Origin: Eledone cirrhosa
Taxonomy: Eukaryota
DNA length: 64,000 nt
Reading direction: 5' to 3'
NCBI GenBank assembly: GCA_964016885.1
Contig: OZ024741.1
Coordinates: forward strand, 370,512,001-370,576,000
In this document: positions 1 through 64,000 of the stretch, piece by piece
Position numbering within the stretch: the stretch's first letter is position 1
How the letters are laid out: every line of letters starts with the position of its first letter
Notes under the pieces: generated by a model
Told to the model about the DNA's origin: nothing
Database searches by the model: none
Seen by the model: only the letters and a program-made list of their open reading frames with translations
Position numbers and translations under genes: made by a program

Positions 1-1121
1 TAAGGAGGGGGTGGAAGTGGTGGAGATGGTGGAGGGTAGAAGGGTGGAGGGCGGAAGGGGCTGTAGGGGGGGAGGGCGGAGGGGGGGGGGAGGAAGTTGA
101 AGAGAGAATAAGAATGGAGAAAGTTTAACATAATACAATCTCACGTACACTTAAATACATCCTTCTCTTTCTCTCTCCCTCTCTTTCTCTCTCTCTCTTC
201 TCTCTCTCTCACACACACACACATTTATATATATATATATATATTTATATATATAATATACATATTTATATATATATTATATATATATATACATATACAT
301 ATACATATATATATATATATTCATATATATATATATATATACATACATGCATACATATACACACACACACTCACATATATATATAAATATATAAGTATAT
401 ATATTCATACATATATACATATATTTATATATATATATATACATATTATATATAAATATATAAGTATATATATTCATACATATATACATATATTTATATA
501 TATATATATATACATATTATATATACGTATATATATATATGTGTGTGTGTGTATACATATACAAATATACACATGTATTTATGTCTCTATATATATGTGT
601 ATATATATATATATACATGTTTATGTGTGTGTGGAACATTATAGACTAAAAAAAAGAACGGCTTAAAGGACACAACGTATATATATACAAGAAACAACGT
701 ATATATACAACAGTATAAACAAAGACAGGGACCACGCCGACAACAACCAACTGCGACAATAACAATAACGATGACAGCAACAAATACATTGGCAACAGAG
801 ATTATTAAGAATCTATCGCTATAGACATGAATATTTGTGATTCATAGACCGGGCTGTAGGTGGAGGATAAAATTGGAAAATGGAGGTGTGGAATATTCTT
901 GCTTCCTCGTTTCCGCTCCCCTGAGAAGTCTAATATTCATGTAACATTTGAATTTCTTGAATGGTATTTTGTTAGACGACACTCATTCAGTTAGAAAATA
1001 AGGTTCCTTTACATAAAATAACAGCCAAAGTTCTTTTCTAGATAAGATTCACTTTGAAGCTTTTTGGCTATTGAGCCACGTATCACCCTCCGCAGGAAAG
1101 CATTTGATCCAAATAGCTGTT

Positions 1122-1543
1122 GTGGATTGATAGTGTCGGTAAAGCGTCAGACAGCATGCTTTGTGGCATACAGTTATGGCCCTTTACGTTCTGAGTTCAA
1201 ATTCCGCCGAGGTTAGCTTTGCCTTTCATCCTTACCGGGTCGATAAAATAAAGTGCCAGTAATGCACTGGGGTCGTTAATCGACCCCCCCCCCCCAATTG
1301 CTGGCCTTGTGCCTATACTAGAAATCATTATTATGGTTCAATTCAAAGGGCGGTGGATTGGAAGTATCGGTAGAGGGTCGGACGCCATGGTTTGACGTAT
1401 GGAGTTACGGCCCTTGCCATTCTGAGTTCAAATCCCGCCGAGGTTAACTTTGCCTTTCATCCTTACGGGGTCGATAAAACAAAGTACCAGTAATACACTG
1501 AGTTAATTGCTGGCCTTGTGCCAAAAGTAGAAACAATTATTAT
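1122..1543 (+). mobile_element. Two tandem copies of tRNA-derived SINE family 1 (1122-1334, 1347-1543)
   Basis: A-box-like TGG..GTATCGGTAGA, B-box GAGTTCAAAT(C/T)CC, conserved core CTTTGCCTTTCATCCTTACGGGGTCGATAAAATAAAGTACCAG, (ATT)n tail; more than 15 copies or fragments in the window. Confidence 0.9.
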
Positions 1544-1892
1544 GGTTCAATTTTGTAAATTTCAGACTCTTAGATGTTAAATGATCTGGATATTTCAGTT
1601 AGGGATTAGTCAAAAGCAAGCTGACAAAAAGTCCCTTACTGCATTCTTTCCTGTGTCTGGGGTCGATGCAATCGACTTTACCCTCCCCTAAATTGCTAGC
1701 GTTTTGCCTATAGTAGAAATCCTTATGTTGTTTCTGTGGCTGCAAACACTTGCTCTTTAGTTAGAGAGAGCTCCCCAAGTTAACCCCTTTCGGATGTTAT
1801 CTGCGTCATGGATTCTGACTTGTTCCGTGGACACACGTCGACGCTTTGTGGTTGTAAGAGTTGGTAGTGGTAGTCGTGGTGGTAATAGTAAT

Positions 1893-1934
1893 AACAGCAG
1901 CAGCAGCAGCAGAAGCAGCAGAAGCAGCAGCAGC

Positions 1935-2017
<83 letters not shown>

Positions 2018-2030
2018 CGGCGGCGGTGGT
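1893..2030. repeat. Compound (CAG)n-(TAG)n-(GGC)n microsatellite
   Basis: Direct reading. Confidence 0.95.
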
Positions 2031-2107
2031 GTTCAATGTATTTGAATATCTGAATATAAAATGAGGAATTATGAACAATGCAAAAATTTACATTCTGTAC
2101 ACACATA

Positions 2108-2170
<63 letters not shown>

Positions 2171-2382
2171 TTATGTTTGTATGTGTCTGTATGTGTTTGT
2201 TGTGTGTCTGTATGTGTTTGTGTTTGTGCGTGTATGTGTGAGTCGTAGAGAGAAGGAAAGGGAATGAGTGAGGATGGGGGGAAGATAAATGTGAATGTGA
2301 TGTGAAAGCGCGAGGGGGCTGGTAAACAACCACAAAGCTAACACACACACACACATGCTTTTATATATATACACACACACAC

Positions 2383-2431
<49 letters not shown>

Positions 2432-2443
2432 CGTGTGTATATG

Positions 2444-2541
<98 letters not shown>

Positions 2542-2544
2542 GTG

Positions 2545-2575
<31 letters not shown>

Positions 2576-2585
2576 TGTGTGTGTG

Positions 2586-2656
<71 letters not shown>

Positions 2657-2786
2657 GAACAGAATGGAATAGGGTTTCATAGATAGGTAGATACACAGAA
2701 ACAAACCAACTGCCATCACCATATCTCCCACAAACACCAACTATAACAAAAACAGCAACAACAACAGTAGCAACAACAACAGCACC

Positions 2787-2845
<59 letters not shown>

Positions 2846-3218
2846 GAAAAAGAGTAACGATAACAACAGTCGTAAAGAATCTACAACAATTCGATTACAG
2901 CATTTGTCTTGATACCGTTTCCACGGAACAAATGATGGCTTACTGAAATTAAAATAGATATGTCGTTCTCATGGCGTGTTGTTAATGATGATGATGTTGA
3001 TGTTTCTATTTTGTGGTAGGAGTCTGTATGAATATATGCATGTGTGTGTGTATGTATGTATGTACACATGTATGTATATATATATATAGGAAAGTAAAAA
3101 ACAACAACAACGCAGGAGTACAAGTTACAAATGGTATATATATATGTATTCAAATGCGCGTGTATATACATGCACACATACATACACACATACATGCATA
3201 TGGATATATATATGTATG

Positions 3219-3295
<77 letters not shown>

Positions 3296-3396
3296 GTACA
3301 TTATTGTGTACGTATACATGTATCTCTCTGTATATAATACATATATGTATATATATATATATAATTGTATATATATATATACATATATATATATAA

Positions 3397-3682
3397 TGTG
3401 GAGGCACGTGGCCTAGTGGGAAGTGTGTTGGACTTGCGATCATAATGTGGTGGGTTCGATTCCTGGGTTGCGTGTTGTGTTCTTGAGCAAAACACTTCAT
3501 ATCACGTTGCTCCAGTATACTCAGCTGGAAATGAGTACCAGCAATAGCTGGATGTTTAACCCTGTGATAGACTGGCGTCCTGTCCAGGGGGGAGTCTTGT
3601 ACTCTCAGTCGCTTCACGCCATGAAACCGAGATAAACACCAGCCAAATGAGCCTTCTGGCTTAAGACAGACTTTCGACTTGG
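3397..3682 (+). mobile_element. tRNA-derived SINE family 2
   Basis: A-box TGGCCTAGTGGG, B-box GGTTCGATTCC, body TGTGTTCTTGAGCAAAACACTT..CACGTTGCTCC; related copies at ~8990-9140 (-) and ~21530-21660 (+). Confidence 0.85.
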
Positions 3683-3699
3683 ATATATATATATAATAA

Positions 3700-3748
<49 letters not shown>

Positions 3749-3796
3749 AGAGGAAGATGTATATATATATTATTCTATTCTAGGGCGGGTAAAATT

Positions 3797-3940
3797 CCCG
3801 AGATCCATGGACAAGTTCTCTCCAGCAGTGTCTATCCCTCATTATCGCTGCCATGTCCTGCGTCTACAACAGACCAGTGTCTGTCCTTAGGGCATCAACA
3901 TACGTTAACCTTGGTCTTCCTCTTCCAGTGTGTCCATGTA
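3797..3940 (-). pseudogene. 3' end relic of RTE-like LINE ORF
   Basis: Minus strand translates HGHTGRGRPRLTYVDALRTDTGLL*TQDMAAIMRDRHCWRELV, a typical non-LTR C-terminal RGRP..W motif. Confidence 0.7.
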
Positions 3941-4172
3941 AGTGTATTTGTAAGTGTAAGAATATGTTTGAGGTGAGAATACATCATGGTGGATTGAAAT
4001 GAACAATGGGGACTAGTTCCTATAAGTAATTCAATTGCTACCTCTTTTGCTATTATCTATGTGAAATAAACACACACACATACACATGTGTGTGTGTGTG
4101 TGCGATATATATATAGGAAAAAAGTCAGGACCCTCTACGGCTGAGCTCCGTCCGTTTCGATAACTAGATCCG

Positions 4173-4237
<65 letters not shown>

Positions 4238-4302
4238 TGTATGTATGTATTATGTATGTATGTATGTATGTATGTATGTATGTATGTATGTATGTATGCA
4301 TG

Positions 4303-4353
<51 letters not shown>

Positions 4354-4692
4354 ATATATATAATTCGTGAAAAGTATATATAATTTTGTGAAAACGTGTG
4401 TTGAAACAGATGTTGTTGGGAAGGGGTCATGCTGCCAATAAACACACATGCACCTGTTGGTTGTCACTTCAATTTATTATACATTTCCTGCTCCACAAGC
4501 AATCTCGCCATTACTGCAATTTCTACTTAGACAATATTGGCCATTCCATTACATAAAATAAAATGAGCCAACATTGAAACACTCAACTTCGTCAGATGGC
4601 TTTGAAAATATATTCACCTGTTATACTATATATACTGTATATACTCGATAATCATATGTACTATATATTGTATACTACCATCACACGTCATA

Positions 4693-4832
<140 letters not shown>

Positions 4833-5095
4833 AAATAAATAAAATAAAAATGGTGTAGACATTACAATACAATAGGAGGAAACATAATAGTACCACTGAT
4901 GATGTCGCAGATGTGCGACGAAAGAACTTTGAAAGACTATATATATGTATATTTATATCTGTATGTTTAACCGTTGGTCAATCAATGATAAACATTGATT
5001 GCCAAATAAATTAACTATAAAAGATACTGAAGCGAAAACCAACCCAAACCAAACAGTGAGTGTGTTCTGTTATTATTTCTGGCAATATTATAAGA

Positions 5096-5149
<54 letters not shown>

Positions 5150-5262
5150 AAGGATAAAGATCCCATAACTCCTTGTGGAGTCGTAGACACACCGTCATAC
5201 GGTGTGTCTAGGGTACATTTAAACCTGGCTGAGCCCAACCCTCTCCGGGTTTGAACACAGCC

Positions 5263-5400
5263 GAATTTTACTATAGAGGAAAAATCGGCCCCAGTACTGG
5301 ACTGGTACTTTTTTTATCGACCTCGAAAGGATGAAAGGCAAAGTTGATCATGCTGGGAATTGAACTCGGAGCGCACAATGAGGTGGGACGAATACTGTAA
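5263..5400 (-). mobile_element. Diverged SINE family 1 copy
   Basis: Reverse complement of the core (ACTGGTACTT..ATCGACCTCGAAAGGATGAAAGGCAAAGTT) and B-box. Confidence 0.75.
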
Positions 5401-5506
5401 AGCATTCTACCAGATGTCTTATATATTCAAAGGGATATATGTATATAGACTAGGCAGAGGAAATACTGTATATATTTTATCTAATGATTCTTCAAACTTG
5501 CAATTT

Positions 5507-5542
<36 letters not shown>

Positions 5543-5568
5543 ATAGTATATATACCACATTTAGTATA

Positions 5569-5640
<72 letters not shown>

Positions 5641-5842
5641 TTTTTAATTTTTAGGTTTGTTGGTTCACCACTGGATAGAACTGGTCATTCCGTATGGTCA
5701 ATCCTGGTGTAATATTGTGAAGAGTACTCAACGCAGTGCAGTTCACCCGTCTTCGTTTGTGTAGTTGGTGGTGTGAATACGGAGTTAATTATAAATGAAA
5801 TAACAGGAGGGTGGACTGGTGTAAATCCTTGAAAGGTTTATT

Positions 5843-5900
5843 ATACTATGATCATTTCAATGACCGGGTTCCATATGAATCCGGTGATATCATCAGGTAT
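5843..5900 (-). ncRNA. Type-I hammerhead ribozyme motif, family E
   Basis: AUAC-CUGAUGA-long stem II-GAAA, palindromic stem III AUGAUCAU, A^GUAU; stem I AUAC/GUAU; second copy at 50301-50358. Confidence 0.7.
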
Positions 5901-6879
5901 TGGAATATAACAAAGGAATATGTAAAAAACCATGGGTACGAAAAATCAGAGACAGAGACAAAGAGGACGACTGACCAACTAGCTTCTCGGCCACAGTCGC
6001 CCTCAAAGTGTTGGCAACTGAAGCTACTAATGGTGGCTACTAGTGTGGTGGCTTTACCCTGGCTGCGCGCTGGGCACTCGGAAAGTTCAGCCTTCCTTGA
6101 GTGCTCGGAAAAATAAATTTCTCCTCTTTCGGTAAACGAAATTACTCGGAGCGGAAGCTTGGCCCCGGTCCCACCGCGCCGCCTGTTTTGGCCGCCACAT
6201 TATACTTATACCTATAAACTCCAGGTTTGGGCATAACTATTGGCTGTATCATGCCTCTACTGGCACGTAAATAAACCCTCATGTGTGATTTAATAGTATT
6301 CGTTTGGTATAGACGATGGCCTGTCGAAATTGTGGAGTTCCCGCTAGCGCTCCCAGGGCCTGAGGTAGCTACGTTCCTAGAGTACTCGGAAAAATTAATT
6401 TCCATTTCTTTCGCTGGACGATACCACTCGAGAATGGCTGACTCATGGTGGGGGGTGCTGGCTGGGACTCGCAATCGAAATCTTTACTCTATATCCCATC
6501 CTAATATCTTATCGACATAAATTTCTTCACATAAGACTCTCTCCGTAAGTTCATTAAATAAATAAATCTCGCTACCTTATCTTTAATTCTCTAATAACTT
6601 ATTTTTCAATCTATCATTTTGCAATTTAATATTTTTAATTTAATTTAATTTAACGTTCCAATCTTCGGTTCAAACATTAGACCATACAGACACCCATTAT
6701 AGATTCTTTTGGGTAGCATTTTTTCGCGGCATTTTCTCACATGAATGTAGTATGACCCTTACACTACACTTCTTTCTCCCTTTCTTTTTTTCTTCCCCTT
6801 CTTCTTTGACGGAGTGGTGGTAGTGCGTTATAAGCCTGCGCCCCCTCACCAGATATTCATTAGTATATATATTTAGAAC

Positions 6880-6981
<102 letters not shown>

Positions 6982-6988
6982 GTATATA

Positions 6989-7118
<130 letters not shown>

Positions 7119-7160
7119 TATAAATATATACATATATATATATATGTATATATATATGTA

Positions 7161-7287
<127 letters not shown>

Positions 7288-7339
7288 GTATATATATATA
7301 TGTATATATATATATATGTCTCTCCACCACTCCCCTACA

Positions 7340-7490
7340 CACCCTTTGAACTCTCTTCCCACACACTTTTCACCTGAAGAAGGGCTTATGCCCGAAACGT
7401 CGTTCCCCACCACCACCCTACTCTCAAGAGCGTGAAATTAATAAACATTCGTTGTACTGCCTCTCTGTTTTGTTCCTGTTCAAATTTTCC

Positions 7491-7492
<2 letters not shown>
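7340..7492 (+). mobile_element. Penelope pLTR-like fragment with minimal hammerhead (7371-7403), family D
   Basis: CUGAAGA-A-GGGC-UUAU-GCCC-GAAAC-GUC followed by an AATAAA-containing pyrimidine-rich tail; flanked by (TA)n; stem I only 2 bp. Confidence 0.65.
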
Positions 7493-7547
<55 letters not shown>

Positions 7548-7548
7548 G

Positions 7549-7588
<40 letters not shown>

Positions 7589-7695
7589 TATATAGTGGTG
7601 GAACACTGGAAGGTAATATCCGTAGTGGTAGAGCATTCAGCTAAGGTGAAACAATTGTTTTCGGTATGGTGAGCTAACTGTTGTGTAACCACTTC

Positions 7696-7753
<58 letters not shown>

Positions 7754-8032
7754 ATATATTAAATATACGCTATATACCATGTACAACCACCCACTTACTA
7801 AATAGCTATATATACTATATGAAAATATAACGAACAGAATGATGATACCTATATTTATTATAGTTGATACCAATTACAGTAGTTGAATATATCAGAAAAA
7901 GTAGCCCTGGAGAAGGGAGGAAGTGGACGGACGCGTCTCATAACCCCATTTACTCAACTAGCGTTATAGTTAACTGCATTGTGGTGGTCCTATTTTCATA
8001 TTTACAAATGCTTCGTAAGTGAAGCAAACTCT

Positions 8033-8075
<43 letters not shown>

Positions 8076-8211
8076 TACACACACACACAAACACACAAAC
8101 ACACACACACATATATGTTATATTAACTTATGTTCATACAGACCTACGGATATTTTCTCTCTCTTTCTCACTCTCTCCCTCTCCCTCTCTCTCTCTCTAT
8201 ATATATATATA

Positions 8212-8253
<42 letters not shown>

Positions 8254-8989
8254 CGCCCCACCACCACCAAGTAATACAGGAATATGTTCATAAGAAAAAT
8301 ATATCAAAAGTAAGAAGAATTATGAGGTGTGGATGAAGAGAAATAAGAAATTATATAAGATTCCTATAGAAAGGAGCTGAAAGAAGAGCCATTGTGTTTC
8401 CTTACACATGAGCTATTCCCCAGAGGAGATAAATCTGACATAAATAAATTAATAAACTGAAGTTGGGTATTTAAAAGATGGATTGTCTCTCTGTTTGACT
8501 TTGTTAACTCAATTTGGCTTCTTAGTCTTTGTGTGTGTATTTATCGACGCATGTATATTTGTATGTATATTTGTATGTATGTATGTATGTATGTATGTAT
8601 GTATGTATGTATGTATGTATGAATGTATGCGTGTATGTATGTATGCATGTACGTATGTATATACGTAGGATCGTACGTATGTTGTATACACGTATGTATG
8701 TATGTATGTAAGTATGCTACAGTCTTTTCTTTTATATTTCCAATTTATTCTGACCGACCACCTTCCCGGTGGCAAGGGTCTTTCCGTCGTCCGTTGCCTA
8801 ACCATTTCATCTTCTAAATTTCAAGATCTTGCGTATTTCATAGTTTGAGATAGTGCGGCTAACTGTAACCTATAAATCACGGAGCTGCATTCTTTCTTCA
8901 AGAATGCAAGTAGGGTCATATTTTCGTCCGGAAGAGTTGTTATATATCCTGCAGTTAAAGTTTCATCAGGCGGGTGATTATCCCCGCTT

Positions 8990-9140
8990 TCCCTGGCGCT
9001 AAGTGAATGAGAGTTCAAGACTCAACCTGGATAAGATGCTAGTCTATCGCAGGTTTAATTCCCCAGCTACTGCTGGTACTCATCTCAGGTGTGTGTTCTG
9101 GAACAACGTGAAATAAAGTGTTTTGCTCAACAACACAACC
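8990..9140 (-). mobile_element. 5'-truncated SINE family 2
   Basis: Reverse complement matches the body of 3397-3682 (GCTGGTACTCAT..CAACGTGAAATAAAGTGTTTTGCTCAA). Confidence 0.75.
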
Positions 9141-9276
9141 ATATATATACATATAGTCCTGTAGAAGCCATTTCTATACTATACTGTATCCCACTCTCAA
9201 GCGTGACACTAATATTAACATTTTGTACTGCCTCTTCGCTTCCACGTTGTTTTTTTGTTTTTTGTTTACTATCTCA

Positions 9277-9342
<66 letters not shown>

Positions 9343-9899
9343 GGGTGGTTGAAAAGGTATCCGGCCTTAGGCTGGAAATGATATGCATTTGGTATGGTTC
9401 AATTGCTGATCATTTTCGAAGTAAACTTCACACAATAACTATGCTTGTATGTCTGGTTGTATGCATGTATCTATGTATCTATATATTCATGTATATATGC
9501 ATGCATCAGTGTATGGATATATGTATAAACGCATACATAATGATACATATGCAAATATCACATAACCGGATAACTCCCACAAAGACCATACATGTACATA
9601 TAATTTATATTCTCGAATTAAAAAAAAAGACAATGACAGCTGGACTAAACCTAACAGCGAAAACCAGCACACAGACAGAGACACTGCACAGATTGAGACA
9701 TAACAGCATTAACAAACCATCTTACAGAACCACAGAGTGATAAAATACAAGTATGATTTGTGATCAGTCTAAAGAGACCCCGCTTTAGAGAAAAATAAAA
9801 CATTAGCTACATCAATTTTATGATATTCTTATCATAGCACATATCGACACCTTGCTTGCTCCAATTTCTTTGTATTCTTTTCCTCATATTTTAATTTCA

Positions 9900-10101
9900 A
9901 CTTTGGTAGACCCGAGAATGAGAGTTGGGTGACCTCCATGAGCTTTGCTGGTCACGCTTAGGGATCCAGCAGGATCATTTGGAGACGGTTGCTGCTGAGA
10001 GGACCCGCTTGAAAGAGTGTTTGAGGGCTCTGCCAAACACGACCCTCTCAAGAAGAAGAAGAAGAAGAAGAAGAAGAAGAAGAAGAAGAAGAAGAAGAAG
10101 A
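9900..10101 (+). mobile_element. 3' end of RTE-like LINE with (AAG)n tail
   Basis: Similar to 23735-23910 (GGTAGACC..TCCATGAGCTT.GCTGGTCA..GGGATCCAGC.GGATCA), ends in (AAG)n. Confidence 0.7.
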
Positions 10102-10697
10102 AAGTTTCATTTTCAATTTTCCGTTCACTTCCCAAATGTACTCCACTCACCTGTCAACCAACATATAGCACCCCCACCCCGCCACACTACCAAATTATGG
10201 AGTTGGTGGACTTGGCAGAGGTTGACAATAAAAATTTGATTAATATTGTTGTTTGCCTTCGAAACGGTTTAAAATTGACCGTTGAGAATTCAAGCCTATA
10301 CACAGATCTTTAAGTATATAGTACTGAGTTGAATAATAGTCTTGTTGGTCTTTACTAGTAAAATGTCGTCCATATATATATATATATGTAGATAAATCTA
10401 CCAAAATATATGGTAGTGTCCAATCCGTATGAAGAACTCAATGTAATCCAAATATGAAAAGAGAAGATGCATTCAAAATTTTTCGATGAAAATCATAGGA
10501 AAACAGAGTCAAGATAAATTAATAAAAACAATGAATAAAAACAAAGAACAAGTTCCTTATATTAAAAAATTCATCATTTTACGATATATATGTGTGTTGG
10601 TATGTATATCATATAGATCTATGTAAAAATATTACAAACTATCAGAGGGAATAAACATACCTTCACATATATATGCTATACATATATATATATATAT

Positions 10698-10761
<64 letters not shown>

Positions 10762-10819
10762 AGAATTTTATTTCTCGCACTCGCACAGCTGATACATAAA
10801 TGTGTAGTTAAGAAATTCT

Positions 10820-11025
10820 ATATATTTTCAACCGTTCAACAGATTGGCAGAGGTATACAGTCCTGATGAATGGCGATGGCCCTGAAACATGTTGATTGTT
10901 CCTCAATGCCAGTGTTGAACAAATGGATGACGATTTGTCATCGGCAGAGCACAGCATTAATCGGGCCGTTTGTTTACAAACGAACCGAATGTTATTATTA
11001 ATATTTGATATAACCCATACGTACA
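10820..11025 (+). mobile_element. HHR repeat family B, divergent subfamily (hammerhead 10857-10899)
   Basis: ACAGUC-CUGAUGA-stem II (GGC/GCC)-GAAA, palindrome ACAUGU, U^GAUUGU; downstream GTTTGTTTACAAAC..CCCATACGTACA shared with copies at 38.4-38.75k, 40.2k, 46k and 50.5k. Confidence 0.8.
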
Positions 11026-11072
11026 TATGTATATGTATATATGTGGGTATGTATATATATATATATATATAT

Positions 11073-11745
11073 TAGGGAGGTCCTTAGCAATAGGTAATTT
11101 TCTGAAAGTTAAAATGTTGTTGCTCCCACCCCTTAATCCTCTTCCAATAAACAAACACACGGGTTGTGCAAAATTTCAGTTCAAGCGGAAAACTATTGGA
11201 TGACCCTCAAACGCCTTGAAGTTGGAACATAGTATACCCAACGATTAATTTTGTTCAAAAGTGGTATACTGTTCTCTATCTCGACCATTTTCTTTTTTGT
11301 TCTTTGAGAAATTTATGTGGACACATCCAAGCAACCCCAGCAAATGTTTAAAAACGTTCTGAATCAATTTACCAATAGTTAATTTGAAAAATTCCTGAAA
11401 TAACATGAAAAACTTAAGAAATATTAGGTTTTTTTAATAAAGCACACAACTTCTATAAGAGAAACGCATTTTTACAACAATAATTTCTATAGAATCAAAA
11501 ACATAATGTGAGCACAGAACACTGAATATTGAACATTATTGTTGCATAAGAGAGGATTTAGTGGCAGTTGGGTATGTTTTACAGTTTTCGGTAACGATCT
11601 ATAAAACAAATTGTTTCTCAGTTTCGTCTTTTGTGAGAATGTTATTGTAATCCTGAATGAGTTTCACACCTCTTTCTACAACATTATTCACTAGTCTTCT
11701 CAAGTTTTTCAAGTCCACTTTTGTAACCAGGACCATCCTTCCATG
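11073..11745 (-). mobile_element. DNA transposon relic (probably hAT/hATm-like): transposase C-terminus and one end
   Basis: Translates LVNNVVERGVKLIQDYNNILTKDETEKQFVL, resembling the VNDxAERGVKL transposase motif; putative terminus TAGGGAGGTCC at 11073; superfamily assignment from memory. Confidence 0.55.
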
Positions 11746-11801
11746 TTGAAGGGTCTCTGTCGAGGAAATCGGAGCTGATATATATATACATATATATATC
11801 T

Positions 11802-11938
11802 TTAGTTTATCGACCCCGTAAGGATGAAAGGCAAAGTTAACCTCGGCGGGATTTGAACTCAGATCATAAAGGGCCATAACTCTATGCTGCAAAGCATGGT
11901 GTATGGCGCTCCACCGATAGTGCCAATCAACCGCCCTA
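11802..11938 (-). mobile_element. SINE family 1 (3' part missing)
   Basis: Core, B-box and head on the reverse strand. Confidence 0.85.
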
Positions 11939-12546
11939 GTAAAAGTAGTAATGATGAGAACATTAATAGTAATGTTCTCGGATTTAGGCTCGTACATAAG
12001 AACGGTCGAGACGGTGTGGAGCATGCGTAAACGAGGATATAGTGTACAAAAACAAGTCTGCATATACATGTACACATATACGTGTATGCATGTACACATG
12101 TAAGCGCACGTGCGTTTGCACGTGCGCGCACAAATGCATACATATATGTGTACACACACCTACTTAAAAATAATATGCGTACATATATTTATATATATAT
12201 ACATATATGCATAAACACATATATACAAACTCCCTCTCACACACACACACACAGAGCGAAAGAGAGATCTAAATCCAGACCGCGGTGCTAAGCTGTTTCC
12301 GCTTAAGTGTTCAGCAAGCTTTTTCAATGGCTTTAATTATCCCTATACCCACTGTACATGTCCTCCGCAGACTATTTATGTAGATATAATATATATATAT
12401 CTATATACATATATATATATATGTGTATATATATATATATTATTATTATTATTATATTATTATTATTATTATTATATTTAGGTAGGGTCATATTGTTATA
12501 ATATTGCAAGAACTCACTGTTTGGTTTGGATTGAATTGTTTTCTGT

Positions 12547-12613
<67 letters not shown>

Positions 12614-12751
12614 TAAAATAAAAGATTAAAGTTTAAGCAAAGAATCGCTTAAACTTTAACCTGTTATTTTAATAAATATTTGCTCCACAGTTCTAATATA
12701 TTTGATATCGAGCCCTCTTTGGATTTTAGTCTTCAAATTTATTATTATTAC

Positions 12752-12799
<48 letters not shown>

Positions 12800-13052
12800 A
12801 TAATATGAGGAACACCTGTATTATGTCACTGAGCTACATAATTGTTTCTACTATTGGCACAAGGCCATCAATTATATCAGTGCATTACTGGTACGTTATT
12901 TTATCGACCCCGTAAGGTTGAAAGGCACACAAACGCGCACACGTAAGTCTTAGTGTTTTTGCATCCGTGTGTTTGTGTTGTCTTTTCTTTAACTCTCTCT
13001 ATATACATACAAATGGGTGACCAGCAATAAAATTTCCACTTTCCCTTATATA

Positions 13053-13755
13053 ATTGGATATATGAGAGGGATGAACACAGATATAAGTATACATGTGTTC
13101 CAATTGTAAATGACCAAGTTAGCTAGGTTGAAAAAATACTAATTTAAAACAATATGGTTTGCCTGACTCGATTTAACGTAATAAATCAATAAAAATAACA
13201 AACCTATATCGGGAAAATAGCCTATGATTCCCGGACAGATGTAAATCTGTTACGCAAGGATTATTAACTGAAAGCTATAATTCCTGTGCTCTTCTGCGGG
13301 TATCCAGGAAAATTCGTACCTTTCACCTCAAAGGATCTAAGAAGACTGAACGATGTGCTGGTATAAACGCACATGTCGCAGCGCCTAACACGTCTCATAC
13401 TCATGCCGCTAAAAATAGCAGCCAGGTTTATGAGACTAAAGTTAGCCCTACATACGGAGCCATGAATATCATAGATTGAGTTAGAAACACAAAATAGTCT
13501 TTTACAATTAAATATCTCAAAAAAAGGAATCTTTCCGAGCCGATTGGATATATGAAAGGGCATGAACACAGATATAAGTATACATGTGTTCCAATTGCAA
13601 ATGACCAAGTTAGCTAGGTTGAAAAAATACTAATTTAAAACAATATGGTTTGCCTGACTCGATTTAAAGTAATAAATCAATAAAAATAACAAACCTATAC
13701 CAGCAATAGCCTTTGATACCCGGACAGACCCAAAATCTGTTTCGCAAGAATTATT
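13053..13755 (-). mobile_element. 1.4-mer of a ~490-nt HHR-containing unit (family H) with 13-bp TSD
   Basis: 13053-13263 repeated at ~13543-13755; flanking direct repeat TTTCCCTTATATA at 13040-13052 and 13756-13768; hammerhead fold at 13226-13304. Confidence 0.8.
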
Positions 13756-14042
13756 TTTCCCTTATATACATTTTTCCTATTTTATACAAATCTATCTGTC
13801 TTTTATTTCTTCTCTCTTACCTTTCTTCCGATAAAGGACTAGCGTCCGATATGTTAAGACAGATTTCCATCTATATCAAGTGTTAAACTAATACACCATA
13901 ATTGCATTGTATTGTTCTCCTGTTGTTTTCCTTCGTTGACTTTTAGTCTATATATGGGCATATATATCCATATGTATATCCTTACATATATACATAGATA
14001 CACTCATACACACTTTCATAGATCCGTATAAGTGGGTGTATA

Positions 14043-14140
<98 letters not shown>

Positions 14141-14161
14141 CGTATATATATATATGTATAC

Positions 14162-14194
<33 letters not shown>

Positions 14195-14265
14195 TTTGTA
14201 TATATACATATATATATATATATTTAAATATATATACATACATATATATACACACACACACATCC

Positions 14266-14299
<34 letters not shown>

Positions 14300-14479
14300 C
14301 CATCTAAATATATTTGCTGAACCGTCTTAAGTAGTGTTTCTAGGATTAAATATAATATTAAGGGTGTTCCTGTTATTGTCAAACCATTTTCATATCTTCA
14401 TAATCGAGTTAGAGGTAATGTAAAATCACATTGAGCATAATTATTCGCTAAGCTTTTACATGATATATCAGATTTATGA

Positions 14480-14518
<39 letters not shown>

Positions 14519-14535
14519 TATTGAATATGTATATG

Positions 14536-14566
<31 letters not shown>

Positions 14567-14701
14567 GTATATATATATATACATATTTATATGTAAACCT
14601 AATACATAATATACATGTACATAATACATAATACATAATATACAAATATATATATATATATATATATGAATATACAAACACAGCTATATATAGATATGCA
14701 C

Positions 14702-14833
<132 letters not shown>

Positions 14834-15219
14834 ACATATATATATATATGTGTGTGTGTGTAAGTATGTATAATTTTACCTTATGTAACAGAGTGGGTAT
14901 AAGTGTATTTACATACCGTTTGATAATAATTAAGAAACAATAATATTAGGAAGAAATCTATGGATAATAATCTTTATCAAAATATATTATCATATATGTT
15001 TACATTCAACATTCGTCTACATATGTCTTAATGTATATAAGTATATGTATATAAGGGTGTGTGTATATATATATATATATATATATGTCTTAATGTATAT
15101 AAGTATATGTATATAAGTGTGTGTGTATATATATATGTATGTCTTAATGTATATAAGTATATGTATATAAGTGTGTGTGTATATATATATATATGTATAT
15201 ATATTCATATATATATGAG

Positions 15220-15291
<72 letters not shown>

Positions 15292-15406
15292 TACATGTAT
15301 ATATAAATATACCTCCTTTTCAAAATATTGCTATACTGATCTATTTATCAAGATCTATCTACACCCTGTTACCCTACCTATACACTCATCCACACATATA
15401 CAGAGG

Positions 15407-15440
<34 letters not shown>

Positions 15441-15462
15441 TATATATATATATTACATATGT

Positions 15463-15498
<36 letters not shown>

Positions 15499-15522
15499 TA
15501 TATATATATATATTACATATGT

Positions 15523-15553
<31 letters not shown>

Positions 15554-15798
15554 GTTTATGTGCGTGTGTGTGTGTGTATGTGTATATGTGTCCATGTTAG
15601 TGTGTGTGTAATCAGAGCTTCTGTATGTGCATGATATATATACATATATATATATACATATATATGTATACATATATATGTATACATATATATGTATACA
15701 TGTATATGTATATATATGGAGAGAATGTTTGTGAGCGAAAGAACAATACGTTACGTATAAAGTTTCTGGGTGAGAGGGAGAAAGAGACAGAGAGTGAG

Positions 15799-15846
<48 letters not shown>

Positions 15847-16323
15847 TAGAGAGAGAGAGAGAGAGTGTCAAATACAGAGAGAGGGAGAGAGAGAGAGGGA
15901 GAGAGATATAAATATGATGTATTAACGGCTTCCAAGAACAATGCAGACGGAACACTAATAGGTTCGATGCCTGGAGGCTGACGAACAAACGGAATTATAG
16001 TTACACAGATCGTTAGGTAAAATACCTAGATTATTACTGACACATCTCTATCATACTTTGATTATTCCTTAATTCCATAATTCCAGAGAATGTCAGAAAA
16101 TATGAGTACTATATATATATATATATATGTGTGTGTGCGTGTGTGTTTGTGTGTGTGTGTGTATAATATATATACTTATACATACATAGTAGTGAAAGAT
16201 ATTACATATATATATAATATATAATTGTTTCTACTTTTAGGCACAAGGCCAGCAATTACCCAGTGCATTACTGGTACTTTATTTTATCGACCCCTATATA
16301 TTATATATATATATATCTATATA

Positions 16324-16447
<124 letters not shown>

Positions 16448-16554
16448 ATATATATATATATATATGTAAACATGTGTGTGTGTGTGTGTGTACATATAGC
16501 TGGAGAGATACATACATACACATATATATATACATAAAATACAGATGTATGTAA

Positions 16555-16614
<60 letters not shown>

Positions 16615-16789
16615 CTGTGTGAGTATATATAATGTTTGTGATGACATTGGTGATGAAGGTGGTGGAGGTGTTAGTGATGTTGACTATGGCATAAATAAAT
16701 GCGTTCCGTTAACAGCTCATAAAAAGCCAATATACTAATATAACTCACTTCGATCTGAATAATAAGAATTATAATCTTTCCCAAAATTT

Positions 16790-17661
16790 ACGATCGTAGT
16801 TCAAATGCTGCAGAGGTCATCCATCCGGTGTCGCTAAAATAAAGTACATATGAAATAGATCAACATCTCCCTTCCTCTACATGACTCGCCTTCTGCCTGA
16901 AGCTAGAAACATTATTATTAAGGTTAACTTTGCCTTTCATCCTTACGAGGTCGATAAAATAAAGTACCAGTAACGTACTGGGGTAATTGCTGGCCTTGTG
17001 TCAAAAGTAGAAACAATTATTAAAATAGGGTTCAATTTAAGGGGAGCGGATTGGCAGTATCCGTAGAGCGTCAGACGCCATGCCTTGCAGCATAGTGTTA
17101 TGGCCCTTTACGGTCTAGGTTCAAAACCTGCCGAGGTTAATTTTGCCTTTCATCCTTACGGGGTCGCTAAATAAAGTACCAGTCACGCACTGGGGTAGAT
17201 TTAATCGACTTACCCCTCCCCCAAAATTGATGGCCTTAATTAGCAGAGTCGTTAGAACGTCGGATAGAATGCTTTACGGTATTCGTTCCTGCTCTCTGCT
17301 CTCTGAGTTCAAATCCCACTGAGGTCAACTTTGCCTTTCATCCTTTCGAGGTCGATAGAATAAAGTACCAGTAGTGCCTGGGATAATTGCTGGCCCTGTG
17401 CCTAATGTAGAAACAATTATTATTATTATGGTTCAATTTAAGAGCGGTGGATTGGCAGTATCGGTAGAGTCGGACACCATGCTTTGAAGCATAGAGTTAC
17501 AGCCCTTTACGGTCTGAGTTCAAATCCCACCGAAGTTAACTTTCCCTTTCATCCTTTCGGGGTCGATAAGATAAAGCACCAGTAACGTTCTGAGGTCGAT
17601 TTAATCGACCTTACCCTCCCTCAAATTGCTGGCCTTGTGCCTATATAAGAAACTATTATTA
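16790..17661 (+). mobile_element. Head-to-tail cluster of 4-5 SINE family 1 copies
   Basis: Core repeated at ~16925, ~17140, ~17330 and ~17540, plus a degenerate copy at ~16800. Confidence 0.9.
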
Positions 17662-17794
17662 TGGTTCAATTTTGTAAATTTCAGACTCTTAGATGTTAAA
17701 TGATCTGGATATTCAGTTAGGGAGTAATTACAAACAAGCTGACGAAAATGGGGTGATGCGAAAAGCCGATAACAGCTGATGAAATATGGGATGC

Positions 17795-18903
17795 GATGGC
17801 AAGCTACACGAAAGGTAAATTGCCTGGTTTTTATATGGTCTGCCCTATCAAGTTTATATGAGCATTCATATTGAGTTGTTCGGCACCTTTCTCGAGGAAT
17901 ACGAAAAATTTACCAATAAATGTCAGGGCGCCTGCGGCTTGTCACCCGGAGAGGTAAGTCCATGTTATCCAACAACGTCACCGGGCACTGGACGGACGGG
18001 CCGTTTAAATTGCTCGTGGTCTGATTTGTTCCAGATCTCCTGGTGGAAATGAGGTGAGTCGAGATAGTGAGTAGGGTTGCCACTCTCACCCAGAAATGGG
18101 AGAGGAAAGTTGTTCCTGGAAAGTCGGGCAGATGTGAACGTGTGCATTACGTCCGTCATATATTATCACCTGATCGTCGTGCCTTGACCCGTCCCTGCCT
18201 CACCAAATTGCAGCCCTTGCTCTTCAGTATCTTATGAATGGGACATGTTCCACTAGTGAGGGAGTCTATCAGCTTTCAAAACACTCTACGTGAAGAGCTG
18301 AGCAAGCCTTGACTGATGTTGCGCAACCATGCGCTTAGGCTACGGCATCTGCAGGCATTCCTAAACGATGAACAAGTGTGGGCGTCTTTTGTCTGGAACA
18401 TCTTTAGCATCTCGTTTCTTTGACTGTGTGAAGTGGAGGCCGAGATTGGGCGTCTGGCAGAGGGAATGTCAAGGGCTCCCAGCCCTCTATCAGTATAGAG
18501 GACTAGTGGTGGGCATGTGCGACGATATTCTCGGAGAAATTCTTTGCATCGACGAAATCGAATTAACCAGTCTGTTCCGGAGGACTTTCGGTCCAGAGAC
18601 TATTGACAATTTCCAGAAACCTCTGGCTTGGCAATGATACCGGGGGGCGAACGGCCGGTTTAAGACAAACTCTACAAGCACGGAAGCTGTCAAACGGACC
18701 TTTGCGTGATGCGCACTGAGCGATGAAACCGTTCTGCACGTACTCGTCCTGTGTATGAGCATTGCTGACTTGTGGAGTTTTGTCGAACAGCTATTATTGC
18801 GTGTAGGACGGATCCGGCTATCAACCGATTTCATCGTGAAGATTGCACATCCATCTTCTTTTGGCCGGGGAGGGCATGCAGTTTTCCTCTGTCTAGTGGC
18901 TGT
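17795..18903 (+). pseudogene. Old, internally deleted Tx1-clade ORF2 relic
   Basis: Peptides NHALRLRHLQAFLNDEQVW, LTSLFRRTFGPETIDNFQKPLAWQ and FLEEYEKFT align to the ORF2 at 31205-34634; many stops and frameshifts. Confidence 0.85.
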
Positions 18904-18908
18904 AACTA

Positions 18909-19124
18909 CTAGACAGAATCAATAGAAGTTCGGACACTTTGCTTCACGGCATAGTTACGTCTCTTTACGTTCTGAGTTCAAATCCCGCCGAGGTTAACTT
19001 TGCCTTTCATCCTTAAGGGGTCGATAAAATAAAGTACCAGTAATGCACTGGGGTCGATTTAATCGACTTTCCCCTCTCCCTAAATTACTGGCCTTGTGCC
19101 TATAGTAGAAATCATTAATTATTA
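18909..19124 (+). mobile_element. SINE family 1 (long form)
   Basis: B-box, core, GGGGTCGATTTAATCGAC insert, ATT tail. Confidence 0.9.
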
Positions 19125-19514
19125 TTTCTGTTATACTTCTATTATTTACCAACTCGTGTTCATTTTGTCACTAGCTCCCCCGTCCCACCTCCCCTCCGAC
19201 TGAAACATACATACATGAGAAATATGATTGAACTGTATTAGAAAAGCTAAATATGATATTTTAGTAGTTAACTCCGACAACAACAACAACGACAACCAGT
19301 ATAGTGTATACATGACAAGAGACACGTAATTAAATCTGGTGTTAATGGAAGTAAGGTAAAAATTATCCGGAATCACACGAAAAAACACTGAACACATTAT
19401 TGAGAATATATCTTAAAACAAAGAAAAATACATGAAAATTATATTGGATATGTATCTGCTTCGTTAACCCCTCCCCCTCTCTCTTTATATATATATATAT
19501 ATATATATGTGTGT

Positions 19515-19597
<83 letters not shown>

Positions 19598-19623
19598 CAC
19601 ACACATATACAGACACACACACG

Positions 19624-19789
<166 letters not shown>

Positions 19790-19794
19790 GTAAG

Positions 19795-19915
19795 CAGAAA
19801 TAAGAAAAATAACAAAACAAAAGACTGTGCACGGAAGGAATTTATTTGTATAACGCTTGAAATAGCAGGTGGAGGATTTTAACATTTCGGACGTTAGTCG
19901 TTCATCAGAAGAAAG
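19795..19915 (-). mobile_element. Family D fragment with minimal hammerhead (19877-19912)
   Basis: UCUU-CUGAUGA-AC-GAC-UAAC-GUC-C-GAAAUGUU; a degenerate relative at 13824-13859 (+) keeps stem I UCUU/AAGA. Confidence 0.55.
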
Positions 19916-20035
19916 CATGAGAAATTAAAGAAGAAATAGAAAGATTGAGGAGATGGGCAGGGCGGAAACGGAAATAATTTTTTTTTATAGAAAAATAACA
20001 GGTTTATTCATGTTACCAAACAGACTGTAATATAA

Positions 20036-20359
20036 TAATTGTTTCTACTTTCGACCAGCAATTAATCCAGTACATTACTGGTACTTTATTTTATCGACCC
20101 CGTAAGGATAAAAGACAAAGTGAACCTCGGTGGGATTTGAACTCAGACTATAAAGACTGTAATATAATAATTGTTTCTACTTTTGGCACAAGGCCAGCCA
20201 TTACTCAGTACATTACTGGTACTTTATTTTATAGACCCAGTAAGGATGAAAGACAAAGTTAACCTCGGCGGGATTTGAACTCAGACTGTAAAGGGACGTA
20301 GCTATGGTAGAAAACATGGCGTCCAACCCTCTACCGATACTGCCAATTCACCGCCCTCT
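20036..20359 (-). mobile_element. Two tandem SINE family 1 copies (one 5'-truncated)
   Basis: Core twice on the reverse strand. Confidence 0.9.
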
Positions 20360-20514
20360 GTAATATAATAATACAAGGACCATTTGTTAAGCGTTCATTA
20401 CGTTTATTGATTGGTGACGTAATGAAGGCTTAACAAATCGTCCTTGTATTATATATATGTCTTTGCTACTTTGTAGACTGTGATACTCGCTGAAAGGTCT
20501 GTGGTACGAATAAT

Positions 20515-20618
20515 TACACAGTGTCCCCAAAAATGTATACAAACTTCAACAACATTCTAATAAATATTGCCTGTACGGGTAATCAAAGGTGTATACATTT
20601 TCGGAGGAACACCCTGTA
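20515..20618. mobile_element. Tc1/mariner-type MITE
   Basis: Imperfect TIRs TACACAGTGTCCCC..AAAATGTATACA / TGTATACATTTT..GGAACACCCTGTA with TA at the ends. Confidence 0.6.
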
Positions 20619-20750
20619 TATTGATATAATTAATTTAGTGTAGTGTTAGTATAGCTAAAGATTTAATTGTGGGAAGATTACAATGGTTTTTCTTCTTTTT
20701 TAAGGTGTGTTTAATGGAGGTAAAACATGTTTTGTTGTACGATGGTATAA

Positions 20751-20939
20751 TACAAGGGTCGGCTGAAAGGATCATAGGCTGACGAAGTTACGCTCATGAA
20801 ATTACCAAATAATGTTTATTTTTCAACACAATCCCTGGAAAGAAACAATGCAGTTATTAATACGAAGAGCTGAGATTAATCCATGCTTGATTTCACAGCC
20901 CTGGCATTACTCCTTCATAGTCAGCCTATGAACTTTTCA
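20751..20939. mobile_element. Mariner-type MITE remnant
   Basis: TACAAGGGTCGGCTGAAAGGATCATAGGCTGAC ... GTCAGCCTATGAACTTTTCA inverted repeat. Confidence 0.6.
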
Positions 20940-21263
20940 TTAATTTTCGGTTTTGTTAGCACTGTTTAGTTTGTAAATATGCTTATAATATATGCTTATG
21001 ATATGTTGTTAATTGGTTTAATTGATTAATTAATTGTGTTACTGTGGCATGGTTGGTTTATGTTTGTAGTATTCGTATTTGTTTCCCTTTATTTGGATGT
21101 TGGGTGGAGTTTCGGAGGAGTGATTATATATGTATTGCTGAATCTACAGAATCAATAGCAACTACAATATTATATATTGTTCCTATATTTAACAAAACCA
21201 ACTGTGTAAACGAACCAGCTAAAAAAATTAATTACCTCTAATTATTCTTATTTAGGGCTGGAC

Positions 21264-21302
<39 letters not shown>

Positions 21303-21400
21303 TCCCTCTCTCCCTCTCTCCCCCTCTCTATCTCTCTTATATATATATGTGCGTGTGTGTTTATGTGTGTGTGTATGTGTGTGTAATAAAAGACCACGCG

Positions 21401-21483
<83 letters not shown>

Positions 21484-21529
21484 CTTATGTATCCATATAT
21501 ATGTATAAATGAGTGTGTTTGTATATATC

Positions 21530-21660
21530 TATATTTAGTGATTAGGAAAACGAATTCACAATCATATGGTTGCGAGTTCGATTCCCGGACCGGGAGATGC
21601 ATTATCTCCTTGAACAAGACACTTTATTTCACATTGTTCCTTCTGCCAGGAGTTGTAGCC
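21530..21660 (+). mobile_element. Diverged SINE family 2
   Basis: B-box GAGTTCGATTCC and CTTGAACAAGACACTTTATTTCACATTG body. Confidence 0.65.
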
Positions 21661-21767
21661 AGTAGATAATACCACCAATAGAAAAACCAATGGAAGCATT
21701 GTTTCCTTGGCCTGATTTGACGAGTTCCACCCAACCCGGCAAGCGAAAGAGGTCTGGGATTTTGTCG

Positions 21768-21798
<31 letters not shown>

Positions 21799-21938
21799 GA
21801 AGGAAAAGAAATCGAAAATGCAACTGGAGTCTTTTTAAGAATATTTATTTATTTCCTTTACCGGTTTCACAGTTCTTATGCTTCGAAAGGTAGAATTGAG
21901 ATGGAGGGTTTGTGGTTTGTCTCGCACATATATATGTG

Positions 21939-22028
<90 letters not shown>

Positions 22029-23289
22029 CGCGCGCGTGTGTGTATGTGTGTATGTGTAGTAAAATTAGGCCTTGAAACCTTTGGTAGCGCTTTTGTTCCG
22101 TGTATGAAAATAAATAAATGAAATAATATAATATAATATAAAGTAAGGAGCGAGGGACTGCATCCAGAATAAATTTTTTATCCCGTTTGTAAAATAAGTT
22201 CGATTACTTTGAATAAATAATGAATGAATATTACATAATTTATGTACTAAATTTCGTATTCATAAATAATTTAAAATTGACTTCTTTTCAAAATTTCAAA
22301 TTTTTACACTTCCGGTATATCGTCGCCACCACCACTTCAACTACCATATATATAAAAAGAGAGAGTTTGTGATGAGAGAAATAGAGAAAGATAGAGTGAT
22401 TATGATTTTCTACACGCTGACGCGTATGATTGTGCACATACATATATCTATATGTATTAGTATATAACTATAATCGCGCAAACACAAACTTATAAAAATA
22501 CACGCTCACGAACATACATTCAGATAAATACACATACTTTCACACAAAAACATTCACACAAACACACATTCACATATACATTTACACAAACACACACATA
22601 CAGTCATGATAGCGTTCGATGAATTGGAAATGGGATGGTAACAAAAGTATAACGTTTTATTTATTTATTAACAACACAGTTTAACTCTTTTTTTTTTAAC
22701 ACATTCGTATAAAAAGTTAATATAATGATTACAGAACGAAAACACAAACAAATATAATGTATACAAAGGAAAGGAAAACGAAAAAGAGAAAGAGAAAAAA
22801 TACACAAGCACGTAATACCCACATCTTAGACCACATAGGCTGGATAATGTAGTTAGCTAACAGAACATGGTATTTTAGGATTTTGTTCCGTTCAGCTGCG
22901 GATGCTGTAGCCTCGCCCTTACCGCTGCATCCAGGATTTGGGAAGAAGCAAAACACTAACTGTGACGTACCAGGTAAGGCACCTGCCTCCTGACCAGGAG
23001 CACAGAGTAAGATCGTCAAGTCTTTTCCCATCAATTCAGGACAGCCCAGACGGTTCCAAAATTGAGGAGACGTTTGCCCGGGCCAAAGCTCTTGAGTGGT
23101 AATAGGACAGTGTGTGTATGTGCACGCGCGAGTTTGTTGGTGTTCTTAAACTAGAGACATGTGTGTGTGTCACTGTTTTTAAGTTAGAGACATATATGTG
23201 TGTATCCCTTTCCTTCCTTTTATACACACATACATTCACACAAACACACATACACATTGCGTGATGGACGGGTGGACAGAAGTCGCTCA

Positions 23290-23910
23290 AATTTATATAC
23301 ATGTGAATGGAGTTCTACTGAAGCAGTTAGAGAAGTTCAAGTATCTTGGAGCCGTGTTCATGAGTGATGGAATGCTGAATTAAGTGCAAGAATTGCAAAA
23401 GCTGATGCAGTAATGCGCCAGCCTCAGCATTCAGAAGAAGAGGGGAGATGTAAAAGCCAAACTCGCTGTCTTCCTGGTATTCCTGCCAACTCTTACCGAG
23501 GATCATGAATCTTGAGTAATGACCAAAAGAATACAGTTGCAAATAAAAGCGACAGAAATGTGATTCCTCCGAAGGTCTTTGGGGTAAGGTTACTCGATAA
23601 AGTGCATAGCTCAGAGACCAGAGAATCACTCCTGCTAGATCACAACTCCGATATTATGAGCATGTGGTTAGAATGTCTCAGTATTGAATCGTTGGACACA
23701 TTTTACAGGAAAAGACCAACCGCCAAGAGACCCAGAGGTAGACCTTGAGCAAGATAGTTGGATAACATCCATGAGCTTGGCTGGTCATACTTTGGGATCC
23801 AGCTGGATCAGTTAGATATCTTTGCTTCTGACAGACTCGCTGCAAGGAGTGTTTGAGAAGGACTCTGCCCCCACAACCTTCTCAGAAATAAGTGGTCGAA
23901 GAAGAAGAAA
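23290..23910 (+). pseudogene. 5'-truncated RTE-like LINE relic
   Basis: VNGVLLKQLEKFKYLGAVFMSDG, RIAKADAVMRQ, LLDKVHSSETRESL, RPTAKRPRGRP; short GAA tail. Confidence 0.85.
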
Positions 23911-24038
23911 ATATTGTCAATGTACTTTTCAATTTACATATATCTATATGCATATATATTTGCGTATAATAGCAATATGCACACTACATATGCTAGCAGA
24001 AAACCACCCGAGAGTGGTTTTTTTCTGATAGTGTAATA

Positions 24039-24150
24039 TAATTGTTTCTACTTTAGGCACAAGGCCAGCAATTACCCAGTGCATTACTGGTGCTTTATTT
24101 TATCGACCCCGTAAGGATGAAAGGCAAAGTTAACCTCGGCGGGATTTGAA
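24039..24150 (-). mobile_element. 5'-truncated SINE family 1
   Basis: Core and tail on the reverse strand. Confidence 0.85.
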
Positions 24151-24171
24151 ATATAATGTAATATATATATA

Positions 24172-24392
24172 TATTCATTTTATTTTGGCTAAATCATGAA
24201 TAGTAAGTCTTGTTACTCTGAAGTTTCGCCTGTTTATCACAAAATAAGAAGTTCATGTCTGATGACCCTGTAATTAACAGGCGAAACTCCAGAGTAACAA
24301 GACTCACTATTTAACCTTAATAAAATGAATAGTAAAACTCTACGCCGGTATTGAGTAATCTTTTCCCTCAACCGTCAAACTCATACGGATAT
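24172..24392 (+). mobile_element. HHR repeat (family A) preceded by an inverted partial copy; hammerhead 24253-24302
   Basis: UCAUGU-CUGAUGA-C-CCUG-loop-CAGG-C-GAAA-CUC-CA-GAG-UA^ACAAGA; 24172-24235 is the reverse complement of ~24275-24332; tail recurs at 48624-48716. Confidence 0.75.
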
Positions 24393-24488
24393 ATATATAT
24401 ATGTATGTGTGTGCGGTGGCGCGTGTGGGTGTATGGGCTTTCGATATATATATGTTCCTATATATATATCTGCGTGTGTATGTATACG

Positions 24489-24529
<41 letters not shown>

Positions 24530-25096
24530 ATATGGTGCGTGATTTATATACAAGAACGAATTCTTATAGGTTTCAATACTTTCACTTTTTTCCCATGGTT
24601 GAGTGTGGCTACGTTCACTTTAATTTGATATATATACGTATACTTGATATCATAAGAATATGTCTATATATATGTGCTTAATATCATAATATTTATATGT
24701 ATATATCCATATATATATACATACTTTTATACATATATATATAACATAGTTATATATACATATATATATATATATTGAAACCGATGATGTTGGAAGTCTT
24801 AAAGGCATATAGATGTTAAACATACGATCGTATATTAGATTACAGCGTGTACATCGTTTCGATCTAACTAAAAAAACGTGGTATATAATTTGTATGATTC
24901 TATATCAAACACCCACACACAGGAATACATACACACGCCCACAGCCACTCACACGTTCACACGCACACATATACACACACACACAAATTAGCACATACAT
25001 GCACTGACACACATACATAAACATCCACATAGAAAAATGTAGGCTTGCATAATATATTTATGTGTATGTGTATGTGATTTTGTTGGGGGCTTTTGG

Positions 25097-25250
<154 letters not shown>

Positions 25251-25482
25251 TATTTCTTTATTTGCCACTAGGGCACAAGAGAAAGAGACAAATACACAGG
25301 GGGGAGTTTACATAAATGCGAGTAAAGAAAAAGGCATAACAATAAGAATAATATAATAATAAAAAGTCCTCAAAAGGGAGGGGGCGTGTTGGAGATTGCA
25401 CATACCCCCGAAAAGTGTGCAACCCTGTTCGCGGGGGAAGCCCAGAGAGGAGGCGCCCCCCCTTTCCTCTTCACTTCTTCAC

Positions 25483-28400
25483 CTACAGAACAATGTAGAG
25501 AGAAGGCCCATTTACACGAGCCATTCTCGCTTCTTTCACCCACCTTTCATAAAACTGTCTGGGGCCAAGCACTTCTCTCTCCATCCTGATCCTTCTTCCG
25601 AAGTAGTATCGGAAGAAGTAAACCAGGTGTTGGCCGGAGAGAAAGTCACCCGACCTCAGACCTTTCAGGCGCGTCCACCACACAACCTCTTTCATCATGG
25701 CTATTACGCACAGAAAGACCGCCCCTGCTTCATTTCTGAAGGGAGGAGGCGGCTTGATGTTCACCACAGACTCGGCGGCCAATCGAATCGGCGCCACACG
25801 CGACAGCAGTCGTTCGACGTAGCCCCACAGATCGGCAACGCCCGGGCAGTGTACTAGTGCGTGCGCAACGGTTTCCTCGTCGCGCACGCATCTGGGACAG
25901 ATCTTTTTCGCGGGATCCCTGACCGGGCGCCCGTGTCTGTAGAGCTTTTCTCGAACGGGCAGAGCCCCCCGGTAGCACTGCCAAGCTAGGGTCCTCTGGA
26001 AGTTGTCCATGGGTCCCGGGCCGAAAGTTCTACCGAACAGGCTGGCCAGTTCGTCCTCCTCCATGCCTAGCGACTCTCCAAGGGTGTCGTCGCCCCTGCT
26101 AGCCACCAGCCCTCTATAGAATGTCGAGGTGGATTCTCCACTGATAGTCGGGTCCGCTTGCCAGAGAGCCGTGAGTGCCTGGGCACACTCGGTGTGCCAG
26201 TTGCCCAGTTTTCTCGGTCTTTGCTTCACCCAGGATTGCAGCTCGGTGAGCGAGACGAGTTGTGGGAAGGCTCGCCTCACAAACGGGGCCCACACCGGCT
26301 GACCGGTGAGGAATACCTGTAGATGCCGTAGCCTCAATGCGTGCCTACGCATCAACAGCCACGGCATACCCAGCCTTCCTTTCGAAGGGTGCTGACAGCA
26401 GATGGACCTCCTCACCATGGGAGGCCGCTTCTTCCAGAGGAACTGGAAGAGCATGCGCTCCATGATGGTGAGCGTTTCCTTGGGGCAAGGCACGACGGTC
26501 AGGCGGTAGTAGATGACGGACGCTATGTAAGCGTTCGTCACCTCCGCCCGACCTTTCAGTGATAGTTTGCACTTGGCCCACTTCTGGGTCAGCACAAACA
26601 CCCTGCTCGTCACCTCACCCCAATTCTTCTCCACCTGGAGATCCGGTCCGAACCAGACGCCGAGCAGCTTCACCGGGCCCTCCGTCCACCGCCCGACGAC
26701 ACCGTCTAGCGGCATCGGTTTGCCCCTCCACGTTCCGAGTTGCAAACCGACTGACTTGTCCCGGTTCAGCCTAGCCCCCGTCAGCCTTTCGTATTTCTCC
26801 AGTAGGGTGGCGATCGCCCCGATTTCTGAGGCGTCCGCCACCATTACTGTTACGTCGTCGGCATAGGCCGAGACCGCTTTGTGCAATCCCGGTTCCAGGG
26901 GTATGCCCCGCAGCAATTCGAACTTCCGCAGCAGTGGCTCGAGAGCCAATACGTACATAAGGGAGGAGAGGGGCACCCCTGCCTGATGGACCGGGTGATT
27001 TGAAACGGCTCCGAGAGGTAGCCGTTTACTTTAACCCTAGAGCAGACGTTGCCACTGTGCATGGCAGAAATCCAGCCCCTGAAAACGGGTCCGAAGGCCG
27101 CCACCGCTAGCACCGCATTCAGGTAACCATGGTCGACCCTATCGAACACCTTTGATTGATCCAAGTTGATCAGGGCCCCACCAAAGCCGGGTTCGTTCCC
27201 AACCCTCTCTACGATGTATCGCATGAGGTGGAGGTTGTCGTGAATGGATCTGGACGGGATAGCGCATGTCTGCGCGTCTCCCACCAAACCACCCACCACA
27301 AACGCCAACCTCTTCGCCAACACCTTGGCCAAAATCTGTAACTCTGCATTCAGCAGAGTTATGGGCCTAAAGTTACTTAAGTCGTCCCCCTTGCTCTCGT
27401 CCTTCCTCACTAGCGTGACTACGCCCTTGGTCACAGAACAGGGAATTCTCCCGTTCTGTTGCCAGTTGCAATAGACAGCCTCGAGGAGTTCGGAGAACGA
27501 GACCGGCATAGCTAAATAAAGTTCGTATGGTAGACCATCGAGACCCGGAGATTTGCGTCTGCTGCATTGGCTGAGCGCTTCACCGATTTCAGTGGCTGTG
27601 ATTGGCCTTTCGCAGCAATCCGCTTCACCGCTCGAAAGACGCGGTAGACCGTCGAGGTGTGGACCGAAGTCCACATCCACGTCCGGCCCCCCGGCCCCTC
27701 CGAACAGTCGAGCAAAGTGCCTTTGAAAGGCCTCGCACATCCGCTCAGGTTCAAGGATCACCCGTCCATCCTGGTCTCGCAAAGACCGAATGGTGGATTT
27801 AATCCCACTCTTGGCTTCTGTCACGCGGGCCCAGCTAACAGCTTTGGTCCCCTCGTTTCCTAAAGCACGTATTTTACTTCGGACAACGCAGCCTTCGTGC
27901 TTCGCGTCAAAGAACTGGCTCAACGCCGTTCTCGACGCTAACACTCTGGCCACGTCTCCGCTCCTAATCGCCTCTTCTAGTTTATCTGTTAACTCCCTTT
28001 CCTTCCTATTTCTATTCGCCGCTAGTTCCTTACTGTAACCTATCGAACTTACTTTAATCTATCTCTTTAGAGATACCCACCACCTGCTGTTGACGATCGC
28101 TCCCGTCAACCGCATCTTAACTAAGCTACTAATCCGGTTCCTGTAAGCTTCCTTTGCCGGCAAGGACAAGTTCATCTTCCAGTAACCGGGACCCTGTCTA
28201 TGCGTTCTATCAAGGTTGACCACGCAGGTCACTAATTTGTGATCTGAATAGCCAACCATGAGCAATTCTGGACAACTAAATACGTCCCTATCCTTACTCC
28301 TAACCAAAAACCTATCTAGGTACGATCTAGATTGACCACTGAGGTTTGCCCAGGTCCAGGTTGGCACAGTTGGAAAATCTAGTCGAAATCTATCGACCAG

Positions 28401-28910
28401 GTCGAATCGATGGAGTAACCCCTTGAGGCTGCTACACCCCCCTCTATCGGGACATGCCACTGCATAGTCCCAACGCGCATCTAGGATTCCATTCCAGTCC
28501 CCCACTAAAAGCAGGGAACGCGACGTTCCTAGAAAAGTCTCCAGACGCTGGAAGAAGTCGGCTCTTTCAGCCCCGAAGGGGGCATAAAGACCGACCAGTC
28601 TGAAAGCCCCGCCTTCACCGCCTCCGACGTCCAGCACCAGTAATCGACCCCCCGGGTCCGAGTGAACAATCTGTACTTCGAGAGCCAAACGTTTATCCAG
28701 CAGTACGGCAATCCCACCCCCGCCTCCGGGTTGACAGAGAGATGCGTGCATCTGAAAGTCATCGAAGGCGGGAGCCAGCTGTCGCACGCTGCTGATCCGA
28801 CTCTCGCAAACAACCATCACATCTATACTTCGTGACCTGAGGTCACTTAGAAGCTTTGCTTGCTTCCAAGCTGAGCCCAGGCCACGCGCATTCAAACAGC
28901 CAACTCTCAA
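25483..28910 (-). pseudogene. ORF2 (APE-RT-CCHC), disrupted
   Basis: GDWN/YLDR/SDH endonuclease motifs, YADD, CPRC..H..HC; nonsense GAG>TAG at ~28059 and 1-nt deletion at ~26970. Confidence 0.95.
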
Positions 28911-28915
28911 TAGAT

Positions 28916-30750
28916 CTATTTTGGTGTTGAAAGTGAAGAAAGAAAAGCACCTATCTCTCCGGGTTGTGTAATTTCCATGGGGTCGGGTGTGTTGGGTGGA
29001 GGGATGTTTTGTGGTGGTGTGGGGGTATCCGAGTGTGGTGGGGTTGGGGTATTTGGAGTTGTGTCAGGGAGAGGGGAGGTTATGGGGAAATCTTTCAAGA
29101 GGACGCGATTTAACGGTTTTAAACAGGGGGGCTCACGTCCTGTTTAAATTGTTCTTTTAAGGAACGATAAAGGTCCAGAGGGACCTTTATCATTTTTAAA
29201 TGGGTAAAGTTCTCTGTTGAGATAAAGTTTGGCCCTTCGGTCTGCACCAAAGGGCTATTGTTTATTAATTTAAACAGTTTTTTGTTTTCTTTATTTATAT
29301 ATGTGTATTGCAAAGTCTTTTTTTGTGATGCTGTCAATGTTTCGAAGAGGGGAGGCGCAGATTTATTTTTGTTTGTCGAGGGTGGGGTGTTTTTGATTGG
29401 AGTTGGTGTTTGTGTGTGGGTTATTTGTTGTTGTGGTGTGCTGGGTGTGTGCTTTCGTTTTTTTCTTTTAACTTGTCTGAAGGCTTCTCCTCCTTCTTCT
29501 TCAGAAGTTGGGGGAAACTCTTCAGCGCTAGGTGGGAGGGACGTGGTGTCTGGTTGTTTCTTTTTGCGGGAGGGGTAGATTTGTTGCTGTATTTTTTATT
29601 ATTAGTTTGGAATGTGTTTTGTGGTGGTGGTGGTGATGTTTGTGTCGTGCTTGTGGTTGGTGATGGTGGTGGTGATGTTTGTGTTGTGGTTGGTAATGGT
29701 GGTGGTGATTTTTGTGTCGTGCTTGTGTTTGGTGCTGGTGGTGGTGATGTTTGTGTTGTGCTTGTGGTTGGTGGTGTCTGTATTTTGTTTGCTGTGTGTG
29801 GTATTAGTGTATTTTTGGAGGTGGGTGGTGTTGGTGTACTGTTTGTGGTGGGTGTGGGCAATAGTCCTTTTTGGGGGATACGATTCGGGCAGTTAGCCTT
29901 AACGTGTCCCCTTTCCATGCGTGAATAGCATGCTCGTCTTCTCCCCTCTACAATTATATATATTGGGGTAAGGTCATCCAGCCAGATGCGATCCGGGATT
30001 TGCGCTATTCTTTCGGGCCTCATTTGGACTAGTAGGTCGAGGCCCATTCCCAGGAACGCATCTCCAGATGCCTTCCCCATTGACAGCACTGTGTCCTCGC
30101 CCATGTCTATGAAGCCAGCAATAGCCCACCAGAAGTCCATTGTGGGCAGCATTGTCTGTATTTTGACTCTCTGAGTTCTTCTACCCATGTAGGTGGGATA
30201 GAAACTGTAGAGTGGGCTTAGGGAAAGCCTCTGTGCTGTTTCCTTGTCTTTTGTTAAAACCGAAATGCTGCCATAGAGTCGGTCCTTTCGTATGAAGAGA
30301 ATATTCTTCATATAGTCTTTTAGGACCAACTCTATCTCCATTTGGCTGTGCTGTGCTGGCTTTCTCGTGTGGTTTAGAATTGTTCTAAACAGAACAGTGT
30401 TTTCTAGTCTCGTTTTCTTGAATTCTGGGGGGGAATTAATGGAAAACATTCCGTTCTCCCCCCAAGATTATGTGCTTTTTTGCTTCTGCCAATTTTTCTC
30501 TGGCGGCAGTCAAGTCAATAGGTGTATATATTATAGATTTTTTTGTTGTCTGGGCGAAAGTTGCCTTGTTGTTTTTTGTATTCTTATTTTCTGTTTGTTT
30601 GTTTTCCGTTTCTAATTTTCCGTAACATTTGTTTTTTTCATTTTCCTTGTTTGTTTCGTTGTCTAGTTTTGTTGTATCCATTTTTTGTTCTTCAGACTTG
30701 GGGGGCGTGGCAGAGCTAATGGCATACATGTCTGCCATCTTTCCCGCCAT
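28916..30750 (-). pseudogene. ORF1 (gag-like), frameshifted
   Basis: Four ORF fragments match the intact ORF1 of copy 2; zinc knuckle mutated (CYSR); 12-nt deletion (STTx segment missing). Confidence 0.9.
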
Positions 30751-31204
30751 GCGTCCAAGAAAGAAGTTTTACAGAAAAATAGTTATTTATTTTACCCCCT
30801 AAAAAGGGGGTAAATGTAAAAATGTTTCCCTAAATAACAGGGGTAAGTGTTCCAAATGTGTTGCACTGAAAACATTCACTGGTTCTTACTATAGTAAGGG
30901 TAAATTCCGATAGAATAGCAGAGCCGATGTGAAGCGTGTCTCACTCTATCAAGATAGATAGATAGATAGATAAATTTATATTTATTTTCCACGAGGGCAC
31001 AAAAGAAGGGGACATTTACACAGTGGGGGAGTTTACATAAATCGAGTAAAGAAAAAAGGAATAACAATAATAATATAACAATAAAAAGTCCTCAAAAGGG
31101 AGGGGGCGTGTTGGGGATTGCACATACCCCCGAAAAGTGTGCAACTCTTTTCGCGGGGGAAGCCCAGAGAGGAGGCGCTCCCCCTTTCCTCTTCACTTCT
31201 TCAC

Positions 31205-34200
31205 CTACAGAACAATGTAGAGAGAAGGCCCATTTACACGGGCCATTCTCGCTTCTTTCACCCACCTTTCATAAAACTGTCTGGGACCAAGCACTTCTCT
31301 CTCCATCCTGATTCTTCTTCCGAAGTGGTATCGGAAGAAGTAAACCAGGTGATGGCCGGAGAGAAAGTCACCCGACCTCAGACCTTTCAGGCGCGTCCAC
31401 CACACAACCTCTTTCATCATGGCTATTACGCACAGAAAGACCGCCTCTGCTTCATTTCTGAAGGGATGAGGTGGCTTGATGTTCACCACAGACTCGGCGG
31501 TTAATCGAATCGGCGCCACACGCGACAGCAGTCGTTCGACGTAGCCCCACAGATCGGCAACGCCCGGGCAGTGTACCAGTGCATGCGCAACGGTTTCCTC
31601 GTCGCGCACGCATCTGGGACAGATCTTTTTCGCGGGATCCCTGCCCGGGCGCCCGTGTCTGTAGAGCTTTTCTCGAACGGGCAGAGCCCCCCGGTAACAC
31701 TGCCAGGCTGGGGACCTCTGGAAGTTGTCCATGGGTCCCGGGCCGAAAGTTCTAACGAACAGGCTGGCCAGTTCGTCCTCCTCCATGCCTAGCGACTCTC
31801 CAAGGGTGTGGTCGCCCCTGCTAGCCACCAACCCTCTATAGAATGTCGAGGTGGATTCTCCACTGACAGTCGGGTCCGCTTGCCAGATAGCCTTGAGCGC
31901 CTGGGCACACTCGGTGTGCCAGTTGCCCAGTTTTCTCGGTCTTTGCTTCACCCAGGATTGCAGTTCGGTGAGCGAGACGAGCTGTGGGAAGGCTCGCCTC
32001 ACAAACGGGGCCCACACCAGCTGACCGTTGAGGAATACCTGTAGATGCCGTAGCCTCAAAGCGTGCCTACGCATCAACAGCCACGGCATACCCAGCCCTC
32101 CTTTCGAAGGGTGCTGGCAGCAGATGGATCTCCTCACCATGGGAGGCCGCTTCTTCCAGAGGAACTGGAAGAGCATGCGTTCCATGATGGTGAGCTTTTC
32201 CTTGGGGCAAGGCACGACGGTCAGGAGGTAGTAGATGACGGACGCTATGTAAGCGTTCGTCACCTCCGCCCGACCTTTCAGTGATAGTTTGCACTTGGCC
32301 CACTTCTGGGTCAGCGCAAACACCCTGCTCGTCACCTCGCCCCAATTCTTCTCCACCTGGAGGTCCGGTCCGAACCAGACCCCGAGCAGCTTCACCGGGC
32401 CCTCCGTCCACCGCTCGACGACACCGTCTAACGGCATCGGTTTGCCCCTCCACGTTCCGAGTTGCAAACCGACTGACTTGTCCTGGTTCAGCTTAGCCCC
32501 CGTCAGCCTTTCGTATTCCTCCAGTAGGGTGGCGATCGCCCCGATTTCCGAGGCGTCCGCCACCATTACTGTTACGTCGTCGGCATAGGCCGAGACCGCT
32601 TTGTGCAATCCCGGTTCCAGGGGTATGCCCCGCAGCAACTCCAACTTCCGCAGCAGTGGCTCGAGAGTCAATACGTACAGAAGGGAGGAGAGGGGGCACC
32701 CCTGTCTGATGGATCGGGTGATTTGAAACGGCTCCGAGAGGTAGCCGTTTACTTTAATCCTAGAGTAGATGTTGCCACTGTGCATGGCAGAAATCCAGCC
32801 CCTGAAAACGGGTCCGAAGCCCGCCGCCGCTAGCACCGCATCCAGGTAACCATGGTCGACCCTATCGAACGCCTTAGATTGATCCAAGTTGATCAGGGCC
32901 CCACCAAAGCCGGGTTCGTAGCCAACCCTCTCTATGATGTATCGCATGAGGTGGAGGTTGTCGTGAATGGACCTGGACGGGATAGCGCATGTCTGCGCGT
33001 CTCCCACCAAACCACCCACCACAAGCGCCAACCTCTTCGCCAACACCTTGGCCAAAATCTGTAACTCTGCATTCAGCAGAGTTATGGGCCTAAAGTTACT
33101 TAAGTCGTCCCCCTTGCTCTCGTCCTTCCTCACTAGCGTGACCACGCCCTTGGTCACAGTACAGGGAATTCTCCCGTTCTGTTGCCAGTTGCAATAGACA
33201 GCCTCGAGGAGTTCGGAGAACAAGACCGGCATAGCTAAATAAAGTTCGTATGGTAGACCATCGAGACCCGGGGATTTGCGTCTGCTGCATTGGCTGAGCG
33301 CTTCCCCGATTTCAGTGGCTGTGATTGGCCTTTCGCAGCACTCCGCTTCGCCGCTCGAAAGACGCGGTAGACCGTCGAGGTATGGACCGAAGTCCACATC
33401 CCCGTCCGGCCCCCCGCCACCTCCGAACAGTCGAGCAAAGTGCCTTTGAAAGGTCTCGCACATTCGCTCAGGTTCAAGGATCACCCGTCCATCCTGGCCT
33501 CGCAAAGACCGAATGGTGGATTTAATCCCACTCTTGGCTTCTGTCACGCGGGCCCAGCTAACAGCTTTGGTCCCCTCGTTTCCTAAAGCACGTATTTTAC
33601 TTCGGACAACGCAGCCTTCGTGCTTCGCGTCAAAGAACTGGCTCAATGCCGTTCTCGTCGCTAACACTCTGGCTACGTCTCCGCTCCTAATCGCCTCTTC
33701 TAGTTTATCTGTTAACTCCCTTTCCCTCCTATTTCTATTCGCCGCTAGTTCCTTACTGTAACCTATCGAACTTACTCTAATCTCTCTCTTTAGAGATATC
33801 CACCACCTACTGTTGACGATCGCTCCCGTCAACCGCATCTTAACTAAGCTACTAATCCGGTTTCTGTAATCTTTCTTTGTCGGTAAGGACAAGTTCATCT
33901 TCCAGTAACCGGGACCCTGTCTATGCGTTCTATCAAGGTTGACCACGCAGGTCACTAATTTGTGATCTGAATAGCCAACCATGATCAGTTCTGGACAACT
34001 AAATACGTCCCTATCCTTACTCCTAACCAAAAACCTATCTAGGTACGATCTAGATTGTCCACTGCGGTTTGCCCAGGTCCAGGTTGGCGCAGTTGGACAA
34101 TCTAGTCGAAATCTATCGACCAGGTCGAATCGATCGAGAAACCCCTTGAGGCTGCTACACCCCCCTCTATCGGGACATGCCCCTGCATAGTCCCAACGCG

Positions 34201-34634
34201 CATCTAGGATTCCATTCCAGTCCCCCACTAAAAGCAGGGAACGCGACGTTCCTAGAAAAGTCTCCAGACGTTGGAAGAAGTCGGCTCTTTCCGCCCCGAA
34301 GGGAGCATAAAGACCGACCAGTCTGAAAGCCCCGCCTTCACCGCCTCCGACGTCCAGCACCAGTAATCGACCCCCCGGGTCCGAGTGAACAATCTGTACG
34401 TCGAGAGTCAGACGTTTATCCAGCAGTACGGCAACTCCCCCCCCCGCCTCCGGGTTGACAGAGAGATGCGTGCATCTCAAAGTCATCGAAGGCGGGCGCC
34501 AGCTGTCTCACGCTGCTGATCCGACTCTCGCAAACAACCATCACATCTATACTTTGTGACCTGAGGTCACTTAGAAGCTTTGCTTGCTTCCAAGCTGAGC
34601 CCAGGCCACGCGCGTTCAAACAGCCAACTCTCAA
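31205..34634 (-). CDS. ORF2: AP endonuclease + reverse transcriptase + C-terminal CCHC finger (~1142 aa if one G is removed from the run at 34437-34445)
   Basis: VGCLNARG, GDWN, SYLDR, SDH; KSPGLDG, FRPITLLN, DQSKAFD, RQGCPLS, YADD; CPRC-x8-H-x4-C. Confidence 0.93.
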
Positions 34635-34639
34635 TTGAT

Positions 34640-36475
34640 CTATTTTGGTGTTGAAAGTGAAGAAAGAAAAGCACTTACCTCTCCGGGTTGCGTAATTTCC
34701 ATGGCATCAGGTGTGATGGGTGGAGGGATGTTTTGTGGTGGTGTGGGGGTACACGTGTGTGGTGGGGTTGGGGTATTTGGAGTTGTGTCAGGGAGAGGGG
34801 CGGTTATGGGGAAATCTTTCAAGAGGACGCGATTCAACGGTTTTAAACAGGGGGGGCTCACGTCCCGTCTAAATTGTTCTTTTAAGGAACGATAAAGGTC
34901 CAGAGGGAACTTTATCATTTTTAAATGGGTGAAGTTCTCTGTTGAGATAAAGTTTGGCCCTTCGGTCTGCACCATAGGGTTATTGTTTATTAATTTAACC
35001 AGTTTTTTGTTTTCTTTATTTATATATGTGTATTGCAACGTCTTTTTTTGTGATGCTGTCAATGTTTCGGAGAGGGGAGGCGCAGATTTATTTTTGTTTG
35101 TTGAGGGTGGGGTGTTTTTGATTGGAGTTGGTGTTTGTGTGTGGGTTATTTGTGGTGTGCTGGGTGTGTGTTTTCTTTTTTTTCTTTTAACTTGTCTGAA
35201 GGCTTCTCCTCCTTCTTCTTCAGAAGTTGGGGGAAACTCTTCAGCGCTAGGTGGGAGGGACGTGTTGTGTGGTTGTTTTTTTTTTGCGGGAGGGGTAGAT
35301 TTGCTACTGTTTTTTTTATTATTTGTTTGGAATGGGTTTTGTGGTGGTGGTGGTGGTAATGTTTGTGTCGTGCTTGTGGTTGGTGATGGTGGTGGTGATG
35401 TTTGTGCTGTGGTTGGTGGTGGTGATTTTTGTGTCGTGCTTGTGTTTGGTGCTGGTGGTGGTGATGTTTGTGTTGTGTTTGTGGTTGGTGGTGTCTGTAT
35501 TTTGTTTGCTGTGTGTGGCATTAGTGTATTTTTGGAGGTGGGTGGTGCTGGTGTACTGTTTGTGGTGGGTGTGGGCAATAGTCCTTTTTGGGGGATACGT
35601 TTCGGGCAGTTAGCCTTAACGTGTCCCCTTTCCATGCATAAATAGCATGCTGGTCTTCTCCCCTCTACAATTATGTCTATTGGGGTAAGGTCATCCAGCC
35701 AGATGCGATCCGGGATTTGTGCTATTCTTTCGGGCCTCATTTGGACTAGTATGTCGAGGCCCATTCCCAGGAACGCATCTCCAGTTGCCTTCCCCATTGA
35801 CAGCATAGTGTCTTCGCCCATATCAATGAAGCCAGCAATAGCCCACCAGAAGTCCATTGTGGGCAGCATTGTTTTTACTTTTACTCTTTGTGTTCTTCTA
35901 CCCATGTAGGAGGGATAGAAGCTATATGTTGTCGACGAGAGTGGGCTTAGGGAAAGCTTCTCCGCCGTTTCTTTGTCTCTTGTTAGGACCGAAATGCTGC
36001 CATAGAGTCGGTCCTTTCGTATGAAGAGAATATTCTTCATATAGTCTTTTAGGACTAACTCTATTTCCATTTGGCTGGGCTGTGCTGGCTTTCTTGTCTG
36101 GTTCAGTATAGTTCTGTATAGAACTGTGTTTTCTGCTCTGGCTTTCTTGAATTCTGGGGGGGAGTTAATGGAAAACATTCCGTTCTCCCCCAAAACAATG
36201 TGTTTCTTTGCTTCGGCCAGTTTTTCTCTGGCGGCAGTTAGGTCAATTGGTGTGTATGTAATGGATTGTTTTGTTTTCTGGGCGAAAGTTGCCCTGTCGT
36301 TATTTGTATTATTTTCTGTTTGTTTGTTTTCTGTTTGCTCATTTTCCTTAACATTTGTTTTTTCATTTTGTTTGTTTGTTTCAATGTCTAATTTTGTTGT
36401 AATTATTTTTTGTTCTTCAGACTTGGGGGGCGTGGCAGAGCTAATGGCAGACATGTCTGCCATCTTTTCCGCCAT
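34640..36475 (-). CDS. ORF1 gag-like nucleic-acid-binding protein with CCHC zinc knuckle and Pro/Thr-rich repeats (~611 aa)
   Basis: CYLCMERGHVKANC = CX2CX4HX4C; ATG at 36475 matches the ATG of copy 1 at 30750; TT(Q/K)TSPPP-like repeats. Confidence 0.92.
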   Translation of the reverse strand: MAEKMADMSAISSATPPKSEEQKIITTKLDIETNKQNEKTNVKENEQTENKQTENNTNNDRATFAQKTKQSITYTPIDLTAAREKLAEAKKHIVLGENGMFSINSPPEFKKARAENTVLYRTILNQTRKPAQPSQMEIELVLKDYMKNILFIRKDRLYGSISVLTRDKETAEKLSLSPLSSTTYSFYPSYMGRRTQRVKVKTMLPTMDFWWAIAGFIDMGEDTMLSMGKATGDAFLGMGLDILVQMRPERIAQIPDRIWLDDLTPIDIIVEGRRPACYLCMERGHVKANCPKRIPQKGLLPTPTTNSTPAPPTSKNTLMPHTANKIQTPPTTNTTQTSPPPAPNTSTTQKSPPPTTAQTSPPPSPTTSTTQTLPPPPPQNPFQTNNKKNSSKSTPPAKKKQPHNTSLPPSAEEFPPTSEEEGGEAFRQVKRKKRKHTPSTPQITHTQTPTPIKNTPPSTNKNKSAPPLSETLTASQKKTLQYTYINKENKKLVKLINNNPMVQTEGPNFISTENFTHLKMIKFPLDLYRSLKEQFRRDVSPPCLKPLNRVLLKDFPITAPLPDTTPNTPTPPHTCTPTPPQNIPPPITPDAMEITQPGEVSAFLSSLSTPK

Positions 36476-36781
36476 GCTGCCAAGAAAGAAATTTTTCGGC
36501 AAAAATAGATATTTATTTTACCCCCTAAAAAGGGGGTAAATGCAAAAATGTTTCCCTAAATAACAGGGGTTAGTGTTCCAAATGTGTTGCACTAAAAAAT
36601 TTATCCGGTACTTACAATAGTAAGGGTAAATCCCGATGGAATAGCGGAGCCGATGCGAAGCGTGTCTTACTCTATCAAGATAGATAGATAGATATGTGTG
36701 CCTGTGTGTGGTTGTGTGCCTGTGTATAGGGGTGAGGAATATCATATATATGAGGAATTTACACACATATATATATATAAG

Positions 36782-36826
<45 letters not shown>

Positions 36827-36833
36827 GTGTGTG

Positions 36834-36907
<74 letters not shown>

Positions 36908-36910
36908 TGC

Positions 36911-36969
<59 letters not shown>

Positions 36970-37761
36970 TGTTTGTTTGTATGTGTGTACATGTATGTTT
37001 TCTAAATGAAGGTTCCCGGTTAGATGATATAGAGATGTTCTATGTACAGACGTTAAGTACCTGTTACAGCATTGTTTTATATGTATCCGTCATGATATAA
37101 GGTATTATTATCCGGGGGGAAGTTCCGAGTTAAATACATGAAGAATATCCTGAAGCGCCCGGCTATAGAGGATAATAGTAATATGGATGGCATGTTACTA
37201 GTTAAGTCTAGTAAAACCATTATTCAACTTAGTGTTCCAACTAGATACAGACTCGGAACTGTTAGGTAAAGTGCCTAATTCGATGTACTTCCTTCTAACA
37301 GAGTCCTTATCCGGCAGTATGACATCTCTGTTTAATTTATATGCAAATTATCATTGCTTTATTGTATCCAAATTATTCCATGTTTCACTAAAAAAAAAAC
37401 TTTCTCAGTATATTGTCCTCTTTACCCCTGTTGTAAACCTTGTATGCGGGCGTGTGCCTTTTTGTATATAAAGAGTGCACGTGTGAGTGATTATAGGTCT
37501 ATATATTAAAGATGTTCATTATGAACAGGAGATTTTGTCAAAGTATTTCCTTCCGATGAAGTACATAAGAACACACTTAGTGCATGTAATTAAAAGAAAC
37601 TGTTTAAGTCCAAATAAAGCTTCGAAGTAGGAATATACACAGGATCTCTAAGAACTTTTCTGGGATTAATTTAAAATACATAGCGTCTTGTCTTATATAC
37701 ATAGAAACATTTGCAAATGATTCTAATAAATTGCCGTTTGAAAACGCCATTGTTTCTTGTT

Positions 37762-37844
<83 letters not shown>

Positions 37845-37893
37845 TCTCTCTCTCTCTCCTCTCTCTATATCTCTCTCCCTCTCCCTCTCTCTC

Positions 37894-37945
<52 letters not shown>

Positions 37946-38296
37946 TTCATGGTATCTAAGATGCTTCCATAGGCGGTATGCCGGTTGAGCACTCTATGTT
38001 CTTACAGAACATATATATATATATATATATATGCATATACTGCTCTTGAATTTCTTATGCCGGTTGAGCACTCTATGTTCTTTCAGAACATATATATATA
38101 TATATATATATACATATGCATATAGTGCTGTTGAATTTCTTAATAACTATCCAAGTAGGTAGATCACGCACAACAGAGGACGAGTTATGTTATATTAAAT
38201 ATTTGATAACATCAACAATACATTATCCAAATACACACGTTTAACTAGGAGAGTCTATTTAAATCATCCCAGCGAAACAGGTTTATTCGGAAGTGC

Positions 38297-38338
<42 letters not shown>

Positions 38339-38417
38339 AATTATGCACACGTACACACACATATATATAGACACACATATATATATATACATACACACAT
38401 ATATATACATATATATC

Positions 38418-38750
38418 AGTACGTATGGGTTATATCGATCATTAATAATTATTTCTACATTTGGCACAAGGCCAGCAATTATTCCAGTTACTGGTACTTT
38501 ATTTTATCGACCACGTAAGGATGAAAGGCAAAGTTGACCTCCGCGTGATTTGATCTCAGACTGTAAATGGCCGTAACTCTATGCTGAAAATCATGGCGTC
38601 CGATCCTCTACCGATACTGCCAATCCAATCGAACATTAATAATAATGTTTGATTCGTTTGTAAACAAACGGCCCGATTTCAAGCTGTGCCGGTGACCGAT
38701 CGTCACCTTTTTGTTCAACACTGGCTTTAAGGAACAATCAACATGTTTTT
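38418..38750 (-). mobile_element. Family B HHR repeat interrupted by a SINE (38446-38627)
   Basis: Reverse complement of 10885-11025; SINE flanked by the ATCGA(T/A)CATTAATAAT duplication. Confidence 0.8.
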
Positions 38751-38758
38751 AAGTCATT

Positions 38759-38941
38759 GTGGATTGGCAGTATCTGTAGAGGGTCGGACGCCATGCTTTC
38801 CAGCATAGAGTACGTCCCTTTACGATCTGAGTTCAAATCCCGCCGAGGTTGACTTTGCCTTTCATCCTTACGGGGTCGATAAAATAAAGTACCAGTAATG
38901 CACTGGGTAATTGCTGGCCTTGTGCATAAAGTAGAAACAAT

Positions 38942-38944
<3 letters not shown>
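38759..38944 (+). mobile_element. SINE family 1 (short form)
   Basis: Head, core and tail present. Confidence 0.9.
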
Positions 38945-39019
<75 letters not shown>

Positions 39020-39022
<3 letters not shown>

Positions 39023-39800
39023 AATCCTACCTAATGGCTCAGGATTGTGTACGGCATTATTTCCCACACAGTAGTGTTCACAATGTCCTTCTTCAAGCCT
39101 ACAAAGTTGACAGTACTTAGACTCGCACACTCCACTGTTGCCCTACACTTTACTGATCACCATTCCAGCACAGATTCCATCTTCGCACACCCCACAATCG
39201 CCCTACCCTTTATTGATAATCATTCCATCACACATTCGATCCTAATATCTCACCTTTTCAAAAGTCAATTCGACGTACATTTTGTTTCCTTCTTTTAGAC
39301 CCCACCACCTTCTCCATATCCTATGAGCGTCCTTTCCGCTCCTTTAAATACGCCCCTAAAATGCATGATCTCTTAATCCATAGCTCTTTTATTCCTTCTA
39401 ATACCTAACCTGGATCCTTCTCTAACTTCCGAATGTTTCCAACAGTCTCCCAACAACCGTAACACTACCTTCCTCCTTCGACTCAACCAGCACCCTTCTT
39501 ATCACAGATCCCTTCAATTGTACTACTAGAAATGTATTAAGCGTTTTTTCTGTGATCTCATATACATTGGTAAGACCGGCCACAGGTTAGCAGATCGTTC
39601 ATCTACGAGATATCCGCTGAAATAACACCGCATCACATGTTGCGCATCACATTACCATACCTTCTCACACTATTACCACCTCTCAGTCTGTTGTATTCCT
39701 TTGCACAACGGCGATAATGCTTTTCGCTGCCACATAAAACAACGTATTGTATTCCGCCTTAGTTGCTCTGTTCACGTTGGTATGAACAATGTAGTGATAT
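39020..39800 (+). pseudogene. Penelope-like element relic: RT thumb/linker and GIY-YIG endonuclease
   Basis: Frame-broken peptides SFKYAPKMHDLLIHSS, SFNCTTRNV, FCDLIYIGKTGHRLADR, SHVAHH, KQRIVFRL...GMN. Confidence 0.8.
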
Positions 39801-39879
39801 TTACCTAACTTTATCTAGAGCTGTCATCTCTCAATTCGGAGAAGTAGCGGCTCTATCAGGGGTGGCTCTCTGATCTCCG

Positions 39880-40060
39880 AATACCGAATTCAAGATATGG
39901 AGTTTGTCGTTTACGCTTACATCCCTTTTTCTGATTACTGAATGCTGAAACTGGCGCATTACTGCACCAGCTGCTGCAATTCTTGCACTTTATTCAGCCT
40001 CCTGCCCTCCATCACCCGTGAACACGACCCCGAGATATCGTATTTCCCGGCGTCGAAGAC
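39880..40060 (-). pseudogene. RTE-like LINE fragment
   Basis: YLGVVFTGDG..EAE*SARIAAAGAVMRQFQHSV, similar to 23340-23440. Confidence 0.7.
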
Positions 40061-40117
40061 GCTACTTCTCAAAAATCTACCATGCGTCCTATAGGCTGAA
40101 GGTTGTTTATTATTTGT

Positions 40118-40572
40118 TTTCAAAGTATATACTTTCCTTGTGCATATTAACGGCTGAGTTAGTCGGCCGGGCGTACCGAAAACGATAAATGGAAAAAATG
40201 AAATTTCATTTCTCACTCTTAGTAAGGAAAGTATACACTTTCAAACGTTCAATCGACTGACAGGAAGGTATACGGTGCTGATGACAGCTAATAAGCTAGA
40301 AACTAGTTCAACGTTCCGTTGTCAGTGTTGAACAAAATGGCAACGATGGTTGCCGAATACTGTACGGCTAATTATTCGGGCTGTTTGTTTACAAACAAAC
40401 CGAGCATTATAATAAATGTTCGGTAAACCCATACGTACATATATATATATATGTGTGCATGTATGTATGTATATACATACCACTGTACGTATGTATACAT
40501 ATATGTATGTACGTATACATACTTATATTTAAGTATCAGCAGTACTAAGAGTAAGAAATGAAATTTCATTTT
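40118..40572 (+). mobile_element. Family B HHR repeat with an inverted partial copy; hammerhead 40272-40314
   Basis: ACGGUG-CUGAUGA-C-AGCU-AAUA-AGCU-A-GAAA, palindrome ACUAGU, U^CAACGU. Confidence 0.8.
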
Positions 40573-41214
40573 TTTTATATATATATAGTCAAAATGGAGA
40601 ATTTCAATGATCATATATAGTCAAAATGGAGAATTTCAAAATAAAAGTTTCATACGCTGTCATATTTTAGCCGGAGGTAAATATAGGAAGAGATACAGTC
40701 GATCATACGAATAAATGTTTTCTATTAAATTCACAATAAACCGACAAGTGTTCCGCTTATTCAATTATTATATAATAGACAGTAAATAAAAAGAAAATTA
40801 TATGATATATATATATTTCTCCTTCGAAACACCAACACTACCACAACCACTACCATAACTACACCCGCAAAAAATACCCTACTGCTGCTGCTTCTTTTTC
40901 TTCTTCTTCTTCTTCTTCTTCTTCTTCTTCTTCTTCTTCTTCTTCTTCTTCTTCTTCTTCTTCTTCTTCTTCTTCTTCTTCTTCTACCGCTGCTGCTGTA
41001 GTCTTTTGTTTTGTCAGTCGTTATTGCTGTTGTGTTTGTTAATAAATGATAAGTTCAGGAACAACTCGTCAAACTTACCTGCTACCTACCTGCCTACCTG
41101 CAGAACTACATACCTGTACATGTATGTATGTATGTATGTATGTATGTATGTATGTATGTATGTATGTATGTATGTATGTATGTATGTATGTGTGTATGTA
41201 TGTATATATGTATG

Positions 41215-41248
<34 letters not shown>

Positions 41249-42561
41249 TGTATGTATGTGTGTATGTATATATGTATGTATATATGTATGTATGTATGCA
41301 TGAATGTATGTATGTATGTATGTATGTATATATGTATGTATGCATGAATGTATGTATGTATGTATGCATCATGTATGTAGGTAGGTGGGTAGGTGGGTAG
41401 GTGGGTAGGGATGTATATATGCAAGTATAGCTGTGAGTATGTATGCATGTATGTGTATATATATATACATGTGTGTGTGTGTGTGTGTATGAATGTATAC
41501 ATGTAAGTGCATGTATATATGTATGTATATATATGTGTGTGTGAGAGTGTGTGTGTGTGTGCGTGTGTGTGTGAGTGTGTTGTATGTTATTCATGAGAGA
41601 AATATTTTTTTCTCAACAAGCACATCTTCAAAGAAAGAAAGAGTGAAAACCAAGGACCTCTTTCTCAAATATTGACAGCTTGCAGCGAAATTATCGTTGA
41701 AATTTAATTGTACAACCATAAATTCTATATTTGATTTAATAACACATTGATGGAAGAATATCAACGGAAGAACATCTTTTATTCTGAGAAAACGGGGAAA
41801 ATATCAATGGTAAGAAATAAAAGGAAATTGAAGCGAGGAATATGGAAAGCGAGATGGAGTGAGTCAGTAGAGAAAGAGAGAAAGAGATAGATAGATAGAG
41901 AGGGGGAAGATAGAGAGGGCGAAAAGGGGAGAGTATATTTAAATGTGAATGTTAAAAAGTGTAGATCAGAAGTGTAACGCAATAAAGAAAAAATTAAAAC
42001 ATCTTGTCAAAAACATTTCGAGAAATATTTTGCAAAGTGTCGCGACATTTTGGTTTCGAAATAGTTATAAAAAGTCACATCGTTTCTAAAGACTTTTCTA
42101 ATCTTTGACAAGTCAGTCAGTTTGTGAGAAATTATTTCATTTTAAAAATAATGGAGAAAATAGAGTTTGTTTGAAAATATTATTTCGGAGATATTTCTTA
42201 ATGTTTTCTTTGTTTTTAGGTGAGGCGCGGGGGGGGGGGGGGGGGGGGGGACAAGCTAAGATATTTTAGTGAAAATATGTTTTAAAAATCACAAAGAAAG
42301 ACATGATGTTTTATAATAGCGAACATTTAAGTATTCTCATATTTATTTCTATATTTTTTACATTTATATATATTTATACATTTCTTTATTTAGATATATT
42401 TATATATAATTTTATTTATTTGTTTATTACTTAATTTCTAATAATTCAGCGAACAATTTTGTCTCACAAAATAACATAAACGGTAAAAGGGTTCCAGTTT
42501 AATCTATTTTAGTTTAAGCAAACGGATTAAATTACAAATAATTTCAGTATATATATATAGA

Positions 42562-42611
<50 letters not shown>

Positions 42612-42902
42612 TCTATGGATATAAAGTAGTGACCGTATATATATATATATCAAAATGGATGCAATAAAAACCTGTTAGAACATTACTCACCAGAATATAG
42701 TAGAGTGTGGTAAAATCAAATAGTCGCCACACCAACTTGAAACGGCAAGGGTTCAACAGTCGTGGTTCCGATTCTTTCATATATTATATATATGTGTGTG
42801 TGTGTGTAAACCCACATTCACACATACATACATACATACATACATACATACATACATACATACATACATACATACATACATACATACATACATACATACA
42901 TA

Positions 42903-43150
42903 CATGGCGGCTACCAACTCGTTTTCGAGTACGGCCACTACTTTATATCCATGGAGGAGAACCCCTACCGATGTGCTGAACGGGTGTGACTTTTTAGTCC
43001 AGCCAGCGACTTGAAAACTCTGGTACAAACACTACACTTGTGACAATTATTGATATATAGTGCTGGGCCCATGGTTCCATGTGACGACATGTGCAGAGAG
43101 ATCTCCAGATATAAAGCAATGCCTGTGCCGTGAAGCTTTTATAGTGAGCT
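42903..43150 (-). mobile_element. Retroelement 3' end with (TGTA)n tail
   Basis: CATGGCGGCTACCAACTCGTTTTCGAGTACGGCCACTAC abuts (CATA)n here and at 63940-64000; relative at 43568-43710. Confidence 0.6.
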
Positions 43151-43567
43151 CGGCTTCACAGGAGCAGAAAGAACACAACTAGTTAGGAAATTACAAGTAA
43201 AATCCATTAATGGAACAGTAAAAATATGTAAAACATTCCAAACATTTTTCATCTAATAACTGCATATAAACATGTACAGATACAAAGCACACATACATAT
43301 ACACATGTACAGATACACATGCACACATACAACTCAAATCATACACGTCCACACATACAATAACATACATATCTACACATGCATGCTTGCAGCCATGCAT
43401 ACATAATCTACCTAGTTGATGTTGTGTAAATTCCAATGAGAGAGTCTTGTGCCTATGTTAGAAACCGACTCTCTCTCTCTATTGGTAAAAATAATAAAAA
43501 AAAGAACATACATATATACATAGATACATTGATACATACATACATACATACATACATACATACATAC

Positions 43568-44078
43568 TTGATGGCTGCAAACTCTGTTAAGAGTATTGCA
43601 ATCGCTTGTCAGATTATAGAGTTTGGTGCACTTTTAGGCTACGGCCAGCCACACAGACCTGTAACATATCCTGAACAAGCAATGCCTGTGCTTTGAAGGT
43701 TTTTTTAAGTGGGGAAAGGCCTTGTACTCGACCAATCCCACTCTCTGAGCATCGAAAACACTACCCAAAAAGGAGAACTGGTCAACATCATCGGATGCTT
43801 CCGAAGCCGCAGGTTTTTTTTTCAGAGTTTCCCTCTCCTAGAAAGGTGTTGTGACAGCAACTGGTGACTTTTAAAGAAAGTACTATTTGGATGGCCGTTG
43901 ACTCGGCTGAGTTCCTCCGCCCTTAGCTGAGTTTTGTATTTCATCCCGCGAGGTGTCCAAATATCACCCTCCACACCAAGCAAGCCTGGTGGGGTTGCCG
44001 GTTTAATCGCCGACGCCCGACCATGAGACAGGTTGTACTGGGCTACATGTTATCAGTAGCACCCGAGAACGCCCTGAC
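43568..44078 (-). mobile_element. ~510-bp non-autonomous retroelement between (CATA)n tracts
   Basis: Contains CTAGGAGAGGGAAACTCTG, resembling RTE-like 5'UTRs (from memory); 3' part shared with 42903-43150. Confidence 0.45.
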
Positions 44079-45126
44079 ATACATACATACGTACGAACCT
44101 ACCTACATACATACATACATACATACATACATACATACATACATACGTACGTACATACATACATACATACATACATAATACATACATACATACATACATA
44201 CATACATACATACGTACGTACATACATACATACTTACGTACCTACCTACCTGCATGCATACGTACGTACATACATACATACATACATACATACATACATA
44301 CATACATACATACATACATACATACATACATACATACATACATACATACATACATACATACATACATACATAGTGGAAGTCAAATCGTATCCGAGTCCGA
44401 CCACTTTTTATGAAAGCAAAAATTGCAAAAACGCGTTTTTGATGTTGCTATAGTAATGTCACCTTAAATGGCTCATCAAACCAGGATGTGATTTACATGT
44501 AATATCACACAGTGTTCAGGTGTTTTCCACCTGCTGGAATTTGATTAACGTCACATACTTTACGGTGCCATGTTAACCCACACTTCCTTATTGTGGAAGT
44601 TGCACAATGAGTTATTTATTTTGTTGATTATTCAACAAAGTTAATTTATAACAGTTTAGAAGCACTCAACAATTTTTCTGGAGTATAATATCAATAATAT
44701 TAATAAATAGAAAATATCTTTATAAAACCATATTTATTTTATTATACATACTAGCAGAAATACCACCCTCGGGTGGTTTTCTGCTAGCATGTGTAGTGTG
44801 TATATTGATATTATACGCAGGTATATATATATGTAGATATGATACATCAAATAAAATCGTAATTGACAATATATAATACATAGAAATTGAACGAAGACTG
44901 CGTTACACTGTCCTATTTAATCAGTAACGTAATCCATGATACATTAAAAAAGACGATATTATATATGAACTGCATTAGGAGAAAATTAGTATGTTTATTT
45001 AAGCGATGGTCAACCGAAAGTGTTGACATTTCAGAAATTTTAAAGAAGTGAATATTTAAATAAACAAAATATATTTAATCAGCAGCCACGAAATTTAGTA
45101 GATAAATTATGTAATATTTATTCATT

Positions 45127-45314
45127 GTGGATTGGCAGTATCGGTAGAGAGTCGGACACCATGCTTTGAAGCATAGAGTTACGTCCCTTTATGATCTGAG
45201 TTCAAATCCCGCCGAGGTTAACTTTGCCTTTCATCCTTACGAGGTCGATAAAATAAAGTACCAGTAATGTACTGAGTAATTGCTGGCCTTGTGCCAAAAG
45301 TAGAAACAATTATT
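45127..45314 (+). mobile_element. SINE family 1 inserted into another repeat
   Basis: Flanks rejoin to match the uninterrupted copy at 22182-22257 (-). Confidence 0.9.
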
Positions 45315-45397
45315 TATTCAAAGTAATCCAACTTATTTTACAAACGGGTTAAAAAAAAAATAAACCGTAAGCAATCCTTCCTTTATTATAGTTTAGA

Positions 45398-45998
45398 TTT
45401 CAAGGCTACCAATATTCTGGTACGCTTTCGTCAGATAAAATACAATATTTAGTTTAAAGAGTTATGCGTGAATATAGATTTTGTTTACTTATGAAAACAG
45501 TTAGGATATGCCGAGCGAAGATATATGTCCATTTTCTATATATAGCTTAGGAATGTGAAAATAATTATATTTTCATAGAGAAGATGTATAATATTATGTA
45601 TAATCTATTATTGTATAAGGTTAGAAATATAAATTTAAACATTTATGTAAAGTTTGAATGTCTCGTATAGGTAAAATGTAAACAAGCATTTATCAAAGGA
45701 AAAGATAACTTTAATTTTTATTAATTTAGATAATTATTTAAAATATATCTAGCGTCTAAACTTAACGGCCCTTTTCAGTTTTAACGTTATCTTCATTAGC
45801 ATATTTATCCTGAGTTTTGAATATTTATTCACTATCTGCATTGAACTCAAAACGTTAAGTTCATATGTCGATATGTCACTATCTTTAAACTAAATATTGT
45901 ATTTTATCTGACGAAAGCGTACTAAATTACTGGTACCCTTGAAATATGTATAATAAAATAAGTATGCTTTTATAAAGATATTTTCCATTTATTAATAT
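45398..45998 (+). mobile_element. HHR repeat family G with an inverted copy; hammerhead 45901-45959
   Basis: AUUUUAU-CUGACGA-AAGCGUAC..GUACCCUU-GAAA-UAUGUAU-A^AUAAAAU; inverted arm at 45398-45460; tail recurs at 44678-44745 and 47970-48132. Confidence 0.75.
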
Positions 45999-46008
45999 TA
46001 TTTATATA

Positions 46009-46074
<66 letters not shown>

Positions 46075-46082
<8 letters not shown>

Positions 46083-46875
46083 TACATATTTATATATATA
46101 TATACGTACATACATATATGTATACAGACGTAGAGTAGTATGTATATATATATACATACATGCACACATATATATATGTACGTATGGATTTACCGAACAT
46201 TTATTATAATGCTCGGTTTGTTTGTAAACAAACAAACATCCCGAATTAAGCCGTACAGTGTTTAGCAACCATCGTTGCCCTTTTGTTCAACACTGACAAA
46301 GGAACGATGTACTAGTTTCAAGCTTATTAGCTATTGTCAGCACCGTATACCTTCCTGCCAGATGATTGAACGTCTGAAAGTATATACTTACCTTATGCAT
46401 ATTGACGGTTGAACAGCCTAATTTGCATATCGAGTGGGTTAATCGGCCGGGCGCACCGAAAACGATAAATGGAAAAAATGAAACGAAATTTCATTTATCA
46501 CTCTTAGTACGGCTGTTACTTAAATATAAGTATGTATACGTACATACATGTATGTATACAGACGTACAGTAGTATGTATATATATATACATACATGCACC
46601 CATATATATATGTACGTATGGATTTACCGAACATTTATTATAATGCTCGGTTTGTTTGTAAACAAACAAATATCTCGAATTAAGCCGTATAGTGTTTAGC
46701 AACCATCGTTGCCCTTTTGTTCAACACTGACAAAGGAACGATATACTAGTTTCAAGCTTATTAGCTATCGTCAGCAAGGTATACCTTCCTGCCAGATGAT
46801 TGAACGTCTGAAAGTATATACTTTCCTTATGTATATTAACGGCTGAGCAGCCTAATTTTCATATCAAATGAGTTA
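46075..46875 (-). mobile_element. Tandem family B HHR repeat, period 434 nt
   Basis: GATTTACCGA at 46187 and 46621; hammerheads at 46304-46346 (core CUGACAA, mutated) and 46738-46780. Confidence 0.85.
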
Positions 46876-46918
46876 TTATATTTCGTTCCTGAATTATTGG
46901 CAACATGACCCTCTCAAA

Positions 46919-46954
<36 letters not shown>

Positions 46955-47125
46955 AAAAAGGATGAAATCGAAAATGCAACTGGAGTCTTTTTAAGAATAT
47001 TTATTTGGAACCAAATAAATATTCTTAAAAAGACTCCAGCTGCATTTTCGATTTCATCTTTTTTCCTTATACTTTCAGTCGTGTAGAACATCTCGTTTTA
47101 TTTTTCATTTTGGAAAAAAACTCTC

Positions 47126-47249
<124 letters not shown>

Positions 47250-47288
47250 CCGATCAAAGTTGGGGAAAATCACAGAGGTTGATATTCA

Positions 47289-47330
<42 letters not shown>

Positions 47331-47334
47331 TGTT

Positions 47335-47379
<45 letters not shown>

Positions 47380-47564
47380 GTGTGTGTGTGTGTGTGCGTG
47401 TGTGTGTGTGTGTCTGTGCGTGTGTATGTATATATATATATATATACATACATTTATTTGTTCTAGCCGACAGGCTTAGGCCATACCGAGGCACTGTCAT
47501 TGTTCTTACACATTCTATAGCTTGTTTACCCATTAACATATGAGGAAGTATATATATATATAAA

Positions 47565-47605
47565 GGACTAGAACTACTTCATTCGGGAGAAATCATCAGC
47601 AGTCC
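47565..47605 (-). ncRNA. Degenerate hammerhead, family C
   Basis: GGACUG-CUGAUGA-U-UUC..GAA-U-GAAGUAGUU^CUAGUCC; sibling at 49220-49253 has GAAAC but CUCAUGA. Confidence 0.45.
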
Positions 47606-48128
47606 TAGTCCTGCAGAAGCCATTACTATATAAAATATTTATACTCTGCTCTGTATTGAGTACCTTACTTACTTCGGTTACCACCGATTGAACCCGATAA
47701 ACTTATATATATATATATATAACAAAGGAAATGTGGTAAGGAACCAGGTGGACCATAACGCACCAAAGTACTCAATACTTAGGGTAGTAGAGTGGGTAAT
47801 AGGAACAAGTAAGACCCCGACGGCTGAGCTCAAGCCGTTTCGACGGCTTGAGCTCAGCCGTCGTGGTCTTATTTGTTCCTATATATATATATATATATAT
47901 ATATATAAGCTAAAGGATATTTAATTTCTTCGTAATTCAACAAATATATATATTTATAACTGATTCGAAGCACTCGGAGTATAATATCAATGATATTAAT
48001 AAATGGAAACTATATTTATAAAACCATATTTATTCTATTATATATATTTCAAGGGTATCAAAACTTTGGTATATATAATAGAATAAATATGGTTTTATAA
48101 ATATAGTTTTCATTTATTAATATCATTG

Positions 48129-48159
<31 letters not shown>

Positions 48160-48413
48160 TAAAGTTAGTCCTTCATCAGTGATCTTCGAACCATCATTGG
48201 TATTTCATCGCTTTAAAGACGATATACCTCCGGTTGGTGCAAGCAACGGCTAAAAAAAGTCGTTGGGACACGTAAATAAAGGGGACACGAGAGTGTAAAC
48301 AAACAAAGATGGTGAAGCAACGAAAAGTGAGGAAGAAAGAATCAAGTCCCAAATTTCCATGAATATAAGTTCGGTGAAATCGTGAACGAGAGAGAATAAA
48401 GACCATCAAACCT

Positions 48414-48456
<43 letters not shown>

Positions 48457-48734
48457 AATTATGTTTGGGAAACGCAAATAAAATAAAGAAATATTTACCT
48501 ATTTACTCAGAACCTCCCTACTGCAGTTTCTTTGAACAACCTTAGCAAATCTTTGCTGTTAAATCTCTAATCATCAGGGAACATTTTCAAACAAGAAAGA
48601 ATTCAACTGAGTTGTTTACTTTAACTCACTATTTAGCCTTAATAAAATGAATATTTAAACTCTACTTCGGTATTGAGTACTCTTTTCTCTCAACAGTCAA
48701 CACTACATACGGATATATAAAAATATATATATTT

Positions 48735-48912
48735 GAGTCCATGATCATGAAACAGCGTCTCCAGTGGCCAGGTCACATGGAACGCCTAGATGACAGCAGG
48801 CTCCCAAAACAAGTCTGCTTGAAAGATATTCTGAAAAAGGTAATTATCAATTATCAACACAGAAATGTGTGGACATTTTGCAACAGAGAGAGAGAGAGGG
48901 GGGAGAGAGAGA

Positions 48913-48988
<76 letters not shown>

Positions 48989-49145
48989 AGTGGTGAAATC
49001 TGGTGATAAGGCCTATGCTGAAGTGAGGCCAGCATCTTAGTATATGGGGAATGTTAATCGGGATTCGAAAGAGGCTCTTACATGTGAGAGATGTGAACCT
49101 GTATGTATGTCAAAGGCTGGGCTACAAGGCGATAGCAGAAGTTAT
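48735..49145 (+). pseudogene. RTE (BovB-like) LINE 3' relic split by (GA)n
   Basis: MIMKQRLQWPGHMERLDDSRLPKQV and CERCEPVCMSKAGLQG. Confidence 0.7.
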
Positions 49146-49458
49146 ACTAATGGAAATAACACTTGATTACTTCATACTCCTTGCACGTCGCATCTTTACA
49201 CATTGATACTCGGCTTTCCTCATGATTTCCTTCGAATGAAACAGTTCTAGTCCTGTAGAAGCCATTTATATATTATATATAAATATGTCTCGATTCTAGT
49301 ATCGAAACATATCCGAGTATCTTGCGATTTCAGAGTCAGGTTTGATCACTGCATATAGGAAAATGTTTGACCCCGACGGCAGAGCTCAAGCCGTTTCGAC
49401 AAGTATTGAGTACCCCGGTGCGTTATGGTCCATCTGGTTCCTTACCACACCTCCTTCG

Positions 49459-49498
<40 letters not shown>

Positions 49499-49717
49499 CA
49501 AAAAGTTATCGCATTATATAGCTGAATACAATAAATGTAATCTGAGTTTTTCGAATATTAATAATAATATTCGATTCATTTGCAATTATGCAAACAGCGA
49601 CTTTTAAGCCATATCAGTAGAATGAGCCCCTGATCAGCCAGCCTGCGAATATGCAAATCAGGCCGATCGGTCACTGTATATTTTAGAAAATATCATATAT
49701 TTTCACCAGCTCTGACA

Positions 49718-49800
49718 GTTGGCAGGTGAACAGCAAACTGCACTGATGAAGGGTAATAACCCAGAAACAGTAGTGTCTGCAGTTCTGTTTACATGCCAAC
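49718..49800 (+). ncRNA. Full type-I hammerhead ribozyme with extended, bulged stem I
   Basis: AACUGCA-CUGAUGA-A-GGGU-AAUA-ACCC-A-GAAA-CA-GUAG-UG-UC^UGCAGUU; stem I extends via GUUGGCA.GUGAACAG / CUGUUUAC.UGCCAAC. Confidence 0.85.
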
Positions 49801-49919
49801 ACAAGAGCAAGAATAATGATATGGCTTAAAAGAGGTTGTTTGCATAACTGCAAACGAATCGAATATTATTATTAATGTTCGAAACACTCAGATTACATAT
49901 ATATGTACATGTGTGTATA

Positions 49920-50029
<110 letters not shown>

Positions 50030-50199
50030 GAGAGATAATTTAATATATCTACTAACATAAGCGCACAGATGTACGCTAATGCCAGCAAATACACAGGTTA
50101 TGTCATAGTACCTAGGTGGTTCAATGCAGGAGGATGCAGAACAATAATATAAAAGACGTAAAATAAGAAAATTTAAAAAAAAAATTTTCTTATTTTACG

Positions 50200-50254
<55 letters not shown>

Positions 50255-50300
50255 TAAAATAACACGAGGCTGGACTGGTGTAATTCCGTAAAAGTTTATT

Positions 50301-50358
50301 ATACTATGAACATTTCAATCACTGGGTTCAGTATGAATCCGGTGACATCATCAGGTAT
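50301..50358 (-). ncRNA. Hammerhead family E, second copy
   Basis: Same fold as 5843-5900, within a repeat spanning ~50256-50380. Confidence 0.7.
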
Positions 50359-50480
50359 TCCGAAATTTAACAAAGGAATATAATAGACACAATCCAAGGG
50401 GCCTAAAGATGCCCAAGACGAGAAGGCGGCCAAAAACTTAGCAGTTGCCAGTCAGTGTGGCCGCCTTCAAGTATATATAA

Positions 50481-50510
<30 letters not shown>

Positions 50511-50511
<1 letters not shown>

Positions 50512-50972
50512 AATGGAAAAAATGAAACGAAATTTCATTTCTCACTCTTAGTACGGCTGTTACTTAAATATAAGTATTATACGTACATACATATATGTAT
50601 ACAGACGTTCAGTAGTATGTATATATATATATATATATATACATACAGGCACACATATATATATGTACGTATGGATTCACCGAACATTTATTATAATGCT
50701 CGGTATGTTTGTAAACAAACAACCCGAATTAAGCCGTACAGTGTCTAACAACCATCGTTGCTCATTTGTTCAACCCTGACAAAGGAATGCTGTACTAGTT
50801 TCAAGCTTATTAGCTATCGTCAGCAACGTATAACTTCCTGCCAGATGATTGAACGTCTGAAAGTATATACTTTCCTTATGCATATTAACGGCTGAGCAGC
50901 CTAATTTGCATATCGAGTGAGTTAATCGGCCGGGTATAGAAAACGATAAACGGAAAAAATGAAACGAAATTT
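50511..50972 (-). mobile_element. Family B monomer with terminal redundancy; hammerhead 50787-50829
   Basis: AAA(T/C)GGAAAAAATGAAACGAAATTT at both 50511 and 50948 (437-nt period). Confidence 0.85.
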
Positions 50973-50995
50973 ATATTTATATTTATATATATATA

Positions 50996-51141
50996 CTAGC
51001 AGAATGGCCCGGCGTTGCTCGGGATTTTCTCTAAGGTTCTTATATATTTGATATATATTTATCCTTATCGAGCCTCGTGAAATGAATACGTTTGTTTATA
51101 TTTTGTTATTGTGTATACAAAAATATCTGTACACGAATATG

Positions 51142-51192
<51 letters not shown>

Positions 51193-51625
51193 AAATAACA
51201 GATTAAAGTTTAAGTAAAGTATCGCTGTTTCACCCTTAACGGGATATTCTGAACCTAAAAAAATCAATCTGTGAACGCAGAAGTAAATATTTCGAAAAAC
51301 GTTACACTCTATATTTATATATATATACACACTATATATACATATATATACACACACACACATATAGCGTCATAATGTCGTAATGCAGACACCCAGACAT
51401 ACAGACAGATATTATAAGGGCGCAACGTTATATCTATGTATCTATCTAAAAAAAAGACTTAGAATTAAAGAGAGATTGCTAAATCACCTAATGTGGTCCC
51501 TAGGGCATTGAACATTTTGTTTATCAAAACACTCACAGGACCATAAGTATTACATGTGTAAAGTTTGAAAACAATCGGTTGGATGGTTCTCAAGTTTTAG
51601 GGAGTCAGACAGACGTTCTCTGTTT

Positions 51626-51632
<7 letters not shown>
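50996..51632 (-). mobile_element. Non-autonomous Helitron-like element with nested repeats
   Basis: Minus-strand 3' end: hairpin CCCGAGC-AAC-GCCGGG about 9 nt before CTAG, followed by T; 5' region ATATAAAACAGAGAACGTCTGTCTG. Confidence 0.55.
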
Positions 51633-51715
<83 letters not shown>

Positions 51716-51985
51716 TCTAAAAACGTCTTCCTATTATATTCCTAAATAGACAACCAATACCGTTCCTATAATCAATCATAGTCGTCTAAAAGATTGGTGA
51801 AACAATTCTGGAATTAGTCAGAAATGATCTTCTGGCAGTTGTCACTTTGTAACTAAAATCTTCAATTGTTCCTGATTGCTTGGACCGCTGTCGTTCACTA
51901 ACAACATATTGTCTTTTAAAAGAACACAAAGCCAGAATGTCTGTGTCAAACTCCCATATGTATATATATATATATATGCATGTGA

Positions 51986-52069
<84 letters not shown>

Positions 52070-52157
52070 ATGACCACAGTCTAATGACCGGAACTAGTAA
52101 AAGAATAAAAGAATATGTGTGTGTGGATATGTGTGTGTGTGTATATATATATATAAT

Positions 52158-52287
<130 letters not shown>

Positions 52288-52333
52288 TGACCGCAGCCTA
52301 ATGACTGGATCCAGTAAAAAATAAAATAATATA

Positions 52334-52406
<73 letters not shown>

Positions 52407-52415
52407 ATATGTATT

Positions 52416-52467
<52 letters not shown>

Positions 52468-52648
52468 TCACTTTATTATTACTATATACATATATCTACA
52501 GTCCTTACTTGAATTCACTAATGATTCAGATAAATATAGGTGTAGTCAGTACAGAATATTGGAAATATTACATTAATACATACATATACATACACATATA
52601 TATATATATACACATATATATATATATATGTATGTATGTATATATATA

Positions 52649-52692
<44 letters not shown>

Positions 52693-52928
52693 TATGTGCA
52701 ACGAAAGATTTATGTAAATTATGTAAACTATATATATATGTGTTTGTCTATATTGTATCTGTATTATTTTTGACCGCCGGTCAGTCAATGGCAACATTGA
52801 GGACCGAGTAAGTTAGATCGCAGATATATATATATAAAATACAGCGAGAAGCGAAAACCAACCAAACAGTGAGTGTGTTCTGTTATTAATTCTGGCAATA
52901 TTACGCAAATATGACCCTCCCCAAATAT

Positions 52929-53011
<83 letters not shown>

Positions 53012-53037
53012 GTATATATATAAACATATATTTATAC

Positions 53038-53096
<59 letters not shown>

Positions 53097-55019
53097 TGTA
53101 TACCAAATTACAAAAGACTTCAATGGCAATCCACAATATCTTATACTTCTCACTAATTTCTTTTGTTGAAACCATATATAAGCAGACCTTTTACTTCCCG
53201 TTATTCTTGGAACATAAAGGTTTCTGGCATGAAATTGTGGTGGAAGGCATTTATTATCAAATAAGATTATCTATACTAGTCTATGATATGCCATTGGGCC
53301 TTCATTCTCTATAGAATTGAAGTGCCACAGTAGAAGAATTTATACCTCGTAGAACCCATCCCTTTCCACATCTGAATTAAGCCGATTTCTTTGAGCGAAA
53401 AAGAGAGTACTGGGTGCATTTTTTTATGGATACCAAAAGGGGGAAAGACAAATGTAATCCCAGTGTGCAGAAAGCCAGCGCTAATCCCACAAAGCGTCCT
53501 ATCCGACAGTCATTTTGCCTCATCAATGTGTCTTGGACGGCAGAACACCTAACAGCAAACGATCATCCCTTTCCGTAGTGATTTGCTCTCCTCTAGGACA
53601 TCACATTCAGTGACACCTTCTCCAGCAGCAACCTGGAGCATTTAGCTGTCGAGGTGTTGGCCGCTATCCGATAAGTTTGTCGCTGAACCAGAAGTTGTGG
53701 AGATTTTCGTTGCTCTTGGTCTCCGCTCCACTTCTCTACTCACTACCATCGTGGCGGAGTTGGCCGCCTGTATGTTTGAGCCTCGCGAATTGGATTGGCT
53801 ATTCATTGGCTTTCTCTATTCTGTCTACTGGAACCGCAACATGGCCATCGCCTGAGTTCCAGCACGCCAGATATCTCTCCACCAAACAGTCCAGGCCCGT
53901 ATCTTTGAGGAAGCGATGTTTCAGCACACATTTAAGGCAACTATGTATTTAAGGCAACTGTGACAACACATTTGTAAAATTGTCAATTGTCTTTCAATAA
54001 AAGAACGTGCTCACTTTGGAACCTCTAATATCGGATATCAGTTTATGATGTCTAATTTTTAAACTTTTGATACCAAACCACTTGAAACTACATCTGGTTC
54101 TACGATACAAACTTGTTTGTTTTAAAGTGTTGATATTTATTTAAAAAGCTTTCATCGTAATTTTCTATAAGATTTGTGTTCGAAACACCATTTTGTTTAA
54201 TGTGAAATTTTGTTATGCTACTAAACCCCTACAAAACCTTGATTATTTTCACAATGATTTGAAAACTTTAAGCAGTGTTTTTTTCATTAGAAATATGACA
54301 AAGGAAATATTAAATTGTTTATATTTACCCATAAAATATTCCACCATAAAAAAAAAAAATTTATTAAGATATATTCCATACAGCAACTTTATAAGGAAAA
54401 AGTTAATTATTTTACTAAATTCCTCGAAATTCTTCATTATTTTCAAAATTATTTGAAGATTATATATAGTCTTTCATTAGAAATAAGTTGATGAAAGGGT
54501 TAAGTTAAGTACGGACACTTTAAAACATGGGGTTTGACAGTCTCTGATTGGTTGGCATCACTAGACGATGCTGCGATGTTGCAATGGGCTTTAAGCCCTA
54601 GGTCAGCTATGATGAAGCAAAACTATCAACAAAAGCGTTCCTGCCATGACAGCAACATGTGTTGTTGTTTTTTTCATTAGATAGAACATATTCAGTACTA
54701 CATTACCGAATGTGATTATCCCTCTTATAAAAACGTTGAGTGGGATATCTTAGGGAGATTTGTTTGCTATTTCTAACAGACCATTCTCCTTCGTAGAGGT
54801 TTCCTTGTTAACTCGAGATATAAAATGTTTGTAAATTGAGTGAGTGAATCATCGCCCTATCTTCTCCTCCAGGAGTTATTCTCACCATTGCTCTATTTTC
54901 TCATACCTCTCCACACACTCTCTCTCTTTATCTTTCTCTCTCGTCGCTCTTCCTTTCTCCCCCTTTCTCTCTCTCTTTCTAACTCCTCTCTAAAGTTCCA
55001 AGTTATTCTATACACTCAT

Positions 55020-55044
55020 TTGTTGTTGTTGTTGCTACTGCCGC

Positions 55045-55096
<52 letters not shown>

Positions 55097-55190
55097 CTTC
55101 TTCTTCTTCTTCTTCTTCTTCTTCTTCTTCTTCTTCTTCTTCTTCTTCTTCTTCTTCTTCTTCTTCTTCTTCCTCCTCCTCCTCCCCCTC
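55020..55190. repeat. (TTG)n-(TTC)n-(TCC)n compound microsatellite
   Basis: Direct reading. Confidence 0.95.
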
Positions 55191-55409
55191 CGCCTTCGTA
55201 TTATCATTATTCATGCTTCTTTCAGCTTCCCACTCTTCTTCCTCCTTCTACTGCTTTCTTTCCCCCTTCCCCATCCCTCTTTCTCTCTTCCTTTCTCTTT
55301 TCTTCACCCCCTCTCTCCCTCACACCTCAACCCTCAACTTCATGTCTGTCCCACTACATGAAGTTAACAAAGACGGATCATTGCCATATATTATTGATAA
55401 GAACCATCA

Positions 55410-55544
55410 TTACTGTTACTACTACTACTACCACTACAGCTACCACTACAACAACTGCTGCTGTTACACCTACTACTACTACAACTACTACTACTATAAC
55501 TACTACTACTACTACTGCTACTACTACTACTGCCATTACTATTG

Positions 55545-55575
<31 letters not shown>

Positions 55576-55650
55576 GACTACTACTGCCATTACTACTACT
55601 ACTGCCATTACTACTGCTACTACTACTACTACTACTACTACTACTGCCAT

Positions 55651-55714
<64 letters not shown>

Positions 55715-55727
55715 GCCATTACTACTG

Positions 55728-55768
<41 letters not shown>

Positions 55769-55790
55769 GCCATTACTACTACTACTACTG

Positions 55791-55855
<65 letters not shown>

Positions 55856-55856
55856 G

Positions 55857-55915
<59 letters not shown>

Positions 55916-55917
55916 GT

Positions 55918-55990
<73 letters not shown>

Positions 55991-55991
55991 G

Positions 55992-56044
<53 letters not shown>

Positions 56045-56046
56045 GT

Positions 56047-56128
<82 letters not shown>

Positions 56129-56129
56129 G

Positions 56130-56191
<62 letters not shown>

Positions 56192-56193
56192 GT

Positions 56194-56268
<75 letters not shown>
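55410..56268. repeat. ~860-bp (TAC)n array with TGCCAT/TGCCAC/TGTCAC interruptions
   Basis: Direct reading. Confidence 0.95.
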
Positions 56269-56424
56269 AAAAGGGTCACGCGCATACACAACATATTTTA
56301 ACCTTCAACCTCTTCTAATTCGATACACAATATCTCCTGCACAATTTCATCACAATTTCATCATACGGCAGCAAGTCAACACCCAGTTTACCCTAGCCCA
56401 GCCACACATAATATCAGTTTTGCC

Positions 56425-56925
56425 CTACCCCTAAATTCACCCTAGCTCTACCTAAATTCATTCCAGCCCTGCCCTGCCCCACCTAAATTCACCTCAACTT
56501 CATCTAAAGTAACCCACCCCAACTTTTATTCACCCCATCCATACCTAAAATCACCCACCCCTACTAAAATTCATAAATCCTAGCCTCAAAGTCACCACAC
56601 CCCTACTTAAAGTCACCCTACCCCTACCTAAAGTCACCCCACCCCTACCTAAAGTCACCCCACCACTACCTAAAGTCACCCCCACCCCCTACCTAAAATC
56701 ACCCCACCTCTACCTAAAGTCACCCTACCACCTACCCCTAAAGTAACCCCACCCTACCTAAAGTCACCCCACCAACTACCCCTAAAGTCACCCCTACCAC
56801 CTACCCCTAAAGTGACCCCACCCCTAATTAAAGTCACCCCCACTCCTACCTAAAGTCACCCCACCCCTACCTAAAGTCACCCCACCCCTACTACTAAAGT
56901 CACCCCTTTTACACCTAAAATCACC
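56425..56925. repeat. ~21-bp minisatellite CCCCTACCTAAAGTCACCCCA
   Basis: Tandem copies with ~21-nt period, more decayed at the left edge. Confidence 0.9.
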
Positions 56926-57009
56926 ACTATCCCACATCCCTCGCGCCATCACCACATAGACTCACCCTCTACCTAAAGTCAACACCACCTCTCTGTCTAC
57001 AAAAACACC

Positions 57010-57615
57010 ACCTATCTATCCACCGAAACCTCACCTCCTTGTCCACCCCATCACTACTTCCTTGTCCTCTCATACCCCACCTCTCTGTTCACCAAACCCC
57101 CACCATCCTGTCCACCCAAGCCTCACCTCCTTGTCCCCTCTTCCCCACATCTCTGTCCACCAAACCCCCACCACCCTGTCCACCCACGCCTCACCTCTCT
57201 GTCCCTTCATACCCACTTCTCTGTCCACCAAACCCCACCATCCTGTCCACCCACGCCTCACCTCCTTGTCCTTTCATCCCCACTTCTCTGTCCACAAACC
57301 CCCACCATCCGGTCCACCCAAGCCTCACCTCCTTGTCCCCTCATACCCACTTCTCTGTCCACCAAACCCCCAACAGCCTGTCCACCCACGCCTCACCTCC
57401 TTGTCCTTTCATCCCCACTTCTCTGTCCACCAAACCCCCCCATCCTGTCCACCCACGCCTCACCTCCTTGTCCCCTCATCGCCACCTCTCTGTCCACCAA
57501 ACCCCCACCATCCTGTCCACCCAAGCCTCACCTCCTTGTCCCCTCATCCCCACCTCTCTGTCCACCAAACCCCCACCATCCTGTCCACCCAGGCCTCACC
57601 TCCTTGTCCACCCAG
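57010..57615. repeat. ~68-bp C-rich minisatellite (~9 copies)
   Basis: CCACCATCCTGTCCACCC recurs every 67-68 nt. Confidence 0.9.
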
Positions 57616-57730
57616 GCCCCAACTCCCTGCTCCCCCAGACCTACTTCCCTGTCCACCTCTGAGACCATCATGTCTACCCTATTCCCGTCTTCTGACTATA
57701 ACAAATTATAAGACATTTTAAAAAGATAAC

Positions 57731-58250
57731 AAATGGGGCCTCCATCGGATACAACGATGACTCCTTCATCAAATGGGGCCTCCATCGGAAACAACGATTA
57801 CTCCTTCATCAAATGGGGCCTCCATCGGAAACAACGATGACTCCTTCATCAAATGGGGCCTCCATCGGAAACAACGATTACTCCTTCATCAAATAGGGCC
57901 TCCATCCGAAGCAACAATGACTCCTTCAACAAATGGGGGCTCCATCAGATATAACGATAACAGCTTCATCAAATAGGGCCTCCATCGGAAACAACGATTA
58001 CTGCTTCAATAAATGAGGCCTCCATCGGATACAACAATGACTCCTTCATCAACTGGGGCCTCCATCGGATACAACGATGACTCCTTCAATAAATGGGGCC
58101 TCCATCGGATACAACGATGACTCCTTCATCAACTGGGGCCTCCATCGGATACAACGATGACTCCTTCAACAAATAGAGCCTCCATCGGATACAACGATGA
58201 CTCCTTCAATAAATGGGGCCTCCATCGAATGCAAAAATGACTCATTCAAT
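57731..58250. repeat. 40-bp minisatellite (~13 copies)
   Basis: AAATGGGGCCTCCATCGGATACAACGATGACTCCTTCATC in tandem. Confidence 0.95.
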
Positions 58251-58254
58251 AAAA

Positions 58255-58948
58255 GACGATAATGAAGATGGTGGTGGTGGTGATGATAATGATGATGGTG
58301 GTGGTGGGGATAATGATGATGGTGGTGGTGGGGATAATGATGATGGTGGTGGTGATGATAATGATGATGGTGCTGGTGATGATAATGATGATGGTGGTGG
58401 TGGGGATAACGATGATGGTGGTGGTGATGATAATGATGAGATGGTGGTGGGGATAATGATGAGATGGTGGTGGTGATGATAATGATGATGGTGGTGGGGA
58501 TAATGATGATAGTGGTGGTGGGGATAATGATGAGATGGTGGTGGGGATAATGATGATAGTGGTGATGATAATGATGAGATGGTGGTGGGGATAATGATGA
58601 TAGTGGTGGTGATAATGATGAGATGGTGGTGGTGATGATAATGATGATGGTGGTGGGGATAATGATGATGGTGGTGGTGGGGATAATGATGAGATGGTGG
58701 TGGGGATAATGATGATAGTGGTGATGATAATGATGAGATGGTGGTGGGGATAATGATGATAGTGGTGGTGATAATGATGAGATGGTGGTGGTGATGATAA
58801 TGATGATGGTGGTGGTGATTGTGCTGCTGCTGGTGAGGTTGATGAGGTGTTGACAATAGCGATGATGATGATGATTGTGTTGATGATGACGATGACGACA
58901 ATGACTACGATGATGATGATGGTGAAGATGATCATGAGAAGATGGATT

Positions 58949-58993
<45 letters not shown>

Positions 58994-59027
58994 GAGAAAG
59001 AGAGAAAGAGAGAAAGAAAGAGAGAAA

Positions 59028-59109
<82 letters not shown>

Positions 59110-59138
59110 GAGAAAGAGAGAAAGAAGAAAGAAAGAAA

Positions 59139-59175
<37 letters not shown>

Positions 59176-59220
59176 AGAAGAGAGAAAGAGAGAAAGAAAG
59201 AAAGACAAAAAAGAAGAAAG

Positions 59221-59273
<53 letters not shown>

Positions 59274-59302
59274 AAGAGAGAAAGAAAGAGAGAAAGAAAG
59301 AG

Positions 59303-59341
<39 letters not shown>

Positions 59342-59537
59342 AGAGAGAGAAAGAAAGAAAGAAAGAAGAAAGAAAGAAGAAAGAAAGAAGAGAAGAAAGA
59401 AGAGAAAGAAAGAAAGAAAGAAGAAAGAAAGAAAGAAAGACAAGAAAGAGAAAGAAGAAAGAAAGAAAGAAAGAAAGAAAGAAGGAAAGAAAGAAAGAAA
59501 GAAAGATAGAAAGAAAGAAAGAAAGAAAGAAAGAGAG
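58255..59537. repeat. (GAT/GGT) higher-order array followed by a (GAAA)n polypurine tract
   Basis: Direct reading. Confidence 0.95.
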
Positions 59538-60018
59538 TAAGAAGCACATGAAAGGCCATCAGCAACAAAGAGTAAGAAGAGCATGAAGTGATCAATAGAC
59601 AAATAGATTGTTAATTAGATTTCACAGTTGTTGATTGGTTTTTTGTGAAATCAATTTAGTGTTTATTGTTATCAAAGTTTCACTTCGATTATAAACATCT
59701 GATTAATCTGTATGTTTGTGTGGCTGTGTATGTATGTATGTATATGTGTATGTGTATGTATGTATGTATGTGTGTATGTATGTATGTATGTATGTATGTA
59801 TGTATGTATGTATGTGTGTATGTATGTATGTATGTGTGTATGTATGTATGTATGTGTGTATGTATGTATGTAGGTTTGTATGTATGTATGTTTGTTTGTA
59901 TGTGTGGCTGTGTATGTATGTATGTATGTGTGTATGTATGTTTCTATGTATGTATGTAGGTTAGTATGTATGTATGTTTGTTTGTTTGTGTGTATGTATG
60001 TATATATGTGTGATGTAC

Positions 60019-60082
<64 letters not shown>

Positions 60083-60483
60083 TGCATGTACATATGTATG
60101 TATATATGTATATATATGTGATATATATGATGTATATATGATGTATATATGTATGTGATGTATGTATGTATGTATATATGTATATATATATATGTGTGTG
60201 ATGTATGTATTTATGTATGTATACATGTACATATATATATATGTATATATGTATATATGTATGTATATATGTATGTTTTAAGTATGTGGTGTATATATAC
60301 ATATATATATGTATAGATAGATATATAATATTGTAAATTTGGTGATTTGTCAAGTAAACCAATACTAAAGAAGGTATAATGAGAATCTTTAAATAAACAA
60401 AATTAAATTTCCCTTCTTAAATATGTGTGTACGTGTGTGTGTGCATGTGTATACTGTGTGTGTGCATGTATGTGCATATGTGT

Positions 60484-60523
<40 letters not shown>

Positions 60524-60923
60524 GTGTCTGTGTGTGTGTGTGTCTGTGTGCGTACGTACAGACACAAGAACACATTAGCATACAAATATATATGTATATA
60601 TGTAAGTATGTTATGTATGTATGTATGTGTATATATGTATTTATGTATGTATGTATGTATGTATGTATGCGTGTATGTATGTATGTATGTATGTATGTAT
60701 GTATGTATGTATGTATGTATGCGTGTGTATGTATATATGTATGTATGTGCGTATACAAAATAAGTCTTATCAGTTTTTAAGTTGGCAACATTAAATCTAA
60801 TATAACCGCGTGTGTATGCGTGTGTGTGTGTGTAAATGCATATGTAAGTTGATATACATACATACAAATATATATTTACATACATTTAAATAAATATATA
60901 TACATACATATAAATATATATAT

Positions 60924-61005
<82 letters not shown>

Positions 61006-61084
61006 GTATATATATATATTTATATAAGATTGTGTAAATATATATATATACATACATATATACACAGACACACACACACACACA

Positions 61085-61177
<93 letters not shown>

Positions 61178-61439
61178 AAATTTTCGTGTGTGCAGATATA
61201 GAGGGTATTTGATGTTGTTGTTGATGAAAGAAACGAAATAAGTAAGTAAATCTTTTAAAAACAAGATGGAAGGTAAATGAAATTTTCCAAAATGGCGTTT
61301 TTAATCAAAGTTCAATTGAATAAAGTTGAAGAGATTTGACAAATTAGATAATTCCACCGTATTCTTTACTTTCGATAGATTCAATTGTCTATTATCGCAT
61401 TTTTACAAATATTTAATCCTTTTCAGAAAGAAAATTTAA

Positions 61440-61527
<88 letters not shown>

Positions 61528-61534
61528 GTATATA

Positions 61535-61575
<41 letters not shown>

Positions 61576-61604
61576 CTATATATATACATACATACATACA
61601 TATA

Positions 61605-61673
<69 letters not shown>

Positions 61674-62280
61674 GGATGAGTATGTGTGTGTGTGTACCTC
61701 TGTGTGTGTGTATGTATGTACGTATACACCGTTTATTTCTTTTCACTCGATGGATTCATAAATATATACATACAGACAGAAATAAACATACATATATTCA
61801 TATATACATATATTTGCACACACATATATGCTTTGCATATATTTATACATACAAGCATATATACATATATACATAATATTCTTATACATCTACACATACC
61901 TTCATTCATGCATTCATATATACACAAATGCTTGTGTAATGATATGGTTATGTATGTATTTACTAAATTCAATAGATATATGTTATTTGTACATATACAT
62001 AAATATATGTATATATGTATGGGTGTGTGTGTATATGATGTATATATGTGTGTATGTATGTTTATGTGTGCCTATGTATGTGTATACATGTATGTAAGTA
62101 TATGCTATATGTATATATGTATAAAAGTATTTATGTTTGTAACATGTATGTTATATATATATACACGGGTGTGTATGATTGTGTATAGAAGATTATATTA
62201 ATAAATTATATATATATAATGTACATAATATATATATCTCTCTTCTCTCTCTCTCCCTCTCCCCCCTCTCTCTCTCTCTG

Positions 62281-62317
<37 letters not shown>

Positions 62318-62688
62318 GCTGGGGTGCTCGTATGTGAATGGTAGAACGTGAGAGAGGACGTAAGGGATTGAAGGAGCAATTTCAGTGTATTTTCACAAAC
62401 AAAACCTCAATGCTGACACACACACACACACACAAACAGCACACACACATACAGAGAGGAAGGGGGTGAGGCTGGTAATCTTTAAAAATTATTTTATTAA
62501 ACTATAGTAATTGTATATATATAATTATATAGATACCTATGTGTATCTGTCTGAATATAGTTTTACTAATGATTTGAGCACTCTTGCAGTCACATACTCA
62601 CGCGTGCGTGCACACTTATATATTTATATATATACATTTGCATTGAAATATGAATTCATACACATATACGTTATATATACATATCCAT

Positions 62689-62762
<74 letters not shown>

Positions 62763-62974
62763 CTATTGTCATCTTGCCTGACGGTTTGAACTTTACAAAA
62801 CCACCTGCCTCTTTGAGGTCAAATACCAACCCTACTACCATCTACAAACTGACCAATGATAATCAAGACTATTCCTGCTGACAACATTAATTTATTTCTA
62901 ACAAGCTCATATGTCCCAACGCTCTGATACCTTCAAGACTATAAACACAGACCTGGCATATCTAAGAACTGACT

Positions 62975-63030
62975 AACTGCCTGATGAGGTCATAGCCATT
63001 CAATGGGTATCATCGAAATATATACACCAG
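62975..63030 (+). ncRNA. Degenerate hammerhead-like motif
   Basis: CUGAUGA, imperfect long stem II, GAAAUAUAU; stem I poorly paired. Confidence 0.35.
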
Positions 63031-63072
63031 TAAATAAAGGATTATGAGTTGATGCAATTGACTTATGTTTCG

Positions 63073-63140
<68 letters not shown>

Positions 63141-63407
63141 AGTACAGCATATTCGAAGTTCGATCAGCAGCCAAGCCAACGAATGTCTTCAGTAGTGGAG
63201 CCAAGCACTCGACAAGGAACAAACCTCAGAGTAATAACATACAGTTTAAAAGGGCTTGCAAATTGAAAATAGCGACCGGTAATTTAGCCGCGTGATCTGT
63301 ATCAACGAAAGAACTGACTAGTGAGAATGGATATACACACACACATATATATATACATATAAAAATATACATACATACATACATATATGCACATATCTGT
63401 ATATATA

Positions 63408-63492
<85 letters not shown>

Positions 63493-63702
63493 AAGTCCAA
63501 AATTAAGATAAAATGAATTAAATGAATTTAACCTAAATCGAAATCATGGGTGTCATGACATAATGCATGCGCCATATATCCTGGGAATTTAAGCTCAAAG
63601 ATAAATAAATCCGAGCATATGGTTACACGCGAGCAAAAATTATCTCCTGTGATTATTCATGTATATTTATATGTTAATCAATCTCTAGTTATTATAGATA
63701 TA

Positions 63703-63769
<67 letters not shown>

Positions 63770-64000
63770 CATACATGTTAGAAACATAAATACTTTTATA
63801 CATATATACATATAGCATATACTTACATACATGTATACACATACATAGGCACACATATACATACATACACACATATATACATCATATACACACACACATA
63901 CATACATACATACATGCATACATACATACATACATACATACATGGTGGCTGACAACTCGTTTTCGAGTACGGCCACTACTTTATATCCATGCAGGAGAAC

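Follow-up and report, generated by a model that had tools for sequence, protein, structure and literature searches.

Retrozymes and Penelope-Like Elements

Metazoan non-LTR retrozymes are described as non-coding units of a few hundred nucleotides, with a GC content below 45% and a type I hammerhead ribozyme, that form head-to-tail repeats and show a long target-site duplication (TSD) where one is visible; co-resident Penelope-like elements (PLEs) have been proposed as their mobiliser (PMC7229834; 10.64898/2026.07.22.740005). A circle that is read more than once has been proposed as the retrozyme template (PMC4209133, PMC7229834). PLEs with an endonuclease (EN+), including the Hydra clade, leave partial tandems and an inverted, 5'-truncated copy, insert with a bias for (TA)n, have an optional “tail” between two start sites of reverse transcription, and carry a hammerhead near the 3' end (PMC8557442, PMC11167929). 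For one PLE, two internal start sites are reported, with both target strands nicked and extended, and its endonuclease cuts AT-rich DNA, including the element's own repeat; in vitro, the enzyme used uncleaved RNA and did not need the element's ribozyme (PMC11167929). Natural hammerheads also tolerate core changes, among which the text of two sources names U4C in a viroid, covariation of U3 and A8, and A6C (PMC3088659, PMC4209133). Fast cleavage is supported by pseudoknots that join the stem I region to that of stem II, and these have been proposed to offset variant cores (PMC3088659). When the CUGA turn of one ribozyme was altered in a saturation screen, activity was low (PMC9901934).

The insert described here lies at 13040-13768 of a 64,000-nt stretch of the Eledone cirrhosa genome (the window). 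Its family shares with metazoan retrozymes all of the traits listed above, and with EN+ PLEs the partial tandems, the inverted truncated arm, the (TA)n targets, the optional tail between two start sites and a hammerhead near the 3' end. The unit of about 495-550 nt compares with retrozyme units of 150-450 nt (PMC7229834) or 51-972 nt (10.64898/2026.07.22.740005). In contrast to the retrozymes of these two accounts, the copies are mostly dispersed insertions of 0.2-2 units, not long arrays, and several branches have a non-canonical master core; the family also has a long stem II with a large loop and a candidate pseudoknot. Whereas cleavage and circular RNA have been shown for metazoan retrozymes (PMC7229834; 10.64898/2026.07.22.740005), in the present family they are predictions from sequence. 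In contrast to the EN+ PLEs, as described in PMC8557442 and PMC11167929, the unit has no open reading frame (ORF), its hammerhead has three full stems and is not minimal, and its start sites lie 81-90 nt apart, the cut being about 185 and 265 nt upstream of them. The insert is probably a non-LTR retrozyme, likely copied in trans by a Hydra-type Penelope-like reverse transcriptase-endonuclease. A link between PLEs and retrozymes is not new and has been proposed in print (PMC7229834; 10.64898/2026.07.22.740005).

The Insert and Its Hammerhead Fold

The word TTTCCCTTATATA occurs exactly at 13040-13052 and 13756-13768, with no third occurrence on either strand of the 64-kb window. A 13-bp duplication at a given place has a chance of about 1e-7, or about 2e-6 with 10 nt of slack. 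Non-LTR retrozymes are marked by the absence of an LTR, PBS and PPT and, where a TSD is present, by a length of more than 4 bp, which this one exceeds. The two duplications frame 703 nt, made up of 490 nt and a 213-nt repeat of its start (13053-13265 against 13543-13755, 92% identity), so that the first-pass annotation of a ~490-nt repeat present in 1.4 units between 13-bp TSDs holds. Copy 1 (13053-13542, minus strand) has 490 nt of the 499-nt family unit, the missing 9 nt falling at the junction between the copies (13542/13543). Copy 2 (13543-13755, minus strand) is cut short at its RNA-5' end, within stem II. The position of the left boundary is uncertain by 5 nt: the ATATA that ends the left duplication also matches the element at start site 1, where copy 1 begins, a likely primer-template overlap. 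The right junction was found without difference in contigs of the public runs X1 and X3, which may derive from the source sample. No empty allele was seen in the contigs of three public runs, which represent a single sample and are uninformative in this respect and on expression.

The minimum-energy fold of the minus strand, both at 13205-13315 and at 13222-13306, is a hammerhead three-way junction with stems I-III (z = -2.58; 1 of 200 shuffles equally good), as expected from the earlier type I assignment. The fold of copy 1 occupies 13226-13304: stem I pairs 13297-13304 with 13226-13233, CAGAAGA lies at 13290-13296, GUAA at 13250-13253, and GUC ends at 13234, placing the predicted cut at 13234/13233. 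GUAA and one stem I mismatch are private to this copy. The earlier annotation had listed GUAA and CAGAAGA alike as core substitutions of copy 1, and this stands for GUAA; CAGAAGA, with A at core position 4 (A4), is instead the master state of its subfamily, found in 29 of 30 aligned loci and by 270 exact matches versus 4. Copy 2 retains the 3' half of a second hammerhead (13715-13755, minus strand; predicted cut 13723/13722), namely the stem II 3' strand, CGAAA, stem III, GUC and the stem I 3' strand, and it lacks the CAGAAGA half; it was correctly read as keeping GAAA and stopping within stem II.

Two consecutive complete ribozymes, by which active retrozymes are recognised in 10.64898/2026.07.22.740005, are thus absent at this locus, the second being cut off in stem II; they occur at other loci of the family (e.g., L155, L115, L117 and L222). 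With its GUAA core and no second complete ribozyme, this copy is predicted to be dead. The locus is an old, presumably dead copy with no sign of a host function. The Rfam hammerhead models, proposed earlier as a check, gave no match: the models of Rfam 15 reported nothing up to E = 10 in the insert or in a sister copy with a canonical core, and the minimal hammerhead of a PLE from the same genome was likewise without a match. Because these last two are also missed, Rfam is uninformative here.

A Dispersed Family with Variable Cores

The 3.0-Gb genome yielded 3271 first-look candidates for the family, of which 40 were scored, and two short words of the unit have 2201 (a 19-letter word) and 641 exact matches. 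The copies are dispersed over many contigs. The unit built from the 30 best loci is 499 nt long, with a mean divergence of 5.0% from their majority, and reaches 538-557 nt in young branches. Among eight units tested, no ORF exceeded 70 aa (the longest ATG ORFs span 30-70 aa) and no antisense hammerhead core was present; seven of them gave a circular fold with z ≤ -3.4 (12 shuffles each). In the young subfamilies represented by L096, L106, L123 and their relatives, stem III is longer by about 50 nt and forms a near-perfect hairpin, the unit being about 550 nt. Two loci about 0.9 Mb apart, L181 and L183, have an identical insert and flanks and are likely a segmental duplication or an assembly duplicate. 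The cephalopod and octopus hammerhead literature searched holds no description of this family; subscription papers, Repbase and Dfam lay outside that search and may contain one.

The subfamilies differ in the CUGA turn of the core. A4 is present in 68 of 74 laps of the window's subfamily, and U4 in 98 of 100 laps of one sister subfamily. The sister pattern CUGAGGA has 192 matches, and 98 of the 100 listed carry U4; another sister pattern has 504, and the 100 listed comprise 58 CAGA, 22 UUGA, 19 CCGA and 1 CUGA. GAAA and GUC predominate in each of the three groups compared, and G5, A6, G8, A9, GAAA and GUC are constant across subfamilies up to 26% apart. The stems covary: 93% of cells are paired and 7 of 21 pairs show double changes (0 of 500 shuffles), versus 21-46% paired in slid controls, in a set of 37 rows chosen to span the subfamilies; the counts include relatedness. 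Stems I and III show compensatory changes also between branches that are all A4. One stem II pair is formed in only 13 of 35 rows, which reflects register shifts between subfamilies. A consensus without CUGANGA/GAAA had been named in the first-pass annotation as a ground for refuting it. The insert's own subfamily has such a consensus; its sister subfamilies have the canonical CUGA and covarying stems.

Every subfamily class tabulated has 8-9 bp of complementarity between loop II and a strand located some 20 nt upstream of stem I. In the insert, the upstream purine strand (13320-13328, 5' partner) faces the loop II pyrimidine strand (13266-13274, 3' partner), both on the minus strand, and one pair is broken in copy 1. 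At one pair of this helix, 59 of the 77 loci of one family have G-C, 13 have A-U and 5 have others; this compensatory change is a single evolutionary event among 13 linked changes. The two strands are a candidate pseudoknot. In natural variant-core hammerheads, a pseudoknot that links the region of stem I to that of stem II can provide the tertiary interaction (PMC3088659, PMC4209133). Cleavage by the A4 core is predicted to be slow, possibly propped up by the loop II pseudoknot. Neither U4A nor U3 with G8 is named in the text of these two sources for natural variants; here, by contrast, they are states of amplified masters, several of them within one family. The literature searched contains no U4A hammerhead and no CAGA-core retrozyme; figures, supplements and subscription papers were outside its scope and may hold a case. 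Within that literature, the family-wide core series, the apparent return to U4 and the candidate pseudoknot would be new.

Insertion Architecture

The ends of the copies were compared in 157 loci, which remained after duplicate removal from 186 element loci and among which a few overlaps may persist. Unit position 414 is the RNA-3' end of 89 loci and position 495 that of 46; these two fixed sites are 81 nt apart and account for 135 of the 157 starts, versus 5.4% under the null. The freely permuted ends that the first-pass annotation would have looked for are therefore not found on the RNA-3' side. The fixed ends are not attached to a coding element. A TA-repeat flanks 99 of the 135 loci that start at the two sites, and 87 of the 157 loci have an inverted arm, 67 of these arms beginning at the same two sites. 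The end opposite the start site is variably truncated. In the present insert, start site 2 (unit position 414; 13466-13474, minus strand) is internal. A TSD was resolvable in 8 of the 157 loci by the filter used, being mostly hidden in (TA)n in the others; the clean duplication of the present insert is visible only because its target is mostly not a TA repeat. Both start sites are kept in young sister subfamilies about 30% away, even where the master lacks a TA match at site 2, so that position, and not pairing alone, sets the start.

By eye, each of the two start sites of the window's group has a CGGCUC-like RNA word a few nucleotides downstream (13456-13463 and 13536-13542; about 405-411 and 484-490 in the unit); it is a candidate recognition signal for the reverse transcriptase and is vaguer in the youngest family. 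The ends that cluster near one full lap are not counted as evidence for circles, since they coincide with short palindromes at which inverted arms join.

The repeat might also be a satellite or a chance repeat that DNA recombination has dispersed and whose hammerhead-like fold is a coincidence; this would agree with the silence of Rfam and with the non-canonical core of the insert's subfamily. However, it would leave the dispersed copies, fixed start sites, 5' truncation, inverted arms and target duplication to be accounted for, as well as the canonical core of the 98 listed sister matches and the covarying stems, and it is highly improbable.

A Penelope-Like Footprint

The strongest mechanistic evidence is the PLE footprint, which consists of the (TA)n targets, the two start sites and the inverted arms. 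It parallels the partial tandems, the inverted 5'-truncated copy, the “tail” and the (TA)n bias of PLEs (PMC8557442). The retrozyme text of PMC7229834 and 10.64898/2026.07.22.740005 describes neither fixed double start sites nor (TA)n targeting nor inverted arms, the words “inverted” and “microsatellite” being absent from PMC7229834, and the literature searched yielded no paper on retrozyme insertion architecture (microsatellite target, inverted arm, pseudo-LTR). The earlier attribution to target-primed reverse transcription of a non-coding hammerhead repeat of the non-LTR retrozyme kind is supported, with the addition of a PLE footprint that it had not named.

The genome has at least three PLE families, whose ORFs contain CxCX5C and, in two of the three, DKT (the third ends before it); their clade assignment rests on the motifs given in PMC8557442. 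Pfam returned no meaningful family for three PLE fragments. In two of the families, near-identical copies are numerous and carry open frames of about 800 aa. One PLE family has a minimal hammerhead, TA targets and inverted arms in 12 of 30 loci; 27 of the 30 show two 3' ends separated by about 68 nt. The very young families represented by L272-L291 and L292-L311 have many open frames of 785 and 821 aa, respectively. The former shows a hammerhead-like motif with GAUA replacing GAAA in 19 of 20 copies, and the latter a long 3' region in which no hammerhead was recognised by eye in the first 420 nt.

The unit shows no likeness to the 3' end of any of the three PLE families compared with it, more families being present, and no PLE ORF is contiguous with the unit in 157 loci. 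PLE mobilisation is read from the footprint because no examined PLE shares sequence with the unit. The repeat could alternatively be the detached pseudo-LTR (pLTR) of an unsampled autonomous PLE, its copies being 5'-truncated PLE insertions. The insertion footprint is identical to that of a PLE, and Xenopus retrozymes are reported to be related to pLTRs (10.64898/2026.07.22.740005). Against this, copies of more than one unit loop back into the unit and enter no ORF, PLE coding fragments flank 15 of the 157 loci and, judged by coordinates and strand, none runs into the unit as its 3' end, and the lack of likeness to three PLE 3' ends bears on it as well. Such a detached pLTR is quite improbable, although the unit may have originated from a pLTR long ago.

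Copying in trans by a PLE enzyme would begin with a GIY-YIG endonuclease that nicks one strand or both of AT-rich DNA. The 3'-OH of the nick would then prime cDNA at one of two protein-defined internal sites, on a template effectively longer than the unit, most likely a ligated circular monomer derived from hammerhead cleavage of a longer transcript. Judged by its letters, the insert appears to work like a PLE-driven non-LTR retrozyme, with the sequence traits examined present apart from the canonical core in its branch and a second complete ribozyme at this locus.

Elsewhere in the window, 15 loose matches to a minimal type I hammerhead, among them +7374, +10863, +24259, +40278, +49743, -19908, -46774 and -50823, belong to other repeat families and are probably PLE end fragments; some may be chance. 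At 25486-36517 (minus strand), long ORFs (334-1100 aa) resemble, by eye, LINE ORF1 and endonuclease/reverse transcriptase pieces, apparently of two neighbouring elements.

Two Subfamilies in One Insert

The first-pass annotation had offered, among other templates, one religated circle read 1.4 times. Copy 1, however, has 7 of the 10 diagnostic letters of subfamily A, whereas copy 2 has none of 3 A letters, 2 B letters and a B-type loop III. As the copies come from two subfamilies, the insert is not a rolling-circle copy of one circle, although a single religated circle read repeatedly may apply to the family as a whole. The point of the switch from A to B cannot be placed exactly; the junction lacks 9 nt, and copy 2 starts exactly at start site 1. 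The simplest account, and likely the right one, is that the cDNA read 490 nt of an A-type RNA and then jumped to a B-type RNA at start site 1.

Its main rival is a two-part insert formed after insertion, either by a second insertion into the left end of a B-type copy or by gene conversion and a 9-nt deletion. The endonuclease of a PLE is reported to cut AT-rich DNA, its own repeat included (PMC11167929), the junction falls exactly at start site 1, and the two copies differ by 6.2%, all of which would suit such a history. It is nevertheless rather unlikely, in view of the single clean 13-bp duplication around the whole insert with none at the junction, and of the junction word, which occurs once more in the genome at an unrelated locus and so can arise independently. 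A heterodimeric master carrying the copy junction was considered and rejected: the junction has only 2 genome matches, the other in unrelated flanks.

The RNA Template

As had been proposed for this insert, which crosses the cleavage site, the cDNA runs through the predicted cut. Among start-anchored segments that reach the cut, 23 of 25 go past it, with no pile-up, and in the canonical-core family 12 of 12 segments pass the second cut; the loci of that family were picked by their core match, and passing the first cut is not independent there. The 5' ends near the cut number 1, 2 and 6 in three groups, versus 4.1, 1.5 and 6.8 by chance. Since the cDNA passes the cut, cleaved linear monomers are not the template.

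This leaves a circle or an uncut multimer. The subfamily type of the laps is concordant in 12 of 13 other testable loci and ambiguous in 1. In the youngest family, 10 rare variants in 7303 columns are common to both laps, where about 0.15 are expected; lap-shared rare variants may also come from small, unsampled subfamilies. Alike laps and shared rare variants fit a circle that is read more than once. By contrast, the unlike laps of the window's insert and of the 4.5-unit L155 indicate that single-circle copying is not the only route. The latter (L155:925-3239, turned orientation) is a single insertion of about 4.5 units; it has an internal jump where a short word matches, its laps are mosaics of two or more types, and it carries an inverted arm.

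A-to-I editing was considered as a mark of one molecule read twice, and lap-shared variants showed no A>G excess. Singletons showed none either (A>G versus T>C 27 vs. 44, 21 vs. 22 and 32 vs. 54 in three groups). All minor variants together gave 63 vs. 31 in the mixed UUGA/CCGA set and 139 vs. 252 in the window's group, opposite skews that are put down to subfamily structure.

With the same family and the same PLE enzyme, the template might instead be an uncut linear multimer, over-unit copies arising by template jumps and the ribozyme being slow, protein-assisted or vestigial in the A4, C4 and U3-U4 branches. The amplified masters with non-canonical cores, the template changes in the window's insert and in L155, and, for the A4 branches, both the low activity of CUGA-turn mutants (PMC9901934) and the in vitro activity of a PLE with no need of cleavage (PMC11167929) are in its favour. 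It accords less well with the fixed G5, A6, G8, A9, GAAA and GUC and the covarying stems, with a canonical-core family that also crosses both cuts, with the rarity of loci of at least 2 units as sources (the longest segments being 1.1-1.5 kb), or with laps that are alike within loci. Such a template is a tentative possibility, whereas a circular monomer, suggested by the lap sequences, is modestly favoured.

Relative Ages of the Branches

The divergence between tandem laps within a locus is 5.05% in the window's group (n = 22), 4.2% in an intermediate set (n = 15) and 2.2% in units of at least 530 nt (n = 13), the first and last differing with p = 0.002; the units of at least 530 nt hold CUGA, UUGA and CCGA cores, and two loci belong to both the intermediate and the ≥530-nt sets. 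Rare differences per base follow the same order (2.5, 1.5, and 1.0%). These values come from tandem laps, since loop sequence inflates the dates obtained from inverted arms. By this measure the youngest branches seem to be those with U4.

A first tree contained only 3 rows without A4, and the core states could not be ordered in it. In a second, which kept 63 of 77 rows and is unrooted, with no outgroup, the CUGA and the CCGA/UUGA rows stand on separate, well-supported branches, each beside CAGA rows. Because this tree is unrooted, the direction of core change rests on the dating. Should the older group mark the root, U4 would have been regained on two occasions, which is a reading and not a result; older U4 relatives may be missed by the patterns. 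It is conceivable, if on the doubtful side, that a circular-RNA lineage long replicated with an A4 hammerhead kept active via the loop II pseudoknot, and later returned to U4 twice, directly in CUGA and through CCGA in UUGA.

Implications

If this lineage reading is true, the family would document, with dates, how selection has acted on ribozyme catalysis in nature, and each insertion would directly record a PLE enzyme that read a circle from either of two internal sites. If the CAGA core cuts, search descriptors define the hammerhead consensus too narrowly and are missing families of this kind. If it does not cut, hundreds of copies would have spread without cleavage, which would argue against circles being required. 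How animal retrozymes are copied, and whether the ribozyme must cut for them to spread, has been proposed and not shown in the literature consulted. The family supplies exact start sites of reverse transcription and targets, and its genome also contains young PLEs whose long open frames make them candidate partners. Its graded natural cores, CAGA, CCGA, UUGA and CUGA, with their relative ages, offer a series in which the need of cutting for spread can be tested.

Follow-up and report, generated by a model that had tools for sequence, protein, structure and literature searches.

The window analysed here, a 64,000-nt stretch of DNA from Eledone cirrhosa, carries near 46 kb a tandem non-coding repeat with a hammerhead motif, and the question raised by this locus is how a unit that encodes no protein is copied and returned to the genome. 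Based on our data, the 434-nt repeat with its type I hammerhead (family B) is likely a retrozyme, which would borrow the RT and the GIY-YIG nuclease of Penelope-like elements (PLEs) for insertion into (TA)n.

The flagged insertion is, as the first-pass annotation had described it, a head-to-tail tandem with a period of 434 nt, and its two units are 93% identical (Table 1). Its 5' end in the ribozyme sense is ragged and lies at unit position 76, whereas its 3' end is the fixed site B, without a tail and adjoining (TA)n. The downstream hammerhead reads CUGACAA in its core (G8A) and stem I of the upstream one is broken, so that consecutive complete hammerheads are absent from the tandem; the family letter at 46335 differs in contigs of run X1, possibly the window's own source. 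Since C3-G8 changes abolish cleavage in the experiments described in PMC11167929, the tandem would probably be unproductive. Judged from its letters, the two-unit copy is worn and probably itself dead, and the dimer cleavage considered in the first-pass annotation is unlikely at this locus. A tiny remnant of the two ends of another hammerhead family (46880-46925) directly abuts the 5' junction, and at 46950-47135 lies a very small insertion made of the end of an autonomous PLE in head-to-head arrangement, flanked by (TA)n runs and with the short end on one side and the tailed end on the other.

Table 1. Family B features in the window (positions of the window; strand refers to the ribozyme sense).
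Feature	Position	Strand	Remarks
Whole insertion	46077..46875	-	1.8 head-to-tail units
Complete 434-nt unit	46083..46516	-	downstream unit in RNA sense
5'-truncated unit, positions 76-434	46517..46875	-	
Type I hammerhead	46304..46346	-	core changed at 46335 (G8A); cut predicted after GUA, 46310/46309
Type I hammerhead	46738..46780	-	intact core; stem I with two mismatches; predicted cut 46744/46743
59-nt "tail", internal in the flagged insertion	46465..46523	-	between site B (46524) and site A (46465)
(TA)n flank at fixed 3' end	45995..46076	.	inferred target
Family B copy	50509..50972	-	hammerhead 50787-50829; spans positions 26-434 and then 1-52, up to site A in (TA)n
Head-to-head copy	40122..40576	.	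plus arm 40223-40576 ending near site A; inverted arm 40122-40227
Hammerhead in plus arm of 40122..40576	40272-40314	+	GUU site
Subfamily B2 copy	10800..11070	+	hammerhead 10857-10899, GUU site
Subfamily B2 remnant	38339..38770	-	no core left; interrupted at about 38453-38629 by another repeat
Subfamily B3 copy with inverted arm	49500..49993	+	hammerhead 49737-49783, GUC site

The related copies already noticed at 10.8k, 38.3-38.75k, 40.1-40.6k and 50.5-51.0k are all real, but the list lacked one more, a seventh and more distantly related copy of subfamily B3 at 49.5-50.0k, with a GUC site and a stem III that is 10 nt long and near-palindromic. By motif scan, the copies at 46k and 50.5k carry the hammerhead in minus orientation and those at 10.9k, 40.3k and 49.7k in plus orientation. 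The claim that CUGANGA and GAAA are kept in most copies is correct for the majority state of three subfamilies, but both are lost in the 38.4k copy (no CUGANGA, AAAA in place of GAAA, and an interruption by another repeat) and the 46.3k core carries the G8A change. The genome to which the window belongs (contig C2) is 3.0 Gb in size and rich in microsatellites; the 32-nt core pattern occurs in it 11,918 times without mismatch (reversed control: 0) and the pattern of the 10.8k subfamily 145 times (control: 0). Among 236 sampled copies the mean divergence from the majority sequence is 5%.

Besides family B, the window holds several other repeats. In B2 and B3 copies, the conserved AT hairpin has more than once been the insertion point of an abundant SINE-like repeat (38453-38629 and 38770-38930 in the window, and loci L216 and L222). 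Two LINE-type elements with endonuclease, RT and zf-RVT stand in tandem at 25483-36517 on the minus strand; one has an open frame of 1100 aa and the other is split over frames. Further hammerhead-like motifs of unrelated families lie at 4888, 7366, 45900, 45442 (-), 62973, 24251, 19916 (-) and 20771; those at 45900 and 45442 match the motif upstream of the ORF of one PLE family, and those at 4888 and 7366 recur in other loci.

Evidence for a working RNA fold comes from the comparison of subfamilies, with majority states built from 202 B1-type, 31 B2 and 33 B3 copies. The three lineages are 68-76% identical to each other over about 260 nt, and CUGANGA and GAAA are common to their majorities, as are a GUH site (GUA or GUU, GUU, and GUC, respectively), a stem I of 6 bp that resumes past a 3-nt bulge, a stem II of 4 bp resting on a mismatch, and a stem III that is palindromic (6, 6 and 10 nt in B1, B2 and B3). 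Across the subfamilies the stems vary more than their surroundings with pairing retained. The stem I and stem III sequences were quoted correctly in the first-pass annotation, and its expectation of covariation is borne out in an alignment of 25 B1/B2 rows (21 distinct): 95.5% of 336 cells are paired, against 31-49% in controls with slid partners, and 7 of 16 pairs show double changes. Although 0 of 500 shuffles reach the covariation score, the relatedness of the copies inflates this test and we therefore put the weight of the covariation at about ten independent pair changes; the rows represent essentially two lineages plus variants, with few independent events. B3 was omitted from the pair count because the first MAFFT alignment misplaces it; this third lineage retains every stem I pair with new sequence. 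In stem I of B1, U.G occurs in 64 and G.U in 43 of 120 copies, G/G in none. The GGC/GCC version of stem II, on the other hand, turned out to be decay in the 10.8k copy, since the majority of the 31 subfamily copies is GGGU/ACCC.

The selection for catalysis that had been proposed finds support for the source templates, in the covariation and in a deficit of core substitutions, but not for the copies themselves, which decay. In 206 copies chosen by their ends and not by the ribozyme, 34 core substitutions were counted against 56.5 expected (site-resampling p=0.03), which lends weak support to an intact core being required in source RNAs; all 11 core letters plus H17 are present in 162 of these 206. 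The layout is not that of a "minimal" hammerhead, as first described, but fits the canonical metazoan type I given in PMC4209133 (helix I of 6 bp, helix II of 4 bp, helix III of 2 bp with a palindromic loop), with the same helix sizes in family B. It differs from the min-HHR of PLE end repeats, described there as having a long helix II and a short helix I, also in that helix I continues after the 3-nt bulge into a long rod. The U.U mismatch at the base of helix II resembles the published axolotl HHR_Amex2, and catalytic activity may be low because of this mismatch. The calculated duplex energies of the palindromes range from -4.6 to -8.8 kcal/mol. A search for the Rfam hammerhead gave no match at gathering score and none among the best 150 of 232 weak hits. 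Further, a hairpin at about unit positions 295-320 is retained in all three subfamilies, preceding site B by about 100 nt in B1 and B2 and by 20 nt in B3, and is a candidate protein-recognition element. In the hammerhead motifs of two PLE families (L311, L313), UUGANAA replaces CUGANGA, which is the U3-A8 variant of PMC4209133.

The route into the genome can be read from the insertion ends. In the ribozyme sense there are two fixed 3' ends, 59 nt apart and followed by (TA)n: site B at about unit position 427 and site A at position 52 of the following unit. Genome-wide we counted 3,281 exact A ends and 2,593 exact B ends (controls: 0); in 3,201 cases the sequence passes an internal site A and goes on into the next unit. 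ATAT follows 93 of 100 A ends, the first A being forced by the search pattern, and run X1 contigs show TA-bearing loose ends at 46465 and 46524. For closer inspection the first 100 A ends and the first 90 B ends (89 scored) on contig C1 were taken; both samples come from the same part of this contig and have some insertions in common, so they are not independent. The 5' ends in these samples are ragged, with arm lengths from 39 to over 1,500 nt, and cluster at an AT-rich palindromic tract, which is partly alignment ambiguity. Any target-site duplication would be masked by the (TA)n flanks.

A head-to-head inverted arm is present in 45 of 100 A-anchored and in 53 of 89 B-anchored insertions, and its end follows a nearly strict rule. 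The partner of an A-anchored arm ends at B in 37 cases, at A in one and elsewhere in seven; the partner of a B-anchored arm ends at A in 43 cases, at B in two, elsewhere in seven and off limit in one. With independent choice between ends that are about equally common, about half of the pairs should be like-with-like. In 19 of 37 cases the inverted arm is too long to be a fold-back copy of the direct arm; for these a fold-back origin was rejected, and both arms were therefore copied from RNA.

An inverted 5' arm, a one-sided tail, an AT-rich target and 5' truncation are thus all present in family B, and the inverted end repeat and the tail on one end are marks of PLEs (PMC3846280, PMC8557442). 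The partial tandems, head-to-head inverted 5' arm, one-ended tail and AT-rich target are shared with the endonuclease-bearing PLEs of these descriptions, from which family B departs in lacking an ORF, in a tail of 59 nt instead of 30-40, and in a pairing of tailed and untailed ends that is near-obligatory where they call it optional. In vitro, a PLE protein starts within the RNA at two neighbouring sites and extends each of the two target strands (PMC11167929), and the 3' ends of family B, likewise internal, lie downstream of the hammerhead as those start sites do. The in vitro account reports no strand difference in start-site use, in contrast to the strict A-B pairing seen here.

With insertion by a PLE enzyme as our preferred reading, two forms of the copied RNA fit the data. 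Of the arms extending as far as the first predicted cut site, 1 of 64 (A sample) and 0 of 69 (B sample) end at it, and 1 of 12 and 0 of 11 end at the second. A pile-up of 5' ends at the cut site, considered as a sign of in vivo cleavage, is absent from both samples. Copying runs through the predicted cut site in 131 of 133 first crossings, and the template was therefore circular or an uncut multimeric RNA; 51 of 100 A-anchored arms are longer than unit plus tail. We give a circle even odds of being the copying template. It is also quite possible that the same element, with the same PLE help, is copied from an uncut linear multimer transcribed from tandem arrays, no circle being involved and the ribozyme being retained for another step or as a protein-binding fold; this disputes the circle step alone. 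Such a template agrees equally well with arms that almost never halt at the cut site, and also with the use of unprocessed RNA by the PLE in vitro, where the ribozyme was dispensable for insertion (PMC11167929). Arrays that could supply uncut RNA do exist, with 4 to at least 43 units and mostly intact cores, the longest one at C1:51.77-51.79 Mb (L441, L442; at least 43 units). Neighbouring units of this long array, however, differ mostly by 2-6% already before further decay, whereas within insertions direct repeats are no more divergent than overlapping inverted arms (4.2% vs 4.3%). Rare variants are common to repeats within one insertion in 17% of direct and 16% of inverted cases compared with 1.4% of random pairs, which fits recopying of one RNA; a few near-identical repeat pairs are later DNA duplications. 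The linear template also has against it the retention of core and stems across lineages that are 68-76% identical, and the accumulation of related animal retrozymes as circles (PMC7229834). Some arrays contain two-unit higher-order repeats with a next-but-one difference of 0%; the arrays reveal another way of growing, at the level of DNA, and could also have supplied linear multimers.

That an autonomous PLE left these copies behind as stubs of its end repeat (pLTR), truncated at the 5' end, seems improbable to us, even though every insertion mark is PLE-like and the PLE families inspected are a sample. The unit closes on itself head-to-tail and contains no long non-repetitive reading frame and no RT + GIY-YIG ORF, the sequence continues past site A to the following unit in thousands of cases, and the six PLE families checked carry different hammerheads of their own at a fixed place. 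No recurring coding region was found next to family B, into which 0 of 189 end-anchored insertions and 0 of 60 other loci continue, and among 130 PLE loci, a sample of the genome's PLE families, family B is the end repeat of none. The original proposal of a retrozyme or Penelope-pLTR family is thus supported by the covariation and the PLE insertion marks, and it is sharpened in that family B is a stand-alone unit and not the end repeat of any PLE locus in this sample. That family B is a satellite spread by DNA-level recombination with a fossil ribozyme is highly improbable and largely refuted by the end structure: the higher-order repeats do indicate DNA-level growth, but most copies are dispersed insertions of one or two units that have fixed 3' and ragged 5' ends as well as paired inverted arms, and the compensatory changes point to a working RNA fold in the source lineage.

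A retrozyme of this kind would need a helper. PLE families are numerous in the genome, and in some of them the RT + GIY-YIG frames are open; intact RT + GIY-YIG PLEs have the same two-end, (TA)n habit. Of 189 inner flanks, 11 match our PLE library, and no family clearly recurs. A single chimera (L010/L446) makes P1, an intact PLE family (713 aa), a candidate helper: here a near-complete P1 element ends at its short site in (TA)n and joins a family B arm without a TA spacer; opposite this arm, in head-to-head orientation, lies a second one that ends near site A, so that the chimera obeys the A-B rule across two RNAs. Within the window, a degenerate PLE end (39040-39810, +), whose GIY-YIG-like stretch is interrupted by stops and frameshifts, was dismissed as a parent, since it lies about 300 nt away and no sequence in common was seen. 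PLE fragments beside copies in L014, L025, L032 and L040 were likewise discarded as a link, because short TA runs or other repeats intervene, and we read them as a common target preference.

For the retrozyme with a borrowed PLE machinery, the following cycle may be envisaged. Tandem copies or long arrays would be transcribed into multimeric RNA, in which neighbouring hammerheads, as predicted from characterised animal retrozymes, would pair via their palindromic stem III and cut after GUA, GUU or GUC, and the unit would be ligated to a circle. The PLE protein would nick (TA)n, and reverse transcription would presumably be primed inside the RNA at the two fixed sites, some 220 and 280 nt 3' of the cut site, each serving one target strand; the two ends and their pairing are read directly from the insertions. 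Each cDNA would run a variable length through the ribozyme junction, consistent with the observed read-through, and the pair would be joined head-to-head or to the flank. Inserted copies would then decay, as the copies here do, and a few expand into long arrays at the DNA level, as observed. More speculatively, and in our view rather doubtful as a whole, a PLE dimer might copy the ribozyme-made circle, priming one target strand at site A and the other at site B, always one of each, and roll through the ligated junction, with P1 as helper, as suggested by the chimera, in which the P1 arm has no tail and the retrozyme arm is the tail-side one.

Family B shares with animal non-LTR retrozymes, as described in PMC7229834 and 10.64898/2026.07.22.740005, a short tandem unit that is non-coding, low in GC and equipped with a single type I hammerhead, the range from monomers to long arrays and the co-existence with PLEs, and like them it is strongly self-paired (z -3.9 without the AT tract). 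Its 434 nt are slightly more than the 170-400 nt quoted there, and it differs from these retrozymes in having no matching pLTR among the PLE loci sampled. We found no publication on family B; the supplements of both papers may list it. On all features testable from sequence, it is likely a previously undescribed member of the known non-LTR retrozymes.

The retrozyme class and its hammerhead are already known, and the return route into the genome has until now been argued from co-occurrence and kinship: mobilisation by PLEs was proposed from co-occurrence and phylogeny in accounts whose accessible text leaves the insertion ends undescribed (PMC7229834; 10.64898/2026.07.22.740005). In family B the footprint of PLE integration is visible on a protein-free hammerhead repeat, with start sites at the nucleotide level, and this is more direct evidence of PLE mobilisation; in addition, the near-obligate A-B pairing is sharper than the published "optional tail". 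An in vitro test with a PLE protein, unit RNA and (TA)n DNA is therefore well defined. If the ordered two-site priming on the circle were true, it would tie retrozyme circles to PLE enzymes and would account for the one-sided tail of PLEs.

Follow-up and report, generated by a model that had tools for sequence, protein, structure and literature searches.

A hammerhead ribozyme in an aged, two-armed retrozyme copy with Penelope-type insertion marks in Eledone cirrhosa

A stretch of 64,000 nt of the Eledone cirrhosa genome (contig OZ024741.1; hereafter the window) contains what its sequence indicates to be a real hammerhead ribozyme, carried by an unremarkable, old member of a retrozyme family that shows Penelope-type marks of insertion. 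We consider it highly probable that the element represents one insertion of a 439-nt hammerhead retrozyme, in which two truncated arms were placed head-to-head in a (TA)n target, likely by a trans-acting Penelope-like (PLE) reverse transcriptase (RT)/endonuclease that primed from both ends of the break at two fixed sites in the RNA, often on an RNA with a 5' end that was likely cut by the ribozyme. The family to which the copy belongs is called family A below, and a second family in the window is called family B.

The hammerhead and the two arms in the window

The ribozyme is a type I hammerhead at 49718..49800 (+), in which CUGAUGA (49743-49749), GAAA (49764-49767) and GUC (49775-49777) can be read from the sequence, with a predicted cut after 49777. 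Stem I comprises 7 bp (49736-49742 with 49778-49784), followed by a 2-nt bulge (49734-49735) and 15 further pairs, one G.A mismatch among these. Stem II is formed by GGGU and ACCC (49751-49754 paired with 49759-49762), and stem III has 3 bp, capped by a 4-nt loop. The original prediction, made from the letters of this DNA, had described an intact CUGAUGA/GAAA core, a GUC site, a 7-bp stem I, a 2-nt bulge and about 15 more pairs, all of which are present base for base. A core of CUGANGA, GAAA and NUH thus sits on three helices with stem I open, while the pair 10.1-11.1 that closes stem II is replaced in family A by an A.A mismatch, here A 49750 opposite A 49763. This makes the ribozyme less canonical, not less of a hammerhead, because a U.U variant that is able to cut has been described (PMC7229834). 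The mismatch had also been suspected as a defect of this particular copy. This was rejected, as the two positions are A in 102/105 and 101/104 family A copies.

Private changes do occur at two positions of the window copy, one in loop III at 49770 and one in the stem I bulge at 49734, which is C where 101/103 copies have U. Its earlier description as the best-formed hammerhead in the window is thus only partly borne out. Stem-loop III (49767..49776, +) is a 10-nt self-complementary stretch in family A, weakened here by the change at 49770; its self-duplex is predicted at -8.8 kcal/mol for family A versus -6.2 kcal/mol for the window copy. The 146-nt hammerhead region folds better than shuffled sequences (z = -5.8). 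Rfam returned no match at the gathering score, and none of its 52 weak matches at E up to 10 was a hammerhead. In a nearest-neighbour model, which ignores tertiary energy, the gap between the active fold and the more stable minimum is 6.2 kcal/mol (median of 39 copies), compared to 1.6 kcal/mol in the window copy, and the predicted minimum fold pairs loop III with the core. As loop III is self-complementary, a double hammerhead would be expected to free the core, and the predicted self-inhibition of the monomer suggests that cleavage would occur more readily in a double hammerhead or in a fold assisted by protein.

The hammerhead had been assigned to an element with inverted ends of about 80 bp. 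An inverted repeat is indeed present (49531-49619 and 49814-49902; 89 nt, 90%), but it consists of two insertion arms, and their junction varies from copy to copy. With q1 as the base right after the predicted cut, mapping to the 439-nt monomer places the inverted arm (49497..49629, -; 89% identity) from q41 to about q180, where it stops at an outer, "tailed" site; the ribozyme core is absent from it. The forward arm (49630..49900, +; 87% identity to the monomer) runs from q293 via the ribozyme to about q142, the inner end site. About 2 nt are common to both arms at the head-to-head junction (49630..49631). The left arm reaches about 35 nt further out than the start at 49535 that had been proposed, and carries an optional "tail" of about 40 nt (49497..49534, -) found on the inverted arm only. 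The inner limit of the inverted repeat is due to a 14-nt deletion in the right arm near 49815.

Comparison with family B revealed two shared regions in the forward arm: an octamer-like motif (49651..49658, +), which may be part of a promoter, and two short hairpins (49826..49882, +) just inside both end sites, which form a candidate binding site of the copying enzyme. The element is flanked by (TA)n tracts on the left (49460..49497) and right (49900..50030), in AT-rich surroundings with many such tracts. No target duplication could be read, and microsatellite flanks would hide one both here and at other family A loci. The insertion seen in the window is truncated and old, and nothing in it hints at a host function.

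Family A across the genome and its relatives

Genome-wide searches were carried out over the 3.0-Gb assembly. The exact core pattern was found in at least 2,272 places (reversed control: 0), and a DNA search of the genome with the element gave 3,813 first-look candidates, 40 of which were scored. The 439-nt majority unit rests on a set of 89 loci, those that came first in the list for one contig. Pairs of cores lie 430-444 nt from each other, which points to a 439-nt unit in partial tandems with one type I hammerhead per unit. The copies (median identity to the majority unit 92%) are 5'-truncated, head-to-tail and often more than one unit long, and continuous alignment of a single arm extends to 789 nt at most. 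The unit lacks frames for RT or endonuclease, and no ORF with RT and GIY-YIG, as in autonomous PLEs, was found in either the unit or the 64-kb window. When 60 of 86 motif-picked copies were aligned, 95% of pair cells held standard pairs; four stem I pairs varied widely in this alignment, on one side only (both-side changes in 4 cells), and pairing was kept via G-U changes.

Non-LTR retrozymes have a short, non-coding tandem unit with one type I hammerhead each and are expressed as unit-length RNA, both linear and circular; where they have a target-site duplication, it is large. By its unit, ribozyme and tandem habit we regard family A as a new animal family of this class. Like animal non-LTR retrozymes (PMC7229834; 10.64898/2026.07.22.740005), it has an AT-rich unit of a few hundred nucleotides, and head-to-tail copies that number in the thousands per genome and co-occur with PLEs. 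Its unit is slightly longer than the 170-400 nt quoted for invertebrates and has A.A instead of U.U; moreover, its arrays are shorter than two units, and half of its insertions are head-to-head with PLE-type tails. In the axolotl ribozyme HHR_Amex2, which has U.U at this stem II position, cleavage is weak for the single ribozyme (22% in 1 h) and stronger for the dimer (PMC7229834). A link between retrozymes and PLEs was proposed by Cervera and de la Pena in 2020 (PMC7229834) and received phylogenetic support from Li, Clavereau and Pollet in 2026 (10.64898/2026.07.22.740005). The way in which retrozymes move is proposed, and not shown, in these two papers.

Family A also resembles endonuclease-positive PLEs and their terminal repeats (pLTRs), which show 5' truncation, partial tandems, an inverted 5' copy, an optional 30-40-nt tail at one end, (TA)n targets and a hammerhead near the end (PMC8557442, PMC3846280, PMC11167929). 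In contrast to these elements, it has no ORF, and its long stem I and 3-bp stem III set it apart from minimal PLE hammerheads. With the latter it shares an unpaired base after position 9 that is followed by a G-C pair, and a palindromic stem III, but it has an extra A before GAAA too, and its stem I is long and its stem II short (PMC4209133).

Closer to home, copies of family B occur in the window at 50511-50977 (-), for example at 50823, and also near 46774, 40278 and 10863. Family B likewise has a tandem unit (429 nt, compared to 439 nt in family A), head-to-head arms, a long stem I and a mismatch where stem II begins, as well as the octamer region and 3' hairpins in common with family A, and differs by its U.U mismatch, its GUA site and its shorter, palindromic stem III of 2 bp. 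Its best genome matches are 96-97% alike, compared to the median of 92% in family A. Short flank motifs had been reported as common to the two families, and their local alignment is above chance, with scores of 41 (500 shuffles: 22±3, maximum 38) and 38 (19.7±2.8, maximum 29). The hammerhead regions align no better than chance (22 versus 18.8±2.7); the resemblance lies in the 3' hairpins and the octamer region, and from these the two families are likely of common ancestry, as had been supposed. The proposed contrast between full and minimal hammerhead versions did not survive, since the predicted fold of family B has a long stem I too, and family B is itself a tandem retrozyme.

A SINE-like element repeatedly interrupts family A at one AT-rich site, q108-117 (window position ~49867-49876), for example in loci L053, L076 and L088. 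Among 159 loci, 46 inserts were found, of which 44 are SINE-like by their motifs; 41 resume at q108, and their 5' ends vary.

Arm layout, end sites and PLE enzymes

Two sets of loci were pooled into 159, after removal of 12 duplicates. Head-to-head arms were found at 83 of these loci, and tail-to-tail arms at none; the first set of 89 loci accounted for 47 head-to-head junctions, again with none tail-to-tail. The 3' ends in these 89 loci fall largely into two clusters, at q134-154 (65/139) and q166-191 (49/139), and (TA)4 lies within 30 nt of 87/139 of them. The fixed end sites of the two arms are about 40 nt apart. Both outer ends could be classed at 47 of the 83 two-armed loci, the other 36 having an end outside both classes: 41 pairs had one short and one tailed end, 3 had two short and 3 had two tailed ends (Fisher P = 3e-7; all P values given here overstate independence, as family A copies are related). 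This one-short, one-tailed rule constrains models of PLE integration. BLAST hits of the two arms overlapped by 1-8 nt at 27/47 head-to-head junctions, and the junction positions in the two arms showed no relation to each other. The idea of a hidden short second arm at every solo copy was rejected, as one was detected by score in only 2/72. A few A-rich 5' joints of solo copies, indistinguishable from background, may be second arms.

An inverted 5' copy, partial tandems, a 30-40-nt tail that is often at one end, and microsatellite targets are known marks of PLEs (PMC8557442, PMC3846280). Family A insertions carry an inverted, 5'-truncated copy, partial tandems, a tail of this length at one end and a microsatellite target, and because of these marks we infer that a PLE acted as their copying enzyme. 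In work with a purified PLE protein (PMC11167929), both strands of AT-rich DNA were cut and then extended, and copying began at two positions in the RNA, which delimit the tail.

PLE ORFs are abundant in this genome: of 19,663 candidates, 151 matches were scored, several with frames of 796 aa, and RVT_1 is present. An autonomous PLE of this genome ends next to (TA)n at either of two sites separated by about 38 nt, and one locus (L133) has one of each at its two ends. Loci L184-L190 represent a young autonomous PLE with a 796-aa open stretch containing RT, CxxC and GIY-YIG-like motifs, a further upstream frame, a microsatellite-like 3' region of more than 1 kb, and the two end sites at a spacing of about 38 nt. 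A canonical hammerhead core was absent from the end of this PLE, where a variant core is possible.

In a screen of 248 loci, 218 of them family A, three joined a family A 5' end directly to a piece of PLE ORF, two of them head-to-head (L046, L071) and one in sense (L039). These fusions involve two different PLE families. Family A was not found as a PLE terminal repeat in 30 GIY-YIG loci and 33 loci from the PLE search, a small sample of 10,000-20,000 first-look candidates.

Genomic ends at the cut site and models of insertion

For counts of ends at the cut site and of changes in the core, loci were picked by a spacer pattern, and not by the core itself. The 5'-end set contained 82 loci, with 3 dropped where a SINE hid the 5' end and 1 adjusted manually. 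Among arms that reach the upstream ribozyme, 9/23 stop at q1-q10, within 10 nt of the cut, where 1.5 were expected; this was the strongest excess among the 257 ten-nt windows scanned (uncorrected P = 2.6e-5). The 50 nt that follow hold a single stop, compared to 5.0 expected. Similarly, genome-wide searches with patterns in which the three bases preceding a chosen position had to differ from the family gave 3 boundaries at q431 (9 nt upstream of the cut), 8 at q437 (3 nt upstream), 39 at q1 (the cut), 20 at q4 and 6 at q19. Word frequency does not explain the step at the cut, because the corresponding words occur 93, 83, 89, 82 and 50 times in family A loci; AT-rich flanks are estimated to favour the q1 and q4 patterns about 1.4-fold. 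Inspection of 30 q1 loci by eye classified 20 as true ends and 10 as other events (5 switches across the stem I mirror, 1 deletion, 3 single-base indels and 1 duplication); 6 of the 20 true ends are near-symmetric junctions, which fold-back could also produce. The cut after 49777 foreseen in the original prediction thus falls where genomic 5' ends of family A pile up, and so many copies ending at a predicted self-cutting site suggest that the ribozyme has cut in living cells, and point to cleaved linear RNA as one real template of family A. At the first passage via the ribozyme, 6/48 inverted arms stop at the cut (1.8 expected, P = 0.011), three of them with long overlaps. As so few stop, most templates appear to have been uncut or cleanly religated at this site.

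The core itself is conserved. Its 11 positions carry 19 substitutions, compared to 54 expected by base, 50 without CpG and 48 by trinucleotide (P about 5e-5 or less), for which the simplest reading would be that copies with an intact core were those re-copied. U at position 1.7 is present in 109/109 copies and one loop II A in 106/107, U1.7-A being a tertiary contact of hammerheads, while the two As of the A.A mismatch vary about as much as other As. With its conserved core and the pile-up of ends at the cut, the family A ribozyme looks functional. The role of the hammerhead in Penelope-type elements has been stated as unclear (PMC8557442), and for the anole PLE, RNA ends at the ribozyme site are reported to have been undetected and cleavage to have been dispensable in vitro (PMC11167929), whereas genomic ends pile up at this site in family A. 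In the literature searched, mostly outside subscription journals, no paper was found to describe a pile-up of genomic 5' ends where a retrozyme cuts. The pile-up and the core conservation are the new contribution here, and make a family-level case for in vivo cleavage and selection of the A.A variant that is worth following. Counting genomic copy ends along with core conservation is a cheap test of in vivo cleavage, and can be used on any genome.

Taken as a sequence of steps, the insertion would start from transcripts longer than one unit, in a fraction of which the upstream hammerhead would cut, with the downstream one mostly uncut or religated. A PLE protein would then bind the 3' hairpins and cut (TA)n on both strands, one DNA end starting near q142 and the other near q182. 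Finally, each of the two cDNAs would terminate either prematurely or on reaching the 5' end of the RNA, and short microhomology would join them. A more far-reaching reading, which we put forward as tentative, is that the genome preserves a fossil record of an A.A hammerhead that cut in vivo under selection for catalysis, and set the 5' ends of linear templates for a PLE enzyme priming two ends of one break at two RNA sites, with loop III switching the ribozyme off in the monomer and on in the dimer.

An alternative that is compatible with this preferred explanation keeps the same family and enzyme, and takes as template a closed RNA circle that is copied repeatedly, in which case the pile-up would be due to circles that were cut again or to pauses at the ribozyme. 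Coral, mussel and axolotl retrozymes occur mainly as circles (PMC7229834), most family A arms read cleanly via one cut site (152 unselected read-through junctions, with no inserted base), and the unit folds well as a circle (-169 versus -99±5 kcal/mol for shuffles). We nevertheless find this alternative doubtful, as the continuously aligned arms all fall short of two units, stops are more frequent at the second passage (9/23) than at the first (6/48), and they lie at the inner end of stem I instead of the outer edge, which a polymerase would meet first. The same 152 junctions speak against template jumping across the cut with added bases, which had been hinted at by 2/30 selected loci and was rejected.

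The remaining alternatives concern the origin of the arms. The inverted arm could stem from self-priming or fold-back, followed by endonuclease resolution of one intermediate, instead of two primings. Both self-priming on an antisense template (PMC3846280) and a tail from endonuclease resolution (PMC8557442) have been proposed for PLEs; staggered resolution would likewise yield one tailed end, and some junctions are near-palindromic. This is nonetheless unlikely: the window's inverted arm holds a tail that the forward arm lacks, and hence cannot be a copy of it, the junction positions of the arms are unrelated, fusions with pieces of PLE ORF exist, and the purified PLE protein cuts and extends both strands from two internal start sites (PMC11167929). 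Less likely still is that the repeat is a pLTR from truncated copies of an autonomous PLE. All structural marks are of PLE type, and retrozymes resemble pLTRs in Xenopus (10.64898/2026.07.22.740005), but family A copies that extend past the tail enter the next unit and not an ORF, and none of the 30 GIY-YIG loci or 33 PLE-search loci described above, few as they are among the candidates, had a family A terminal repeat. Finally, the 89-nt inverted repeat and the TA flanks would fit a miniature DNA transposon with terminal inverted repeats of about 80 bp and a captured hammerhead. The copy survey refutes this, as it found no fixed inverted ends on an element of fixed length: the arms are unequal, their junction differs in nearly every copy, the inverted arm is absent from about half of the loci, and direct tandems of the same sequence occur.

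Several minor observations were made on these ends and on the rest of the window. In four read-through copies (L283, L294, L279 and L288), a short duplication or single-base indels fall precisely on the cut, and unselected copies show no enrichment of such changes. A second, broader cluster of 5' ends lies at q340-390, 50-100 nt upstream of the cut and downstream of octamer-like repeats (9 ends versus 2.9 expected, P = 0.003), and is a weak lead to a possible transcription start. The arrangement may parallel a newt snRNA-type promoter. A splice acceptor at q382 was rejected, since the ends there are preceded by sequences that have nothing in common. Retrozymes have been described as seemingly without promoters (PMC7761336). 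In addition, the window contains a LINE in two tandem copies (25483-36517, -), with ORF1 and an ORF2 encoding endonuclease, RT and zf-RVT, one copy having an open stretch of 1,100 aa. More hammerhead-like cores, of other families, lie at 4896, 5896, 7374, 19908, 24259, 45434, 45908 and 50354, and several of them have the unpaired base after position 9 that is typical of PLE ends.
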